In this document: positions 1-64,000 of the stretch, one piece after another
Numbering within the stretch: the first letter of the stretch is position 1
Layout of the letters: each line of letters starts with the position of its first letter
Source of the DNA: a virus
Taxonomy: Duplodnaviria; Heunggongvirae; Uroviricota; Caudoviricetes
DNA: 64,000 nt
Reading direction: 5' to 3' (one strand)
IMG/VR virus record: IMGVR_UViG_2821091796_000001
Coordinates: 1 to 64,000 of that record
The notes under the pieces: model-generated
Told to the model about the DNA's origin: nothing
Database searches by the model: none
What the model saw: only the letters and a program-made list of their open reading frames with translations
Translations under genes and position numbers: made by a program

Positions 1-143
1 GCCATGCAAATCTCCAGTTAGTCCTGGAAACCTTCTCGCACACGCAGCAAGCCTCAAAATATAGCCAATCCAATGGGGCGGAGACGGCGCTTACGATAAT
101 CACAACCAAGCTCCAAGAGGAAAAACTTCGCAAGGCCGGCGCA

Positions 144-698
144 GTGAACGTGGCGGAAGAAATTGTCAGGCGTCTTCAGAAGCTTGGGAAGATTCGAGAG
201 GTCCAGTATGGACTTGCCGTGCAGGATCGCGCATTCGTTATCGGCGCTTTCGCACGCTGGGCAAGCAGTGTTGGTGACGTAGCGCTAGAGCTGGCAAACC
301 TTCATTCGGACATTGCGAAAACCATCTTTCCGGATCGCGTAACGATTGGCGAAATATGGAAAGAAGCACGCCAGCTCATCCACATTCTTAGAGTGTTTCC
401 CGGTGGGCAAGAATTGCAGTTGCCGAACGGCTTCGTCGATCCGCTAGAGGTCGTCGTTCAGATTGGAACTGCAGCTCAAAAGACTTTCGGGCATTTATTT
501 GTCAGACAGATCGAAGCAGACAAAAAGTTTGCTTATCTGTCCCTCCTCGTCGGTTCCAGCTGGCTCGAAAACAAATCTCTCTTGGATGAAGAAAAGCGAG
601 CAAAGCTGATCGGGGTAATTCGCTATTTGCAGCGCTCAAACAGTAAATCAAAATTGACTTATGCGGCGAGTGCCGCCGTCATGAAGGAGGCAGCATGA
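144..698 (+). CDS. hypothetical protein
   Basis: 184 aa ORF, coding-like, stop overlaps next start (ATGA); no motif recognised. Confidence 0.45.
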   Translation: MNVAEEIVRRLQKLGKIREVQYGLAVQDRAFVIGAFARWASSVGDVALELANLHSDIAKTIFPDRVTIGEIWKEARQLIHILRVFPGGQELQLPNGFVDPLEVVVQIGTAAQKTFGHLFVRQIEADKKFAYLSLLVGSSWLENKSLLDEEKRAKLIGVIRYLQRSNSKSKLTYAASAAVMKEAA

Positions 699-2170
699 AC
701 AAGACCATTGTAGTTATCGTTGGCGCGATAGCCGGCGCCAAGGGCATTACGCTCTACCATGAGGATGGCCGCGAAACGAACCTTGCGCTCGACAGTTGGC
801 GCACAAAGCAAATCATGGACAAGGTGACGCCCTACATTGCGCGCCACGAGAAAGTCGAGATTGACCTAGCGACCTTCGATGTTCACGCGCACTTGGAACA
901 GAAGACGGGCGGATTCATCCGTTTTGTTCGCGAGAAAGTTGCTTCTGTTCGTCAGTGGTTCCGCCCATCTGCGGAAGACGATGCGTCCAAGAATGTTGAA
1001 GCTTTCGCGGAAACTAGCGTTGTGGACGGTCACAGATACGGTGTTCCGGCGGCTAATCCCGAAGCGGACACCATCGTTGCCATCATCGGCGGATCGAAAG
1101 TGCCGGGCATTGAGGCGCTCGAAAAGCATATTGAGCACGCAATCAATTCGGGCGACACCGAAGGGGTCGAGAACTTCATGAAGCGGATCGCATCCGTCAT
1201 TGATAAGCGCGGCCACTCTGTTCAAGAACTTCTGCATTTCATGCAGAAAGGCGACCTTCCTATCGCAAAGGATGGCTCGATCATTGCTTACAAGGTTCTC
1301 ACGAATACATCCGACCACCAAATCGTAGATTGTCATTCTCGCAAGGTCATACAGAAAGTCGGTTCGCGCGTTGTTATGGATGAACATCTCGTTGATCCGA
1401 GCCGCCGAACTCAATGCTCGTCTGGGCTTCATATTGCTCGACGCGGTTATCTGCATGGTTTTAGCGGCGACGTTATCATGATGGTGAAAATCGCGCCGGA
1501 AGAAGTCATAGCCGTTCCACTTGGCGAACCCAACAAGATGCGCGTTGCCGCTTATCATATCGTCGGTGAAATTCCCAAAACGGTTCACGATCTTCTTCGC
1601 TCGAACCAGCCGATGACAAAGGATGATGCCGCGAGCCGGCTCTTGGCTGATGTTATCGCGGGAAATCACGTCGGAGTGCTGGAAGAGGTTCGGATCACAG
1701 GCCCCAAAGGCGATGGGCTGAAGATAACTTCGCTTATTGAAAACGCACCTGGAATTGTTCACGGCGTAAATGGTGCGGCCAAAGCGCTCGATGACGGCGC
1801 TGAGAAGCCGTCAATTACGGTGCAGGCGCTCCGCGAGGCAGCCAAAGCTGCTGCTCCAACTGTCCCCGCACAAGTGGCGGAAATCACAACGCAACACGTC
1901 CAGATGATTAACGGCGACCTGCATGTGGACGGGAAATTGATCGAAAGCGAAACCACAAAGGAGCGCGGCGCACGTTTGAAGCGTGAAAGTCGCGCCGCAT
2001 TAACAAAGAAGCCAACGCCGGCTCCCGTAAAGACAACGAATGCCGAGCAGCTTTCGGAACGTCATGCAAAGGCTCTCAAACTGCACGCAGGTGGAATGTC
2101 GCTGCGCAAGATCGAGAAGGAACTCAAAATCTGCCGCAAGACCGTTCGGCGTCTGATCGACAAAGCGTAA
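695..2170 (+). CDS. hypothetical protein with C-terminal helix-turn-helix
   Basis: 491 aa ORF; C-terminal ...GGMSLRKIEKELKICRKTVRRLIDKA resembles sigma70-region4/resolvase-type HTH; rest unrecognised. Confidence 0.5.
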   Translation: MNKTIVVIVGAIAGAKGITLYHEDGRETNLALDSWRTKQIMDKVTPYIARHEKVEIDLATFDVHAHLEQKTGGFIRFVREKVASVRQWFRPSAEDDASKNVEAFAETSVVDGHRYGVPAANPEADTIVAIIGGSKVPGIEALEKHIEHAINSGDTEGVENFMKRIASVIDKRGHSVQELLHFMQKGDLPIAKDGSIIAYKVLTNTSDHQIVDCHSRKVIQKVGSRVVMDEHLVDPSRRTQCSSGLHIARRGYLHGFSGDVIMMVKIAPEEVIAVPLGEPNKMRVAAYHIVGEIPKTVHDLLRSNQPMTKDDAASRLLADVIAGNHVGVLEEVRITGPKGDGLKITSLIENAPGIVHGVNGAAKALDDGAEKPSITVQALREAAKAAAPTVPAQVAEITTQHVQMINGDLHVDGKLIESETTKERGARLKRESRAALTKKPTPAPVKTTNAEQLSERHAKALKLHAGGMSLRKIEKELKICRKTVRRLIDKA

Positions 2171-2925
2171 TGGAGAGTGAAATGACCATTGTTCACAAAC
2201 ACACAAGCATCAACGGTCCAAAGGAGACCGTCACCGTGCGCCGGCATACGGATTTCAGCACGAATGATGGCACCGAGTTCTTCCAGGTTGAAGTGCCGGC
2301 CCGCAAGGGTCGCTACATGCACACCTCGAACGGTCGCAAATATTACCCACTCGATCCTCGGCCGGACGAAGTTGATCCGCAGGTTGTCGCTCATCACCTC
2401 GCAACGCGCTGCCGCTACAACGGCGCAACACAGCATCCGATATTCCGCACCAAAATCTTCTACTCGGTTGCAGAACATTCGGTCTATGTTTCGCTCTACC
2501 TGGAAAAGGAGCTCGGCCTGCCGCAATACGCACTCGAAGGACTCTTCCACGACGGCTCCGAAGCTTACAATGGCGATCTGATCCGGCCGCTCAAATATGA
2601 CGAGCTGTTCCGCGCTCCGTTCAAGATCGTCGAGGATTTGAATGAACATGCCGGCGCTGAGGCTCTCAATCTGATCTACCCGTATCCAAAAGAGATCAAA
2701 ATCGCTGACGAGGCAGTTACTGCGGCCGAAGTGATCCAGATTGTGCCCAAGGATCCCACTGAAGAGTGGGGAAGTGGAAAACTTCACGACGACACCCGAG
2801 TTGCTCCCTACGAGATTAAGATGATGGATCCGTGGGAAGCGAAGAACTTCTTTCTTGATCGCTATGAGGAGGTCATTGCAAAACGATCGAAATACCGAGA
2901 GCTACCCAAACGATTTACGCTATAA
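2170..2925 (+). CDS. HD-domain phosphohydrolase (YfbR-like 5'-deoxynucleotidase family)
   Basis: motifs AEHSVYV ... LFHDGSEAYNGD typical of HD-domain H..HD..E..GD metal site. Confidence 0.55.
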   Translation: MESEMTIVHKHTSINGPKETVTVRRHTDFSTNDGTEFFQVEVPARKGRYMHTSNGRKYYPLDPRPDEVDPQVVAHHLATRCRYNGATQHPIFRTKIFYSVAEHSVYVSLYLEKELGLPQYALEGLFHDGSEAYNGDLIRPLKYDELFRAPFKIVEDLNEHAGAEALNLIYPYPKEIKIADEAVTAAEVIQIVPKDPTEEWGSGKLHDDTRVAPYEIKMMDPWEAKNFFLDRYEEVIAKRSKYRELPKRFTL

Positions 2926-2943
2926 AGTAAATCAATGATGACT
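2924..2943. promoter_or_regulatory. palindromic motif copy (degenerate right arm), overlaps start codon of 2935 gene
   Basis: aaagtaaatcaATGatgact. Confidence 0.4.
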
Positions 2944-3192
2944 GATACTCACACAAATGATGCAACGGAATGGCCGAGCTTCGCACAGGAGCTCGGTCGC
3001 AAATCGCTCGAGACCGTCGAGACGTGGGTGAAACGCTACAACGCCAGAAAGATTACGGCGCGTGAGCTCTTCATCCTGGTCAGCGCGATCTACGACAGCG
3101 TTTCCGGACTGGTCCCGCGTGATGATCTTGACGTGATTGGCGCTGTCCACGAGGAACTGCGTCAAGCTTCGAAGAAGGCAAAAGCGAAATGA
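2935..3192 (+). CDS. hypothetical small protein
   Basis: 85 aa ORF; start codon lies inside a copy of the palindromic motif. Confidence 0.35.
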   Translation: MMTDTHTNDATEWPSFAQELGRKSLETVETWVKRYNARKITARELFILVSAIYDSVSGLVPRDDLDVIGAVHEELRQASKKAKAK

Positions 3193-3740
3193 CACCAGAG
3201 GAGAAGAACGCATGGATTTTATCCGCTATCAACGCTGGATACATCATTCCGCAAAAAGATGGCTCGATCTATCGGCGCAGCTATGCATCGAAGGACGGGA
3301 CGACAGTGGGTGGGGATCTGCGTCTGGTCAAATACACAGTGCAGAAAAAGTCCGGTCGCGTCTTCTTCAATATGACGTGGTTGGGCATCACGAAATCCGT
3401 TCTCGTGAACCGCGTTATCGCCCTCGCGTTTCTGCCAAACCCTCTCAATCTACCGCAGGTTAATCACATCGACGGCAATAAGGAGAATAACGCGCTCTAC
3501 CAGGCGGACGGCACTTATCAGCTCGAATGGTCCACTGGCCGCGATAACGAGAAGCACGCGCATAACACAGGCCTCAAGACCGGACGCGGTTCAGCGAACT
3601 CGAATGCCAAGCTGTCGAGTGCCGACGTTATAGCGATCCGCGAGTCCCACAAGAGCATTTCCGAAATCGCGGCAGAGCGAGGCGTTGCAAGATCAACGAT
3701 CGCCAACATTCTGGCGCGGAAAACCTGGATTCACTTATGA
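3189..3740 (+). CDS. HNH homing endonuclease
   Basis: NHIDGNKENN ... LEWSTGRDNEKHAHN HNH motif plus C-terminal HTH (STIANILARKTW). Confidence 0.7.
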   Translation: MTPEEKNAWILSAINAGYIIPQKDGSIYRRSYASKDGTTVGGDLRLVKYTVQKKSGRVFFNMTWLGITKSVLVNRVIALAFLPNPLNLPQVNHIDGNKENNALYQADGTYQLEWSTGRDNEKHAHNTGLKTGRGSANSNAKLSSADVIAIRESHKSISEIAAERGVARSTIANILARKTWIHL

Positions 3741-3955
3741 GCGAAGTAAGCTGGAAATCACCTACCCTGAACAAGGGCAAGAGCATGTTTCGCCAGAGCG
3801 GCGACATCACGATGACCGTCGATCACGTGGATCGCGTAATCGATCCGTATCTTGCAGGTGTCATGCACAAGGGGCGGATCGTGTATTCCGGTCTTCATGC
3901 CAGCCTTTCGGAAGCGCGAGCCGAATGTGAGCAAAAAGCTAAGGATCTTTCCTGA
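3737..3955 (+). CDS. hypothetical protein
   Basis: 72 aa ORF translationally coupled. Confidence 0.35.
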   Translation: MSEVSWKSPTLNKGKSMFRQSGDITMTVDHVDRVIDPYLAGVMHKGRIVYSGLHASLSEARAECEQKAKDLS

Positions 3956-4242
3956 TGGCATTTGCATCACGCAATGAAAGCGGCACCTGGCGTCTGTGTC
4001 TGCGAATGGGAAAAACCATCACGCATATTAACGCCGCACAGCTTCCTGGAGTCGAAATCGGGTTCTCTTCGCAGGCTACAGCCAAAAAGTGCGCCGACGC
4101 ACTGAATGAGCGCTTCTGGAAGGAATACGACCGGCATGAGCGCCTGGCTACCGGCCAGCCCTCGCCGCTCGAGAACGACATCATCGAACTGATCCACCAG
4201 ATGGGCGGCATCAGCAAAGCAGATTATGAAAGGTTGCAGTAA
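3955..4242 (+). CDS. hypothetical protein
   Basis: 95 aa ORF coupled to flanking genes. Confidence 0.35.
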   Translation: MAFASRNESGTWRLCLRMGKTITHINAAQLPGVEIGFSSQATAKKCADALNERFWKEYDRHERLATGQPSPLENDIIELIHQMGGISKADYERLQ

Positions 4243-4796
4243 TGCCAATTGAAGCGGGTATCGATATTGAAACGACCGGCTTGGAGAAGGGTGATCATCG
4301 GATCATCGAGGTCTACGCCGGCCTGTGGTCCAACGGCATACTTAAATACGAGTTCAACCAACGTGTTGATCCGCAGCGCTCGATCGCCGCCGACGCCCAG
4401 CGTGTCCATGGAATCTCGTCAGCTGACCTAATGGGCAAGCCTACCTGGGACGCGATCGCGCCGAGTTTGATCAAGGTTGTCGAGAAGGCTGATTTGATCG
4501 TCTGGCACAATGGCGACTGGTTCGATGGCCCATTCCTTGCATACGAATGCTCGCGTGTTGGTCTCGTCTTTCCGAAGAAGCCAACTCTCGACACGATGGC
4601 GGCTGGAATATGGGCAACTCCGGACGGCAAGAAGCCGTCGCTGAAGGAGCTCGCCTTTGCAATGAACGTTCCCTACGACACCGCCCTCGCACATGCCGCG
4701 GACTACGACGTGAAGGTCATGATGGAGTGCTACTTCCGCGCCAAGCAAGAAGGTTACTTCCAGCCCACTGATGATGACGTTTCAATCGCAGCTTAA
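4242..4796 (+). CDS. DnaQ-like 3'-5' exonuclease (DEDDh)
   Basis: Exo I IDIETTGL, Exo II HNGDWFDGPFL, Exo III HAADYDV motifs. Confidence 0.7.
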   Translation: MPIEAGIDIETTGLEKGDHRIIEVYAGLWSNGILKYEFNQRVDPQRSIAADAQRVHGISSADLMGKPTWDAIAPSLIKVVEKADLIVWHNGDWFDGPFLAYECSRVGLVFPKKPTLDTMAAGIWATPDGKKPSLKELAFAMNVPYDTALAHAADYDVKVMMECYFRAKQEGYFQPTDDDVSIAA

Positions 4797-4831
4797 TATC
4801 CATCCTCTTACCATTAGTGTCCCTAAATATC

Positions 4832-5647
4832 ATGCGCTATAAAGACAATGTAAGCAAAAACAATGACTTATCGGACATTGCAGAGGAGATTATTGACATG
4901 CCCGAGACACAGAATGCGACTGCTGGAATAACGGAGGCCGATCAGGAAGCGATCGGCGCATTGCTTGACGACTTGGATCTTGGCGATGATGAAATCATCG
5001 AAACCAGTGCCGTCGAGGACGACCTGCTCGGTGAGCTTTCGATCGAAGATACCGAGATCAATGAAAGCGAGGAAGCAGCTGCTCTGCGCGCAATCGACCG
5101 CGAGGCGCATTACGAGGAGCAGGAATCCGAAATCGCCGTCGATACATTGGCTGAAAAAGCCGACAAGACGGCAAAGAAAGCGAAAGCTCCAAAGACCCCG
5201 CGCGCTCCGAAGGCGCCAGCCGTGCCACGCACGCCGCGTGACCTTGCGTCGATCGACCCTTCAGCCTTCGTGCTGGAAGGAGCGCCAGAAGACCTTGATG
5301 CGAATAAAGCGACTGTCATGGCGGCCGTTCCATCCCAGAAGAAAATCGCGGAGAAATTCGAGAATATCTTCGCCGCAATCAGCGTCGGAAAACAACCGTC
5401 CGTCTACGTCGTTCAGGCCTTCAAACTTCTGGATGATCGCAAGGAGCTTACCGCGAGCGACCTGACGAGCTCCTTCAAGCTTCGCTACAAGCAGGGCACG
5501 GCGATGAGCCAGTCCGGCCAGATCATGAAGCTCTTCGAAGTTCTCAAGATCGCCACCCGCGACAAGAACAAGCTGACCTTGAATGCAAACTCGGTCATCG
5601 CGTCCAAGCTTCGCGACATTCTTACCCCTGCGCCGGCAGCCGCCTAA
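4832..5647 (+). CDS. acidic hypothetical protein
   Basis: Asp/Glu-rich N-terminus, Lys/Pro-rich linker; start at internal ATG of track ORF 4817. Confidence 0.4.
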   Translation: MRYKDNVSKNNDLSDIAEEIIDMPETQNATAGITEADQEAIGALLDDLDLGDDEIIETSAVEDDLLGELSIEDTEINESEEAAALRAIDREAHYEEQESEIAVDTLAEKADKTAKKAKAPKTPRAPKAPAVPRTPRDLASIDPSAFVLEGAPEDLDANKATVMAAVPSQKKIAEKFENIFAAISVGKQPSVYVVQAFKLLDDRKELTASDLTSSFKLRYKQGTAMSQSGQIMKLFEVLKIATRDKNKLTLNANSVIASKLRDILTPAPAAA

Positions 5648-5720
5648 GCAGAACACAATTCATCGGCGAGTCCCAGGCACGCCAATATCAATCAATTATG
5701 ATTTATCCCAAGGAGGGATC

Positions 5721-5981
5721 ATGAAATACAAGCTATTCACTGCAATCACAGCCGTTTCTCTGCTTGCCATTACAGGCTGCAGCACGACCGGCACATTCGA
5801 GGCTCACGACAAATACGAGTATGTCGCCGGCTACGCGTTCAAGACTAATCTTTCATGCGAGCGTAAGACGCCCAAGGATCAGTTCGATCGCAAGTGTGAC
5901 TATCCTCGCCTCGGCTTTAAGGGCTTCTCGCCTGATCCAGGCTTCAGCGTCGGTAGCGCTGGTGCTGGAACCGGTCCGTAA
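5721..5981 (+). CDS. putative lipoprotein
   Basis: SD aaggagg, signal peptide MKYKLFTAITAVSLLAITGC with lipobox. Confidence 0.5.
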   Translation: MKYKLFTAITAVSLLAITGCSTTGTFEAHDKYEYVAGYAFKTNLSCERKTPKDQFDRKCDYPRLGFKGFSPDPGFSVGSAGAGTGP

Positions 5982-5998
5982 GACCTAACAATCCCATC

Positions 5999-6033
5999 GG
6001 CGCGCTCTTAGGGGCGCGCCTATTCTTTTCGTT
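5999..6033 (+). terminator. rho-independent terminator-like hairpin
   Basis: ggcgcgc-tcttagg-ggcgcgcc followed by T-rich tract. Confidence 0.45.
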
Positions 6034-6051
6034 TGATGGTGGAGAATACTG

Positions 6052-6297
6052 ATGCTTGATCCGCTTTATCGCGCCGGCGATCGTCTGGAACTCGTTCACA
6101 TGCCTGATGACCCGTCCCCTATTCCAGTGGGCACAAAGGGCACAGTTGCCATGGACTCGACACATATCGGTAAAGGCAGATGGCAGACAGCGATGAAGTG
6201 GGACAACGGTCGCACCCTGTCGATTGTCTCTCCGGAAGACAAAGTTCGAATCCTTCCGAATGACGAAGATTCCTCTGTCGCTCCTAACGATATTTGA
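6052..6297 (+). CDS. hypothetical protein
   Basis: 81 aa ORF. Confidence 0.35.
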   Translation: MLDPLYRAGDRLELVHMPDDPSPIPVGTKGTVAMDSTHIGKGRWQTAMKWDNGRTLSIVSPEDKVRILPNDEDSSVAPNDI

Positions 6298-6306
6298 TAT
6301 AAATTT

Positions 6307-6328
6307 AGTCAATCATCATTGATTTACT
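6307..6328. promoter_or_regulatory. palindromic motif copy
   Basis: agtcaatcatcattgatttact, 17 nt before ATG 6346. Confidence 0.55.
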
Positions 6329-6345
6329 TTTGAGGACACACAGAG

Positions 6346-6741
6346 ATGCCGCGTTTTATCGTAGAGAAGCTGCAGGACGCATATGTGCGCTATCAGACCG
6401 TCGTTGATGCGGACAATGCACAGGACGCCAAAGACAAGGTCAAAGCCTGGACATTCGTCGGCCAATGGGTGCCAACCGGACATGTCGATGAGTATGACCA
6501 TTTCGATATCTCGGACAATGATCCGGAGAAGGTCGAGGACGATCACGTCATTGCAGAGGATGTTGCAATCAGCGTCTCCGAGCAGGCTCGTGACATCATC
6601 ATTGCCGCGCTTCGGCTATGGCAGCGGCTTGATACATTCAGCATTCCACACTCCATCGAGGAGCTCGCTCGTAACGGTCGCGCATCCTACTTATCAAATG
6701 AAGAAATTGATGAGTTGGTGGAGTCAGTCAATCATGATTGA
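6346..6741 (+). CDS. hypothetical protein
   Basis: 131 aa acidic ORF preceded by palindromic motif. Confidence 0.4.
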   Translation: MPRFIVEKLQDAYVRYQTVVDADNAQDAKDKVKAWTFVGQWVPTGHVDEYDHFDISDNDPEKVEDDHVIAEDVAISVSEQARDIIIAALRLWQRLDTFSIPHSIEELARNGRASYLSNEEIDELVESVNHD

Positions 6742-6982
6742 TCTTTACCACGTGCACGAACGCTACAGTGACGACGACAATTCGCTCCTCGTGCGCGCAT
6801 CTTCCCCGGAAGAGGCCGCGAAACTCTGGTGGGAATATTACGAGTATGAACCGGATCCGATGATGGGTGAGATCGCCATCTCGCTTTGCATGGCTGACCT
6901 CAACGTAATTGGCGCAATTCCTTGGAACCAGACTCTTGGCATGTTCGAGGTCGGCGCAAAGAAGATCGAGGACTGGCTCTGA
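6734..6982 (+). CDS. hypothetical protein
   Basis: 82 aa ORF from internal ATG of track ORF 6383, overlaps neighbours. Confidence 0.3.
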   Translation: MIDLYHVHERYSDDDNSLLVRASSPEEAAKLWWEYYEYEPDPMMGEIAISLCMADLNVIGAIPWNQTLGMFEVGAKKIEDWL

Positions 6983-7440
6983 TGTGGATCAACTTTGACG
7001 ATAAGCAGCTCGAATACGTTAAAGCAGCAATGATTGCCTTTGCGGACGGCAACGAGCGCGATGCCAAGTTATTTTGGCTCGAAGAGCTTCGCGACTTACG
7101 TGAACGTCTGGAACAAGAAGCCAAGGACTATCGCTCAATCGCCGCAAAGATCGATGAGAGCAAGGCCAACTTTGATCCGAACGATCCGTATCTCGCTGCG
7201 GCAAGGGAAGCCGCCAATCACGAGCTCGAAATCGATGAAGATGCCGCCGTTTCACCTGGTGCTGATCCGGGCGCATGGGTTCAGGCCTGGATTTGGGTAT
7301 CGAACGAAGCAGCAGGTCTCGATGTCGAAGATACCTGTCGGGATTGCTTAGAGGAGTATGCGGAAGGCGGAGACGGTTACAACGGTCGCTGTCCGGATTG
7401 TGCCGACGCCGCAGAGGCCAGAGGAGATTCCGATGACTAA
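6982..7440 (+). CDS. hypothetical protein with C-terminal Cys4 zinc ribbon
   Basis: CRDC...CPDC near C-terminus. Confidence 0.35.
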   Translation: MWINFDDKQLEYVKAAMIAFADGNERDAKLFWLEELRDLRERLEQEAKDYRSIAAKIDESKANFDPNDPYLAAAREAANHELEIDEDAAVSPGADPGAWVQAWIWVSNEAAGLDVEDTCRDCLEEYAEGGDGYNGRCPDCADAAEARGDSDD

Positions 7441-7603
7441 TAACCACGAAGCCATCGACAAGATTGCCAACGCAATAATTGACAGCCGCCCCGATCTTGA
7501 GCCGTTAAGTCTCGATGAGTGGTTACTTGAGCATTCGGAAAAACTGTCGCTGCGCGAGACGGATGCGGCTATCGCAATCCTTCGTCTCTATGACGAACAA
7601 TAG
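7433..7603 (+). CDS. hypothetical small protein
   Basis: 56 aa from internal ATG. Confidence 0.3.
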   Translation: MTNNHEAIDKIANAIIDSRPDLEPLSLDEWLLEHSEKLSLRETDAAIAILRLYDEQ

Positions 7604-7612
7604 GAGAATAAC

Positions 7613-8998
7613 TTGATTGATGGTTTCAAGCTGATCTCGTGGGGCTTTCCTACGGGCAAATGGTTCGGCTCTGCACTGGAAGAGGCTCAGAACATGGAGC
7701 GTCTCGGAGCGAGCGAACAGGAAATTTTCGACGCGCTTAAGGATCACGTTCCGGTTGAGATCGGCATGCGCACAAACTCCATTCCCTACAGCGTCTTCCT
7801 TGAGCCGGAGAACGACGAAGAGCGTGCAAATCTGGCTTCGGTCAACGCACATATGGACGCTCTTTTGCGAGTTCCTACGATTGTTTCTGGCGCTATCATG
7901 CCGGACGCCTGTCCTGCTGGCTCGCAGCTTGGAACGATCCCGGTAGGCGGTGTCGTTGCGACAAAGGATGCGATTCATCCTGGCTTTCATTCAGCGGATA
8001 TTTGCTGCTCGATGTTCATGACAGTCTTCAATCGTCAGGACGATCTGAAGCGGATCTTGGATATCGCAATGAAGGTTACGCATTTCGGACCTGGCGGCCG
8101 GGAAGACTTTAATATGAGCCCAGCGCTCCATGCTCAGTTCGATCAGAACCACTTCCTAAAGGGTCTGAACAATATCGGTGATTATGCGATGGGAACACAG
8201 GGCGACGGCAATCACTTCCTTTACGTCGGCACGCTCGAATCTACAGGACAGCCAGCGATCGTCACGCATCACGGTTCGCGCAATGTCGGCGCCCAGCTTT
8301 ACAAGCGAGGCATGGCTGCAGCAAAACGGCACACTTCGATTGTGGCACCGCGGATCCCATCGCACAATGCTTGGATCGATGCGAATAGCGCCGATGGCGA
8401 GTCCTATTGGGAGGCACTCCAGATTGTGCGCGAGTGGACGAAGGCCAATCACGCCATAATTCACGATACGATTGCGCGAATCCTCGGTAACAAGGTCGTC
8501 GGGCAAATGTGGAACGAACACAACTTTGTCTTCCGGCGGACAGATGGGCTTTTCTATCACGGAAAAGGCGCAACGCCGTCTTTCAAGGGCTTTGCGGCGG
8601 ACGAAACAGGACGGACTTTGATCCCATTGAATATGAGCGAGCCAATCCTGATCGCTGAACCAACAGATAAGAAAGAAGCCCTTGGCTTTGCGCCGCATGG
8701 TGCCGGACGAAACACTGGACGCAAGAATTATCTGCGCGGTCTAGCCGCGAAGTTTGGAGATCCGGAAGGTCTGTCTCCAATCATGGAGAAAGCAATCTTT
8801 GAAGATCAGACGGAGGGTCTAGACATTCGCTCCTACTCCGGAACGCCAGATTTGTCAGAACTACCTGGCGCTTACAAGAACGCAGCCGCTGTCACGCAGC
8901 AAATCCACAAATTCGGTCTCGCCAATCTGGTGGACTCGGTAATTCCCTACGGCTCAATCATGGCTGGCGAACAGAAGTGGGATAGAGGCAGAAAATGA
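7613..8998 (+). CDS. rtcB: RtcB-family RNA 3'-phosphate ligase
   Basis: GTQGDGNHF, NEHNFVFR, PHGAGRN motifs of RtcB; TTG start after aggaga SD. Confidence 0.75.
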   Translation: MIDGFKLISWGFPTGKWFGSALEEAQNMERLGASEQEIFDALKDHVPVEIGMRTNSIPYSVFLEPENDEERANLASVNAHMDALLRVPTIVSGAIMPDACPAGSQLGTIPVGGVVATKDAIHPGFHSADICCSMFMTVFNRQDDLKRILDIAMKVTHFGPGGREDFNMSPALHAQFDQNHFLKGLNNIGDYAMGTQGDGNHFLYVGTLESTGQPAIVTHHGSRNVGAQLYKRGMAAAKRHTSIVAPRIPSHNAWIDANSADGESYWEALQIVREWTKANHAIIHDTIARILGNKVVGQMWNEHNFVFRRTDGLFYHGKGATPSFKGFAADETGRTLIPLNMSEPILIAEPTDKKEALGFAPHGAGRNTGRKNYLRGLAAKFGDPEGLSPIMEKAIFEDQTEGLDIRSYSGTPDLSELPGAYKNAAAVTQQIHKFGLANLVDSVIPYGSIMAGEQKWDRGRK

Positions 8999-9186
8999 GT
9001 GAAGACCTCCGCCGGGAGATTGCTGAAATCCTGGAGATCATCGCCAAGGATGGTCTGCCAGGTCCACGCGATCTGGACGTTGCGCTTGACGCCATCGAGT
9101 GCAGTATTAGGGCGCATAATAAACTGTCTGATCAGGAATCTACATAATCCAGATGCAGCCCTGATCAGCTTTGCTATAACTGCAAC

Positions 9187-9206
9187 AGTCAATCAATTTT
9201 GACTTA
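9187..9206. promoter_or_regulatory. palindromic motif copy
   Basis: agtcaatcaattttgactta, 23 nt before ATG 9230; TTGCTATAAC box just upstream (approx 9166-9176). Confidence 0.55.
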
Positions 9207-9229
9207 TCTTTAAGAGAGAGAGAACAAAT

Positions 9230-9583
9230 ATGAACCTTTCAAATATTGAACTCGGCACGAAGCTTGCTGGCGAACTCACGGTTTTACGTCGCCGCGCACG
9301 AAACATTCGCGACGGAGGTATGAGCATTAGCGTCGGTCGTGAAGGCTGGACGCCAAGCGAAACTGTTCGTGAACGCACTGCTCAACTGATGCTGGAAGAG
9401 CTCGCCGGCCAAGAACGCAAGATACTTGAAGAACTCAGCCATATCGGCATCTACGACGATGGCAAAAGCCGGCCGGCTGCAGTGGGCGAAAGCAAGTCCG
9501 CCGATGAGTGCGGATTCACCCACATCGGCGATGTTATCATTCCCGGCTTTGGCTCAGTGCCGGGCTTCGCATTCCGATCGTAG
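9230..9583 (+). CDS. hypothetical protein
   Basis: 117 aa ORF preceded by TTGCTATAAC promoter-like box and palindromic motif. Confidence 0.4.
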   Translation: MNLSNIELGTKLAGELTVLRRRARNIRDGGMSISVGREGWTPSETVRERTAQLMLEELAGQERKILEELSHIGIYDDGKSRPAAVGESKSADECGFTHIGDVIIPGFGSVPGFAFRS

Positions 9584-9744
9584 CCCCCAGCAACTCTTCG
9601 GAGTGATCATCCTTCCAACCGAGCGAGAAGCATCATGCAATTTTTCCTGGCCAGTCTCGGGTTCGCAGTCATTGCCCTGCTCTTGGGCTACGGCGTCTAC
9701 AAACTGATCGGCGACGTCCGGTTCAATTCCCACAACAAACGCAA

Positions 9745-10597
9745 ATGAGGTTTACCTTGCGTCCAATTCACATTCTATCCGGTATCGTCTTTCTCGCCCT
9801 GGCGTTTCTCAGCGTCACTTCGTTCTACACGGTCGATGAAGGCGAACGAGCGGTGATTATCACTCAAGGAAAGATCGTCGGCGTGTCCGAACCTGGTTTT
9901 CATTGGAAGTGGCCATTCATTACTGAAGCTCATACCGTTTCGCTTCGCGATGGTCTCGCCCAGTATGAGAACATAGAGGCCTATACCCGCGATGCGCAGA
10001 CGGCGACGATTCACAAGGTATCGCGTGAAGGCTGAAACGAAGTCAATCCTTGAGGTCTACACCCGCTACGGCACGGCAGAGAATGCCGTTCGCCAGATGA
10101 TTGATCGCAGGATCTCCGAGAGCCTTGAGCGTGTCTTCGGTCAGTTCACAGCTGATACTGCCATCCAGAAACGTGCTGAGCTGGGCGCGCAGTTCTCCGC
10201 GCAGATCAGGGACGCTATAGGTCCGGTCGAGATTGTGAGTGTCCAGATCGAGAACTTCTCGTTCTCCGATGGCTACGAAAAGAACGTAGCCGAGAAGATG
10301 ACGCAGGAGGTAGAGGTCAAGAAGCTTGAGCAGAAAGCTCTGCAGGCCAAAATCACCGCCGATATCACCGTGACCAATGCGAGGGCCGAGGCTGACGCTA
10401 ATCTTGCCCGCGCAACGGCATCTGCTGAAGGTGTGCGTCTGCAGGGTGAAGCCGAGGCCAGTGCGATTAAAGCGAAGTCTGACGCTCTGCGCGAAAGCCC
10501 GAACCTGGTTGAACTGACCAAAGCCGAGCGATGGGATGGAAAACTGCCGACGAGCTTCGTGCCTGGCTCAACAATTCCCTTCGTCAACATCAAGTAA
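9745..10597 (+). CDS. SPFH/Band-7 (prohibitin/HflKC-like) membrane protein, reading frame interrupted (+1 change near 9992-10035)
   Basis: N-terminal TM helix; SPFH core spans two overlapping track ORFs (9745..10035 and 9992..10597) in different frames; C-terminal coiled coil. Confidence 0.55.
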
Positions 10598-10621
10598 CAG
10601 TCCTCCCAGGCTGAAACGAAA

Positions 10622-10648
10622 GGGCGTGCTGCGGCACGCCCTTTTTCG
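10622..10648 (+). terminator. rho-independent terminator
   Basis: gggcgtgc-tgcg-gcacgccc followed by TTTTT. Confidence 0.6.
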
Positions 10649-10749
10649 TTGTCTACAGCGTGCCACGGCTGATCCCATGCGCATTTACCAGCCGATCGCC
10701 ATTTCAGCGCGTGCGAGTATCAATCATCGCAACACGAAGGAGACGCGCG

Positions 10750-11028
10750 ATGGCTTTGATTTACGATGAGAACAACAAATCAGACTTCACTGGCTCGATT
10801 GATCGCATCAACGGCACGAACGCTTATCTGCGCCATTACGCAAACTACCTCTATTTAACTTTTATCCTTGCCAATGGCACGCGCGTCGAAAAGCAGGACG
10901 CATCCAAGGAACTGATCATATGCGAGCGCAAGATGAAGTTCTGGCAAAGACACCCTCGCTACGTCCACGAAGATGCAATGCGTGGCATCGAGCAGCTCAA
11001 GCGAGATTGGGACTCAAAGGCAGCATAG
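10750..11028 (+). CDS. hypothetical protein
   Basis: 92 aa ORF. Confidence 0.4.
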   Translation: MALIYDENNKSDFTGSIDRINGTNAYLRHYANYLYLTFILANGTRVEKQDASKELIICERKMKFWQRHPRYVHEDAMRGIEQLKRDWDSKAA

Positions 11029-11135
11029 ATACCCGATTTCAACCCAAAGTGCTTCGTGAGATAGTAACGATATGACGATTTCGTTATTTCGTTCTCTGAA
11101 CTACAATGCGCTTTCACGCACAAGGAGACGATATA

Positions 11136-11300
11136 ATGAAACGAAATCCGATTGCTCGGGCGCTGGCGTCCGGACACCTCAAACAGCAGAAGATCCGCCC
11201 GAAGAAAGGGAAAGGATCATTTAGACGCAAAAAGGATGACACGGATGCAGATCGACAAGTTCGACAAGATCGCCTACGCGAATATCACACACGCCATTAG
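11136..11300 (+). CDS. ArfA-like (alternative ribosome-rescue factor A family) small protein
   Basis: MKRNPIARALASGHLKQQKIRPKKGKGSFRRKK resembles ArfA core ...LFRQRVEKNKKGKGSYMRK; overlaps next gene in another frame. Confidence 0.4.
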   Translation: MKRNPIARALASGHLKQQKIRPKKGKGSFRRKKDDTDADRQVRQDRLREYHTRH

Positions 11301-11658
11301 CCTTGCTCTCAAAGAAGTTGGCGATCGCTTCGGCGTTGATTTCAGACCAAATGGCGGACAGACCGGTGTTTCGCAGGGTCGCATTGACCTTCAGGTCAAT
11401 GTTCGCAAGCCATCAGACGGACTCCGCCCAGGCGAGAAGAAGTTCCGAATTGACGCAGGCTACTTCGGACTGCCCAATGAAGCCTTTCACACCATTCTCA
11501 CGCACAAAGGTCGCCGCTTTCGAGTTGTGGGCCTCAATTCCAACGCTCCCGTTTATCCGGTCGAGTGTGAAGCACTGAGTGGCGGGCGCGGCTGCAGGTT
11601 CCCTATTCACACTTTACGGAATGCACTTGAAATGGCAAAAGTGGCCAAAGCTGCCTAA
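11236..11658 (+). CDS. hypothetical protein
   Basis: 141 aa ORF. Confidence 0.4.
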   Translation: MTRMQIDKFDKIAYANITHAISLALKEVGDRFGVDFRPNGGQTGVSQGRIDLQVNVRKPSDGLRPGEKKFRIDAGYFGLPNEAFHTILTHKGRRFRVVGLNSNAPVYPVECEALSGGRGCRFPIHTLRNALEMAKVAKAA

Positions 11659-11686
11659 GCCCAATTCACTTGCATACGGAGACGTG

Positions 11687-11929
11687 ATGATCCTTGAAAT
11701 GATGGTTGTTGTTAAAGTCCTCGGTGGCGCTCCTGGCCCCGAGGTCGTCGTTCATACAGGATCCATCACGGAGCGGGATGTATGTCAGAGCCGGATCGTC
11801 AAGATGAATGCTGCGGAACCGATCGATAAGTTCGATTCCAAGGGACGCCCTATTCTGTCGCAGACCTATAAGTGCCTTCCTATCAGTAACAGCGACATTG
11901 AGGACGCCTATAAAGTTCTCCACAAATAA
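11687..11929 (+). CDS. hypothetical protein
   Basis: 80 aa ORF. Confidence 0.35.
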   Translation: MILEMMVVVKVLGGAPGPEVVVHTGSITERDVCQSRIVKMNAAEPIDKFDSKGRPILSQTYKCLPISNSDIEDAYKVLHK

Positions 11930-11932
11930 CAA

Positions 11933-11957
11933 AAAGCCCGCCGAAAGCGGGCTAAAC
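11933..11957 (-). terminator. rho-independent terminator for minus-strand gene
   Basis: A-run then agcccgc-cgaa-agcgggct on + strand = hairpin plus U-tract on minus strand. Confidence 0.55.
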
Positions 11958-11962
11958 TCTAC

Positions 11963-12190
11963 CTAAGCAGCCTTATCGGCTGAATGCGCGCTCTCATCAT
12001 CGCTGATTGGAAACGTATCTGCGCCAAAGTGCGTTAGGTCGCGTGAAACATCCTCAAGGTTCACGGACTTGTAGGCGTTAAAGTCGTCCAGATTGAAGCT
12101 AATTTTGCGCTCCGCGAAAAACTTCGCGGCGGCGTATTCAATCGCGGTTGTCAGTTGGCAGATGAGGACGGCATACTCAGCATGGCGCAT
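11963..12190 (-). CDS. hypothetical protein (divergently transcribed)
   Basis: 75 aa ORF on minus strand followed by AT-rich divergent promoter region 12191-12433 containing TATAAT. Confidence 0.4.
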   Translation of the reverse strand: MRHAEYAVLICQLTTAIEYAAAKFFAERKISFNLDDFNAYKSVNLEDVSRDLTHFGADTFPISDDESAHSADKAA

Positions 12191-12433
12191 CTTTTGTTAT
12201 CTTTCTTTGGCATGATACTCGGTGATTTCTAGGATTGAATTCCTATCATTAATCTCCCACAAGGGCAATATAGAGTCTGTGCAGGAACGGTCAATTATGA
12301 CCAAAGGGTAAAATATCCGGGTCAGGTGCGACATTCTGTCATCTAGTGGAATTTCGTGCAGCCCACCGAAATTTAGCTATAATGAATAGAAGAATGAACA
12401 ACATTAATAATTTAAATCAAGGAGTTAGTTTTT

Positions 12434-12754
12434 ATGTCGTGCAACGCGCCGAACCTGTTCAAGGAAGTAAAGAGTGAATCTCTGCCTGTGGATAAAGTGT
12501 TTGGTGAAATCAATTGTGGCATAATCATGGCACCCGATGGTTCATCAAAGGTGTTCTCCCACGGAGTAAATCAGGAAGGGTTGCTTAAGCGAGTTGAGGA
12601 CATGACCAAGGACGAGCTCGCGATCTATTGGATGGGACAGAAACTGTTCGCTTTGAACCTTGCTCTTAACAATGAGCAATTGATGGCTATTCTGCTCGAC
12701 GCAGCTACCAATCTTGAAGGTGTCAACGCGGATCCACACCATGCCATCCAATAA
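12434..12754 (+). CDS. hypothetical protein
   Basis: 106 aa ORF with SD aaggag. Confidence 0.4.
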   Translation: MSCNAPNLFKEVKSESLPVDKVFGEINCGIIMAPDGSSKVFSHGVNQEGLLKRVEDMTKDELAIYWMGQKLFALNLALNNEQLMAILLDAATNLEGVNADPHHAIQ

Positions 12755-13163
12755 TTCTCTCGAAGCCATGATCAATGAAATGATCGCCACAGGCATTGGC
12801 GCCAATGGCGGATCAGTCATTGCGTCCATTCGCAACCGGTTGATCAAGGATCCTGAGCTTATTGAGCAGATCGTTCCTGGCAAAAAGCTAGTGGACCGGA
12901 AGATGACGCCGGTTGAACGCAGCAAGATTGCTACGAAAGCGGCCTCTGAACTCCGGAGCCAGGAGGCGGAAAAGCGCGACCAGACGGTATTGCCAATACT
13001 TCGCGAAGCAATCGCGGCAAATCCCGCTATATCACTTCGTGAATTGGCAGCAATTCTGAACAAGAGCGGCATCTATCCACTGCGCGCAAAGAGCTGGTCG
13101 CCTGTCGTAGTCAACAACATACTTTTGAGATCGGAAATCTTTCGTGAACCGTCAGAGAATTGA
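12741..13163 (+). CDS. hypothetical protein
   Basis: 140 aa ORF. Confidence 0.4.
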   Translation: MPSNNSLEAMINEMIATGIGANGGSVIASIRNRLIKDPELIEQIVPGKKLVDRKMTPVERSKIATKAASELRSQEAEKRDQTVLPILREAIAANPAISLRELAAILNKSGIYPLRAKSWSPVVVNNILLRSEIFREPSEN

Positions 13164-13392
13164 ATATGCAACCGAGGGCTTTCTTTCAGCGATGCGTCGT
13201 GAGTTCTTGAAACTGCATCCGGCGGATCCCTGTCCCATCAAGCGGCTGGCTGACTACTCGCCGGCACATCGCAGCGCCTTGATGAATGCAATCGGCATTT
13301 CAATGCGGTTTGGCGAGAAGGAGCGCGACAAGGATTTTGATGCATGGATGAAGAAGCGCGCTGAGGATGTAGCCGCAGCGAACGACGCTTAA
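13144..13392 (+). CDS. hypothetical protein
   Basis: 82 aa ORF. Confidence 0.35.
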   Translation: MNRQRIEYATEGFLSAMRREFLKLHPADPCPIKRLADYSPAHRSALMNAIGISMRFGEKERDKDFDAWMKKRAEDVAAANDA

Positions 13393-13430
13393 CTAAACCG
13401 CCCGACACCCGTTGTCGATTCCGTTAATAA

Positions 13431-13450
13431 GTAAGTCAATAATGATTGAC
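13431..13450. promoter_or_regulatory. palindromic motif copy
   Basis: gtaagtcaataatgattgac. Confidence 0.55.
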
Positions 13451-13463
13451 ATTGGAGAGCCGC

Positions 13464-13631
13464 ATGCTCTACACAATCCTCGTCAACGCAGCGCTGCAAG
13501 ACGGAAAAATGCGCGTTCAGCAGGTTTCAGAAGATGAATTCAAGCTTCAAGTCGGAGTCTTAGGCGCCTGGATAACGATCCAGCGTGCCAAGATCGAACG
13601 ACCAAAGTCAAAACTAGAGGTGGTCGCATGA
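13464..13631 (+). CDS. hypothetical small protein
   Basis: 55 aa; palindromic motif 14 nt upstream. Confidence 0.3.
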   Translation: MLYTILVNAALQDGKMRVQQVSEDEFKLQVGVLGAWITIQRAKIERPKSKLEVVA

Positions 13632-13864
13632 GTGCGATGAAACGGATCATCGCGGCGATCTCGCGGGAAGCCAGGGGCGACCAAGATATTGGCCCCCGCA
13701 AGCTTGAGAGTGTTATTTTATACCTGCGCTGCGGCGAGCGCATTGAAGGCGAGTTATTGCCGGTTACAGATGACAGTTTCGTCCGGATTCTGAGCAGCGG
13801 CGGCATTGTTGAATATGTGCCAAATGACGCGATTGATCTTGCGAGGCCGGTATGGCGGAACTAA
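13628..13864 (+). CDS. hypothetical protein
   Basis: 78 aa ORF. Confidence 0.35.
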   Translation: MSAMKRIIAAISREARGDQDIGPRKLESVILYLRCGERIEGELLPVTDDSFVRILSSGGIVEYVPNDAIDLARPVWRN

Positions 13865-14439
13865 CCCTTACCGAAATTATTAGCGACGGCGTCGTCATGG
13901 TTGAGCCCAAAGCAGACGTTACGGCTTTTCAGAAAATCATGGCTGAGTCCATGAAGAAGATGGCGAGCGAGATAGCCGCCAACTATCTGCTGACGCCGCT
14001 GACCGGCCAGCCCACCGGCACGACATTAACTGCCGAAGCAATGTCATGGGCAATCGGCGGTGCGTATCGTGGCGGTAAGAGCGCCATGCGGGACCTTATT
14101 TACGGAATGAAGATGGAGATGGAGCCTCCTGAGAGGATTGAAGTCATCAAGCCTCGAACCATGGACACATTTCACCATCTATACACGCAGAAATGGTCGG
14201 AAGCGCCAATCACCAAAACGGATATGCCCGTAGCGAAATACGAGACTGAGGGATATCCGTCAGCGACGGTGAAGGTGTTTAAGGAAACCATGGATCCGCG
14301 CGACCCTCTCAATCCGAATCCATCGGCCAAAGGCGGCGTTATCAATTATGTCATCAAATGTGGAGACCGGCGCCTCGGAAGATACCACGCAGAGCCGATT
14401 GCAAATTCAGGCGAAGACGTTTCACGAACGTCTCTGTAA
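13852..14439 (+). CDS. hypothetical protein
   Basis: 195 aa ORF. Confidence 0.4.
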   Translation: MAELTLTEIISDGVVMVEPKADVTAFQKIMAESMKKMASEIAANYLLTPLTGQPTGTTLTAEAMSWAIGGAYRGGKSAMRDLIYGMKMEMEPPERIEVIKPRTMDTFHHLYTQKWSEAPITKTDMPVAKYETEGYPSATVKVFKETMDPRDPLNPNPSAKGGVINYVIKCGDRRLGRYHAEPIANSGEDVSRTSL

Positions 14440-14540
14440 AGGACTCGATGAGAGAAACCATCAGATTAAGGTGGAAAAGCAAAAGAGAAATCCGAACTTC
14501 GGACGTTTCTAACCTGGACTTACCGTCCGCGATCCAACGC

Positions 14541-14569
14541 GAATATTGATATCAATCATTATTGATTGA
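14541..14569. promoter_or_regulatory. palindromic motif copy (composite, two overlapping palindromes)
   Basis: gaatattgatatcaatcattattgattga. Confidence 0.55.
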
Positions 14570-14586
14570 ACACACGGAGAGGACAA

Positions 14587-14868
14587 ATGAACACCACAAT
14601 GGAGTCAGCCGTCACGTTGAATTGGCGTCAAGGCTTCCGCGACCGCGGCATGGAACTATATGAGTTCAACGACGCAACGACTGTTCGCACCATGCTGCGT
14701 TTCGGGCGGGAGTGGATTAGGGACGACGATGCAGTTGTCGCCCTGCTCTGCGGTTTTCCGGACGATCAGGCGGAATGGATTGCGGATACGAAGCCGACGC
14801 GGGACAAGCTCATCACAGTGATCGAGGAATTAGAAGGCTGGCTCGAGTGCAAAGGGCTCGTCGAATGA
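14587..14868 (+). CDS. hypothetical protein
   Basis: 93 aa; SD ggagagga; palindromic motif upstream. Confidence 0.35.
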   Translation: MNTTMESAVTLNWRQGFRDRGMELYEFNDATTVRTMLRFGREWIRDDDAVVALLCGFPDDQAEWIADTKPTRDKLITVIEELEGWLECKGLVE

Positions 14869-15131
14869 GTCTCACCGTCCTCAAACCAGTCGTGATCAAG
14901 CCTGCTCCGGTTCAAACTCCGCAGTGCTGCATCGAAGTTCCCGCACCTGGCCACAACCAGACCTGGCGCAATCGCTACAGGAACAAGCGTCCGCATCTTG
15001 ATCCAGACCTCTGTCAGCACGCTTCGACCGTCAAGATTGACGGCAAGCATTACTGCACACCCCATGCCGGCCAGTTGGCACTCAAGAAGTGGCTCGCGGG
15101 TGAATTAATTGAGAAGGAAAAGAAACAATGA
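14865..15131 (+). CDS. hypothetical Cys-containing protein
   Basis: 88 aa, ATGA overlap with upstream gene. Confidence 0.35.
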   Translation: MSLTVLKPVVIKPAPVQTPQCCIEVPAPGHNQTWRNRYRNKRPHLDPDLCQHASTVKIDGKHYCTPHAGQLALKKWLAGELIEKEKKQ

Positions 15132-15610
15132 GACAAATCGCAAGGTATATGTTTGACGCCCTGGATGCCGAAGCTTTCCGCGGCGTCAGAGGCATTCAAG
15201 ATGGTGCTTGGCATGTGAACTGGTCTGTTCGCTCCTACAGGATCAACGACAAGGTAGAAGACAATGTTCTAGTCATCCATGCGATAGAGATTGCTGAGCA
15301 ATACCGTCGTCAGGGATACCTGACCGAAGTGTTTCAAGCAATAATCGACCAAGGTGAGATCGGACAGCAAAAGTTCAACTTTATCCTGTTCGAGAACTGC
15401 GGCGAACACCTTCTTGAGTGCCTTCGAACCAAGCTGATGTTCTCCATAACAGATCCTACCTGGCGTCGACTTGCTCATCGGGAAATCGCTCCGTTTCTGC
15501 CATTCGCCAATCGCGATATAGAAGCGCAGCAGAAGCGTTCGGGATCCCAAGCGCGCATTCCCTCGGAAACGTTGATGGATCGCGTGAGTGACGAACCTCG
15601 CGAATCCTGA
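15128..15610 (+). CDS. hypothetical protein
   Basis: 160 aa ORF. Confidence 0.4.
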   Translation: MRQIARYMFDALDAEAFRGVRGIQDGAWHVNWSVRSYRINDKVEDNVLVIHAIEIAEQYRRQGYLTEVFQAIIDQGEIGQQKFNFILFENCGEHLLECLRTKLMFSITDPTWRRLAHREIAPFLPFANRDIEAQQKRSGSQARIPSETLMDRVSDEPRES

Positions 15611-15675
15611 TCTACCCAATCGCTCCCCTGCGCGCATCTGCTATATTGAATAATGTAAGCAGTTAACGAAAAATA

Positions 15676-15695
15676 GTAAGTCATAATTGATTGAC
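15676..15695. promoter_or_regulatory. palindromic motif copy upstream of tRNA cluster
   Basis: gtaagtcataattgattgac, ~170 nt before tRNA-Met. Confidence 0.5.
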
Positions 15696-15863
15696 ATTTG
15701 GTCCCAGAAATGCGAGGAGATAGACATGAAGTTGTAAGCGTAATTGTCCTGGTAACATCACAAAAGCGCCAACCGCAATAAGCGGGACTTTCTGAGGGAT
15801 GCCTATCTCTCGTGCCTGCTCCGGGGCCTAATCCGGAGCAACCAATTCGCCGAAAGGCAACAT

Positions 15864-15941
15864 TGCGGAGTAGAGAAGTGGTCTATCTCGTCTGGCTCAT
15901 AACCAGAAGATCGTCGGTTCGAATCCGACCTTTCGCAACCA
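15864..15941 (+). tRNA. tRNA-Met (anticodon CAT; could be Ile2/initiator type)
   Basis: hand-folded cloverleaf: acceptor tgcggag/tttcgca (2 GU pairs), D-arm gaga-agtggtcta-tctc, anticodon arm tctgg-ctCATaa-ccaga, T-arm gtcgg-ttcgaat-ccgac with one extra nt before acceptor, encoded CCA. Confidence 0.6.
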
Positions 15942-15978
15942 AATTGGCTGGCGCTGAACAGCGACGGCAACGAACTAC

Positions 15979-16054
15979 GGTGTGGTAGCGGAATGGTTAC
16001 GCAGCAGACTGCAACTCTGCATGGATGCTGGTTCGAGCCCAGCCCACACCTCCA
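15979..16054 (+). tRNA. tRNA-Cys (anticodon GCA)
   Basis: acceptor ggtgtgg/ccacacc, anticodon arm gcaga-ctGCAac-tctgc, T-arm gctgg-ttcgagc-ccagc, discriminator T, encoded CCA. Confidence 0.7.
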
Positions 16055-16247
16055 GAGCACCAACGGGGCGGCTGCAGCCAGAGCCCGTTGCGTAAACGTC
16101 AGCGTAGGCGTGACAGTCGGGAGAGATCCGGCACATTGGTCCCGCCGCTCGAAGACTAAAGGATGGATAGTTCGAAACGTCCTTCTGGTGTCAGGGGTGG
16201 CCCTAGAGAGAGCAAGTGGTCAAGGTCGTGCGCAAGACCAAGATCCA

Positions 16248-16275
16248 AGAGGTTCGACTCCTCGGCGGGGCTCCA
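16248..16275 (+). ncRNA. tRNA-like 3' element (T-arm + acceptor strand + CCA); full tRNA not resolved by hand
   Basis: gagg-ttcgact-cctc then gcggggc-t-cca; no canonical 5' acceptor within 90 nt (possible partner gtcccgc at 16139 would give a 137-nt RNA). Confidence 0.3.
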
Positions 16276-16603
16276 AATTCGCCCGAAAGGGCAACCGAGA
16301 GTGGTCCGGTTCGATCCCGGCTCGTTGACCGAGATCTGGTGAGAAAAGCAGGTTCAACTCCTCGCCTCGCGAATGAGGTTCTCTGATCCATGTGGTGATG
16401 GATGGTCTGACAGCTCGGAAAGACGGCACGATATTCGAATGCTCTTGGGGCTCATTGCAGCCGAGGACTTTTCACAGCGGTAGGTGAAGATAGTCTCAAG
16501 AGCTTTGCAGGGCGCGGTTTGCGCATTCGGGAAGCCCCCTAGCTAGGGGCCGAGAGTTTGGCGGCAGATAGGTTCGCGGCCTCCGAGGTGATCGCCGGAG
16601 GCG

Positions 16604-16631
16604 TGAGGTTCAATTCCTCACCCATGCGCCA
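16604..16631 (+). ncRNA. tRNA-like 3' element (T-arm + acceptor strand + CCA); full tRNA not resolved by hand
   Basis: tgagg-ttcaatt-cctca then cccatgc-g-cca; upstream 7-bp hairpin gcctccg...cggaggc; no matching 5' acceptor found. Confidence 0.3.
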
Positions 16632-16648
16632 TTTCTTCGCGCAGTTTC

Positions 16649-16668
16649 GTCAATCAATGGTGATTGAC
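16649..16668. promoter_or_regulatory. palindromic motif copy
   Basis: gtcaatcaatggtgattgac. Confidence 0.55.
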
Positions 16669-16685
16669 TTCGAGGGGAACCACAA

Positions 16686-16829
16686 ATGCTCGATGACCTA
16701 GATACAGGATTCTTCCATACCAAGCCGCGCAAGAAGGAGCTTGGTGTCGTGACAGCGATTCTTGCCATCACCGTCGCGGCCGGCATCGTTGCGCTGCTAA
16801 CCGTCGTGGTCGACTTTATCCAGAACTAA
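16686..16829 (+). CDS. small hydrophobic membrane protein (47 aa, not in ORF track)
   Basis: MLDDLDTGFFHTKPRKKELGVVTAILAITVAAGIVALLTVVVDFIQN; palindromic motif 17 nt upstream. Confidence 0.35.
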   Translation: MLDDLDTGFFHTKPRKKELGVVTAILAITVAAGIVALLTVVVDFIQN

Positions 16830-16889
16830 CCAGCCGATCGCCTGCTCTGTTCGTGAGAAAAACGAGCATGTGCAACTCATGAGAGAAGC

Positions 16890-17174
16890 GTGATGAAACA
16901 ACAGTATAACGAAGCGGAAATAGCGGCGCGGTTCATCTGCGTAGATTGCTCGGTCGATACGTGTGAGAGCAATGAATACTACATGGTGCAGGATGCTGTT
17001 TGGAAAGAGGCAGGTATGACGCCGGATGGTGGAATGCTGTGCCTCGGCTGTCTCGAAGACAGGCTAAAACGCCAGCTCAAGCCGCATGACTTTCCCGACT
17101 ATCCTATCAATCACGGCGTATTCCCACGCTTCGATCGCATGATGAATCGGCTCGGCTATAGAAGAGCTGCATAA
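16890..17174 (+). CDS. hypothetical Cys-rich (zinc-finger-like) protein
   Basis: CVDC...CLGC pairs. Confidence 0.35.
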   Translation: MMKQQYNEAEIAARFICVDCSVDTCESNEYYMVQDAVWKEAGMTPDGGMLCLGCLEDRLKRQLKPHDFPDYPINHGVFPRFDRMMNRLGYRRAA

Positions 17175-17422
17175 TGAGTGAACGCTCTCGTCGATACGAG
17201 GTGCAGCTCTGCGCCATGAAAACCGATGCCGAGGGCTGCCTCACTTATTGCGACGCTACGGTCGAAACTCCGGAGCTCTATTGTGTCTACGTCAAGGAAT
17301 ACTCCGACAACGATGAGACTGAGATCCACGAGGACGAAGACTACGAATCCAAGATCGATGCGTTGGCTCGCGCTGACGAGCTGATCAAGAAATACCACAA
17401 CTGCCCGTTTGAGGAGTATTGA
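17174..17422 (+). CDS. acidic hypothetical protein
   Basis: 82 aa, ATGA overlap. Confidence 0.35.
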   Translation: MSERSRRYEVQLCAMKTDAEGCLTYCDATVETPELYCVYVKEYSDNDETEIHEDEDYESKIDALARADELIKKYHNCPFEEY

Positions 17423-17425
17423 TCC

Positions 17426-17650
17426 ATGTTTTCACTCTACGCCCTCGCCCGCTTCTTCAAGTGGCTCTTTCGCCCTGAGTTTCACCCTCGGTGTGCATAT
17501 ACGCGTGGCTACTATTCGGCGATTTCGCAGCAAGACTTTCACTCATATCCCAGTCCCAATCCGTTCATACCCGGATCTGATGAGTTCCGGGACTGGAATG
17601 CTGGGTTTGCCGACGGTCTTTGCGAAGTTCTGGACAGCACATCGTCGTGA
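17426..17650 (+). CDS. hypothetical protein
   Basis: 74 aa ORF. Confidence 0.3.
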   Translation: MFSLYALARFFKWLFRPEFHPRCAYTRGYYSAISQQDFHSYPSPNPFIPGSDEFRDWNAGFADGLCEVLDSTSS

Positions 17651-17804
17651 TTCGAACATGTGAGGTGTGGACGGAGGAATTGGGAACTCAGTTTTGCCTA
17701 TTCAAGACCGCAATTTAGACATTTTTGGACCGCGTTGCATTTGAGCAACAACGAGCCAATATCGCCTTAAATTCGATGATTTTGACCCTAATCCTTTTGG
17801 GTTA

Positions 17805-17820
17805 GCGTCAAATTTGATCC
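17805..17820. promoter_or_regulatory. palindromic motif copy (core only) upstream of OMP gene
   Basis: gcgtcaaatttgatcc; additional half-sites ttttgaccc, atcaaaattg nearby. Confidence 0.35.
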
Positions 17821-18000
17821 CTTTAACCATCAAAATTGGGCAAAAATGCCATAATTCGTCGCATGCGCGAACTTGGTAATGTCTTACGCTTGCGTCAAAG
17901 TTTGTTGCAGGTTTTCTGAGGTTCGTTACCTATAGAAATTCGTAAGGATTTGGCGAACACTATCGCCTAATCAGAGGTTTTCAGGTCTGGGGAGGACTTA

Positions 18001-19296
18001 ATGACAAAGACTATTTCCACAATTATCGGTGGGGCGCTTCTTCTAACCAGTGTCGCTACGGCAGCTCAGGCAGGTGGCCTTGAGCGCGGTGGTTACAACT
18101 GGGATCTCCTCTTCAGTGAAGAGCGTTTTGCGACCGAGGGCGGCGTGATCTATGTAATGCCTGATCGCAAGATCAAGAATGCCAAGGATACCTCCACAAA
18201 TCCGCGCCTTGGTCAGGACAATGAGAATTACAAAAAGTCCACAGCCAGTGAAACACCAGACTACTCGGTTTATAAGTTTGGTGCCAAGGTTGGCATCACC
18301 CCGGATTTGGACTGCCTTGGCTCCTACAGCCAGCCATGGGGCGTTCACACGAAGCCAGGTGCCAATTGGGCTGGTGACAATTCGAACATTGAAACGAAGA
18401 TCAGCTCCGACGATTGGGGCCTGACGTGCTCTTACAAATTCCAAGTTACTGAAAAAGGTTCGTTCCGAGTAATCGGCGGCGTTTCCTATCAGGAAGTCGA
18501 GGGTTTCAAGACACGCATGGTCAATGGCGGCATTCCTCTTTCACCTTACGGTAAAGCGGGTTTTGACGGCACCGGTCGTCTGGAACTTAAAGGCGACGGT
18601 GTAGGTTGGCGCATCGGTGGTGCATACGAAATTCCAGAAATCGCGCTCCGTGCCAGCGTCATGTATAATGCGGCCGTGGATCTCGGAGAAGTCGGCGGAA
18701 CTCTCGACCTGAGAGAAATTCCTGGTGCGTTGGCAACTCCTTCAAACCCACTTCCTGGCCGGATTACCGACGTTTATGGCCACGCGAAAATGCCACAGTC
18801 CGTTGAAATCAAACTTCAGAGCGGTTTTGCTCCAGGTTGGCTTGCTTACGGTTCGGTTAAGTGGGTCGACTGGAGTGTGCTGGACGTTATCGCGTTTTGC
18901 CCTGTTGCAACCAAGCCCAGAGGCGGTTGTTCTGCGAGTTCTTCAAATCGTGCAACATCGCTTGACCTGATGTTCCAGGATGGCTGGACGGTAACCGCAG
19001 GCGTCGGTCACAAATTCAACGACCATTGGAGCGGTCAGCTTCAAGTTAGCTGGGACAAGGGCACCACAACGGGTTTGACCACACAGACAGACACCTATCT
19101 GCTCTCGTCCGGTATCGCGTATTCACCAAACAAGAATGTTGAAATTCGTCTTGGCGGCGCAATCGGTTGGCTCTCGTCAGGATCCTACGGCCCAACAAAG
19201 TGCACTGGCAACCAGCCATGCGGCACAGATGTGTCCTATGACTTCGGTGATGACCTCGTGACCGCCGTATCATTGTCTGGCAAGATGAAGTTCTAA
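18001..19296 (+). CDS. FadL/OMPP1/TodX-family outer-membrane beta-barrel protein
   Basis: signal peptide ending AAQA, Gly/aromatic-rich beta-strand pattern, C-terminal ...SLSGKMKF ending in Phe; SD ggggagga. Confidence 0.6.
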   Translation: MTKTISTIIGGALLLTSVATAAQAGGLERGGYNWDLLFSEERFATEGGVIYVMPDRKIKNAKDTSTNPRLGQDNENYKKSTASETPDYSVYKFGAKVGITPDLDCLGSYSQPWGVHTKPGANWAGDNSNIETKISSDDWGLTCSYKFQVTEKGSFRVIGGVSYQEVEGFKTRMVNGGIPLSPYGKAGFDGTGRLELKGDGVGWRIGGAYEIPEIALRASVMYNAAVDLGEVGGTLDLREIPGALATPSNPLPGRITDVYGHAKMPQSVEIKLQSGFAPGWLAYGSVKWVDWSVLDVIAFCPVATKPRGGCSASSSNRATSLDLMFQDGWTVTAGVGHKFNDHWSGQLQVSWDKGTTTGLTTQTDTYLLSSGIAYSPNKNVEIRLGGAIGWLSSGSYGPTKCTGNQPCGTDVSYDFGDDLVTAVSLSGKMKF

Positions 19297-19319
19297 TTCA
19301 TCTATCGACTGCTCAAACA

Positions 19320-19352
19320 GAAAAGCCCGGTATCACTACCGGGCTTTTCTGT
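19320..19352 (+). terminator. rho-independent terminator
   Basis: aaaagcccggt-atcact-accgggctttt ctgtattt. Confidence 0.7.
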
Positions 19353-19372
19353 ATTTATCCTCTGTTCCACGC

Positions 19373-19849
19373 TTAGGACTTGAACGGAACCTTCGCCTCA
19401 TAGAGAATTTTTCGAATGCTGGCATTCGAACAATGATGCCGATGCGCAAGCTCATCTGGGGTAAAGCCTTCCTTGGCATCAGCTATCACCGCTTCGCGGT
19501 AAATCACTCCTGATGTCGGCAAGCTGATTCCACGCTTCTCCAGGGCAGTCCGGATCGTCGCATAGTTGCGGCCGCCAAATGCAATACCGATGTCCGTAAG
19601 GCTAAGATCACGCCGCCTGGAATACACTTCCACAATCGCATCTACCCGCACTTCGGCAATATCCGCGCGTCGTTTGTGGCTTATGATATCTTCCGAAGCA
19701 AATCGATTTTTGTCCGCATGGTGATTGATAATGCTCTCGATCGAAGGGCGCTTGCTGGTGTAATCGAGCGCTTCTTTATTGACGTCGTTATTTAGTGAAT
19801 CTGCCATGGTAAAATGAATCTTCTCGTGAGCTGGATGCTGCCGAACCAA
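19373..19849 (-). CDS. DnaA domain IV-like DNA-binding protein (C-terminal domain only)
   Basis: DIISHKRRADIAEVR ... SLTDIGIAFGGRNYATIRTALEK closely parallels DnaA C-terminal DLLSKRRSRSVARPRQ ... [20 protein letters not shown]. Confidence 0.55.
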   Translation of the reverse strand: MVRQHPAHEKIHFTMADSLNNDVNKEALDYTSKRPSIESIINHHADKNRFASEDIISHKRRADIAEVRVDAIVEVYSRRRDLSLTDIGIAFGGRNYATIRTALEKRGISLPTSGVIYREAVIADAKEGFTPDELAHRHHCSNASIRKILYEAKVPFKS

Positions 19850-19900
19850 TATCTACTCGGCCCAGAATTGTATACGCCTCGCCGTGTCGATGGTGCTGAG

Positions 19901-20485
19901 CTAGCGAAAAATCTTGTTAAATTTATTCCTTAGCCAATCGGGTGTAGGACGTGCACCCTTTGCGAGATCCAAAGATACTAGAAATTCCCACCAGTGATTC
20001 AGCAGCTGTTCGAATGTGTTGAAAGCAAAAGGGCTTGCGACCTCACCTGGCGTGATATGGTATAAAGCAAAACCCGGGGGAATGTCCTCGTCACCCTCTT
20101 CCCAGAATATTGATACTGTCCCGCCGAGCCAATTTTTCTCTTGAAACTTTGAATGTTTAGCCGTGTTAGCCACGTCCGAGCAAATTGATTGCTCTGGCAC
20201 TGATGCTAGGAGGAGACTGTTAAATTCTGGCTCGCCAATAACTTGTCCCTTATCGCGAAGGCTTCTTATTCCAATTGTTCTCGTCCAATCTTCAAGGCTT
20301 TTGGCGCATATACAAACATTGATCGCTGCATAAACCAATGGCTGAACTTCAGCTGGATAAGAGCGTTGGATATCCTGAAAGACATCTACATCCCACGCCA
20401 ATTTCTCCCACATCGCCACGGGATCCCCGATCGTGACGGTATGAGTCTCGGGGCCTTTGTTCGGATGGTTTTTGTTTCGTGACAT
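19901..20485 (-). CDS. hypothetical protein
   Basis: 194 aa ORF in AT-richer island. Confidence 0.4.
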   Translation of the reverse strand: MSRNKNHPNKGPETHTVTIGDPVAMWEKLAWDVDVFQDIQRSYPAEVQPLVYAAINVCICAKSLEDWTRTIGIRSLRDKGQVIGEPEFNSLLLASVPEQSICSDVANTAKHSKFQEKNWLGGTVSIFWEEGDEDIPPGFALYHITPGEVASPFAFNTFEQLLNHWWEFLVSLDLAKGARPTPDWLRNKFNKIFR

Positions 20486-21394
20486 ACCTTATGGCTAATC
20501 CAGAAATTGTGGATTTGCAAAATAGAATTCCGATTTCGCCGAATGACCCATACGAGCCGTTCCACATCTGTTCCATCCCTATCCACAAGCACTTTTTACT
20601 TGATCGCAAATGTGTGGGATATTGGAATTGGCAAACTGGAGTCGGAAGGAGAGTTGAAGGGTCACTTCGGGGTGGCGCAAAACGCCGGATTCAGTGGGGT
20701 CGTTCTGCTAAAACGACAATCCAACCCAGCCACTCAGAAAGGAGATCCTCATGTTCTTTGAAACAGTGATCTTAGTTTTGACGATACCGCTAGCGGTTGA
20801 CGCACTACTATCAATCGCCGACCGCTTTCGTAAGCGATAAGTGATGGGGTTGGTTACCACCCGAATGGTAGCCGCTTCCATAACAAAAAACCCGCGAGTT
20901 GCTAAGGCTCGCAGGCTTTCTGTATACATTCAGTTCAAGGGATCCTTGAACATGTCTTTGAAACAATATCGACACACTACCTGTGTCATTCTGTTTTGTC
21001 AAACAAACCGGCACATACGATTCAGCCAGCCCGTTCGTTTCATCCAATTGACCTTTCGGAAAATTGCACGCGTTTCAACCTATGTAGTCGTTGCACGTTA
21101 AACATTCAACAGACCATAACCGATTGGCCTTGTAGGGAGGTCTGTTCAAACACGGAAGTCATTAGAAAACGATCGTTTGTAAATGCCGATAATTGATATT
21201 CGGCGCCATATTCATTGGGTTCGTAGCGGGCACGGCGCTCAGTCTGGCCTTCGTTTTAGCGCTTTCCAACTGCATTTGTTAGGCTTTGAATTTGCGCCCA
21301 CCCAGTAGAATCCAAGGGTATATTAGCTACGGTTAACCGAGTATTAACCAATGAAAACAAGCCTGTATTAACCAACCGATATCCACTGTCACAC

Positions 21395-21406
21395 TTGCTA
21401 TAATCG
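21395..21406 (+). promoter_or_regulatory. extended -10 promoter-like box TTGCTATAAT
   Basis: cacTTGCTATAATcg ~30 nt before ATG 21435; same box at ~9166 and ~23085. Confidence 0.4.
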
Positions 21407-21434
21407 ATCATAAGCAACATGCAGAGAGCCGATT

Positions 21435-21728
21435 ATGAGCATCCTCAAAGATCTCCTTACAGCCGCAGTCGCATCCGGGTTCACACTCACCGCATTCTAC
21501 GACGATCACACAGATCCGGACTATCGTGGTCAGGACGTATCAAAGTGCATTGAGGCTCTGGAAGCTTGCGATGAAATGACCTTAACTCTGTATGACGGCT
21601 ATGGCGTTCACCAGGGCTGGGTAGCGATCATCAACGGGCTTGACGACGAGGAGCAGATCGCCAATTACAGTGGTGATTTCATCGGTAAGTTTCACGCCGC
21701 GCTTGAAACGAGGGAACAGGACCAATGA
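21435..21728 (+). CDS. hypothetical protein
   Basis: 97 aa; preceded by TTGCTATAAT box. Confidence 0.4.
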   Translation: MSILKDLLTAAVASGFTLTAFYDDHTDPDYRGQDVSKCIEALEACDEMTLTLYDGYGVHQGWVAIINGLDDEEQIANYSGDFIGKFHAALETREQDQ

Positions 21729-21915
21729 CAAGTCGATACACGATTGGAAGCGGTGCCACGCTATATGAACAGGTGTTCGCGAGAGCCGTGCCCGAAGATG
21801 TCTATGAATTGGCGGTCGAAATCGAAAAGCATATGTTCCAAGGCTCACTCGACACCAACCAATCCACTATGGTGCGAGAATGCATGTGCAGGGCAATTCT
21901 TGTCGAAAGAGAACG

Positions 21916-22155
21916 ATGACAACCCGAAATGATGTCTACAACCACATCGCAGAGGCGCTGAACGATCATCTTCCGGAGGATGGCTCAGCTGAGCTGGGAA
22001 TGGATCACACGAAACTCTTCCTTCGTATGGGCGGTCAAGTGTTCGCGATATCTGTCGAGGAAAAGCAACAGATTGCAAAAGCGAATGATCCTGTAAGCGC
22101 CGGCAGAAACTTCATGGCTACCCTGCCCTTCTGGCCCTGGAGAAGCGAACGATGA
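21916..22155 (+). CDS. hypothetical protein
   Basis: 79 aa. Confidence 0.3.
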   Translation: MTTRNDVYNHIAEALNDHLPEDGSAELGMDHTKLFLRMGGQVFAISVEEKQQIAKANDPVSAGRNFMATLPFWPWRSER

Positions 22156-22355
22156 GCGATATCTGTTTCGCCAAGCCGCCTACCAAAGCAGAGCGGGATA
22201 CGCTAGAGCGCGTCTATCGGGAGATGCGAGAGATCGCCAAGTCACTGAATGTGGCGATTATTATCAATGGACGAGTTTACGGAGGGCTTTCGCATGACAG
22301 ATCACCTGATTGCCACTCGGATCGTGCTAAAGAGGATAAGACGCTAAATGGCTGA
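22152..22355 (+). CDS. hypothetical protein
   Basis: 67 aa, ATGA overlap. Confidence 0.3.
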   Translation: MSDICFAKPPTKAERDTLERVYREMREIAKSLNVAIIINGRVYGGLSHDRSPDCHSDRAKEDKTLNG

Positions 22356-22653
22356 CGAAAAGAGCCTCGACGAACAAGAGGACGCCTTGATCGAGGAACT
22401 GGAGACGATTGCCGTCCAGGATCATCCTCAACATAATGAGCTTATTAAATACACCGCAGCAGCGTGGGATCGGTTCTCGACGGGCTGCTTTCTAGCTGCT
22501 TTGGTTGCGTCTCCTTTTGCCTTTACAACCAACTGGGCAAATTGGGATGAAGCCATCCGCGGAACCTACCTTGCATTGTGCTTGGGTTTGTTTGTGATAG
22601 GATACTCCCTACATAGAGTGGGAATGCACACTCTTGAGAAAGGGCTGAAATGA
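22348..22653 (+). CDS. hypothetical membrane protein
   Basis: two predicted TM segments in C-terminal half. Confidence 0.35.
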   Translation: MADEKSLDEQEDALIEELETIAVQDHPQHNELIKYTAAAWDRFSTGCFLAALVASPFAFTTNWANWDEAIRGTYLALCLGLFVIGYSLHRVGMHTLEKGLK

Positions 22654-23054
22654 CAGTTCTCCTTTACGTATTTGGCTTCGGCCTGCCAATCGCAGCTCTC
22701 GCGATCGCAATGTGGGAGAGCCGCGGCTTGATAGCAAAGTCAAACGATCTGGAAGCGCGCCGGAAAGACCTGGAGAAGCGCTTGGGCGAGGTGCGCGCAA
22801 AAAAGCTTGAGACTTTGAAAGTAGAAACCCCCGATGTTTCTGCCAGACTGTCTATTTCCAAACTCCTTGAGGAGCTTACCTCGGGCCAAAATTCAGTCAG
22901 AGCCGCTGGGTTAAGAAATTTAGATGTGACAAGCCACATTCTTGCCGCTTCCAGGCGCCGCGAAAACAATCCCATTGTTTACGTTTTTGATTATCAGGGC
23001 AAGCCACGGACAATGCCCGCTGGCGGCATGATACCAACTCCGCGACTGAAATAG
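22650..23054 (+). CDS. N-terminal TM + coiled-coil protein (spanin-like architecture, speculative)
   Basis: MTVLLYVFGFGLPIAALAIAMW then charged coiled-coil region. Confidence 0.3.
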   Translation: MTVLLYVFGFGLPIAALAIAMWESRGLIAKSNDLEARRKDLEKRLGEVRAKKLETLKVETPDVSARLSISKLLEELTSGQNSVRAAGLRNLDVTSHILAASRRRENNPIVYVFDYQGKPRTMPAGGMIPTPRLK

Positions 23055-23083
23055 TCCAATAGGTTCCATCCGACTTCCTGCTT

Positions 23084-23095
23084 TCTGCTTGCTAT
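23084..23095 (+). promoter_or_regulatory. extended -10 promoter-like box TTGCTATAAC
   Basis: gcTTGCTATAACtg ~40 nt before ATG 23133. Confidence 0.4.
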
Positions 23096-23132
23096 AACTG
23101 AACATAAGCACAGCAAAACAGAGAGCAGCAAA

Positions 23133-23405
23133 ATGTCCCTTGAAATCCGTAAGTTCATCACGGTCTCCACAGCTCACGTATCATTTGAGACAGCCGCGTT
23201 ATTGAACGACAACGTCAACCGTCCGTGCTTGGGCGGCACATATGGCGACTATGGCTGGTTTCTCTATGCGAGGGACGATGATCAGGGCGAAATTCCTGAT
23301 GACCTCTGGAAGGTATTTCAGTGGGTCGTGCAACAGGGTATCGATTACGTCGTTCTTGACCGCGATGCAGATCACATCGACAGCCTTCCTACCTTTGATT
23401 GGTAA
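23133..23405 (+). CDS. hypothetical protein
   Basis: 90 aa; TTGCTATAAC box upstream. Confidence 0.4.
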   Translation: MSLEIRKFITVSTAHVSFETAALLNDNVNRPCLGGTYGDYGWFLYARDDDQGEIPDDLWKVFQWVVQQGIDYVVLDRDADHIDSLPTFDW

Positions 23406-23524
23406 CACCGACTAACAAGTAAAGGCGGCTCTCACCGTCTTTTTCTTGCAGGTGAGCTCAGCCATGGACCGCCCTGCCCTCTCGTTACCAACAGCAACCA
23501 TTTGAACGCCTCGTCAAATCGTCA

Positions 23525-23562
23525 TATAACTAAAGAACGAAAAGACGAAAGCGCGAAAGAAC
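23525..23562 (+). repeat. ACGAAA tandem-hexamer element
   Basis: aagaACGAAAagACGAAAgcgCGAAAgaACGAgaac. Confidence 0.4.
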
Positions 23563-24043
23563 GAGAACAGCAAATGACCTGGAATTACATGAGAGGGTGG
23601 CTACCTCAGATCAAATGAGCCCGGCTGAAAGAAGCGCCGACACACATACGGTAATGCTGCCATTTGGAGCAAAGTCCGATAGTCGCCCATCCGTCAGGAT
23701 TATCTGGGTGAGATCTTCTCAAACGTATGCCTCACATTGTCCGGCTCGACCGGCAGCAGGTGTTGTTACGGAACTAACCCGCTTGATTGCTCACGATCCG
23801 CACCCTTCGTTGACCTGCACCTGCGGCAGGACTCAATGGGCACTGTCAACTCGGTGCGCGATCAATGAACAATCGTGAAGACAGATATAACCAGGAACGC
23901 GCTACGGCGCGTTTTCTCGTATCTGCACGCAGCCATGGCTGACCTTGGGCGAATCCCATGGCGGCCGGCGGATTAGCGATTTTGTCACTTGCATCAATTA
24001 GGCACATCATTGAATCCTAACCTCAGCTAGTGGGAGATAATCA

Positions 24044-24427
24044 ATGCCTGAGCTTACACCACCTTTCGGACTAACCCGTCTCGAAGGCGAATACATGGGC
24101 GACTTCAGTTCTCGATATGTGGAGTTCTTTAAAGAAGCTGTAGAGGACGCCCATAATCACCATGATATCGTCTCGCTCGTCTACACCGAGGATACTGCGA
24201 TGGCCCACGGCGGATCATCGCCGGATTTCTTTAACGAGAGATTCTTCGAGTTGGGTGCGCATCGCTACAACGATCCGATTTTGCTTCTGCTTGCTGACAG
24301 GGTGATCTTCCGAACCGAATATTATCCAGAGCGCGTAGTCGTAGATCGCTCAATCGGGTTCATTTCCCCTGAATTCGAGAACTTCGCCACCCGGCCCGAG
24401 GATGACTTGGAACTCTCTCAGGACTAG
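24044..24427 (+). CDS. hypothetical protein
   Basis: 127 aa. Confidence 0.4.
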   Translation: MPELTPPFGLTRLEGEYMGDFSSRYVEFFKEAVEDAHNHHDIVSLVYTEDTAMAHGGSSPDFFNERFFELGAHRYNDPILLLLADRVIFRTEYYPERVVVDRSIGFISPEFENFATRPEDDLELSQD

Positions 24428-24479
24428 TTCCAGCGCAACCTTTTCCTGATCCACCCGTTAGACTCGCCTTAAGCACCGA

Positions 24480-24803
24480 GTGAGGCGAGTCATGATGGAC
24501 TATGCGGTAAAGGAAGTCGCCGTTGAAACAGCTCAGATTGGCCGTATGCGCGTTTTAGCGAGCGTGGGCGACTTGGCAAGGTATTTGCTGGAGGAATGGC
24601 CTGACGACGCGGGAGAGAAGCACAGGGCAGCGCGAGAAGCCTGTCTTGAAGCGCTTGCGGGCAAAATCTCTCCGGGCGTCGCGAGGATCGCATTTCTAGA
24701 GGCGGCCGAACAGGACAACGTATGGACCATGGCAACCCAGAGACCTGAATCGACCGGCAAGGTTGAGCACAGATTCAAGCGCCGTGGCGCATATCGCCGC
24801 TAA
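24480..24803 (+). CDS. hypothetical protein
   Basis: 107 aa. Confidence 0.35.
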   Translation: MRRVMMDYAVKEVAVETAQIGRMRVLASVGDLARYLLEEWPDDAGEKHRAAREACLEALAGKISPGVARIAFLEAAEQDNVWTMATQRPESTGKVEHRFKRRGAYRR

Positions 24804-25438
24804 TTCACAATCAACAGCGTGTCGTCGGGAAGCGGCTTCTGTAATTGGAGAGCCTCTTTGAAGGGTGCGGTCATCCAATGATCGACCTCCTCTGGTGTGC
24901 GCAAGATCACCGGCATTGCCTTTGGATGAATCGGCTTGACGACATTGTTTGGATCAGTCGTGAGAAAGCCAAACAGGGTGAAATCACCAGGCCCATCTTT
25001 GACGCGCCTCACGCCGGTCCACTGTGTCCACATACCGGCAAAGAAGAACAGCGGCTTGGTCTGATCCAGGGCGAAGAACACATTGGGCGTCTTTCCCGCC
25101 TCATCCTTGTAAGGGGCCGGCTCAGCAAAGCTGGTCACGGGCACGACGCACCGGTTTTCAAGCCCGTGATATTGTCTCCACCAAGGAAAATGTGAATTGC
25201 GGATATTTGACTGACCGGGATCGTAGTTCTTGCCGACCAGATGCTTAGGATCCGTGGGCAGCCCAAATTGCATAGTCGCCATCTCTCGCACACCATCGGT
25301 GCCATTACGGACGATAGGGGCAAAGGAGTTCTTGTAGACGTTGATATCGGGCTCAAGGTTGCGAGAGATATCTCGCAGAGCGCGAGTGAACAGAGTGATC
25401 TCCGCCTGATTGCTCGCCAGCTTAAAGTAGTTGCACAT
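24800..25438 (-). CDS. SRAP (SOS-response-associated peptidase, YedK/HMCES-like) abasic-site processing protein
   Basis: start MCNYF.. (Met1-Cys2 catalytic nucleophile), ~212 aa, conserved ...PIVRNGTDG ... HSHFPWW-like segments. Confidence 0.6.
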   Translation of the reverse strand: MCNYFKLASNQAEITLFTRALRDISRNLEPDINVYKNSFAPIVRNGTDGVREMATMQFGLPTDPKHLVGKNYDPGQSNIRNSHFPWWRQYHGLENRCVVPVTSFAEPAPYKDEAGKTPNVFFALDQTKPLFFFAGMWTQWTGVRRVKDGPGDFTLFGFLTTDPNNVVKPIHPKAMPVILRTPEEVDHWMTAPFKEALQLQKPLPDDTLLIVN

Positions 25439-25512
25439 CGACGTTCGCCTTCTTGACTCTTTTCCTAAATGAGAACAAATAAGGAACATATTCCGTTTTG
25501 AGCGTCAAGGAT

Positions 25513-25761
25513 ATGTCCGGACCTAAGCATTTACGCCTCGTTGCCGACGTCACCAAGTTCTCCGATTTGGACAGCTGGGAGCATCTCTATGCCTATTGCC
25601 CAGACTGTTTCAGGAAGATGCGTCTGGATAAAAATCGCCTCGGAAGAAAATATGGTTTTCACGCGAGGATCAATACGCTCAGAAAGTTCCTCGCATGCAA
25701 AAATGTGAATTGCAAAAACAAGGTGGGCAACGTGTTTGGCACCGCCAATGAGGCTCGTTAG
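25513..25761 (+). CDS. hypothetical Cys-containing small protein
   Basis: CPDC ... CKNVNC pairs. Confidence 0.3.
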   Translation: MSGPKHLRLVADVTKFSDLDSWEHLYAYCPDCFRKMRLDKNRLGRKYGFHARINTLRKFLACKNVNCKNKVGNVFGTANEAR

Positions 25762-26099
25762 GGCTTCGAACAGAATGCCTCTGTCAATGCTTTGTTGACG
25801 AGAAACCCACCAGGCTCGTGACGTTTGTCAGGATTGTTCTTCAGATACTTTGTCACAACATCCGCTACCTGCTCGCCGCTGATAGGGCTTAAAAGACACG
25901 GCTCTTTCTTTGAAAGCAAACGGATCACATCGAACGAGTCTGCAGATCCCTGCGTATAACCTAGACAGAGAATGTATTCGTCCTTCGTATTATCCTTGCA
26001 TACATTATAGAGATCGTTGCCATTATAGAAACCCGCATGTGCGGAGTTCACACTCGCAGCGCACGCAATCGCAAACAATGCAATTCTCCAGATTCTCAT
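25758..26099 (-). CDS. secreted small Cys-containing protein
   Basis: signal peptide MRIWRIALFAIACAASVNSAHA, four Cys. Confidence 0.45.
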   Translation of the reverse strand: MRIWRIALFAIACAASVNSAHAGFYNGNDLYNVCKDNTKDEYILCLGYTQGSADSFDVIRLLSKKEPCLLSPISGEQVADVVTKYLKNNPDKRHEPGGFLVNKALTEAFCSKP

Positions 26100-26141
26100 A
26101 GCCCCACCCTTCCCCAAGATTCAGTCACATTCTAGTGCAAC

Positions 26142-26483
26142 CTAAATATCAATATCATTCAGCATCAGTTCGTAGGCAGTGGAAAGACGTCTGATCGCAA
26201 GTTGAACCTCCTCCTGACCCCAGCCTGCAGCCTTCGCCTCGCTTACCAAATCGTTCCGGAGATAAGTCTCCCAGAAGATCGTCAGATCCACATTCGCAAG
26301 ATACTCGAAGAACCGCGGCTCGATCGCCTCCTCGCAATCGATGTCACGATCGGGATATGGCTCCGTTCGCTTAGGTGGCGTTACCAGAACCATATGAGCG
26401 GTCCTTCCTCCAACAGGCATTTTGTCAACATCGCGTAACATTGGGTAACGTTCTACCACACAAATGGCACGCGAAGTTGTCAA
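26142..26483 (-). CDS. hypothetical protein
   Basis: 113 aa. Confidence 0.4.
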   Translation of the reverse strand: MTTSRAICVVERYPMLRDVDKMPVGGRTAHMVLVTPPKRTEPYPDRDIDCEEAIEPRFFEYLANVDLTIFWETYLRNDLVSEAKAAGWGQEEVQLAIRRLSTAYELMLNDIDI

Positions 26484-27556
26484 AACTGTAAGCTCACCAA
26501 GTCAAAATAGGTAAATTTGATACGTGATGTTTACGTGATGTTGACAAAACCATCCCCAAAACCGGTTTTTCGGCAATCTGACAACATAGCGTAACATTTC
26601 CGGCAAGCTCTACAGAAGCTCACAGAGAGCGGCCATCAGCTAAGACGAACGAGACAACAGATCGGCAGCACGGAATACACTCAGAACTAAACCTCGAGCG
26701 AAACAGCGCAGCATACGCACCACAGAGAAAAGCTAGACCAGCGCTGCTCGGAAACATATTCGAACCAAGGCTCACTATTCGCACCAGAGCATAGAGGTCA
26801 GATATACGCATGAGCGTCTACAGAAGAGACAGAGAGGCTGCGATCAGACCTATAGAGAGCACAAAGGTCGTATAGATGCATTAGAGCAGAGAGAGGGTGG
26901 ATAGACGGCTGAAAGTGAGTGCTGAGGAACGGTTGGCGCCGCGCCATCGTTGCCTCTCACCAAACCGAACCGCCCTACCCTTCTGCCATGGCGATCCACA
27001 ACTTACCTGCACACACCATTTTCAACCCGATCGAGCCTCTGCTACAACACAGATGCAGACGTTCACTGCACACGGCGCGATTTCTTACGCGCCTCTTTCT
27101 AGTGTGTTGCATGGCACGTTGAACGCGTGCACGACTTGAGGCGGTGTCTTTGCGGATGCCGCCTCACCTTTTCGCCAGGTCGATGCCGTTTTCAGGAACC
27201 GAGCGCGTGTCTTGTCCGGAGATCCAGAAACCATGGGTTGCTCCGGAACCTTCTTTCCCTTTCACACAATTCGCCTTGCTTCGTCTATTACGTATATCTT
27301 TAGGTAGTAGAATATAGACGAACGATGGCGAAGGGAGAAAACGGGAAACCATGGACTCCGGCTCTGAACCGCGGCGTTCCAAGGTCTACCAAGGTCAACC
27401 GCGGCGGATCCCTGCGGTGCCAGTGTATTCCTTGCCGTTCCGCGTCGTCACTTGCCTATACTAGCCAGTATTATGCCAGCATTCCGTGCGATATTGTTTG
27501 AACATCGAAAGCAATCAAGCATTTCGAACAAGCAAACACACATAAGGAATACTGAC
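26484..27556. repeat. approx. 1 kb ORF-free region with short direct repeats and strand-asymmetric (T-poor) degenerate repeats; candidate origin/iteron or ncRNA region
   Basis: GTAACRTT x3, acgtgatgtt x2, TTGACAAAAC-like copies, then ~350 nt A/G/C-rich tract with spaced AGAG...GGTC/AGAC units; no ORF >=60 aa with coding character. Confidence 0.5.
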
Positions 27557-28321
27557 ATGCCCCGTAAGAATTCAAAGAATACACCCGCCGTTGAAACTGT
27601 TACTGTTGAGGAAGAGTCCGTGCTTGTGCAGGCACTTGCCGAGATCGAGTCCGATACAATCGAGGCATCGGCCGAGACCGCTGAGCCGGACGTGAAGCCC
27701 ACCTATCAGACCATTTTTGAGACCTTCGCCCAGGATGAGGCGAGCATCAACCAGACACGCATCGAGGTTGCCAATGCCTTTGATGAGCGTTCAGCCTTTC
27801 AGAAGGCGAAGAACCCGGACAATGAGAACATCCAGAAGACGCTGGCCAAGGGCCGCGCCAAGATGATCGAAGGAGCCAAGGTCGCTGGCCTGCTCTCTTC
27901 CGGCATCTCCTCAGGCTTCATCAACCGATCTGTGTCTGACGGCGAGCGCTTCAACGTCTACGCCGTCGATAAGATGATCGATATCATCAACGCACTCAAT
28001 ACCGGCTCCGAGCTGTCAAATGCCATCAACAATGCGATCTGCCGGTCGCTGTTCCGCTTCAAGAATGCCGGCGAGAAGTTCACGACGGAAATGGCGCTCG
28101 GCGCAACGTCCGACAAGATCCGCATTCAAGGCACTCTGCACAAGATGCTGGTTCGCCATACTGTCTCGGCCAACACTGCGCCGACACAGAAGTCATCCAC
28201 GATCGTCGCCCTGGAGACGCTCGGTATCATCCGCAACGCCGGCACTGGAAAAGCTGCGATCTACGAGGTGCTCGACACACCGCAGGCGCGCCGTTTGGAA
28301 GAGGTGTTGATGGCAGCATAA
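27557..28321 (+). CDS. hypothetical protein with C-terminal winged-helix-like segment (possible replication initiator/regulator; inference from context)
   Basis: 254 aa; ...LETLGIIRNAGTGKAAIYEVLD; sits directly after repeat region. Confidence 0.4.
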   Translation: MPRKNSKNTPAVETVTVEEESVLVQALAEIESDTIEASAETAEPDVKPTYQTIFETFAQDEASINQTRIEVANAFDERSAFQKAKNPDNENIQKTLAKGRAKMIEGAKVAGLLSSGISSGFINRSVSDGERFNVYAVDKMIDIINALNTGSELSNAINNAICRSLFRFKNAGEKFTTEMALGATSDKIRIQGTLHKMLVRHTVSANTAPTQKSSTIVALETLGIIRNAGTGKAAIYEVLDTPQARRLEEVLMAA

Positions 28322-28342
28322 CAGAGCAGAGCATGGAAGATT

Positions 28343-28378
28343 GATGAAGGAGACGGTTGAGGGACCGTCTCTTTTTTT
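28343..28378 (+). terminator. rho-independent terminator
   Basis: ggagacgg-ttgagggacc-gtctc followed by TTTTTTT. Confidence 0.65.
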
Positions 28379-28595
28379 CTTTGGATCAGGGCTGCCTTGG
28401 TATGCCGAGGCGGAATTAGGAACCGGTGGGCTCCATGGGAGCCGGCGTCAGGAATGGCTTGCTATTCCCTGATGATGATCCGGGAAGGCGATCCAATGCC
28501 CGGACCATGGCAAACCCGTCCCCAGGGCTGAACCGCATCGCTCTCATTGCCAGGACTTACCGTTCGATCACCTTCGTGCATTCGTTACACTCAGA

Positions 28596-28622
28596 ATAGA
28601 CGAAAACACGAAAGGACGAATT
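28596..28622 (+). repeat. ACGAAA tandem-hexamer leader element
   Basis: gACGAAAacACGAAAggACGAAttg then ATG 28625. Confidence 0.45.
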
Positions 28623-28624
28623 GA

Positions 28625-28819
28625 ATGCGCGACACCATGACAATCCGCGATTTGGAGAGGCAGTTCATGATCGACACCAGGTCCAAGACGAACCAGGCAC
28701 AGTCCAGTGAGGATGAGGCGTTCACCATCGATGGCAAGGATCTGCTCGCAGCCTTTGCCATCGCCTCCTTCATTTCCGCCGTCGCATTCATCTCCTGGAT
28801 GACCATCTACGCATTCTAG
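28625..28819 (+). CDS. small protein with C-terminal TM helix
   Basis: 64 aa; ACGAAA-repeat leader upstream. Confidence 0.4.
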   Translation: MRDTMTIRDLERQFMIDTRSKTNQAQSSEDEAFTIDGKDLLAAFAIASFISAVAFISWMTIYAF

Positions 28820-29004
28820 GCAACAAGCCAATCGCAGCGTGGGCTGCGATTGGCTTCGCACTGACCTAGCCTCGGTATGCCAAGGCACGAGGCCCCTTCC
28901 CTCTCCATGGGCTCGCCATGGCGTCAGTGCCGGTCCCTTCCCTCGTCACTTAACCTGAACAAGCCGTCCGACATCCATCAGGGCATTTGCGAATCTGTTC
29001 TTGT

Positions 29005-29040
29005 CGAAAACGACTTAACGAAATGACGAAAGGACGACTC
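29005..29040 (+). repeat. ACGAAA tandem-hexamer leader element
   Basis: aacgacttaACGAAAtgACGAAAggACGActc; near-identical copy at ~32908-32945. Confidence 0.5.
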
Positions 29041-29042
29041 AA

Positions 29043-29390
29043 ATGGCAAATCTTCTCAAGCGCGTATTCTCTCCGGCGGTTCGCAAGGCCGCAGAGGCAC
29101 TCGAGCACGCTCTGGCGCTGTCGGACTATACGCAGCAGGCGAAGATGTCGGCTGAGGAGGGCCTGAATACGCAAAAGGCAATCAATGACACAATCAAGCG
29201 TTATGCCGCGCAGCTGAAGGGCATCGGTCTTATGACGCCGGAGGAAGTCTCGACGGAGATTCAGGCATGTCTCGATCAGATGCGGCTCGAGCGTGCGAAA
29301 TCGCTCAAGGCAAAGCGCGAGGCCTGGGAGCGTCGCCAGGAGGAACGCGCGGCACTCAAGCGTGACTATCCGGAACTGGCACAGATCTAG
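29043..29390 (+). CDS. hypothetical coiled-coil protein
   Basis: 115 aa; leader nearly identical to that of 32952 gene. Confidence 0.4.
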   Translation: MANLLKRVFSPAVRKAAEALEHALALSDYTQQAKMSAEEGLNTQKAINDTIKRYAAQLKGIGLMTPEEVSTEIQACLDQMRLERAKSLKAKREAWERRQEERAALKRDYPELAQI

Positions 29391-29810
29391 ACTGGGCGGA
29401 ACTGTTAGGATCAACAGGGCGTCTCGCAAGGGGCGCCTTTTGTCTGGGGACTGGGTTGGCGTGCCAAGGCACGGTAGTTTGGGGAACGGGGCCATATTCA
29501 GGCATGGGCAGCTAGAACGCCTTGGCAGACCATCCTCCGCCGCCTCCCGCGCCAGGCGCCTTGAAATGCGCCATTTTCGCGCGAAAAGCGCGCTACAAGT
29601 AGCGCGCTAGTGCTTCAAGCGTATAGTTTGCATCGTCTCGCGTCTCGCGAATTGCATCTCTAAAGACGTTGCAGTCTGTTGTAGTATCGACTTCGATCAG
29701 TTCGCTTGCTGCATTGTCATACGCATGTGCTTGCGCGCTCAATACGTGTTTCTTCACTTTGTTCTTTTTCATGATGTTTCTCGCAAGTGTGATCGACTAG
29801 CATTCGCGCT

Positions 29811-29832
29811 AGTCAATCAATTTTGATTTACT
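29811..29832. promoter_or_regulatory. palindromic motif copy between two minus-strand genes
   Basis: agtcaatcaattttgatttact. Confidence 0.5.
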
Positions 29833-30406
29833 TTGTTTCGATAACAGAACGAAGCTTCTGCACAATTGTGCTATCTGCATTGAGCTTATATGTGTGCTTC
29901 GAAACGAGAATGATCATGTTGAGCGCTTGCAGCGACTTCAATGACATTTCAGCTTGACGCTTTGCAGCCTCAAGCATCTGCTCGCGACGTGAAATATACT
30001 GCTCATGATCTTTAGCGATTGCAAAACGCTTGTCTTTCGCGCTTGTGCAGCTTGCACATGCATCATTGAGCGTCATGTGCTTGTCAGCATCAAACAGCTT
30101 GCACGCTGTCATGAATACAGTGCGCGCATTGTCAGTGAACTTGTCTAGTGAAAGCGACTTAAGCGCGACTTGCAGATAAACGGTAGTGCGATCAATCGCT
30201 TTCATGTCGAAGAAATTCGTCGCGTTCTGCTGCTTGTTGATGAATGCAGCATCGATTGCGTTTTCTTCAAGTATTTCTGCGATAGCTGCTTGCTGAAAAT
30301 AAGCATAATTCTTTTTGAGCTTAGCAAGTGTTGCACTGCAAGCTTTGTCTTGCTCGCGTTCAATACGTGCTGCGAACATGTCTGCGATTGCGTTAGTCTG
30401 TGTCAT
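29828..30406 (-). CDS. hypothetical protein
   Basis: 192 aa in AT-richer segment; palindromic motif overlaps its stop. Confidence 0.4.
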   Translation of the reverse strand: MTQTNAIADMFAARIEREQDKACSATLAKLKKNYAYFQQAAIAEILEENAIDAAFINKQQNATNFFDMKAIDRTTVYLQVALKSLSLDKFTDNARTVFMTACKLFDADKHMTLNDACASCTSAKDKRFAIAKDHEQYISRREQMLEAAKRQAEMSLKSLQALNMIILVSKHTYKLNADSTIVQKLRSVIETK

Positions 30407-30864
30407 GATGTTTCTCTTTCTGCGTTGCTTCGAAGTCTCTTATTCGCTTCGATGATTTGACTATAAGCATTTCTCTAAGCTTGTAAAGTCACTTACTGCA
30501 AAATAGATAACTTTTCTTTCATGTGCACATTTGACTCACAGAGCGCGCTAGAGCGCGTTGACGTGTTGCTAAGTGTATGTGAACGCGAAAGAGCTAGAAC
30601 GCGCTGTGTGACGCGCTGTGTTCGAATGCGTATATGTCGCGCGAGTTATCGAGCGTGCATTGAACGAAGTCTTAGAAAATTCGCGTGGTCGCTGTATGGG
30701 ATGCCTTCTGTCGCCTGAGCACTCCGGAAACGAAGCACCTCTATTCGTGGCAGAATGGCGCTCTACGGACGATAGGACGAAGGGACGAAATAGCGAATTC
30801 GCCATTTACCGGACTCGCTGCATTTGGTAATACGCAAGTGGGGACTTGGAGGAGTTGGGGTATC

Positions 30865-31713
30865 TTGTGGCATTTCGTAGAGAATGAAGCTCCTGTCGGG
30901 CCAGTGTCCGAGCAGGAAATGATTGATCGTATTCGTGACGGCCGAATTAAACCGTCAACGCTGGTCTGGTCCGAAGGCGCTGTTGGCTGGGAACCAGCGG
31001 ATACTGTGGAAGCTTTCAACAGGGTGTTCCGCGTAACTCCGCCTCCTCTTCCCTCTGCCACAAAAGAGCCGCCTCCTGTCGTTGCATCCGCTACTGTAAA
31101 AGAAGAACCAAGAGTATCCCTTCGGCCCGAACCGCCCGTAATCGAAGTGCAGGGCTCACCATGGTCTCGCTTCGCAGCTAGAGGGCTCGACCAGGTCATA
31201 TGGTCGATTCCAATGATTTTCGTGCTGTTGATGATTGTGGCGATCACTCACAGTCAGACGTTCATCAAGCTATTGGATAATCGCGTAGCCGCGATCCTGA
31301 TGTCGCTGCCCATCTTCGGTTTGTTCAACGCGCTATCGATGTCGATATTTGGGAACACTCTCGGAAAGGCCCTTATGGGCGTAGTCGTCAAAGCCAAGGA
31401 CGGAGCCAGGGAGGGCTTTCTGTTCTATCTCATTCGCGAGCTAAATGTTCTCGTTGTTGGCTTTGGATTTGGGATTCCATTCGTTTCTCTATTCACGCAA
31501 TTGTATCAGCACAGCCAGGTGAAAACAAAAGGTCAGGCAAGCTACGATAAAGGCGTTGCTCGGGTAGAGGTATATTTCACCAGCAATGTCCGCGTGGGTG
31601 TTGTGCTTACGGCTGTCGTGCTTGCAACCGTGTATTTCAATTCACCTGCCGCGGAACCTCTCGCAATTGCGTTGGGCAAAGCCGCCGGCAGTCTGGTCGC
31701 AAGTTTTCGCTAA
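30865..31713 (+). CDS. DUF4339(GYF-like)-RDD family membrane protein
   Basis: WHFVENEAPVGPVSEQEMIDRIRDGRIKPSTLVWSEGAVGWEPA (DUF4339-like) followed by multi-TM RDD-like domain; start uncertain (TTG 30865 or GTG 30838). Confidence 0.45.
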   Translation: MWHFVENEAPVGPVSEQEMIDRIRDGRIKPSTLVWSEGAVGWEPADTVEAFNRVFRVTPPPLPSATKEPPPVVASATVKEEPRVSLRPEPPVIEVQGSPWSRFAARGLDQVIWSIPMIFVLLMIVAITHSQTFIKLLDNRVAAILMSLPIFGLFNALSMSIFGNTLGKALMGVVVKAKDGAREGFLFYLIRELNVLVVGFGFGIPFVSLFTQLYQHSQVKTKGQASYDKGVARVEVYFTSNVRVGVVLTAVVLATVYFNSPAAEPLAIALGKAAGSLVASFR

Positions 31714-31949
31714 TTAACGAAGAGACGAAATGGCGAAAGCGCGGCTTTCACGTCCAGAGAAAAACCATGTATGTCGAGAAGAGCTACGCATGGTATTTCA
31801 GCCTCCTGAGTTCCAGTCTCTGTTCCTTGTCCAGTCCGCCGTGCTTCTTCAACCAGATGAGAAGCTGTAACCGGGCCGCATTACGGCGCTGCTGAATCTC
31901 GAGGGAACGAAAGGACGATTCCAATACTTCGTTCATTCGTTCAAATGCC

Positions 31950-32480
31950 TCAGACATAGGGTTTGCCCATCCAGTAATCGCGCACGATCTTGTCGGCGCG
32001 CTGCCAAAGGCCGAAATCTCCTCCCTGCAGAACAGTCAGGAGAACTTGCTTCTCGCGCATGTAGACTTTGGCAAAATCCGGGTCGTGTGCGACGATTGTG
32101 GCTGTGTTGTCGATGAGATCGCACAGCTTGATGGTCATGGCATCGTTCGAGATTGTGGCGATCCGCTCCGTCTCAAGCTTAAACCGTGTCTTCCGATTGC
32201 CAGCGCTCATGGGAACCTTGTTGGTCAGTTCATCAACCAGCTTGCAGACACGGACATCGAAATATTCGCGCAGCAGAGCCAGGGTGACGCCGGTATCCTC
32301 GACCACGTCATGCAGGTAGGCGGCGCAGAGCATGGCATCATCATAGTTCGCTGCTTGCTTAACGAGCTGCGCCACTGCGACTGGATGAACGATATAGGGT
32401 AGTCCCGTGTATTTACGGCGTTGATCGATTGCCGCATGCGCAGCATTGGCAAATAAGAGTGCATTTCCTGGAATATTCAT
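31950..32480 (-). CDS. small alarmone hydrolase (RelA/SpoT-type HD domain, (p)ppGpp hydrolase)
   Basis: AAYLHDVVEDTGVTLALLREYFDVRVCKLVDELT matches SpoT/Mesh1 HD hydrolase core; 176 aa single domain. Confidence 0.65.
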   Translation of the reverse strand: MNIPGNALLFANAAHAAIDQRRKYTGLPYIVHPVAVAQLVKQAANYDDAMLCAAYLHDVVEDTGVTLALLREYFDVRVCKLVDELTNKVPMSAGNRKTRFKLETERIATISNDAMTIKLCDLIDNTATIVAHDPDFAKVYMREKQVLLTVLQGGDFGLWQRADKIVRDYWMGKPYV

Positions 32481-32543
32481 CGCTGTGTTCTCTCTATCGT
32501 CAAATCGTCATTTCGCTTTATAGCGAAATAGCGCTAGAATATC

Positions 32544-32560
32544 AGTCAATTTTGATTTAC
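32544..32560. promoter_or_regulatory. palindromic motif copy in divergent region
   Basis: agtcaattttgatttac. Confidence 0.5.
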
Positions 32561-32590
32561 CTTTTGGTATTCAAAACAACGGAGACAAGC

Positions 32591-32833
32591 ATGTCTGAAA
32601 GACTATCAATCAAAGGCGATGTGAGCCACTCAGCAACAGAGCGGCAGAACCTCGAGTTCGTCGGTGCAGGTGGGCCGGGAATTATGGTTTCACTCGGGAC
32701 GGCCGATAATCTGCACACAGCAATCGCCAAGACACGTCTCGGGATCCTGCAGGACCAGGCGAACGGCGTGAAAGACCGCGACTATACACTTCATGTAGAG
32801 CCGGCTGCTTCCTCATGCACGACGGGAGAATGA
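32591..32833 (+). CDS. hypothetical protein
   Basis: 80 aa. Confidence 0.35.
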   Translation: MSERLSIKGDVSHSATERQNLEFVGAGGPGIMVSLGTADNLHTAIAKTRLGILQDQANGVKDRDYTLHVEPAASSCTTGE

Positions 32834-32907
32834 TCGTGGCTTGGGTTTTGCGGAAAGTAGCGCGCTATCTCGGTTCGGCTGGCAATGAGAGCCTCGGCGC
32901 CTGGGCG

Positions 32908-32948
32908 AGCTATGAACGACTTAACGAAATGGCGAAAGGACGAAAGCT
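32908..32948 (+). repeat. ACGAAA tandem-hexamer leader element
   Basis: aacgacttaACGAAAtggCGAAAggACGAAAgct then ATG 32952. Confidence 0.5.
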
Positions 32949-32951
32949 CTG

Positions 32952-33161
32952 ATGTTCGATATCTTCAAGGGAATCTTTCAATTCCTCATCTTTCTGATCG
33001 GCTTCGTCGTCACAATCATTGCGGCTTTGCTCGGCGGCACTATTCTGACGCTATTCTGGGCTGTGCCGGTATGGATGATAGCCGTCATTTCCATTGCGCT
33101 GGCTATCATCGTTGGTGCCTTGCTGGTCGAACTGTCAGACCTGCATATCGAGATCAGATGA
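32952..33161 (+). CDS. small hydrophobic two-TM protein
   Basis: 69 aa, almost entirely hydrophobic; shares leader with 29043 gene. Confidence 0.45.
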   Translation: MFDIFKGIFQFLIFLIGFVVTIIAALLGGTILTLFWAVPVWMIAVISIALAIIVGALLVELSDLHIEIR

Positions 33162-33434
33162 TCACTTCGCCGCCTTGTGCTTTTCGACCCAGGCGGCGAA
33201 GGCCTGCTCAAGCAGATCGCGATAACTGATATCGTGCGTTGCAGCCGTCAATTTAAACACGCGTTTGAACTCCTTATCGACCTTGAAGTTCAAATTTGCA
33301 TACTCTGTTTCAGTCATATTGTTCGGAACAGAAGTCGGCGCAAAGGTCGGCACTTCTGACAAACCACCCAGAAACGACGCCCTCGCGCGTTTTGGTGCCG
33401 GAACAGGGGCCTTCGTTGTCTTTGTGTCAGCCAT
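33162..33434 (-). CDS. ParG-like ribbon-helix-helix partition protein
   Basis: 90 aa, disordered basic N-terminus then short helical C-terminus; immediately downstream of and overlapping parA. Confidence 0.45.
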   Translation of the reverse strand: MADTKTTKAPVPAPKRARASFLGGLSEVPTFAPTSVPNNMTETEYANLNFKVDKEFKRVFKLTAATHDISYRDLLEQAFAAWVEKHKAAK

Positions 33435-34074
33435 TATACTTCTCCTCTATCTCGTTAACACGTGACACGATCTCCGCGGCCAACTGGTCCGCCCGCTCGT
33501 TCAATGTGGGGAAATTCGTCTCGGCAATCGTCAAGCCAACGTTCTGCGCCATTTGGTAGCCAGTCTTATGGCCGAGATCCGTCTCTGCAACGCGGTAGAT
33601 GCTCGACAGATATTGTCTGGCCTCCTGCACCGCGAGCTTGCTGTCCGTTGTCTTGTTGAGAACAAACAGAATGGTTTCCTTATCGACACCGCGCTCCACG
33701 AGCTCGTTGGCGAAGAGAATTTGCGGCTCCAGGTCGTCCAGCGTCAGTCCGGTCGGTATAACGTTGAGCGTGGCAATCCTGGCGATCTCAAGCGAGGATT
33801 GATCACTATCTGGCGTCCCATCGGCGACGATCAGGTCGTAATTGTCGCGCCGGATTGAGCGGATCGTTGTGCAGACCTCGGCAGCAATTTCAGGCGTCGC
33901 CCCAAGCGCCATTCGACGCGCCGCCCATTTGGTCGAAGTGAGCTGATTGACGTTGAAGTCGGCGATCTTGACGCTCCAGCCCGCCGACGCGTAGGTCCGG
34001 GCGATGAGACGCGCAAACGTTGATTTGCCGACGCCGCCCTTCTGGGACAAGCACGATATGACGTTTTCGACCAT
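33427..34074 (-). CDS. parA: ParA/ParF-type partition ATPase (small type Ib)
   Basis: deviant Walker A SQKGGVGKST, 215 aa. Confidence 0.75.
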   Translation of the reverse strand: MVENVISCLSQKGGVGKSTFARLIARTYASAGWSVKIADFNVNQLTSTKWAARRMALGATPEIAAEVCTTIRSIRRDNYDLIVADGTPDSDQSSLEIARIATLNVIPTGLTLDDLEPQILFANELVERGVDKETILFVLNKTTDSKLAVQEARQYLSSIYRVAETDLGHKTGYQMAQNVGLTIAETNFPTLNERADQLAAEIVSRVNEIEEKYNG

Positions 34075-34077
34075 TAG

Positions 34078-34112
34078 TCTTTTCGCTCCTGCGTCTTTTC
34101 GTTCTTTCGTCC
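34078..34112 (-). repeat. ACGAAA tandem-hexamer leader element in parA 5' UTR
   Basis: minus-strand reads aaggACGAAAgaACGAAAagACGcagg then ggagcgaaaagacta ATG. Confidence 0.45.
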
Positions 34113-34191
34113 TTACATGATTCGTAGGGATTCTCGCAAGACACGAAAAAGGGGCCAGAAGGCCCCTTTACACTTATTCAGGTTTCGGCTG

Positions 34192-35610
34192 CTAAGCAGC
34201 GAGCTCCTCCTTCAGACGCTTCTCGGTGCGAGCACGCAGCTCAGAAAGGGAGGTTAGTGCTTCGAGATTTCCCTTCGAGTAGACCACTTTGAGCAGATTG
34301 TCTTGCAGTTCGACCTGATCTTCAGCCAGTGTTACGACCGGATAATCAATGAGCCTTGTCGCGCAGACTGCAAGACGACCCGCCTTTGACGCCTTCGTCG
34401 GATCTGTCGCCGGCCGCTTCTGAACCGGAACCCATTCGCCATTGTCGATCTGAATTGCATTTGCCTTCATAGCAAAGCGCAGGTCATCGCGCATGACGCC
34501 CTGGAGAAGTCCGCCTCCCATGCCAACAGCGATATTGTCAGCCGACCAGCCTTCAAGCAGAAGGGTGCAAAAGAGTCGGTCGATCTTCTCGAGGTCCATG
34601 CCGTCGCCCTGGATGACGCGCACCTTTGGGTTCAACACCTTGTAGCCTTTCGAATTGATCGTCCCGCCGAACTTTTCCCAAAGCGCGTGAAGGACATCAA
34701 GAGGAGTCGTTACCGGATCACCGCTATCAGGACGAACAACCAGCGTTCCGCCCATCTTGAGCACTTTTTCCTTCAATTCGCCGCCCCAGACGTTCTCGAC
34801 TGCATTCATGAGGTCGTAGCTGTCAGAAACGACCGCAACGATACCAGACCCGAACTGATCGATCATATTGCTGTAGGCATCGGCCTCGCGATCCTTGCCC
34901 CAAGAAGTGATGGTCGAATGTTCCGCGGCTGGGATTGAGAAAGCTGGCATCTCGTTGGCGCCATAGTATCGACGGGCAAATTCCAGCGCTTCCATCGTGT
35001 CAGTTCCTTTGAAATTGACCAGATGCGCGAACCCGCCAAGTGCTGCACTTTCGCTCGAAGAAACGCCCCTTGCGCCGAAATCATGCAGTTTGAAGGGTAT
35101 CTGACCATCCGGATCTTCGGAGCTTTGCAGAAGCGCCCTATAGATGATCTTTTTCACATGGTAAGAAAGCGTTGCGACAGTCGAGGGATACCAAATTGCG
35201 CGGAGCAGGGCGGTTTCGATGAAGGTCGAGAGCCAGGGAAGACGCGGATCCAGATTGCGCACCTGCACAAGCGGCGTTCCCAGCGGAACGACGGATCCTT
35301 CGGCAAGCGCCTGAATTTCGATCGGCAATCGGCCGTTATGCTCGAGCCGGATAATATCCCATCCTTCACGATTGAACGGCAGGCCATGCTCCTTGCAGAC
35401 CAGTTCGGCCTCATCGACATCAAGGCTGTCGATCTTCTCTGTGAGATACTGCTTGATGAACGCCTGCAGACCAACAAAAACGACCTCTTTGAAAATCCCG
35501 CCGGCGCGTGCTTCGACATAGGCCGAAACAGCGGTCGTCTGGGGCGGATATTGAAGGAAGTGAGACTGTTTGTAGCTATCGGTAGCAAGAATAAGATTGC
35601 GGAAAGACAT
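34192..35610 (-). CDS. nadV: nicotinamide phosphoribosyltransferase (NadV/Nampt)
   Basis: 472 aa; N-terminal ILATDSYKQSHF and overall Nampt-family layout. Confidence 0.8.
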   Translation of the reverse strand: MSFRNLILATDSYKQSHFLQYPPQTTAVSAYVEARAGGIFKEVVFVGLQAFIKQYLTEKIDSLDVDEAELVCKEHGLPFNREGWDIIRLEHNGRLPIEIQALAEGSVVPLGTPLVQVRNLDPRLPWLSTFIETALLRAIWYPSTVATLSYHVKKIIYRALLQSSEDPDGQIPFKLHDFGARGVSSSESAALGGFAHLVNFKGTDTMEALEFARRYYGANEMPAFSIPAAEHSTITSWGKDREADAYSNMIDQFGSGIVAVVSDSYDLMNAVENVWGGELKEKVLKMGGTLVVRPDSGDPVTTPLDVLHALWEKFGGTINSKGYKVLNPKVRVIQGDGMDLEKIDRLFCTLLLEGWSADNIAVGMGGGLLQGVMRDDLRFAMKANAIQIDNGEWVPVQKRPATDPTKASKAGRLAVCATRLIDYPVVTLAEDQVELQDNLLKVVYSKGNLEALTSLSELRARTEKRLKEELAA

Positions 35611-35660
35611 CGTGAACTCCTCACGTTTGAATTTTGATGGAACAGCGGACTCCCCGCTGC

Positions 35661-36719
35661 TTAGAAACCGATCATCTTCTGCAAGATTGACCAGTGATCC
35701 TCGAAGAACACCTGTGGCTCGAGGTCGCCAAGACGATACCAGTCGGCATGTTCGGCATCGTCGGAGCCCTTCACTGTGAAAAGCTCCTTTGAATCGGGTA
35801 GAACGAACCGATAGGCTGTTGTCACAATCCTACCGCGCAGTGAGCGCTTGGGGTGATCGAACAATTCGCTTCCGGTGATGAAGGATGCGAGCATCGAGGG
35901 CGGGATTTCGCCCTTTCTGTCAGAGATTTTGGTCTCTTCCTTCAGTTCACGCACCGAAGCATCGCGGATCTGCTCGTTCTCGTTGACGAAGCCGCCGGGA
36001 AGAGCGAGCAGGCCGTGACCGTATTCCTTGCCGCGACGGATCAACAGCACATGACCGGATTGTGTGACACAGGCGTCGGCCGTCAGGAACGGGCCTTTGC
36101 CATAGGTCTTGCGATAGTCGATCAGATATTGCTGCTCATACACGCGCCTCTTGAACTCTTCGGTGAGCATGTATTCTTCCAGAAAACCCGCCACCTGGTC
36201 ATCAAGACCGCGTGTAGGGATCAAGGGAAGGGGTTGAAAGTAGGCAGCACGAATGTTCGACGCATTGAATGTGCCGAACTGACTGCCGATCTGGATCGAC
36301 TCCCACTCAGGAAAGCGTTTCAGATAAAAGCCGGTAGCGTCCTTCCCGAAGCCGGCAAGAGCGACCTTGAAGTCATTGATGCCTGAAGTGTGGAAACCGT
36401 GATTGTTTCCGTATTCAAGAATGATATCGGTAATCGTGCGCTGCACGCTCGCGATCCAGGCACTATCATTGTAGAGATTATCTTCCAGCGGCTCAACGAT
36501 GAGACGTTCAGTTGCCATTTCGTGGCGAAAGACACGATGGATCATCTCCTTGCGTTCCTCGAAAGTGAACGGGTTGGCGAAGTCCCTGGCGATGTTGGAA
36601 GATCCGATCAGCACGATCACTCGCTCAGCCTGTTTTAAAGCTTCACGAATGACGTGCTGATGACCGATATGCAGTGGTTGAAATCTGCCGATGAATACGG
36701 CGAAGTGATACTTAGACAC
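35661..36719 (-). CDS. nadM: bifunctional NMN adenylyltransferase / Nudix hydrolase (NadM-Nudix)
   Basis: FIGRFQPLHIGH (H/T-x-G-H nucleotidyltransferase motif) N-terminal; C-terminal Nudix box GGFVNENEQIRDASVRELKEETKI. Confidence 0.8.
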   Translation of the reverse strand: MSKYHFAVFIGRFQPLHIGHQHVIREALKQAERVIVLIGSSNIARDFANPFTFEERKEMIHRVFRHEMATERLIVEPLEDNLYNDSAWIASVQRTITDIILEYGNNHGFHTSGINDFKVALAGFGKDATGFYLKRFPEWESIQIGSQFGTFNASNIRAAYFQPLPLIPTRGLDDQVAGFLEEYMLTEEFKRRVYEQQYLIDYRKTYGKGPFLTADACVTQSGHVLLIRRGKEYGHGLLALPGGFVNENEQIRDASVRELKEETKISDRKGEIPPSMLASFITGSELFDHPKRSLRGRIVTTAYRFVLPDSKELFTVKGSDDAEHADWYRLGDLEPQVFFEDHWSILQKMIGF

Positions 36720-36844
36720 TCGAGACTCCCTCGAACTATGTTGAATGCGCTGAACTCCTCAGCGCTCACACAGACTATTATAGCAGCGATCGTCAGGGCT
36801 ACATCGAGAAAATGCAGGAAAGTGCACGGCGGCTGATCCCGTAT

Positions 36845-36890
36845 AAGGACGAAAGGACGAAATCGCCCTTTCGTTTATTCGTTATACCCT
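36845..36890 (+). repeat. ACGAAA tandem-hexamer element with inverted partner
   Basis: aaggACGAAAggACGAAAtcgcccTTTCGTttattcgtt. Confidence 0.4.
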
Positions 36891-37358
36891 TGTATTCTCT
36901 ACCATTTTGAACTTCTTCTTGTCGCGAATGACAGAAATGAAGCCCGAGAGGAAACCGTAGTCGTGCATGACGGGACGATTCTTAAGCAAGCCCCAATTGC
37001 CTTGATGCACATCAGTGCAAAAGTCTGGCACTTGCTTGGGCACACGTTTGGCTGAAATCTCTTTTGTCCGTTCCATCACAAGAATGGATCCGCTGCGGGA
37101 GATAAAGTGGCAGGGAGCAAGCCATTGACCGGCTGGCGTGTCCTTCAACTGGTGCCAGACGTTCCATTCAGTCACATTACAGAAGTCTCGCTCCGCGTGT
37201 GGCGTCTCTATTTTGTAGACGAGATCCTCACGGCCAGGCACCGCGTAGACGTTGCGATACTTTCCTTGGCCGAGATTTCCGCCGAGCATGAAGTGATTGA
37301 ACTCTTCCTGAATCGGAGCGAGCCAGTCGTAGAGCGGAGTAGGGGTGTAATTGGTCAT
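36882..37358 (-). CDS. small protein-kinase-like fold protein
   Basis: GGNLGQGKYRNVY (Gly loop), VYKIE (beta3 Lys), DVHQGNWG (catalytic loop-like). Confidence 0.4.
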   Translation of the reverse strand: MTNYTPTPLYDWLAPIQEEFNHFMLGGNLGQGKYRNVYAVPGREDLVYKIETPHAERDFCNVTEWNVWHQLKDTPAGQWLAPCHFISRSGSILVMERTKEISAKRVPKQVPDFCTDVHQGNWGLLKNRPVMHDYGFLSGFISVIRDKKKFKMVENTRV

Positions 37359-37756
37359 GTCGGCTCAAACTCGTCTCTATCGAAGAGCTCTTCGAACACG
37401 TCGATATCGGCCCGAAGCGCGTTCCATCGAAACTCAATCTCTGTCCTGGCGGCCATATCATCGCGGAGTTCCACTATCTCGGCGTCATCCGGGACACAGT
37501 TTGCCGCACGAAACTCCAAAAGACGCAAATCACGAGACACTCGGGATGAAATATCTGCGAACTTGTCTTCCACGTAACGCACCCGACGTGGCTCAAGCCG
37601 ATAGACCGTTCTGGTGATATCGGTTGGCACTGGATCATCGGGATAAGGCAGGTCCACCGGAATTTCCCAGTTTTGAAACACGATGTCGCGCTGACCCGGT
37701 CGGAGCGGAAGGTGTAAATGTCCGACTAGCCTGTTGTCGTGATAAACCTGAATCAT
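37355..37756 (-). CDS. hypothetical protein
   Basis: 133 aa. Confidence 0.35.
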   Translation of the reverse strand: MIQVYHDNRLVGHLHLPLRPGQRDIVFQNWEIPVDLPYPDDPVPTDITRTVYRLEPRRVRYVEDKFADISSRVSRDLRLLEFRAANCVPDDAEIVELRDDMAARTEIEFRWNALRADIDVFEELFDRDEFEPT

Positions 37757-38313
37757 GCAACGCGACCTTCGATCACGTTTATCAGCTTGACTGCCAAGTC
37801 TTTGCGGGCATCTTCCTTCGAAAGACCCCGAGCAAGTCCATCATTAAGAATCTGCGCGTGCGCATGAACCGGATTGAAGGTGTCGAACTCAAACTTTGAG
37901 GGGCCGGCGAGAGGATTGACGATCTCGAGAACCAGCGCACCTTGATCTCGCCAGTATTTGCCCTGCTCACGACGGACGGAACCAAAGACCGCGGTTGCTT
38001 CCTTCGGTCTCGCGTTGTGACTCATGAGCGGAATGATGTCGCCACCGAACTTCTCTTCGAAGGCATTCCCAATCTCGCCGAGGATTTCGCGAACCTGCCA
38101 TTCCCTGCCGTTAAGCACGACGTTCTCGAGCTTGCCTTCCTGAGTGAATACCTGGTGCTGAGTGAGACCAAGGTAGTCGATGGCGATCTTGCGCAAGGGA
38201 AGTCCATCATCGGCCGTGGCGTGACCGTAGATTTCGCCGATGATTTCGGCTGCTGTGGTTTTTCCAGATGTTGGGTGACCACAAAGTGCAATGTATTGGG
38301 GGATTTCGGTCAT
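37753..38313 (-). CDS. P-loop kinase (phage dNMP kinase-like)
   Basis: Walker A GHPTSGKTTAAE near N-terminus, 186 aa. Confidence 0.5.
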   Translation of the reverse strand: MTEIPQYIALCGHPTSGKTTAAEIIGEIYGHATADDGLPLRKIAIDYLGLTQHQVFTQEGKLENVVLNGREWQVREILGEIGNAFEEKFGGDIIPLMSHNARPKEATAVFGSVRREQGKYWRDQGALVLEIVNPLAGPSKFEFDTFNPVHAHAQILNDGLARGLSKEDARKDLAVKLINVIEGRVA

Positions 38314-38328
38314 GTCTGTCTCTCATAA

Positions 38329-38349
38329 ATAAATCAATAATGATTTACT
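38329..38349. promoter_or_regulatory. palindromic motif copy upstream of minus-strand kinase gene
   Basis: ataaatcaataatgatttact, 15 nt from start 38313 (-). Confidence 0.55.
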
Positions 38350-38394
38350 TTATAGCGAGGAGAGACGGCGCTGCTCTCTACTAAGGGAGAGCAA

Positions 38395-38440
38395 CGCTAA
38401 TTCGCCTTTTCGTTACTTCGTTCTTTCGTAGTTTCGCAGC
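38395..38440 (-). repeat. ACGAAA tandem-hexamer element upstream of minus-strand kinase operon
   Basis: minus-strand reads ctACGAAAgaACGAAgtaACGAAAaggcgaa, ~60 nt upstream of palindromic motif and start. Confidence 0.45.
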
Positions 38441-38595
38441 TTCATTTCGGCAAGCCGCAGTTTGCGCTGCAATTTGGCATTCTCTTCCTGGAGCAGTTCA
38501 AGTTCGTGTTCGATCCGGTCCTCGGACAGAACCGACAGCCCTCGAGCGTTGAAAAAGTGGATTGGATCCACGAGGCGGGTTGGGGAGATGGTCAT
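38413..38595 (-). CDS. small coiled-coil protein
   Basis: 60 aa, coupled to helicase gene. Confidence 0.3.
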   Translation of the reverse strand: MTISPTRLVDPIHFFNARGLSVLSEDRIEHELELLQEENAKLQRKLRLAEMKLRNYERTK

Positions 38596-40190
38596 GCGGC
38601 TTCCTTCCGAGCAAATATAGACCAGTTGAAGTCCTGACCTTCAGGCAAGATGCCTTCAGCGAAGCCAGGTGTTTGCTGAATGATGGCGCGACGCTGCGCA
38701 TCATGCTCGCGTAGCGTCGTGTTGAGGTTGGCTGAATACATCGCGATGAACGCAAAATTCGGAATGCCTTTGGGCTTTCCACGCAAACCGCGGCCGATAC
38801 GCTGGCGTAGCGCAACTTCGGCCTTGCCGCCGCCTGCGAGCATCACCAGACCAACAGCCGGCACGTCAACGCCAACATCGAGAATGGTTGTGCCAATCAA
38901 CCCGTCTATCGTGCCATTCTTAAGAGCGGTGAGGGCGGCTTTGCGCTCCTTCTGGTTGTTCTCGCCGCGAATAAACATAATCCGCAGACCAACGCGCTTC
39001 ATCAGCTCGACCAGCGTGTCGCCATGCGACGTGTGCTGAACCAGAACCATAAAGGGCAGACCGACCTTGCGCGCCATCAGACCATCCCGGATGATGGCCT
39101 TGTGCATGTTCATGTTGTCGGTATAGCCAAGCTTATATGCGCGCTGCCAAGGCGAGGTGCGATGCAACCCCTGTGCACCCTCAACGCTCATGAACTTGAA
39201 GTGCGGTGTCGCAAGAATACCGCGCTTGATCAAAAGCTCTTCGGAGACTTTGATTAGAATCGAGCCAAAAGCTGCCATCAGACGCAGATTGTCCTGCGCA
39301 TTGGTGCGCATGAACGGCGTCGCAGTCAGTGCAACCCGGATCTGCGCATTCTTGCAGTATTTCAGAATCTCGTAATAGGAGTTGCCACCGGCCTCGTGCG
39401 CTTCCTCACCGATGACCACTTCCATCATCTCCAAGACCTTGATGATCTTGTTGCGTTTGGCCACCTTCTCATCATAGCGCTGCTTTGCCAGTTTGCCGAC
39501 ATCTTCCGGCGCAATGAACGTATCCTTCTTCTTGTTGAGGTGCTGAGATTTGGTGACTGCGCGCCGCTCTCGTGCAAGGTCAGGAACCTCGAGCGCCTGA
39601 ACAAGCGTTTGGACCATGCCAAGGTTCACGCCCTTGGTAACTTTCATCTCACCATCACCCATCAGGCCGGTGTTGAGACCGAGTGCATCAAGTTGATCCT
39701 TCATCTGATAGAGCAGAACTCCGCGCGTCGTGATGAACAGCGTCATGCGCCGGTAACGCGCCATGATCAGCTTGGCGATCTTCGACTTGCCGCCGCCGGT
39801 CGCCACTTGAATGATGCCGCGGCCGTATTTCTCCACACTTCGAAGGGCTTTGATCTGGAAATCATAGTCCGGATTGTCGTTTCCGAACTCGTCGACGATT
39901 GGACTAAACGGACCAAGTGGTTCTGGCAGAGCTTTGCGCACCAAGCGCACCTGATAGCCCTTCTTGATCAGCGTGCGCTCAACGAGGTGAACGAAGCCAG
40001 CCGGAAATGTGTGATTGGTCATCTGGTAGAAAGATGAATAGGCCGAGACCATACCCACATTGCTTGCGAAAGTGCCATCGATCGAGGAGTCGTTATAAGA
40101 CAGCAGGTCCGAAACGATCGCATCTACCGATTTGTCCGCATTCCGGATCTGGGCCGTCACAGCGTTGTGAGCCAGGATTACAGATTTCAT
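38592..40190 (-). CDS. superfamily-2 DEAD/DEAH-type helicase (type III restriction res-like/phage DNA helicase)
   Basis: motif I ATGGGKS, motif II-like VIGEEAHEAG, motif VI QRIGRGLRGK. Confidence 0.7.
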   Translation of the reverse strand: MKSVILAHNAVTAQIRNADKSVDAIVSDLLSYNDSSIDGTFASNVGMVSAYSSFYQMTNHTFPAGFVHLVERTLIKKGYQVRLVRKALPEPLGPFSPIVDEFGNDNPDYDFQIKALRSVEKYGRGIIQVATGGGKSKIAKLIMARYRRMTLFITTRGVLLYQMKDQLDALGLNTGLMGDGEMKVTKGVNLGMVQTLVQALEVPDLARERRAVTKSQHLNKKKDTFIAPEDVGKLAKQRYDEKVAKRNKIIKVLEMMEVVIGEEAHEAGGNSYYEILKYCKNAQIRVALTATPFMRTNAQDNLRLMAAFGSILIKVSEELLIKRGILATPHFKFMSVEGAQGLHRTSPWQRAYKLGYTDNMNMHKAIIRDGLMARKVGLPFMVLVQHTSHGDTLVELMKRVGLRIMFIRGENNQKERKAALTALKNGTIDGLIGTTILDVGVDVPAVGLVMLAGGGKAEVALRQRIGRGLRGKPKGIPNFAFIAMYSANLNTTLREHDAQRRAIIQQTPGFAEGILPEGQDFNWSIFARKEAA

Positions 40191-40234
40191 TCACATTCTT
40201 CCATTTGCCTATTGCCTTATTATGGCGTTATGAT

Positions 40235-40256
40235 AGTCAATCATTATTGACTTACT
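40235..40256. promoter_or_regulatory. palindromic motif copy in helicase/ParB divergent region
   Basis: agtcaatcattattgacttact. Confidence 0.55.
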
Positions 40257-40277
40257 TTTCTAACAGGGAATACCCCT

Positions 40278-40982
40278 TTGTCGCAACCGAAAACCGAACT
40301 GCTTGACCCGAATACGCTCCAGAAAAACCCCTGGAACACCAATATCACCACACCGGAGAACGACGCCAAGCTCGAGGAGTCGATTAAGAAGTTCGGCTTT
40401 ATTCGGCCAATACTCGTTCGCGAAGTAGAGGAGGGTCTTCAGATCCTTGGTGGTGAGCATCGATGGGAAATTGCCAAGAAGCTAGGAATCGACGTTCTGA
40501 TCCTCAACCTCGGCGCTCTCGATGATCCGACAGCCAAACAAGTCTCAATCCTCGACAATACGCGCTATGGAACGGATGACACGCTCGCCTTCGCCGAACT
40601 CTTGAAGGAACTCTCAGGCTACGATGACCTGCAGTATCTTCCCTACTCAGATGCCGATTTCGAAGAAATCTTCTCGACTACTCATATAGCGCTCGACGAC
40701 TTGGGTATTGAGGAGAACTTCGACAATGACGAGGAAATCGACAATACACCTCCCGAACCCAAGGCGCCAAAGACACACACTGTCATGCGCTTTAAGGTTC
40801 CCATCCTCGATGCCGAGCGCATCACGGCGAAAATCGCCGAAACTCGTCGCGATCATGATCTCAATTCCGCTGATGAACTCACCAATGCCGGCGATGCTCT
40901 TGTTCATCTTCTCGTCAGTCGATCGGCTCCTGTCGACGTTAGTGACATGGAAGAAGCCCTTCTGGCGGATCTCGACGTATGA
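40278..40982 (+). CDS. ParB-like nuclease domain protein
   Basis: FGFIRPILV ... ILGGEHRWEIAKKLG (ParB/Srx fold); TTG start. Confidence 0.6.
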   Translation: MSQPKTELLDPNTLQKNPWNTNITTPENDAKLEESIKKFGFIRPILVREVEEGLQILGGEHRWEIAKKLGIDVLILNLGALDDPTAKQVSILDNTRYGTDDTLAFAELLKELSGYDDLQYLPYSDADFEEIFSTTHIALDDLGIEENFDNDEEIDNTPPEPKAPKTHTVMRFKVPILDAERITAKIAETRRDHDLNSADELTNAGDALVHLLVSRSAPVDVSDMEEALLADLDV

Positions 40983-41164
40983 GCACCAAATTTCCTGATT
41001 GCGTATCCTGTAAATTCTACAACAAGCGCTTCGTCGGCAAACGCGCCAATCCAGTCTGCGGAGAGTGCGACAACGGTGAGTTCTATGAGGAGTGGGTGCG
41101 CAACAGGGCTCTGAACGACAATGAATTGATGTCCCTTTACGGAAAGATGCACCATGACAACTAA
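40979..41164 (+). CDS. zinc-ribbon protein
   Basis: CVSC ... CGEC. Confidence 0.4.
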   Translation: MSTKFPDCVSCKFYNKRFVGKRANPVCGECDNGEFYEEWVRNRALNDNELMSLYGKMHHDN

Positions 41165-41816
41165 GACCCCAGCTGAGACAGTTGAGCTCTGGGATATTGA
41201 CCGGATCAAGGAATACAAACTCAACGCCAAGATCCATAATGAAAAACAGGTCACTGACCTTGCAAAGTCGATTAAAGCATTCGGTTTCTCGCAACCGATC
41301 ATTGTCTGGACGGACGGCACCATCATTGCAGGTCATGGGCGTCGACTGGCTGCCATCTCACTGGGAATGAAGAAGGTTCCTGTCGTATGTCGCTCGGATC
41401 TTTCCAAGGCGGAAGCCGATGCTATGCGCCTTTCCGACAATAAGGTGACATCGGTCGAATACGATATGTCCATGCTGCAGGATGAGCTTCAGCGCCTCGT
41501 CGGCGAAGATATCGATATCGATCTGACCGGTTATTCCGACTTTGAAATCCAGTTTTCGACAGATGATATCGGAGAAATGGACGAGGGCGCCTTTGTTGGC
41601 GATATCGGCGCCGCTGTCGAGGTCCAAGCTGAAGAGAACAAAAGGGCTGCAGGCGTCGTTGATGATGTGGCTGCGCCAATCACCGATGCGCTTGGCTTCA
41701 AGCGCGTGACCATCGCCCAGTCCCGCACCATTCGGGAACTGGTCGCTCGCGTCGAAGCCAAGACCGGCAAAACTGGAGTGGATGCGCTGATAGCTGTGCT
41801 ATCGGCCGCCGCATAA
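41154..41816 (+). CDS. ParB-like nuclease domain protein
   Basis: FGFSQPIIVW ... IIAGHGRRLAAISLG. Confidence 0.6.
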   Translation: MTTKTPAETVELWDIDRIKEYKLNAKIHNEKQVTDLAKSIKAFGFSQPIIVWTDGTIIAGHGRRLAAISLGMKKVPVVCRSDLSKAEADAMRLSDNKVTSVEYDMSMLQDELQRLVGEDIDIDLTGYSDFEIQFSTDDIGEMDEGAFVGDIGAAVEVQAEENKRAAGVVDDVAAPITDALGFKRVTIAQSRTIRELVARVEAKTGKTGVDALIAVLSAAA

Positions 41817-41833
41817 ATCAACTTTGATTGACT
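41813..41833. promoter_or_regulatory. palindromic motif copy
   Basis: ataaatcaactttgattgact. Confidence 0.5.
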
Positions 41834-41845
41834 ATTGAGGCTTAT

Positions 41846-42244
41846 ATGTTCAACGACAACGTTATCTCTCTCGGCTCCCGCAAACCCCTCAGCCAAGTGA
41901 TCGAGGAGCAAAAGGCCGAAGAGAAAGAGATCGAGAAGCTAACCAAGGATTGCCTCCTTGAAATGCTCGGCAAGCTCACCAAGCTCGTCGAAACCGGTCG
42001 CTTGGAAAGCCTCATCATCGCCGGACGAGATCCTGAGTCAGGACTGTTTCTGTCTGACATGGTGTTTCCGGGCGAGACCAAGTTTAACGCGCACGCTTTT
42101 GCCTATGTCGGGCTGCTTGAGAGCCTCAAGCTTGAAATGGCCGATTGCGCCTCAATGTCGCCGGTCATCGGCCTCGATGGCAAAGAGATCAATCCGCACA
42201 TCGAATACGTCGAGGGCGAGGAGGGCGAGGAGGGCGAAAACTGA
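41846..42244 (+). CDS. hypothetical acidic protein
   Basis: 132 aa, C-terminal EGEEGEEGEN. Confidence 0.35.
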   Translation: MFNDNVISLGSRKPLSQVIEEQKAEEKEIEKLTKDCLLEMLGKLTKLVETGRLESLIIAGRDPESGLFLSDMVFPGETKFNAHAFAYVGLLESLKLEMADCASMSPVIGLDGKEINPHIEYVEGEEGEEGEN

Positions 42245-42885
42245 TGGAATACGTCATCAACCGCGCTTTCTCATCCTCTGTTGAGCGCACGCCGCGCGTG
42301 CTTGAACTTGCCGAGGGCTTCGGTCTTGGTCTGACCAACAAGGAATTCGTAATCTACGACAACCTGGCAATCAATATCGATCAGGGCGATGTCGTTTACA
42401 TCACAGGCCAATCAGGTTCCGGCAAGTCGGTTCTCCTGAAAGATCTCGCTGCGGAAATGAACAAGTCTCTTTCCGTGATGGATCTCAACCAAATCATACT
42501 CGATCCGCACCTTCCTGTGATCGATCAGGTCGGGCGCAATACGGTCGAGGCAACTGGGCTCCTGGCGAAGGCCGGTATCTCCGATGCCTGGATCTACATC
42601 CGCAAGCCAGGTGAACTCTCCGACGGACAGCGCTACCGCCTGAAGCTGGCAAAGATGATCGAAAACACCGTCGCTGATGTCTGGATCGCCGATGAATTTG
42701 GCGCCGTCCTCGACCGCGTCACGGCGAAGATCATCGCCTTCAACATGCAAAAAGTCGCTCGATCTCTCGGCAAGACACTGATGGTCGCCACGACACACAC
42801 CGACCTGGACGAGGAACTCGGCCCGGATCTTACAGTCACAAAACGCTTCCGCGAGAAGGTTGAAGTAACAGGAGAAAAGCAATGA
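42244..42885 (+). CDS. ABC-type ATPase domain protein (no TM domain)
   Basis: Walker A GQSGSGKS, signature LSDGQRYRL, Walker B IWIADEF, H-loop ATTHTD. Confidence 0.55.
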   Translation: MEYVINRAFSSSVERTPRVLELAEGFGLGLTNKEFVIYDNLAINIDQGDVVYITGQSGSGKSVLLKDLAAEMNKSLSVMDLNQIILDPHLPVIDQVGRNTVEATGLLAKAGISDAWIYIRKPGELSDGQRYRLKLAKMIENTVADVWIADEFGAVLDRVTAKIIAFNMQKVARSLGKTLMVATTHTDLDEELGPDLTVTKRFREKVEVTGEKQ

Positions 42886-43190
42886 ACTTTGGTCAAGCAA
42901 TCGAAATTGTAAAGCGCGGCGGGAAGGTCGCTCGTGAAGGCTGGAATGGAAAGCGCATGTTCGTCTTCCTACATCCCGGTTCTGCCCCGCGCGCAACCCA
43001 AGTCAAGCCGGTAAGTCCGGATTTGGATCTCATCGCCGGCATTGACAAGAACCATTTCGAAACCGGCGCCGAGGGCTCAACAATTCGCCTTCCATCTCTT
43101 GGGCTGCGGACAGTGGACGGCTCAATGCTGATCGGTTGGCTCGCCTCCCAGACGGATGTTCTGGCCGAAGACTGGCAAGAGGTTCGCTAA
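42882..43190 (+). CDS. DUF2829 family protein (Tad2-like, Thoeris anti-defence candidate)
   Basis: MNFGQAIEIVKRGGKVAREGWNGKRMFVFL opening typical of DUF2829; ~100 aa. Confidence 0.45.
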   Translation: MNFGQAIEIVKRGGKVAREGWNGKRMFVFLHPGSAPRATQVKPVSPDLDLIAGIDKNHFETGAEGSTIRLPSLGLRTVDGSMLIGWLASQTDVLAEDWQEVR

Positions 43191-43489
43191 TGCCAGACAC
43201 GATTGATCAGCATACGAGGCGCTTTCAGGTCACCAAAACCCCTCCGCAAGTTCATGACCCCGAGGGTATGACCAAGCATGATGTAAGTTGCGAAGCTTGG
43301 CGAGCATATGCGTTCAGTGACGGCTTCGAATATATGATTCAAGAGCCGAAGACGCTCTGGGTAAAGCGCAAGGACGATGGCGACAGTCACCGCATTCTCG
43401 ATGGCAAAGGTGTCATTCATTACGTCAATGCCGGTTGGCGCGCCCTGCGGTGGAAGAATCTTCCTGGTCGACCGGAAGTGTCATTTTGA
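43190..43489 (+). CDS. hypothetical protein
   Basis: 99 aa. Confidence 0.35.
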   Translation: MPDTIDQHTRRFQVTKTPPQVHDPEGMTKHDVSCEAWRAYAFSDGFEYMIQEPKTLWVKRKDDGDSHRILDGKGVIHYVNAGWRALRWKNLPGRPEVSF

Positions 43490-43812
43490 TGCTGACGGCC
43501 CTGTGGATCTATATCTATCGCGTGTTCATCGCAATCGACAGGACGGTCAACACTGTCTTGCTTGGCGACCTGGATCAGACGATCTCGTATCGGGCTGCCA
43601 CAGCATGGGCCGAAGAGCGCAAATGGGGCTGCTATCTGTGCCGGATCCTCGACTTTATCCACCGGGAGCATTGCCGCAATGTAATGCGCACTTACGGAGG
43701 AGCTCCACTAGCCGAACTCCTTCTGCCGCACTACTGCCCACACTGGAGTGATTTCAGCGGTCTTGCGCCACTGGTTCCATATCTGCCCGTCATTCTCTCG
43801 CACTACTGGTGA
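43489..43812 (+). CDS. hypothetical membrane protein
   Basis: N-terminal TM helix, Cys/His-rich. Confidence 0.3.
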   Translation: MLTALWIYIYRVFIAIDRTVNTVLLGDLDQTISYRAATAWAEERKWGCYLCRILDFIHREHCRNVMRTYGGAPLAELLLPHYCPHWSDFSGLAPLVPYLPVILSHYW

Positions 43813-43816
43813 AATC

Positions 43817-44725
43817 ATGGAAACGTCATACAGAGTCGCCGGTGAGCTTTGTGACTTCAGCGTATGTGAGACGCGCATAAGTCGAGCGGTCGCGCCCAGG
43901 GCGCGCTTCTCGCTGATAGACGACATGTTTGTCGAGCGCGGGACGATCGCAGACTGGAATCTCTTGCACGATCTGCATTACAAGGCCGAAAAACTGCCGC
44001 TGGGTCCGCGCTTCTATCGTCTCGATCTGCACGGAGAGACTATTGGCGTTCTTGTGACTGGCACTCCGAAGGGAATGCTGCGCGAAAGACATATTATCTT
44101 CCCGAAGATCAAGCCGACCGGACAGGATACCAAGCTCACCAATACCAACCGCTATCGCTATATCAACGCCAACTTTCGGGTGATCTCGCGCTTTGTAGTC
44201 GATACAATGTATCGCGGCATCGGCGCCGGCTATCGCATGATGAACTTGGTCTCGCGCATGGAGGGAAACACCTTTACAGAGATCCAGTCATCGATGTCGA
44301 AATTCAATGTTTTCGGTCAGAAGGCAGGCTTCCGCTTTGCGCCGCCCCAGAACGCCAACAAGTTCGAAGCCGGCATGAAATTCTTTCGCTCCAATTTCGT
44401 GAGCAACCCCCAAGACTTTGAAGCCATTGTAAACGAGATCCTGACGCAACCTGAAGCTCAACGTGACAAGACCGTGCAACTTTGCCGCGAGTTCTATCAG
44501 AAGAACTCAGCAATGGAAAATACGGGCGCAGCCAGAGAAAAGGCGAACGAGCGTGTTGCTGCGATGGATGTGCGATCGACCATCAAAGCGATCCAACAGG
44601 TTTCTCTCGCATCGCCGCTCTATGGCGTATGGAAATGCCCGGATCCGAAGGGATCTGTGCCCGATCGTTTGCCCTTAAGCGCATTTGACTGGCAGGGCGT
44701 CAATGAAAGGCTGCGCCTGCCATGA
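43817..44725 (+). CDS. hypothetical protein (possible GNAT-like segment)
   Basis: 302 aa; RFVVDTMYRGIGAGYRMM resembles acetyl-CoA binding motif A; weak. Confidence 0.35.
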   Translation: METSYRVAGELCDFSVCETRISRAVAPRARFSLIDDMFVERGTIADWNLLHDLHYKAEKLPLGPRFYRLDLHGETIGVLVTGTPKGMLRERHIIFPKIKPTGQDTKLTNTNRYRYINANFRVISRFVVDTMYRGIGAGYRMMNLVSRMEGNTFTEIQSSMSKFNVFGQKAGFRFAPPQNANKFEAGMKFFRSNFVSNPQDFEAIVNEILTQPEAQRDKTVQLCREFYQKNSAMENTGAAREKANERVAAMDVRSTIKAIQQVSLASPLYGVWKCPDPKGSVPDRLPLSAFDWQGVNERLRLP

Positions 44726-44967
44726 TGCTGATGCGGACGGACAAGCAGAAAGCGATCATGGAGATCATTTTCAGGCACGTGAATGCCGGCAAGTTTCTCA
44801 GCGTGCGCGAACTTCACGCGCTACTGCCATATTCCTGCGCATATGGTTCATTCCGGATGAGTTTGAAGCAACTTGAAATACACAGGATCATCGAGAAGGA
44901 GAAAGCCGGACGATCTGCTTTGGTCAAGCCTACAAAACTAGGTTACGACTGGTTCAGATCCGGATGA
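44722..44967 (+). CDS. winged-helix DNA-binding protein
   Basis: 81 aa MarR/PadR-like pattern. Confidence 0.35.
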   Translation: MMLMRTDKQKAIMEIIFRHVNAGKFLSVRELHALLPYSCAYGSFRMSLKQLEIHRIIEKEKAGRSALVKPTKLGYDWFRSG

Positions 44968-45063
44968 GCTCTTCCCTCGCCTCGTTTCGTCTATACGTAT
45001 ATGTATTCTAATAGATAATAATACACATAGACGAAGCATGGACGGGAAGAACCTTTTCATTTA

Positions 45064-45085
45064 AAGTAAATCAACATTGATTGAT
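45064..45085. promoter_or_regulatory. palindromic motif copy before terminase small subunit
   Basis: aagtaaatcaacattgattgat, 10 nt before ATG 45096. Confidence 0.55.
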
Positions 45086-45095
45086 AATTGAGACC

Positions 45096-45758
45096 ATGAG
45101 CGAAGAAGCACTCTCCGGAACTGAGCTAGGCGAAGACGCTGAAGAAGCAGGTAAGAAGTTCCGCAAACTAACACCTGCGGAACGTGCGGAAATCCGCGAG
45201 CTATATGAATTGGGTAAGGCTCGAATGACCGAACTTGCCGATAAATACGGCTGTTCACGTCAGACGCTCTCAAGATGGTTCCGGGACGAGAAGATTAAAT
45301 GGGGCTCGCGCGCCGAAGAAGTGAAGGAGGCGGCCAAGGCGGCCATCACTGCCTCGACCACTGCAACCGTAACGTCGATCGCGGAGCGGTTCCAGGATCA
45401 TCGGGCGGATTGGATCGAGGAAACGCGCGTCAATTCCTACAAAGCGTTGCGTATGGCCGAGCTCCTGGCAAAAAAAACAGTCCAGGAAGCAATGAAAGCG
45501 GCCAAGCCGCTTGCCACGATCGACGAAGAGATGAAGGCGATCCACCGCTATCAAAAAGTGCTCTTGGAGAATGCTGACGCACGTTTGCGCATCCTAAATG
45601 CAGACGACGTTGTTGCCGAAGACGATCTTCCGTCGATCCAGATTGACGATCTGACGGCTGAGGATCTAGTCCGCTTCCACCGCGAGAATGGCGTGGATGA
45701 TGAAGAGGAGATCGACGAGATCCTCAAGAATTTCGATGAGCCGGTGGTCATCGAATAA
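45096..45758 (+). CDS. terminase small subunit (putative)
   Basis: HTH near N-terminus (RMTELADKYGCSRQTLSRWF), acidic C-terminus, immediately upstream of TerL. Confidence 0.5.
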   Translation: MSEEALSGTELGEDAEEAGKKFRKLTPAERAEIRELYELGKARMTELADKYGCSRQTLSRWFRDEKIKWGSRAEEVKEAAKAAITASTTATVTSIAERFQDHRADWIEETRVNSYKALRMAELLAKKTVQEAMKAAKPLATIDEEMKAIHRYQKVLLENADARLRILNADDVVAEDDLPSIQIDDLTAEDLVRFHRENGVDDEEEIDEILKNFDEPVVIE

Positions 45759-47017
45759 TGCTGTTCCTGCATAAAGGCCAAAAGACAGTCCTGTCTGATC
45801 TGCACCGCTTCCGGGTGATCGTGGCCGGCCGTCGTTGGGGCAAGACACAGGTTAGCCGCGTCGCACTGATCAAGGCCGCTACGTCCAAGAAGAAGCAGCT
45901 CGTCTGGTATGTAGCGCCAACCTACTCAATGGCGCGCGGCATTCTCTGGGACGAATTGAAAAATTCAATTCCGCGCGCCCTTATCAAGAAGAACGGCATC
46001 AACGAAACACGCATGACCATTCGCCTGGTCAATGGCAGCCGTATCGAACTGAAAGGTGCCGATAAGCCCGACTCGCTACGCGGTGTCGGTATTCACTTCC
46101 TTGTCATCGACGAAGCCCAGGACATCCGCAAGGAGACCTGGTTCGAGGTTCTGCGTCCGACGCTCTCGACAACAGGCGGCCGAGTGCTGTTCATCGGCAC
46201 GCCAAAGGCATTCAACTGGCTCTACGATCTCTATGTTGAGGGCCAGCGCGGAGACGTTTATCTTGATGAACGCGGACGCAAGGTCGTCAATGATTGGAAG
46301 TCGTGGCAGTTCCGCACCTCGATGTCGCCATTTATTCCGCCGAGCGAAATCCGCTCTGCAAGAAAGGATCTAGATCCGCGCACGTTCCGCCAGGAATACG
46401 AAGCCTCGTTCGAGACCATGTCCGGCCGAGTCTACTACGCCTTCGACCGCCGTGTTCATACAGGTGACTATCCATTCAATGACAAGCTGCCCGTCGTCAT
46501 TGGTCTCGACTTCAACATCAATCCGATGTCGGCCATCATCATGCAGGAGCAGCCCAACGGCGAGATCTGGGTTGTCGATGAGGCCATTATGATGGGCTCC
46601 AATACGCAGGAAGTCTCCGACGAGATGGCAAAGCGGTTCTATCGCAATATGAACCAGGTCACATTCTTTCCGGATCCGGCCGGCGCATCCCGTAATCACG
46701 ACCGAGGCGAGTCCTCAATCGAGATCCTTCGAGATGCCGGCTTTAAGAAGATTTTGTTCAAGCGAAAACATCCGTTGGTTGCTGATCGCGTAAACTCGGT
46801 CAATCGTCTGCTTCTGTCGGCTGACGGCCAGAACCGTCTCAAGGTAAACCGCAACTGCAAGGGTCTCATCGATAGTCTTGAGCAGACAGTCTATAAGGAA
46901 GGCTCGCGCGACGTGGACAAGTCGGCCGGTGTTGAACATGCCACTGATGCTCTCGGCTACTATTCGGATTTCCGCCATCCCGTTGTCGTCAAGCGGGTTC
47001 ACGGCGCATCTTATTAA
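45758..47017 (+). CDS. terL: terminase large subunit
   Basis: Walker A VAGRRWGKT, Walker B LVIDEAQ, C-terminal nuclease-like region; ATGA coupling. Confidence 0.8.
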   Translation: MLFLHKGQKTVLSDLHRFRVIVAGRRWGKTQVSRVALIKAATSKKKQLVWYVAPTYSMARGILWDELKNSIPRALIKKNGINETRMTIRLVNGSRIELKGADKPDSLRGVGIHFLVIDEAQDIRKETWFEVLRPTLSTTGGRVLFIGTPKAFNWLYDLYVEGQRGDVYLDERGRKVVNDWKSWQFRTSMSPFIPPSEIRSARKDLDPRTFRQEYEASFETMSGRVYYAFDRRVHTGDYPFNDKLPVVIGLDFNINPMSAIIMQEQPNGEIWVVDEAIMMGSNTQEVSDEMAKRFYRNMNQVTFFPDPAGASRNHDRGESSIEILRDAGFKKILFKRKHPLVADRVNSVNRLLLSADGQNRLKVNRNCKGLIDSLEQTVYKEGSRDVDKSAGVEHATDALGYYSDFRHPVVVKRVHGASY

Positions 47018-47024
47018 GCTTGAT

Positions 47025-47046
47025 AGTAAATCAATATTGATTTACT
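47025..47046. promoter_or_regulatory. palindromic motif copy (perfect) before portal gene
   Basis: agtaaatcaatattgatttact. Confidence 0.6.
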
Positions 47047-47083
47047 ATTTTGGCAATAGTTCAATGAAGGTTCTGTGGCAGCG

Positions 47084-48643
47084 ATGAGTATTTCGAAAAA
47101 TGATGACCCTTTGCGCACGTTCTATGAGCGCAGGCATCCCGAATACCATCGCCTTGCCCCCGTATGGCGCTTTCTACAAGCGACCTATGATGGCGGCCGC
47201 GCTTGGTTTGCCGACAATATCTTCAAGTTCCACAAAGAAGGTCAGCAGGAGTTTAACGATCGCCTCAATCGCGCTTACCGCTTCAATCACACACGCGAGA
47301 CCGTCGATCTTGTGCAGAAGTATCTGTTCAAGGCTCCCGTATCACGCAGCGAAGACGCCCCACAGGTCGTAAAGGACTTCTGGGAAAACTCGACGCTTTC
47401 AAACCTGAATATCGACTCTCTAATGCGCATGTCCACTGCCTCCAACTCAGTGAAGGGCAGGGCGGCCATTTTCGTGGACAACAATATGCGAGAAGGCGGC
47501 ATGACAATCGCCGAGGCGCGCGCGGCCGGTATTCGCATCTATGCCTATCTCATCACGGCAACCGATCTGCTTGATTATGCCTGGGATGAAGAGGGTGATG
47601 GTGGACTGCTTTGGGTGAAGGTGCGCGAGTTCGTGCGCGACGACAAGGATCCGATTGCTTCGTGTGGTGATATCATCGAACGCGTTCGGCTCTGGACGCG
47701 CAAGGAATGGATCCTTTTTGAGGAGGTTGAGTCCGAAGTCGATCCTCTCAAACGCTCCAAGAAGAAGCAGAAAGTCATTCGTGAGATCGACCGCGGCGAG
47801 CACAATCTCGACGTGGTGCCTTGCGTCTTCGTTGATCACAATGTTGGCGATGCACCTTACGCAGTTCCGGGTCTCATCGATGATATCGGATATCTTGACC
47901 GCGCCGTTGCCAATTACCTTTCCAATCTTGATGCGATCATCCAGGACCAGACATTCTCCCAACTCGCCATGCCGGCTCAAGCAGTCATGCCAGGCGATGA
48001 CGAATACGATGCCGTTCTATCGATGGGCACCAAGCGCGTCTTCCTGTTCGACGGCGCAGGCGGCAAACCTGAATACCTTTCTCCGGATCCAAAGCAGGCA
48101 CAGATCATCCTGACGGTGATCGAAAAGATCATCAATGAAATCTACCACACTGTCGGGCTCGCCGGCGAGCGCACCAAGCAGGACAACGCGGTCGGCATCG
48201 ACAACTCGTCCGGTGTCGCTAAGGCTTACGATTTCGAGCGGGTGAACTCGCTACTCCTGTCCAAAGCGCAAAGCTGCGAGAACGCAGAAAACAAGCTTGT
48301 TCAGCTGGTCTGCAAGTGGGCGAACATCGCAATCCCAACAGACAAGCTCGTTCAGTATCCACTGACCTTCGACGTGATGCGCTTGGCTGACGAACTGTCG
48401 GTCGGCGAAGCGCTCGGCAAGCTGGCTGCTCCGAATGAAGTGCGCCGCGAGCAGATGCGTCAGATCGTCGACAAGCTTTTTCCTCGCCTCAAGAAAGACC
48501 TTCGCGAAGCAATGGAGAAAGACATCAAAACGTGGCTGGAGGGCGAAGATCTCGTTCTCAATCCACCATCAAGTTTCGGAAGCAAACCTGCAACGTCCCG
48601 ATCCCGTCAAGGCTCGGTCACAGCAAAAACGCCAACGAAATAA
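47084..48643 (+). CDS. portal protein
   Basis: ~520 aa gene directly after terminase, followed by scaffold and capsid. Confidence 0.6.
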   Translation: MSISKNDDPLRTFYERRHPEYHRLAPVWRFLQATYDGGRAWFADNIFKFHKEGQQEFNDRLNRAYRFNHTRETVDLVQKYLFKAPVSRSEDAPQVVKDFWENSTLSNLNIDSLMRMSTASNSVKGRAAIFVDNNMREGGMTIAEARAAGIRIYAYLITATDLLDYAWDEEGDGGLLWVKVREFVRDDKDPIASCGDIIERVRLWTRKEWILFEEVESEVDPLKRSKKKQKVIREIDRGEHNLDVVPCVFVDHNVGDAPYAVPGLIDDIGYLDRAVANYLSNLDAIIQDQTFSQLAMPAQAVMPGDDEYDAVLSMGTKRVFLFDGAGGKPEYLSPDPKQAQIILTVIEKIINEIYHTVGLAGERTKQDNAVGIDNSSGVAKAYDFERVNSLLLSKAQSCENAENKLVQLVCKWANIAIPTDKLVQYPLTFDVMRLADELSVGEALGKLAAPNEVRREQMRQIVDKLFPRLKKDLREAMEKDIKTWLEGEDLVLNPPSSFGSKPATSRSRQGSVTAKTPTK

Positions 48644-48725
48644 CGGGAGCATCCGCTCCGCCGAAACGACCGAGATACTGGTCAAAACTGAAGATAGGCC
48701 GAGATACTGGCCAAAGGAGAACTGA

Positions 48726-49673
48726 ATGACTACTCGTATGCCTGCATCTGTTGGTGCATCTGCTGCCCGCATTTTCGCATCCTCGCTTGGACCACGCATT
48801 GCGCTTGCCCCTGAGAACGAAGATGGCGGTGGTCAGACCCCTGAAGAGATCGCCGCGGCTACCGCCGCCGCTGCTGCTGCGACCGCCGAAGCGCTGGCTG
48901 CAGAAGAGGCTGAGACTGCACGTCTCGCCGATGAAGCTGAAGCTGAAGCTGCCCGCCTCGCAGAAGAAGAAAAGAACCTTACAGAGACTGAAAAGGCCAA
49001 CAAGAAGCTACTGCGCGAAACCATGGCGCGCAAGGCCAAGATCACCGAACTGGAAGCACTCCTCGAAACTAGCAGCAAGGAGCTGAAGAAGTTCGAGGGT
49101 ATCGATCTTACCGAAGTCCAGAAGCTTCTGAAGGAGAAGACTGAGCGAGAACGGAGCGAAGCTGAGCAACGCGGCGAATTTGAACGCGTCAAAGCCATGA
49201 TGATCGAAGAGGCCAAGAAAGATAAGGATGCGCTGCAGGCGACGATTGACGAACTGCGCGGCCAGATCGGCACTTCGGCAAAGACGATTGACGCCCTGAC
49301 TATCGGCAATGAATTTGCCACCTCGACTTTCATTCGAGAGGATCTTGTGCTCACTCCAGTCAAGGCTCGCCAGCTCTATGGTGCGCACTTTGAATTGAAG
49401 GACGGCACAATCGTTGCCTACGACAAGCCCGCTGGCGCAGAGGCACGCACGCCTTTGACTGGAGCCGATGGCAAGCAGCTTGGGTTCAACGAAGCGATGA
49501 AGAAGATTATCGACGGAGATCCGGATCGCGAATCTCTGGTCAAGGTCAAGACCAATCCGGGTGCCGCTTCGCGGACCACGAACAGTCAAACCAAGACCAA
49601 TCAGGATCTCGGACTGTCCGGCCGGAGCATCATCGTCAATGCTTTGAACAAGCGAAACAGTAACGGCAAATAA
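48726..49673 (+). CDS. scaffolding protein
   Basis: Ala/Glu-rich coiled coil between portal and capsid. Confidence 0.6.
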   Translation: MTTRMPASVGASAARIFASSLGPRIALAPENEDGGGQTPEEIAAATAAAAAATAEALAAEEAETARLADEAEAEAARLAEEEKNLTETEKANKKLLRETMARKAKITELEALLETSSKELKKFEGIDLTEVQKLLKEKTERERSEAEQRGEFERVKAMMIEEAKKDKDALQATIDELRGQIGTSAKTIDALTIGNEFATSTFIREDLVLTPVKARQLYGAHFELKDGTIVAYDKPAGAEARTPLTGADGKQLGFNEAMKKIIDGDPDRESLVKVKTNPGAASRTTNSQTKTNQDLGLSGRSIIVNALNKRNSNGK

Positions 49674-49676
49674 AAA

Positions 49677-49694
49677 AGTCAATGATTTTTGACT
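49677..49694. promoter_or_regulatory. palindromic motif copy (first of two before capsid gene)
   Basis: agtcaatgatttttgact. Confidence 0.5.
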
Positions 49695-49733
49695 TTTCTC
49701 CTTGTGAGCGTGGACTCGGTGAGTTACCATAAT

Positions 49734-49755
49734 AGTCAGTCAATATTGACTTACT
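49734..49755. promoter_or_regulatory. palindromic motif copy (second before capsid gene)
   Basis: agtcagtcaatattgacttact. Confidence 0.55.
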
Positions 49756-49784
49756 ATTTCACCGGCGCTCACAAGGAGTAGACT

Positions 49785-50684
49785 ATGCCGCTTTTGGTTG
49801 AAGAAGCCGCTAAACTGTCCCAGGAGGACATGGAACGCGGTATTATCGAGGAGATCATCGATCGCGATGAACTCTTCGCCCTCATGCCGTTCCTCCACGT
49901 GAACGACAAGGTTTACACTTACAATCGCGAGAAGGAACTCAGCTCGGCTACGTTCCTTGATCCTTACGAGGATTTCACGGAAGGCGCTGCAACGTTCGAT
50001 CCAGTATCGACTCGTCTGCGCGTTCTCGGCGGCGACATTCTTATGGACAAGTTCACCACGACTGTTCAGTCTGGTATCAATGACCAGATCGGCATTCAGC
50101 TTCAGTTGAAGGCCAAGTCGATCAACCGCGTATTCCGCAATGCTATCGTCAATGGCGACAGCGACGTGAACGCAAAGTCCTTTGACGGCATCAAGAAGCT
50201 GACACCTGCTTCCCAGACCCTTGTGGCTGGTGCAAACGGTGCTGCTGTTTCTCCGGAAATGCTGGACGAACTGAAGGACGCCGTGAAATATGGCGCCGAC
50301 GTTCTGATGATGAAGCAGGCCACTTGGCGTGCAATCCGCGCAATCCTGCGTGGTATGCCTGGCAACGCCGCTGACTCTATCACCATCAAGGATTTCGGCA
50401 CCGTGAAGGCGTATGATGGCACACCTGTCATCATCAACGACTTCCTGACGGATAACGAAGTCCAGGGAACTGCCAACGAAACTTGCTCGATCTACGCACT
50501 GCGTCTGAACGAGACCGATGGTTTCCACGGCATCTACGGCGGTCCTACCGCCGGCGTGCAGTTCGAGGACATCGGCACGCACGCTACGAAGGACGCTCAC
50601 AAGTGGCGCCTGAAGTGGTATGCCGGCACCGCACTCAAGGCCACTCACTCCGTTGCACGCCTCAAGGGCATCCTCAACATCTAA
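49785..50684 (+). CDS. major capsid protein
   Basis: 299 aa, strong SD aaggag, followed by strong terminator. Confidence 0.6.
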   Translation: MPLLVEEAAKLSQEDMERGIIEEIIDRDELFALMPFLHVNDKVYTYNREKELSSATFLDPYEDFTEGAATFDPVSTRLRVLGGDILMDKFTTTVQSGINDQIGIQLQLKAKSINRVFRNAIVNGDSDVNAKSFDGIKKLTPASQTLVAGANGAAVSPEMLDELKDAVKYGADVLMMKQATWRAIRAILRGMPGNAADSITIKDFGTVKAYDGTPVIINDFLTDNEVQGTANETCSIYALRLNETDGFHGIYGGPTAGVQFEDIGTHATKDAHKWRLKWYAGTALKATHSVARLKGILNI

Positions 50685-50692
50685 GCTTGAAT

Positions 50693-50713
50693 GTAAATCA
50701 ACATTGATTTACT
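50693..50713. promoter_or_regulatory. palindromic motif copy
   Basis: gtaaatcaacattgatttact. Confidence 0.55.
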
Positions 50714-50719
50714 ATCTGA

Positions 50720-50750
50720 GGGCGGGATTATTCCCGCCCTTTGTTTATTT
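50720..50750 (+). terminator. rho-independent terminator after capsid gene
   Basis: gggcggg-attatt-cccgccc then TTTGTTTATTT. Confidence 0.7.
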
Positions 50751-50761
50751 GTGAGGAACCG

Positions 50762-51013
50762 ATGCGCTCCATTGATGTGTATGGAAAAGAAAACTGCCGT
50801 TACTGCAAGGATGCGGTGACCCTGCTCGACCACTATGAGCTTCCATATGTCTACCGCGATGTCGCTGACGAGGCGAGCCGCCTTGAGGTCTTTCGGCGCA
50901 ATCCCGCCACCGCAACGTTCCCACAGATCTTCATTGGCGAAACCCTCATTGGCGGCTGCGATGACCTGGTTGCCACGCCGCTATCCCGACTCCAGCAAAT
51001 GATTGGTGAATAA
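50762..51013 (+). CDS. glutaredoxin-like protein
   Basis: VYGKENCRYCKDAV ... TFPQIFIGETLIGGCDDL (CxxC + TVP/GG glutaredoxin signature). Confidence 0.7.
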   Translation: MRSIDVYGKENCRYCKDAVTLLDHYELPYVYRDVADEASRLEVFRRNPATATFPQIFIGETLIGGCDDLVATPLSRLQQMIGE

Positions 51014-51978
51014 TGAACAAGGTAAAGATTACCTCGAAGGGCTGGCACACCTATTCCAGCCACCTTTGCGGTGTGAAATTTCACGACGGTGTATCAGTTG
51101 AGCCGCTCAATGACGCCACGATCAATCGCCTGGCCGCGACAATCACGATCGTCCGGCTTGATGAAGAGGGCGTTGAGTCTCCAGCCGGCGCTGCTTATGA
51201 CCTGATTGCTGCATCTGCTGCTCGCGCGCCGGTTCTTCCAAAGCTGATGCGTCAGTCCGATGCGGAAGCGGCTGCTGAAGCCAAGCGTGATCTTCTGTCG
51301 GCCGAGAAAGCACCGCACGGCAAGATGTATTCTCACGAAGAGTTGCAGGCTGTTGTTGATGCCGAGGGCTTGAAGGGTCTTCGCGTGATTGGTGATGCCT
51401 GGGGCGTCAAGCACCGCAATATCAACGTCCTCATTCAGATGATCCTGCGCGAGCAGTCTGATTTTGTGGAGAAGCGCAAGCAGCACTTCGAACGGATCAA
51501 CGACAAAATTCAGGCTGCCATTGATGAGCAGAAGATTGCGCAGGAAGCTGCCCGTAAGAAGGCAAAGGCGGAAGCTGACGAACTTGAACAGGCTGCTTCG
51601 ATCCTGCAGGGTGCCGATCACGTGGCCAAGGAATATGCCGTCGGCGAAATTATCCTGACTGGCGAAGCTGTGATCGAGGCGGCATGGAAGCGCTCCGGCA
51701 TGTCGGCTACTGGCTGGAACAAGACCAAGAGCGACCAGATCGCCGAGTTGATCGCAAACGAGCTGAAGCTGATCGGTGTCGAAGCTGCAAAGCCTGAAGT
51801 GCCAAGCATTCCAGTTGTTCCCGTCGCGCCGGTCGAAACAGTCGATGAGCGTGCTCAATTCGATGTGTCCCGTTTGCCAGCGCTTAGCGCTCAGCTTGGC
51901 TCAATCGCGGTTCACACCAACACAATTCCGGACGCAGAGCCGGTCGTGGGTGGCAATATCGAACGCGAGGGCGAGTAA
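51013..51978 (+). CDS. head-associated hypothetical protein
   Basis: 321 aa in head module. Confidence 0.35.
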   Translation: MNKVKITSKGWHTYSSHLCGVKFHDGVSVEPLNDATINRLAATITIVRLDEEGVESPAGAAYDLIAASAARAPVLPKLMRQSDAEAAAEAKRDLLSAEKAPHGKMYSHEELQAVVDAEGLKGLRVIGDAWGVKHRNINVLIQMILREQSDFVEKRKQHFERINDKIQAAIDEQKIAQEAARKKAKAEADELEQAASILQGADHVAKEYAVGEIILTGEAVIEAAWKRSGMSATGWNKTKSDQIAELIANELKLIGVEAAKPEVPSIPVVPVAPVETVDERAQFDVSRLPALSAQLGSIAVHTNTIPDAEPVVGGNIEREGE

Positions 51979-51981
51979 GTT

Positions 51982-52770
51982 ATGAAGCTCTACCCCGAGA
52001 ATTATGACGTGACGATCCGCGTTTCCTTTGTCGATCTCAATGGCGCAAAGATTACGCCATCTGAGGTTAGGGCCGTTCTGTTTAATGGCGAGGATGAAGT
52101 CGTAGTGAATTTCGGTTCGCTGCCGTTCGATCCTTTGGAGACGGGCAAGGATATAGTTATCCCGGCCGCGTTCAACATTCTCGGGGAGGGCGCTCTTAGC
52201 GAAGCGCGCATCCTCAAAGTGCAGCTCACAACCAATGCCGGCATCATTCGCTATTCATCCGTATATGCCATTGAGGGCGAGTTTCGTCTCGCCGTCATGG
52301 AGAATTCTTTCATGTCGATCGAAGCTGCAGAATTGTTGGCGCGCGACATTCCCAACTTGAAAGGCTGGTCTGAAGCAACCGAAGAGAGCCGCAACGCAGC
52401 TCTCATTAATGCCTTTGAACGGCTGATCCGGATCCCGATGAAATTCAAGCGCTACGAAGGTGTTGAAATGCGCCACTATGAGGAGACGGTCATTCCAACC
52501 GACGCCTGGCGTGAAATCACCAAGATCGAGTTCATGACCTTCCCGGCATCATTCCGCAAAGCGGTGCGCCAGGCTCAGATCGCAGAAGCCAACGAAATCC
52601 TTGAGAATGACGTGACCGCTTCCAAGCATCGCGCCGGCATTATCTCCGAAACCGTCGGAGAGTCGTCTGTCATGCTACGCGGTGGATTGCTCGAGCTCGG
52701 AATTGCCAAGCGTTCCAGCGAGTTCCTGAAGGGTCATATCTACTATCGTGCGAGACTGCTGCGCGGATGA
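51982..52770 (+). CDS. head-tail connector/adaptor candidate
   Basis: position in module. Confidence 0.35.
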   Translation: MKLYPENYDVTIRVSFVDLNGAKITPSEVRAVLFNGEDEVVVNFGSLPFDPLETGKDIVIPAAFNILGEGALSEARILKVQLTTNAGIIRYSSVYAIEGEFRLAVMENSFMSIEAAELLARDIPNLKGWSEATEESRNAALINAFERLIRIPMKFKRYEGVEMRHYEETVIPTDAWREITKIEFMTFPASFRKAVRQAQIAEANEILENDVTASKHRAGIISETVGESSVMLRGGLLELGIAKRSSEFLKGHIYYRARLLRG

Positions 52771-53540
52771 TCTCTCACACTCTCTCCGCCCATGCAGATC
52801 GCCAAGCGTTAAACTATGAGCGCCTCACTGACGCTTGGCGTTCGTTGTTCTTCAATGCACTTGGTTCCTCGAGCTTTGGCTCCCCAGCACTTGTAAACTC
52901 AATCGTCCGCCAAGCTTATGACCTGGCACAAACGTTTCTGGAAGATGTCGACGAGGACAGCGAGAACCTCGTCTTCGAAATTGCAACAGAAGCGCACACA
53001 GCGACGATTGACGAAATCATGAGTGATGCGAGCGACGAGTTAACGGTCGAAGCCCTGGAGCATCTGAATCAGACAAAGAGCTATTTAATCGACAGTCTGG
53101 GTGCGCAAATTCATCGTGACATCGCTTTGCTGCGACTAACACTGCAGCGTGTCAATCTCGAGGTCTCCCTAGCCTCGCGCTCGCGCCGTTTAAGCACAGC
53201 AAACGCCCTGATGGAATATCGCATCGGAAACAAGTCGGACTTGCAGTTCATCTTCCTCGATCGCAATTCCCGCAAGTGGCAGTCATCGAAATACATCCGC
53301 GGACTTTGGCGACATACGCTCTTGTCGGTTTACAACGAAGTCGTGCTTCACACGTTGTCCGAACACGGTCTCGAGCGCGCCCAGGTCAATCACATGAATG
53401 CCGACGCCCAGTCCCACGGCATGATCATCGCGATGGGCTCGAACGCCGACATGCCGACCTATTCGGAGATCCGCGACACAATCTTCCATCCAAATTCTAA
53501 TGCAGTCCTTTCCATGGAGACGCCGAATGTATCGTCCTAA
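52767..53540 (+). CDS. head-tail joining candidate
   Basis: position in module. Confidence 0.3.
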   Translation: MISHTLSAHADRQALNYERLTDAWRSLFFNALGSSSFGSPALVNSIVRQAYDLAQTFLEDVDEDSENLVFEIATEAHTATIDEIMSDASDELTVEALEHLNQTKSYLIDSLGAQIHRDIALLRLTLQRVNLEVSLASRSRRLSTANALMEYRIGNKSDLQFIFLDRNSRKWQSSKYIRGLWRHTLLSVYNEVVLHTLSEHGLERAQVNHMNADAQSHGMIIAMGSNADMPTYSEIRDTIFHPNSNAVLSMETPNVSS

Positions 53541-53871
53541 CCAGACCGTCAAATGGTCCAAGCGCATTGGTCGTGACGTTTACAACCGCACAAGCTTTGC
53601 CAAAGCTATCGATATCGGCTGCGCAATTGTCACCCTCCAGCGATCCTCACAGCAGACTACAGTTCGCGCTGACTCATCCGGATCGCGCGGCGCGGCTGAT
53701 GAAGTGGTCGCCAAGACCAAGATACTGGTTGGCGCGACTGCCAGGATTTCACGCGGTGATCTCTTTCTGATCAATGACGAGAACTATACCGTCATCAACC
53801 TGCATCCTCGCTTCACTGTTCACGGCAAACACGATCACACCGAAATCGACCTTGAGGCAGCAATCGCATGA
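53527..53871 (+). CDS. head closure / tail attachment candidate
   Basis: 114 aa, position. Confidence 0.3.
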   Translation: MYRPNQTVKWSKRIGRDVYNRTSFAKAIDIGCAIVTLQRSSQQTTVRADSSGSRGAADEVVAKTKILVGATARISRGDLFLINDENYTVINLHPRFTVHGKHDHTEIDLEAAIA

Positions 53872-54299
53872 TTAGGATGCGCTCGACGGGCGGCAGCCAG
53901 GTAGTTGTGGAACTGCGCAATATGGGTCAGCGGGTTGTTGAGAACGCTCGCAAGACCATGCACGCCTCTGCTGGGCGTATCGTCCAGGAGGCCAAACTCA
54001 ATACGCCCGTTGATACGCACGATCTGGAACAATCCATCCGAATTGAGAAGTCCTATGGCACCGCCGGCCGACTGCAAATCGACATCGTTGCCGGCGGAGG
54101 ACACATCGACGCTTATGCGGCTGAGGTGCATGAGAACTACAACCCCGAGCACGCAGGCGAGGGCACCAAGGAAAAGATGAGACAGAACCCCGGACGGCTC
54201 ATCGGAGAGAAGTATCTCGACCGCGCCGTCGAGGACGAGGAAGGCAAGCTCAACGCCAGAATAATTGGCGCAATTTCAAAGGTGACGACGAAGCTATGA
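53868..54299 (+). CDS. HK97 gp10-like tail-component protein
   Basis: ...ELRNMGQRVVENARKTMHASAGRIVQEAKLNTPVDTHDLEQSIRIEKS pattern of gp10 family. Confidence 0.5.
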   Translation: MIRMRSTGGSQVVVELRNMGQRVVENARKTMHASAGRIVQEAKLNTPVDTHDLEQSIRIEKSYGTAGRLQIDIVAGGGHIDAYAAEVHENYNPEHAGEGTKEKMRQNPGRLIGEKYLDRAVEDEEGKLNARIIGAISKVTTKL

Positions 54300-54706
54300 T
54301 TTGGGACATTCTTATTGCGAAGATCGAAGCGGCCGGCCTTGCAGCGGCCGGCAACGACATGTTCATCAATGACTTTCCAGCCGAAGTGGATACCGGTGTC
54401 ATGTTGAAATCGCCACTTGCTGGAATTGCTATCGATCCCAACCTGCCAGGCTACTATACGCCAAACCTTCAGATTATTGTTCGCCACAAGGATCCCGTTG
54501 AGGGTGAGAAGCTCGCGGCTAAGCTTAACCACATTCTCTATGTTGAAGCACCAGAGAGATATGAGCAGACTGCCGAGCGCGGTGCGGTTCAGATCAACAT
54601 CTTCCGGGCCCGGAGTTTGCCGATCCGGTATCCACGTCAAGAGGGCGGATCGATCGAATGGTCGCTCAACTACAGCACATCCTTCACCATTCAGGCTCGC
54701 TCATAA
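54296..54706 (+). CDS. tail completion/terminator candidate
   Basis: position before major tail gene. Confidence 0.35.
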   Translation: MIWDILIAKIEAAGLAAAGNDMFINDFPAEVDTGVMLKSPLAGIAIDPNLPGYYTPNLQIIVRHKDPVEGEKLAAKLNHILYVEAPERYEQTAERGAVQINIFRARSLPIRYPRQEGGSIEWSLNYSTSFTIQARS

Positions 54707-54726
54707 TAAATCAATATTGATTTACT
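54706..54726. promoter_or_regulatory. palindromic motif copy before major tail gene
   Basis: ataaatcaatattgatttact. Confidence 0.55.
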
Positions 54727-54790
54727 TTTTGCCGTCAGGTAAACTACTGGTCAAGTATGTCCTTTCCGCCTCTCAAGGAGTAAATCTATT

Positions 54791-55315
54791 ATGGCTGGTC
54801 CAACATCTAGCACTGAAAACGTCAAGCTTGGCGTCTGCACCGTCCTCTTTAATGCAGAGGATCTTGGTTTTACCAAGGGCGGCGTGGAAGTCGAAGTGAC
54901 GACGGATACGCACGAAGTCACCGTCGATCAGTTTGGCGATACGCCGATCGATGAACTTGTAACTGGCCGTAAGGTCACTGTTAAGGTTCCGCTCGCCGAA
55001 ACGACGCTCGACAACCTTGTCCGCATCATGCCTGGCGCAACCCTGATCGTCGATGGCACCGATCCGAAAAAGCGCCAGGTCGTTGTTGATACGGGTGTTT
55101 CCATTTCGCTTTTGTCTATTGCCAAGAAGCTCGTTCTGCGTCCGAAAGGCACAACTGGCGAAGAAGATTTCACGATTTTCAAGGCAATGACCGCCGGCGC
55201 GATTTCGTTCGCCTATCAGTCCGATACTGAACGAGTCTTCAACGTCTCCTTCAAGGGCTACGCTGACGCTACGGGAAAGCTTTTTGCCCTTGGTGATACT
55301 ACTGCAGCTGCTTAA
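54791..55315 (+). CDS. major tail protein
   Basis: 174 aa, follows palindromic motif, precedes G/T chaperones and tape measure. Confidence 0.6.
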   Translation: MAGPTSSTENVKLGVCTVLFNAEDLGFTKGGVEVEVTTDTHEVTVDQFGDTPIDELVTGRKVTVKVPLAETTLDNLVRIMPGATLIVDGTDPKKRQVVVDTGVSISLLSIAKKLVLRPKGTTGEEDFTIFKAMTAGAISFAYQSDTERVFNVSFKGYADATGKLFALGDTTAAA

Positions 55316-55336
55316 TCACTTGATTTCAAGCGCAAA

Positions 55337-55356
55337 GTAAATCAATATTGACTGAC
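55337..55356. promoter_or_regulatory. palindromic motif copy before G-like chaperone gene
   Basis: gtaaatcaatattgactgac plus downstream ctgaca...tgtcag hairpin. Confidence 0.5.
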
Positions 55357-55398
55357 ATTCTTCCGAGTGTCAGTCAATTTCATTTTCAGGGAAACACT

Positions 55399-55740
55399 AT
55401 GACGAAATACCTCAATCTGGACGAACTCTCCGCAGAGCGCGAATTCTTCATCAAGCTCAGTGGCAAAGACCATCTGGTCCAAGAGCCGACTGTTCAGGAC
55501 TTCCTCGACAATCTGAAGGAGCTCGAGGCATTGCCGATCAATGCGTCTCCGACAGAGGAACTCAATCTCACCATTAAGCAGCTTCTGCGCTCGGTGCCGA
55601 CACTGACCGACCCACAGTTGCGCAAGCTGACATTTTCTCAGGTCAAGGCAATCCACGATTTCGTTATGACCGCAGGTGGACAGAAGATTGAAACTGAAGA
55701 GACGAAGGATGGTGAAGTGGACCCCAAGCCGGCGAGCTGA
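55399..55740 (+). CDS. tail assembly chaperone (gpG-like)
   Basis: acidic 113 aa protein immediately before tape measure. Confidence 0.5.
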   Translation: MTKYLNLDELSAEREFFIKLSGKDHLVQEPTVQDFLDNLKELEALPINASPTEELNLTIKQLLRSVPTLTDPQLRKLTFSQVKAIHDFVMTAGGQKIETEETKDGEVDPKPAS

Positions 55741-55850
55741 AGTCTATAGATTTCGGATTTCTGTTCGCCAGATTAATAAAGTTCTTCCGCTTTGATCATG
55801 ATCATCTGCTCCGGTATCCGCTCAAACGGTTCTGGTTCTATCACCGGCAG

Positions 55851-56078
55851 GTGGATCGGCTCGCCGCAGAAGACGACTTGAGAATGATCAACCTGCTCGG
55901 CTCTGTTACCTCCGCCGAGTCTTACGGAAAAGCGGTAGATCAACTTCACAAGTCGATGGGTGAAATCTGGGTGATGGCCCCTAAAGCCCAAGTATTTGAT
56001 GCTGATGCGCCAGATGCGGAGTTCGACAGAACAGCATTCAAGGCGCTGAAGGCGAAAGTCCACAAAGCAAAAAGGTAA
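55851..56078 (+). CDS. gpT-like ORF in -1 frame relative to gpG-like gene (possible frameshift product)
   Basis: -1 frame stays open from ~55716, overlapping the 3' end of the G-like gene. Confidence 0.35.
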   Translation: MDRLAAEDDLRMINLLGSVTSAESYGKAVDQLHKSMGEIWVMAPKAQVFDADAPDAEFDRTAFKALKAKVHKAKR

Positions 56079-56095
56079 ATCAATAATGATTTACT
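56075..56095. promoter_or_regulatory. palindromic motif copy before tape measure gene
   Basis: gtaaatcaataatgatttact. Confidence 0.55.
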
Positions 56096-56109
56096 AGTTG
56101 AAGGAAGTC

Positions 56110-59100
56110 ATGACTGCGATCCGTGTTGAACTAGAACTTGCCGACGGTAATTTTACGACTCGCATGCTTCATGCCGGTCAATCGGTTGCTCAGTTTAATC
56201 GCGAGATCGCAGCATCTTCGCCACGTCTTCAGGCCGTCGCTAATGCAGGCGGTCAGGTGATTCGTTCCTATTCGCTTGCCGATATGAAGGCCAAGGGCTT
56301 TCTATCGACCATGCGTGACCTGTCGATTGTGCTCGGCGTCGTCGGTCTCGGTATGTCCAAGCTCGCCAATATTCAGTCGTCGTGGGTGGGCGACATCGTT
56401 CGCGTCAACATGGAGTTTCAGAAGCTCGCCTTCCAGATGAAGTCCATGAGCACAGCGCTCGATCCGATCCGGGAGGCAGCAGACAACGTAAAGTATCTAC
56501 GCGAGATGGCGATGAATGCGCCGTTCTCCATTCAGACCCTCAACAATGCCTTCGTCAAGTTGAAGGCAACCGGAATGAAGGATGTCAACGAGACGCTTCA
56601 GGCTCTCGTAGACGGCGTAGCGGCATTCGGCGGCACTGACGAAGCACTTCAGCGCATTACGCTTGGTATCAGCCAGATGGCTGGTAAGGGCGTCATCCAG
56701 ATGGAAGAGTTGCGTCAGCAGCTTGGTGAGTCCATGCCAACGGCCGTTCAGCAGATGGCGCAGGCCATGGGCATTTCCATGTCCGAGCTGATTAAGGAGA
56801 TCGGCACAGGCACCGTCGCCGCCAAGCCGGCGATTGCTGCACTTGTTGCTGAAATTGAACGTGGTTACGGCGGCCGCGCTCTATCAATGATGCAGACTTT
56901 CGAAGGTCAGTTGAAGAAGACCTATACGGCTCTTCAGACGCTTTCACTCGAGGCCGGTGGCCTGCAGAACGGATCATACACCGAAGGCGGTTTCATGAGC
57001 GAGCTGCGCAAGCAGCTACAGGATGTAAACCGGATCCTTTCTTCCGAAATCGGCACCAATCTTGCTCGTAGTCTCGGCTCCGGCCTGACTACCGCAGTTC
57101 AGTATATCCGCAAAGCCATTGATGCGCTCATCGCCTTCCGCGAGGAGGGTTTCCGCACGGCCATGATTGTTGGCAAGATCTTTGTTGCGTCGAAGATGAT
57201 CAGTGGCGTCTCCGCTATGATCGGCGGGATTGGTAGGCTGCGTCAGGCACTTGCATTGACCGGCACCGATTTCACGCGCTCCAAGCGCTCGCTCGACGTT
57301 CTGATGAATTCGTTCTCAAGCAGCGTCACCGGCATGACACGCGCTCGTCTGAGCTTTGCAACTGCTGGCAGCTTCCTGCGCGGCATTGCTGGTGCAGCTG
57401 CCGCCCTTCCTCCTGTTCTTTCCCTTATCGGCATCGGCGTTGTAGCTGTCGCTGAGTATTTCGACCTGTTCTCGAACAAGGGCAAGGATGCGATGAACAC
57501 GCTGAAGGAATTCGGCGCTGCGTCCAAAGACACGCTCGACATCGCATCGGACTACATCAAGAAGCAGGAAGAAGATTTCGCCAAGCTAACGCAGATGCGT
57601 GAAGCTTCGGCTCGCAACAGCGCCAATATGGCGCTTCCGGGTCTGGTCGCACGTTATCGCGGGATCTCTACCGAACAGGCTCGCAAAGAGCTTGAAGACG
57701 AGGCGCGCCAGGAATTCGACGTAGAGAACGACTACGCTGCAAAGTCGCTTGAGATCCAGGAGAACAAGCGTCTTCTTGCCAAACGCTCGAAGGAGCTGGA
57801 AAGCCGCGAACGCGCCGAAGCCCTCGATGAATACCGCAATCAGGTCAATGAGGAGCTGCAGCTTGAGCAGGCGGCCTATCTTCGCCGGCGTCAGCAAATC
57901 CAGGACGAGTTCGACGCTGAAGAAAAAGCGCTTGGACCTGGCAAGTCAGCAAGTGCCATTCGCGAGCGTCGCGGCAAGGCTCTGATCGAGCAGGCGGTCG
58001 AACTCTACAATACGCGCGAGCGCCTTATGAAGGAGATGCTGGCGAAGGAAGAAAAGGCGCTTGACGACTCTTCGAATGTAACGGCTCGCAAGGGCATTGA
58101 GGAGCGTATCACCTATATTCTCGATCAGATCAACCAGGTTAAGGAAGCGCGCCAGTCCGCGTCCGAACAGGAGATCGGTGCGCTTAAGTTCGAGGCTCCC
58201 CTCAATGACGAAAAGCTGTTTTCGAAAGGCGAGATTGCGCTCGAGCGTGTTCAGGCTGAGGTTAAGGGTCTGGTTGGTGAACTCTCCGGTGCGAATGCCG
58301 AAGTCGAGGAGCTGAAGGCCAAACTTGCAGCTAACCAGCCTTATGGCGACATGGGCCGCGCAGAAGTTCAGAAACTCGTAGACAAGCTGGTCGAAGCGAC
58401 CGCCGCCAAGGAGCTGTTGGACAAGCTGCTGAAGGGCAAGCGCGATCTAGCCGACGATATTGATAAGGCACGTCTCGATGCCCTCGAAGAGCAGGCAAAG
58501 CTCGAAGAGGAGCTTTCCGGCAAGACGCTCTCAACAGCCGAGAAGATCGAGCTCAAGATCAAGAACGGCGCTTACAAGGGCTTCGGTCCCGCGAAGCTGA
58601 CGCTCGACCAGTATAAGCTCATCGTTTCTGCACTCGACTTGCAGGGCAACGCTTTGACGCAGGTTGGCGATGTTGCACGCAACAATGCCTTCGGCTCTGC
58701 AACCCAGACTGCCATCCAGACAACGAACGACAAGCTTCGTGAAATGTCCGGCATCGTAACAGGGATCGGCAATGGTCTTACCGGCCTGTCATTCAATGGT
58801 CTCAACCAGTTTGCCGGGGGCGGACTTGCTCTGCCAGGCGGTAACTCCAAGAGCGCGCAGGAAGCGGCCGCGAAGGGCTTCCTGGACCTGATTGGTTATG
58901 CTGAGGGCACCGATAAGGGTCGCGGCTACAACGAGACACTCGGTTTCGGCAAGTTTACGGGCGGCGATCAGAACCTGGTGGGGATGACGCTTGATCAGAT
59001 TGACCAATTGCAATCTGCAATGCTCAAGCATCCCGACAACAATTTCAATTCTTCGGCGCTTGGCCGCTATCAGATTGTCCAGCAAACCTTGCGCGGACTG

Positions 59101-60834
59101 CGCGATGAAATGGGTTTGGGCGGTAACCAGCTCTTCTCGGCCGATCTTCAGGACTCGCTTGCGACCCGTCTGGCCTCACGTCGCGGCAATAGTGTCGCTG
59201 GTCTGCGCAATGAGTGGGAAGGTCTGCGCCGTATTGATCCGGGCCTTATTTCCAACGCCTATACAGGCGGCATCAATGCGAAAATGTCCGGGCCACGCGT
59301 TGGCAAAGCTCCGACGGTTAGTCCCGCTGCCGCACCTGCAATCCCAACCTACGCTCCCGACAAGAATGCGGTTGCCCTGCAACAGCAGATGAATGACCTG
59401 GAGGTCACTTACAAGCAGCAGATCTCCGACATCGTTAAGATCGAGCAGGAGAACGAAGGCAACAAGAAGCGCAACGATGCGGTCAAGCTTACCAAGTCTC
59501 TCAATGATGAGATTGAGGAACAGAAGAACGCAATCGATCAGGCCGACGTTGCCAACAAGCGCTACCTTGCAACCCGCCGCGCGCTCGAAAAGCGTGGCGT
59601 GGATCTCAATTCCGCTGAAGCAAAGGCCGCGCTTGCCGCAGCACGCGAGCTCGACCAGCTCACAGAGCGCTCCAAGAAGGTTTCCCAGGCGAACAACGCT
59701 GAAGAGAAGTTTAAGGAACGCCAGCTCGAGCTTAACAAGCAGCTTGAAGAAGCGCAGGCACGCATTGGTGATCCGAACAGTTTGAAGTCGTCCTCCGGCT
59801 ATCGAGCTCTACGACAAGAGCTCGAGGCGTATGTTCGCGACGTTGAAGCCGCCTACGGCAAGGAAAGCACCGCTTACTCCAACGCACAGGCCTACAAGAC
59901 CCAGATGCTTCGTCAGTTTTCAACTGTCGAGGGTATGGAAAAGGCTGCGACCTGGCGTAAGGATACGATCGAGCTGAACCGCTCGCTCGGCACTGAAATG
60001 CAGCAGCGCCGCGCAGCCCTCGATCAGCAAATTGCCGAGATCGATGCCGCGGTAGCCCAGTTCCAGGGCTCGGAAGAACAGAAGGTTGAATTCGTCCGAA
60101 TCGCCGAGGCCAAGAAGGCTGCTATCCGCGCGCAATACAACCAAGAAATGAATCCGATGCAGAAGCAGATGGCCGAATGGGGCGATATGCAGGGCAATCT
60201 GATCAAGCAATCTACGCAGTGGATGGACAATATCGCAGGCGGCATCACCGATCTCATCATGGGAACGGGAGATCTGAAGTCCGTCATCAGCAGCATCCTG
60301 AAAGACATGGTGAACATGGGCGTCAAATACATGATGTCGGGCATGTTCGGTAACAAAGGCCAGTCAGCAGGCGGCGGCGGGAAGAAAGCCGGCATGGCTG
60401 CGGGCGGCGGGGCGAAGAAAGGTGCGCCATTGATGGGTGTGGGTCTCTATCATGCCGGCGGAATGATCGGCCACACTAAGATGCACACTGCCGTAAATCC
60501 TCGTGCTTTCGTTGGCGCACAGAAGTTCCACGCCGGCGGGATCATTGGCGGCCCGAAGCTTCAGCGCGATGAAGTGCCTATTGTTACGCGCAAGGGCGAG
60601 GGGGTCTTCACCAAGGAGCAGATGGCAGCGATGGGCGCCGTCGGTGGAGCTCAGATGTATGCACCGCAGTTCAACATGCCGGTTACAGTCAATGCCAGTG
60701 GTGGATCCGCCGATCAGAACCGCGATTTGGCTCAGCAAACTAGTCGCGAACTAAAATCGATGGTGAAGTCGGTCATGGCCGAAGAGTTTCAAAACCAACG
60801 CCGCCCAGGCGGAATGATGAGTAAGACGAAATGA
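56110..60834 (+). CDS. tail tape measure protein with embedded lambda-R-like lytic transglycosylase domain
   Basis: 1570+ aa coiled-coil-rich; internal GYAEGTDKGRGYNETLGFG ... SSALGRYQI matches lambda R motif WSEGTDNGR ... TGAGRYQLL (nt ~58880-59240); Gly-rich C-terminus. Confidence 0.8.
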   Translation: MTAIRVELELADGNFTTRMLHAGQSVAQFNREIAASSPRLQAVANAGGQVIRSYSLADMKAKGFLSTMRDLSIVLGVVGLGMSKLANIQSSWVGDIVRVNMEFQKLAFQMKSMSTALDPIREAADNVKYLREMAMNAPFSIQTLNNAFVKLKATGMKDVNETLQALVDGVAAFGGTDEALQRITLGISQMAGKGVIQMEELRQQLGESMPTAVQQMAQAMGISMSELIKEIGTGTVAAKPAIAALVAEIERGYGGRALSMMQTFEGQLKKTYTALQTLSLEAGGLQNGSYTEGGFMSELRKQLQDVNRILSSEIGTNLARSLGSGLTTAVQYIRKAIDALIAFREEGFRTAMIVGKIFVASKMISGVSAMIGGIGRLRQALALTGTDFTRSKRSLDVLMNSFSSSVTGMTRARLSFATAGSFLRGIAGAAAALPPVLSLIGIGVVAVAEYFDLFSNKGKDAMNTLKEFGAASKDTLDIASDYIKKQEEDFAKLTQMREASARNSANMALPGLVARYRGISTEQARKELEDEARQEFDVENDYAAKSLEIQENKRLLAKRSKELESRERAEALDEYRNQVNEELQLEQAAYLRRRQQIQDEFDAEEKALGPGKSASAIRERRGKALIEQAVELYNTRERLMKEMLAKEEKALDDSSNVTARKGIEERITYILDQINQVKEARQSASEQEIGALKFEAPLNDEKLFSKGEIALERVQAEVKGLVGELSGANAEVEELKAKLAANQPYGDMGRAEVQKLVDKLVEATAAKELLDKLLKGKRDLADDIDKARLDALEEQAKLEEELSGKTLSTAEKIELKIKNGAYKGFGPAKLTLDQYKLIVSALDLQGNALTQVGDVARNNAFGSATQTAIQTTNDKLREMSGIVTGIGNGLTGLSFNGLNQFAGGGLALPGGNSKSAQEAAAKGFLDLIGYAEGTDKGRGYNETLGFGKFTGGDQNLVGMTLDQIDQLQSAMLKHPDNNFNSSALGRYQIVQQTLRGLRDEMGLGGNQLFSADLQDSLATRLASRRGNSVAGLRNEWEGLRRIDPGLISNAYTGGINAKMSGPRVGKAPTVSPAAAPAIPTYAPDKNAVALQQQMNDLEVTYKQQISDIVKIEQENEGNKKRNDAVKLTKSLNDEIEEQKNAIDQADVANKRYLATRRALEKRGVDLNSAEAKAALAAARELDQLTERSKKVSQANNAEEKFKERQLELNKQLEEAQARIGDPNSLKSSSGYRALRQELEAYVRDVEAAYGKESTAYSNAQAYKTQMLRQFSTVEGMEKAATWRKDTIELNRSLGTEMQQRRAALDQQIAEIDAAVAQFQGSEEQKVEFVRIAEAKKAAIRAQYNQEMNPMQKQMAEWGDMQGNLIKQSTQWMDNIAGGITDLIMGTGDLKSVISSILKDMVNMGVKYMMSGMFGNKGQSAGGGGKKAGMAAGGGAKKGAPLMGVGLYHAGGMIGHTKMHTAVNPRAFVGAQKFHAGGIIGGPKLQRDEVPIVTRKGEGVFTKEQMAAMGAVGGAQMYAPQFNMPVTVNASGGSADQNRDLAQQTSRELKSMVKSVMAEEFQNQRRPGGMMSKTK

Positions 60835-61184
60835 CCCTTCCAATCTTTGAACCAAGTGTGCCGCCTTCTAGCGGCACACGTCACAAGCCCGAGATCAAGC
60901 TTCTCGAAGCCGAGTTCGGCGACGGCTATACGCAATCGGCGCGGCGCGGAATCAATCACCTGCGCCGCACTCTTGCTCTATCTTGGGATAAACTTCTTCC
61001 ATGGCAGGAAGCTGAGATCATGGGCTTTCTCACAGAGCGAGGCGGCGATCGCCTGTTTTACTTCACACCAACCGGTGAGCGAAAAGCTTTGAAGTGGACA
61101 TGCCAGGAATTCGATAGTGCGCATAACAACGACGGCTTTCAGGTGTCAGCGACATTCAAGCAGAGCTTTAATCTGGAGAACTAA
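60831..61184 (+). CDS. minor tail protein M (lambda gpM-like)
   Basis: FGDGYTQSARRGIN ... FYFTPTGERKALKWTCQEF parallels lambda gpM FGDGYSQRA...WTPP...KVTCAKW. Confidence 0.75.
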   Translation: MTLPIFEPSVPPSSGTRHKPEIKLLEAEFGDGYTQSARRGINHLRRTLALSWDKLLPWQEAEIMGFLTERGGDRLFYFTPTGERKALKWTCQEFDSAHNNDGFQVSATFKQSFNLEN

Positions 61185-61224
61185 TTCGCTTTTTCGTCTT
61201 TTCGTTCCATACGGAGTCTGTTAA

Positions 61225-61246
61225 AGTAAATCATCATTGATTTACT
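61225..61246. promoter_or_regulatory. palindromic motif copy before gpL-like gene
   Basis: agtaaatcatcattgatttact. Confidence 0.55.
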
Positions 61247-61256
61247 TTAGGGCAAT

Positions 61257-61970
61257 ATGACCTCGTTAGCGACCACAGTTCAAACGTCTGCGCCTGGCGA
61301 ATATGTCGAGCTCTTTCGGCTCGACACATCTTCGATCGGCGGACAGGTGCTTTATTTCTGCCAATCGGCCTTTGAAACCAAAGGGCCGACATTCGGCGGC
61401 GTTTACTACACCCCTGTCGATGTTGAGTTCGAAGGCATGGAAACGAATGTCGGCGGATCTTTGCCGCGTCCGAAAGTGCGCGTCGCCAATATGAATGGCG
61501 TCTTTCAATCCATCATCAATCAGTATGGCGATCTTCTTGGCTGTCAGATCCAACGCGTTCGCACTTTCGCCCAGTATCTTGACGACGGAGCCGAAGCCGA
61601 TCCGACACAATATCGCGGACCCGATACATTCAAGATCGAGCGTAAGCTCTCCGAAAATCCCGTCTATGTAGAGTGGGAATTGTCGGCCAATATCGACCAA
61701 GAGGGCAAGCAGCTTCCGGGCCGTCAGTGTATTCGCGACACATGCCTTTGGCGCTACCGCCAATTTAATCCGGCGACCGGTAATTTCGACTACTCGAAAG
61801 CTCAGTGTCTTTACACCGGCAGTAACTATTTCGACCGCAATGGCAACCCCGTCGCCACGCGCGACAAGGACCAGTGCGGTCGCAAGCTTTCTGATTGCGA
61901 ACTGCGATTTGGCAAGGGCAATCCGCTCTATACGAGCGCCTTCCCAGGCGTCGGGCGGGTGCGCGCATGA
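61257..61970 (+). CDS. minor tail protein L (lambda gpL-like)
   Basis: 237 aa, conserved order after M, Cys cluster near C-terminus. Confidence 0.7.
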   Translation: MTSLATTVQTSAPGEYVELFRLDTSSIGGQVLYFCQSAFETKGPTFGGVYYTPVDVEFEGMETNVGGSLPRPKVRVANMNGVFQSIINQYGDLLGCQIQRVRTFAQYLDDGAEADPTQYRGPDTFKIERKLSENPVYVEWELSANIDQEGKQLPGRQCIRDTCLWRYRQFNPATGNFDYSKAQCLYTGSNYFDRNGNPVATRDKDQCGRKLSDCELRFGKGNPLYTSAFPGVGRVRA

Positions 61971-62752
61971 ACGCCTTCTTTGAAGCCTTTGAAGCCGCGA
62001 AAGCACATTCTCGAGCCGAATACCCCAAAGAGAGCTGTGGCGTTATCGCTGATGGCGTCTATGTGCCGTTCGAAAACGTCGCACTCCCTGAATTCGAGCA
62101 CGTCGCGGAAGGTAAATGCGGATGCCAGCTATGTTCCTTCGTCATCGATGGTGAGGACTATGCAGCGCGCACAGCGGGCAAGACGGTCAACTACATCGTC
62201 CATTCACATCCCGATGGTCCGCGTTATCCGTCCAAGGGTGACATGGAACAGCAAATTGCCACACAAGTTCCTTGGGCAATTATCACAACTGACGGCGAAC
62301 GCGTATCGGATCCCACGATCTGGGGTGAAGGTCAAATCGCACCGATGATCGGTCGCGAATTCATGCACGGCGTTCACGATTGCTATTCAATTATTCGAGA
62401 CACATTCCGGCTCGGCAAGGACAAACTCGCAGAACAGGACATCGAATGGCCGTTTGATCCAATCGAGCTGCCGGAAGTTCCGCGCGACGACGCCTGGTGG
62501 GAGCTTGAAGGCGAAGATCTCTACACGCAGCTATTTTCCAAGTTCGGTTTCGAGGTCATCAACATGGCGGATGCACGTCCAGGTGATGTGTTTCTGTGCG
62601 CTGTCGGCGATAGCGGCAAGCTCAATCACGGCGGTGTGCTCCTCGGTAACGACTGTCTTCTCCATCACCTGCCCAAGCGCCAGTCACGCAGAGATCCGTC
62701 CGGTCTCTGGGGTCGCTCGGCCGATCTGTGGATCCGTTACAAACATGCGTAA
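61967..62752 (+). CDS. tail assembly protein K (MPN/JAB + NlpC/P60-like)
   Basis: JAMM motif ...NYIVHSHPDGPRYPSKGD..., ATGA overlap with L. Confidence 0.7.
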   Translation: MNAFFEAFEAAKAHSRAEYPKESCGVIADGVYVPFENVALPEFEHVAEGKCGCQLCSFVIDGEDYAARTAGKTVNYIVHSHPDGPRYPSKGDMEQQIATQVPWAIITTDGERVSDPTIWGEGQIAPMIGREFMHGVHDCYSIIRDTFRLGKDKLAEQDIEWPFDPIELPEVPRDDAWWELEGEDLYTQLFSKFGFEVINMADARPGDVFLCAVGDSGKLNHGGVLLGNDCLLHHLPKRQSRRDPSGLWGRSADLWIRYKHA

Positions 62753-63335
62753 AATCTACCTTCATGGATATCTCGCCGAATTCGGCAAAGTGCACGAAAT
62801 GGAAGTGCAAACGGCTGCCGAAGCTGTGCGTGCTCTCGGGGTCTGTATTCCTGGCTTCTTTGAGCGTCTCAGAGAAGGCTCCTACAACATTGTCGTCGGA
62901 AAGAAGCGCTCAAGCGGTCGTTCTCTCTCAGAAGACGACCTCGGCGAAATCACGCTCGGACGCCAAGATCTGCACATCATGCCGGCAATTGCTGGTCGCA
63001 AACGCGGCGGTTTGCTGAAGGCCATTCTGGGCGTTGTGCTCGTTGGTGCTGCCATCTTCGGCGGTCTTGCTGCTGGCGGCCTTGGCGCTTCTTTTCTGGG
63101 AACGTCCTTCACCTACGGCAATGTCGCCATGTTCGGCGCAGCGCTCGCTCTTGCCGGCGTTTCTCAGCTCCTGGCTCCTTCCGACAAGAAGGATGACAAG
63201 GACGATTCTTCTTTCACCACATCCGGTCCCGGCAACACCTACGAGCAGGGCGGGGCCATTCCCCTTGTTTACGGCGAAGTGGTTACAGGCGGGATCATGG
63301 TCTCCGCCGGCGTTGATATCGAGAAGCTCAAATGA
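62745..63335 (+). CDS. tail assembly protein I (lambda gpI-like)
   Basis: MRKIYLHGYLAEFG ... hydrophobic Gly-rich C-terminal half. Confidence 0.65.
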   Translation: MRKIYLHGYLAEFGKVHEMEVQTAAEAVRALGVCIPGFFERLREGSYNIVVGKKRSSGRSLSEDDLGEITLGRQDLHIMPAIAGRKRGGLLKAILGVVLVGAAIFGGLAAGGLGASFLGTSFTYGNVAMFGAALALAGVSQLLAPSDKKDDKDDSSFTTSGPGNTYEQGGAIPLVYGEVVTGGIMVSAGVDIEKLK

Positions 63336-64000
63336 ATGCACATGTGAACGTCCGGAACATTTTCGGCAGCAAGAGCGGCGGTGGCGGCGGCGGAAAGAAG
63401 GGCGGCGGTTCTTCTGACGCCAAGAACACCCTGCAGTCGAAAGCACGCGCACGTCTTGTCGAAGTCTATTCGGAAGGTCCGTGCGAAGGTCTCGTCGACG
63501 GTCTGAAATCGATCTATTTCGATCAGACAGCCGTGACCGCGCCAAACGGCGAACAGAACATGAAGGGAATCACTTTCGAGGAGCGCAAAGGCACTCCCGA
63601 TCAGACCCACGTGACCGGATCTCCCTATGTCGAGACACCCGAACAGGTAGAAGCCCAGGTCACGTTCAACAACGGTCCCATCGTCCGAACCATTGTCGAA
63701 GAAAACGCCGATGCCGTGCGCGTGATCGTGCGCATCCCTTCGTTGTTCCGGCAGACAGACGAGGGCATGAAGACCAACAGTGTATCGTATGCAGTCGATG
63801 TTCGACCGTTTGATGGCGCCTGGACTGAAAAGGTCGTCAACAAGATCGAGAAAGAGAAGACGATCTCGGCCTATCAGATCGCTCACCGGATCGATCTGCC
63901 AATCAACGGCTCTCCATGGGATATCCGTGTTCGTCGCATCACTCCCGACAGTGATGATGAAAAGATCCAGAATGAAACCTGGTTTGACAGCTACGTTGTT
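63332..64000 (+). CDS. host specificity / central tail fibre protein J (N-terminal part, truncated by window end)
   Basis: MNAHVNVRNIFGSKSGGGGGGKKGGGSS...EGPCEGL..IYFD.T lambda J-like N-terminus; open to end of window. Confidence 0.7.
   Translation, partial: MNAHVNVRNIFGSKSGGGGGGKKGGGSSDAKNTLQSKARARLVEVYSEGPCEGLVDGLKSIYFDQTAVTAPNGEQNMKGITFEERKGTPDQTHVTGSPYVETPEQVEAQVTFNNGPIVRTIVEENADAVRVIVRIPSLFRQTDEGMKTNSVSYAVDVRPFDGAWTEKVVNKIEKEKTISAYQIAHRIDLPINGSPWDIRVRRITPDSDDEKIQNETWFDSYVV

Follow-up and report, generated by a model that had tools for sequence, protein, structure and literature searches.

A probable NARP2-type NAD+ salvage cassette carried as accessory cargo by a Rhizobiales phage

Rebuilding NAD+ in the face of defences that destroy it is an already known phage strategy, and the locus described here raises the question of whether two neighbouring phage genes belong to it, by which pathway their products would make NAD+, and whether counter-defence or metabolism better accounts for their presence. 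The window, i.e. the whole stretch of 64,000 nucleotides that was analysed, comes from a tailed phage of Rhizobiales of about 118 kb, found in a Phyllobacterium myrsinacearum assembly, and it includes genes for the large terminase, portal, scaffold and tape measure proteins, RIIB, RtcB and two tRNAs. The first-pass annotation had described adjacent minus-strand genes for a full-length nicotinamide phosphoribosyltransferase (Nampt) and for an archaeal-type NMN adenylyltransferase (NMNAT) fused to a Nudix hydrolase, and had read them as a NARP2-type pair within a dedicated anti-defence island. Both open reading frames lie exactly where they had been placed, on the same (minus) strand and 50 nt apart:

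34192..35610, minus strand: Nampt (NadV) gene, ATG start, 472 aa; nicotinamide phosphoribosyltransferase, predicted to convert nicotinamide and PRPP to NMN
35661..36719, minus strand: NMNAT-Nudix gene, GTG start at 36719, 352 aa
36120..36719, minus strand: NMNAT domain of the NadM/archaeal type, about residues 1-200; predicted to convert NMN and ATP to NAD+
35679..36083, minus strand: Nudix hydrolase domain, about residues 213-347; predicted ADP-ribose/NAD(H) pyrophosphatase

The identification of a full-length Nampt was upheld by profile, orthologous-group and structure matches. The protein matches the Pfam profiles NAMPT_N (PF18127; 89.7 bits, cutoff 25) and NAPRTase (PF04095; 184.6 bits, cutoff 20.8), the NCBIfam model NF006629 (593 bits, cutoff 405, with profile positions 4-462 of 465 covered) and PHROG 448 'nicotinamide phosphoribosyl transferase' (E 2e-159). 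Among solved structures, it matches Xanthomonas Nampt 7yqo (E 6e-132) and human NAMPT 2gvg (E 4e-119). Structural work on human NAMPT has identified H247 as the catalytic residue, Y18 and F193 as the residues that stack on nicotinamide, and a set of Arg, Lys and Gly residues as the binding site for PRPP and phosphate. All 15 human residues that were checked (Y18, F193, R196, D219, H247, R311, D313, G353, D354, G383, G384, R392, K400, K415 and K423) are kept in the phage protein, where Y18 corresponds to Y13, F193 to F178, R196 to R181, D219 to D204, H247 to H231, R311 to R293 and D313 to D295. The role of the catalytic His of Nampt is also given in PMC12774641. The protein is therefore placed in the Nampt family, not in another phosphoribosyltransferase family, and its catalytic residues are intact.

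The fusion of an archaeal-type NMNAT to a Nudix hydrolase is equally well supported. Pfam places CTP_transf_like at residues 8-67 and NUDIX (E 5e-14) on this protein, and the NMNAT domain is also matched by the TIGR01527 (arch_NMN_Atrans) and PRK05379 models. Against PRK05379 'bifunctional NMN adenylyltransferase/Nudix' (best model NF003786), the protein scored 333 bits over positions 13-353 of 354; since this score does not reach the NCBIfam equivalog cutoff of 397 bits for NadM-Nudix, we treat it as a family-level member and not as an equivalog of any curated subgroup. The solved Synechocystis NadM-Nudix 2qjo (E 7.5e-65, residues 2-350) and Francisella 2qjt (E 3e-49), both cellular enzymes, are full-length homologues that carry the HxGH motif and the Nudix box, and the Nudix domain can be aligned with both throughout. 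The GRFQPLHIGH motif, which contains the HxGH signature (H17-I-G-H20), is invariant among the window protein, NatV of phage KVP40 and the protein of Rhizobium phage RHph_X66, and the same three proteins have in common the Nudix box G243-x5-E249-x7-R257-E258-L-x-E261-E262. Where the canonical Nudix box has its penultimate Gly, the window protein has K, and 2QJO and 2QJT have R and N. As the N-terminus can be aligned with homologues from residue 1, the GTG start at 36719 is supported. The scores of both phage proteins lie far above chance expectation.

As for the pathway, the definition of a NARP2 Nampt used by Osterman et al. 2024 is a sequence-search match to KVP40 NadV at E < 1e-5. The window Nampt is 49% identical to KVP40 NadV over 421 aa (E 9e-132), and NMNAT-Nudix is 32% identical to KVP40 NatV over its full length (E 6e-48); the locus thus combines a phage-encoded Nampt homologue, falling in the Nampt clade, with a NatV-homologous Nmnat in the same genome. 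The KVP40 gene annotated as 'nadR' (KVP40.0211) was also considered as the NatV counterpart and dropped, as it is of the NadR type and its match is confined to the HxGH region. The phosphoribosyltransferase might instead be a Namat of the NARP1 type; nicotinamide would then be joined to ADPR-pyrophosphate, and an Adps gene in another part of the genome would supply the latter. Namat and Nampt are indeed homologous (36% identity) with a catalytic core in common, and the search for Adps covered 64 kb of the ~118-kb genome. Within these 64 kb, however, tblastn with the Bas63 and SPbetaL1 Adps gave noise only (E at least 0.27), and the partner of the transferase here is an NMNAT, an enzyme not required by NARP1. 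The clamp aromatics F392 and Y396 of SPbetaL1 Namat are replaced by G367 and G371 in the phage Nampt (GMGGGLLQGV), which matches Xanthomonas Nampt at E 6e-132 as against 1.5e-67 for SPbetaL1 Namat (9W5X/9W5W). Moreover, NARP1 and NARP2 were found together in no phage in the original NARP survey (10.1101/2024.02.11.579819). The NARP1 assignment is thus largely refuted, and we give it next to no credence. NARP1 (Adps and Namat), NARP1-AP and NARP3 (NadR and PnuC) arrive at the same outcome as NARP2, in that NAD+ is rebuilt rather than the defence blocked; but NARP1 uses ADPR-PP and needs Adps together with an aromatic adenine clamp, while NARP3 imports nicotinamide riboside, and no part of either is seen in the window. 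In particular, neither a NadR-type RNK-NMNAT nor a PnuC transporter was found among the ~75 window reading frames scanned against Pfam or PHROGs.

A nicotinate route, with the enzyme acting as a NaPRTase that hands NaMN to the adenylyltransferase and with host NadE finishing NAD+, is what the NCBI/PGAP product name 'nicotinate phosphoribosyltransferase' and the title of NF006629 would imply, and some relatives are annotated likewise. Yet the phage protein has the Nampt-specific N-terminal domain PF18127, scores just 18-38 bits with PncB-type NaPRTase models (cutoffs 297-663), and has Nampt enzymes as all of its best solved homologues. In human NAMPT, D219 selects nicotinamide over nicotinate, and its equivalent, D204, is kept. 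The nicotinate route is accordingly very improbable, and one practical benefit of the present analysis is a corrected annotation in place of a misleading name. KVP40 homology, intact catalytic residues, the phage context, the relatives tabulated as NARP2 (see below) and a window free of Adps and of the Namat clamp together bear out the NARP2-type assignment.

We consider it probable that the pair is a NARP2-type two-gene NAD+ salvage cassette, carried as accessory cargo by this ~118-kb Rhizobiales phage and keeping NAD+ available under NAD+-depleting defence; the enzymatic activities, the Nudix substrate, the timing of expression and the counter-defence benefit are those expected by analogy with characterized homologues. 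Nampt would convert nicotinamide and host PRPP to NMN, with His231 (human H247) as the likely site of ATP-dependent autophosphorylation, and the NadM-type domain at the N-terminus of NMNAT-Nudix would turn NMN and ATP into NAD+. Judging from homologues, its C-terminal Nudix domain would most likely split ADP-ribose, which SIR2, TIR and SEFIR NADases also release, into AMP and ribose-5-phosphate, and the latter could be returned to PRPP via host Prs. Lee et al. reportedly found in 2017 that KVP40 NatV is active on ADPR, NAD+ and NADH, and the Nudix domain of the phage enzyme may also trim surplus NAD(H). With its own promoter active during infection, the pair would be able to sustain NAD+ under type I Thoeris, DSR1/2, SIR2-HerA, aRES and similar systems, and rebuilding NAD+ in this way would require no recognition of any particular defence system.

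The signals that might drive such expression, listed here in the direction of transcription, were read off the sequence, apart from the first, which was found by folding:

36849..36874, minus strand: stable hairpin directly 3' of the stop of the kinase gene that precedes the pair; may insulate the cassette from upstream transcription
36777..36785, minus strand: extended -10 promoter-like box TGCTATAAT, 58 nt 5' of the GTG, without a good -35 hexamer
36726..36732, minus strand: ribosome-binding site GAGGGAG, 6 nt 5' of the GTG at 36719
35617..35622, minus strand: ribosome-binding site GAGGAG, 6 nt 5' of the Nampt ATG at 35610
34146..34166, minus strand: intrinsic terminator GGGGCC-TTCT-GGCCCC followed by TTTTT, 26 nt 3' of the Nampt stop

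When folded, the terminator 3' of Nampt forms a 9-bp stem of -18.9 kcal/mol (z -2.85). The hairpin ahead of the cassette has a fold energy of -18.8 kcal/mol (z -4.15), with none of 200 shuffled sequences equally stable; as no clear U-tract follows it, a terminator role is uncertain. The 50-nt gap between the two genes contains no U-tract terminator, so that NMNAT-Nudix and Nampt are probably co-transcribed. A scan of 31-44 kb for consensus promoters and terminators found no enrichment over shuffled sequences and picked up neither the extended -10 box nor the Nampt terminator. The pair has the appearance of an independent transcription unit, its expression signals being defined at the consensus level only. 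The GC content of the cassette (~0.53) and its GC3 do not differ from those of its neighbours, and composition thus gives no hint that the cassette was transferred recently.

The surroundings of the pair were compared with three relatives, an Ensifer ENS10 contig, Rhizobium phage B1VFA and an Ancylobacter contig, which are collinear with the window from TerL through the Tad2-like gene, an ATPase and two ParB genes, and again from a helicase through a small reading frame, a dNMP-kinase-like gene, a 133/148-aa gene and ParA to an RHH gene. The genes near the pair that matter here are the following:

36882..37358, minus strand: minimal protein-kinase-like protein, 158 aa, inserted along with the pair relative to related phages
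31950..32480: HD_4 / SpoT-hydrolase-like protein, a family-level profile match
42882..43190, plus strand: Tad2-like protein (Pfam PF11195, formerly DUF2829; 78.6 bits, cutoff 25), 6 kb from the pair on the opposite strand

The earlier identifications of a (p)ppGpp-hydrolase-like HD protein and a DUF2829 protein therefore hold at the family level. The dedicated anti-defence island proposed around the pair finds no support: in the three-relative comparison, the dNMP kinase, the helicase, ParA/ParB and the Tad2-like gene all turned out to be conserved backbone genes, and the extra genes of the window are limited to the NAD+ pair plus the mini-kinase gene, together a ~3.3-kb insertion in an otherwise collinear backbone. 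In all three relatives the pair is missing at the orthologous site, which in the window lies between the 133-aa gene plus kinase on one side and ParA on the other. In 80 further Nampt loci, viral or bacterial, none of the neighbours from this comparison was found. The kinase and P-loop neighbours were also considered as a defence system and discarded after a PADLOC scan gave only generic helicase and P-loop similarities. In a search of 33-39 kb for near-identical DNA among phage records, only the dNMP-kinase-like gene was matched (76-79%), with no close genome among these records.

The 42882-43190(+) gene is a member of the Tad2 family, its product matching the solved Tad2 sponges HgmTad2 8kbi (E 1.8e-18), SptTad2 8wjd, ModTad2 9eib and SPO1 Tad2 8sme; a role as a gcADPR sponge is putative. 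With a Tad2-family gene and the NAD+ pair in one genome, the phage may counter Thoeris-like immunity at two levels, binding up the signal on the one hand and restoring NAD+ on the other. The Acb2/Tad1-hairpin gene that lies 3' of ParA-RHH in relatives is absent from the 64-kb window.

The NARP2 of KVP40 (NadV KVP40.0264 and NatV KVP40.0162) consists, as in the window, of a Nampt and a NadM-type NMNAT fused to Nudix, and it abolished Thoeris and DSR2 defence while raising NAD+ (10.1101/2024.02.11.579819) and cancelled aRES (10.64898/2026.01.28.702374). In KVP40, a 245-kb T4-like myovirus, nadV and natV are 43 kb apart and are accompanied by NadR and PnuC, neither of which is seen in the window, whereas here the two genes are adjacent and resemble a single unit in a ~118-kb Rhizobiales phage. 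The same order and adjacency are found in Rhizobium phages RHph_X66, B1VFA and V1VFA-S and Mesorhizobium phage Cp1R7A-A1, which have a related backbone and in which the pairs are already annotated; they are tabulated as 'Nmnat-associated' (NARP2) in Table S2 of Osterman et al., among them the nearest relatives, RHph_X66, B1VFA and Cp1R7A-A1. Identity to these phage pairs is only 61-63% for Nampt and 43-46% for NMNAT-Nudix, although backbone genes reach 55-79%. In RHph_X66 and one further locus (L008), RtcB and a prohibitin gene flank the pair; in the window that site is empty. On this evidence the cassette is mobile cargo, placed at differing sites in related genomes.

Altogether, an NMNAT gene followed by an adjacent Nampt gene on the same strand was found at eight viral loci and at 53 of the 61 alphaproteobacterial loci, the latter (Sphingomonadales, Roseibium and others) being chromosomal nadM-nadV operons with a short gap of 57-131 nt. 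These copies are 54-60% (NMNAT-Nudix) and 57-65% (Nampt) identical to those in the window, and for NMNAT-Nudix they form the closest set, ahead of the phage copies (43-47%). They lie on Mb-scale chromosomes and presumably serve housekeeping salvage, whereas the window copy is flanked by hairpins among phage replication and partition genes. The likeness to a host-type operon would illustrate the capture of whole salvage operons by phages. It also lends weight to another account, in which the cassette is a general NAD+ booster for replication, or a lysogenic-conversion 'moron' that provides the host with nicotinamide salvage in a plasmid-like carrier state, with defence evasion at most a side effect: the architecture is identical to that of the housekeeping operon, and the promoter-like box and terminator of its own are moron-like. 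The element moreover encodes ParA-RHH as well as two ParB_N proteins, and in isolate assemblies its relatives turn up repeatedly as contigs of their own, 114-122 kb long. Lee, Li and Miller are said to have read the KVP40 genes in 2017 as nucleotide-precursor metabolism. KVP40 NARP2 also raises NAD+ in the absence of any defence system (10.1101/2024.02.11.579819), and because NAD+ is made with or without an active defence, a purely metabolic role fits the same data. On the other hand, tests of homologous pairs have shown that they overcome Thoeris, DSR2, Nezha and aRES; within the phage family the cassette behaves as variable cargo and not as core metabolism, and the same genome carries a Tad2-family gene. 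We regard a primarily metabolic or moron role as unlikely, though deserving of attention; it and the counter-defence role are not mutually exclusive.

The pair is real but ordinary, and it leaves current understanding unchanged. It offers a clean and compact example of NARP2, with nadM and nadV adjacent and apparently in one unit, from a family of ~115-120-kb Rhizobiales phages that has received little study, and such a compact cassette could be useful for probing the contribution of the Nudix domain to counter-defence.

An extension of the NARP2 module by a third enzyme was also considered. The Mesh1/SAH-type HD phosphohydrolase (window 31950-32480) recurs less than 10 kb from the pair in the nearest relatives, and in Mesorhizobium phage Cp1R7A-A1 and one IMG/VR locus (L009) its gene shares the strand of the NMNAT gene and lies directly 5' of it. 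For the more distant phages DSS3P8, phiM19 and BUCT-ZZ01, the annotation lists no HD gene within 4 kb of the pair, and the linkage of HD and NARP2 looks lineage-restricted. Metazoan MESH1 has been reported to be an NADP(H) 2'-phosphatase. If the phage HD enzyme acted on the NAD pool and not on (p)ppGpp, it might likewise be an NADP(H) 2'-phosphatase, or act on phosphorylated derivatives of ADPR, and the arrangement would then be a 'NARP2 with an associated phosphatase', parallel to the recently described NARP1-AP. That NARP2 in this Rhizobiales phage lineage is an extended module with the HD protein as its third enzyme is, in our estimate, a long shot. A weaker variant of this reading would make the co-inserted 158-aa mini-kinase a functional partner of the pair; a single-sequence locus search with the mini-kinase returned one locus.

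Two minus-strand open reading frames, separated by 50 nt, lie at exactly the coordinates at which the first-pass annotation had placed an NAD+ reconstitution pair:

34192-35610, minus: Nampt (NadV), 472 aa, ATG start
35661-36719, minus: NMNAT-Nudix, 352 aa, GTG start

The 472-residue protein is a complete Nampt with Pfam NAMPT_N and NAPRTase domains. Profile searches placed it in this family (593 bits to NCBIfam NF006629 along the whole length, where the cutoff is 405; also PHROG 448), and among solved structures it matches the Xanthomonas Nampt (7yqo, E 6e-132) and human NAMPT (2gvg, E 4e-119). In the alignment with the human enzyme, the equivalents of all 15 compared positions are retained (Y18, F193, R196, D219, H247, R311, D313, G353, D354, G383, G384, R392, K400, K415 and K423); their roles are those given in structural studies of NAMPT. 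Its database record, MBA8881699.1, bears the product name 'nicotinate phosphoribosyltransferase'; a nicotinate-specific reading of the pair is essentially excluded. The 352-residue protein, with Pfam CTP_transf_like and NUDIX domains, joins an NMN adenylyltransferase of the NadM type to a Nudix domain; it matches the NCBIfam PRK05379 models over its full length (the best at 333 bits, short of the 397 set as equivalog cutoff), as well as the Synechocystis (2qjo, E 7.5e-65) and Francisella (2qjt, E 3e-49) structures. Its HxGH motif (GRFQPLHIGH) and Nudix box (G243x5E249x7R257E258LxE261E262) are invariant in NatV of Vibrio phage KVP40 and in the homologue from phage RHph_X66. The penultimate Gly of the canonical Nudix box is Lys here; the same Gly is also replaced in characterised enzymes, by Arg in Synechocystis and by Asn in Francisella and KVP40.

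Osterman et al. defined NARP2 as a KVP40-type Nampt together with a KVP40-type Nmnat in a phage without Adps, and reported that the KVP40 pair abolished Thoeris and DSR2 defence and raised NAD+ (10.1101/2024.02.11.579819); aRES was likewise cancelled (10.64898/2026.01.28.702374). In direct comparisons, the window Nampt is 49% identical to KVP40 NadV (E 9e-132) and the NMNAT-Nudix 32% identical to NatV over its full length (E 6e-48). The proposed NARP2-type identity is thus upheld by homology, intact motifs and the lack of Adps within the window, where tblastn with two Adps proteins returned only noise. In Namat, the NARP1 enzyme, the clamp aromatics F392 and Y396 enforce the use of ADPR-PP, according to work that also states the phospho-histidine role of the Nampt catalytic His (PMC12774641). 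The window protein has glycines at these positions (G367 and G371) and matches Nampt (E 6e-132) better than the Namat structures 9W5X/9W5W (1.5e-67). Within the window NARP1 is therefore ruled out, and such a reading of the pair is essentially excluded. The NARP3 components NadR and PnuC were not found among the window ORFs scanned. The nearest phage homologues, from RHph_X66, B1VFA and Cp1R7A-A1 (61–63% identity for Nampt, 43–46% for NMNAT-Nudix), are already annotated as such, and these phages are listed as 'Nmnat-associated' in Table S2 of Osterman et al. (10.1101/2024.02.11.579819). A 2025 phage collection holds a NadM-Nudix homologue in 481 records and a Nampt or Namat homologue in 2019. 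The pair is a real and correctly identified further example of NARP2, with its function predicted by homology.

It quite probably performs a two-step synthesis, in which nicotinamide and PRPP would give NMN, and NMN and ATP would give NAD+, while the Nudix domain probably splits ADP-ribose into AMP and ribose-5-phosphate; the net result would be an NAD+ pool buffered against defences that deplete it. The main rival, that the pair chiefly boosts metabolism or is a moron for lysogenic conversion, appears unlikely, but it fits the constitutive NAD+ overproduction by NARP2 (10.1101/2024.02.11.579819), the plasmid-like traits of the element and the housekeeping look of the nadM-nadV operon.

Several signals surround the two genes, all on the minus strand:

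36874-36849: very stable hairpin, -18.8 kcal/mol, z -4.15, just past the end of the kinase gene at 36882
36785-36777: promoter-like extended -10 box, TGCTATAAT, read from sequence
6 nt 5' of the GTG start: GAGGGAG, read from sequence
6 nt 5' of the Nampt ATG, inside the 50-nt gap: GAGGAG, read from sequence
34166-34146: canonical terminator GGGGCC-TTCT-GGCCCC-TTTTT, 26 nt past the Nampt stop

By sequence reading, the 50-nt gap has no U-tract terminator. Because of these signals and the uninterrupted gap, the pair looks like a single self-contained transcription unit, although a generic consensus scan gave no support for transcription signals in the cassette.

The window shares a collinear gene order with the Ensifer ENS10 contig, phage B1VFA and the Ancylobacter contig: TerL through Tad2-like, ATPase and two ParB_N genes on one side, and helicase, small ORF, dNMP-kinase-like gene, 148-aa (or 53+80-aa) gene, ParA and RHH on the other (orthologues 27–79% identical). 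In those relatives ParA directly follows the 148-aa gene, whereas in the window three additional genes, a 158-aa mini-kinase, NMNAT-Nudix and Nampt, form an insertion of ~3.3 kb at about 34075-37358. In RHph_X66 and the IMG/VR locus L008 the pair sits between RtcB and a prohibitin gene; the window has both, at 7613-8998 and 9992-10597, but the NAD+ genes are absent from the space between. Within this one phage family the cassette is thus found at different sites and is mobile. Of 19 viral loci, 7 have an RtcB RNA ligase no more than 10 kb from Nampt (L001, L007, L008, L009, L011, L013 and L020); in RHph_X66 and L008 the pair is just downstream of it, and the window RtcB (plus strand) is 25 kb from Nampt.

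Among 61 Nampt loci from a scan of species-representative genomes, 53, all on Mb-scale alphaproteobacterial chromosomes, have NadM-Nudix immediately upstream on the same strand (gap 57–131 nt). The window NMNAT-Nudix is 54–60% identical to bacterial copies versus 43–47% to phage ones. In simple neighbour-joining trees without bootstrap it falls beside the bacterial clade, and Nampt groups with RHph_X66/L008 inside or next to that clade. A host-type nadM-nadV operon was likely captured by phage, perhaps more than once, as these comparisons suggest; base composition of the cassette shows no anomaly.

The neighbours had been described correctly at family level (protein-kinase fold, (p)ppGpp hydrolase, DUF2829). 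The mini-kinase (36882-37358, minus) belongs to a large ~150-aa family (1045 cluster representatives) that retains the protein-kinase Gly loop, Lys, Glu, D..N and D-Y-G; its AF2 model (pLDDT 90) matches PknB, Rio1/2, APH(2'') and minimal effector kinases. The HD protein (31950-32480, minus) is homologous to small alarmone hydrolases of the Mesh1/SpoT-hydrolase type. The further suggestion of a dedicated anti-defence island fails: the conserved backbone includes the dNMP kinase, helicase, ParA/RHH, ParB and Tad2-like genes, no neighbour accompanies Nampt in any of 19 viral or 61 bacterial loci, and a PADLOC scan of them recognised no defence system. The genome can nonetheless be said to carry at least two counter-defence-type functions, NARP2 and a Tad2-like protein:

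42882-43190, plus: Tad2-family protein, 102 aa, Pfam PF11195 (formerly DUF2829), 78.6 bits

This protein (record MBA8881711.1) matches HgmTad2 (8kbi) at E 1.8e-18, and together with NARP2 it would mean two layers against Thoeris-type immunity. There is a 4-nt overlap between its gene and the stop of the ATPase gene in front of it, and the Ensifer and Ancylobacter relatives conserve the gene at this point of the backbone. Cassette mobility, bacterial-type origin and co-residence with the Tad2-like gene are findings of local interest only.

Just beyond ParA-RHH, an Acb2/Tad1-hairpin gene (PF24729) is found in Ensifer (L087, 12834-13202) and Ancylobacter (L090, 9013-9399); the variable stretch of the window past ParA-RHH has no homologue and other cargo instead, including the HD gene. 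This stretch may be a hotspot for exchanging counter-defence cargo. HD counterparts recur near the pair in the closest relatives, among them at 7327-7884 in L007 and 8402-8797 in L009. In Cp1R7A-A1 and L009 the HD gene immediately precedes NMNAT, and in RHph_X66 and L008 it is less than 10 kb away; in the more distant DSS3P8, phiM19 and BUCT-ZZ01, the 4 kb around the pair has no annotated HD gene. The proximity could reflect a functional link or merely shared synteny. Sinorhizobium phage phiM19 (locus L092) has an NMNAT-Nudix gene and a shorter 302-aa PRTase gene and, 2.5 kb downstream of these, a Macro-domain protein ('Appr-1-p processing', 7563-8036 of that locus) that recalls Adpp, the Macro-domain phosphatase of NARP1-AP.

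The window is phage DNA (RIIB, RtcB, large terminase, portal, scaffold, tape measure, tRNA-Met and tRNA-Cys). By exact-sequence look-up, six of its proteins, all singletons at 90% identity, match one 118,187-bp Phyllobacterium myrsinacearum contig. Rhizobium phage B1VFA shares its collinear backbone, as do separate 114–119-kb contigs in Ensifer and Ancylobacter isolate assemblies; relatives in Ensifer, Sinorhizobium, Rhizobium and Ancylobacter assemblies are likewise separate contigs (114–122 kb). A small ParA gene overlaps a ParG-like RHH gene (33162-34074, minus), and two ParB_N proteins are encoded at 40278-40982 and 41154-41816 (plus). These genes and the separate contigs suggest that the phage lives like a plasmid or in a carrier state; the 64-kb window showed no integrase. 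A ~16-kb stretch (~14500-31900), which the compared parts of RHph_X66/L008 match at few points, holds host-like genes:

18001-19296: FadL/TodX-type outer-membrane protein
19373-19849: DnaA_C-like HTH
23133-23405: DUF5983
24480-24803: DUF982
24800-25489: SRAP peptidase
25758-26117: Rap1a immunity protein
30685-31713: GYF_2+RDD membrane protein

The tRNA-Met (CAT) and tRNA-Cys (GCA) genes are in tandem at 15864-16054 (plus); two ORFs picked by length, at 15812-15988 and 15993-16328, overlap these tRNA genes and are probably not real. The first 900 residues of the 1578-aa protein at 56098-60834 (plus) match an endolysin-annotated PHROG (E 5e-225) and the remainder matches tape-measure and baseplate-hub lysozyme families, which makes a tape measure that includes a lytic domain the probable identity.
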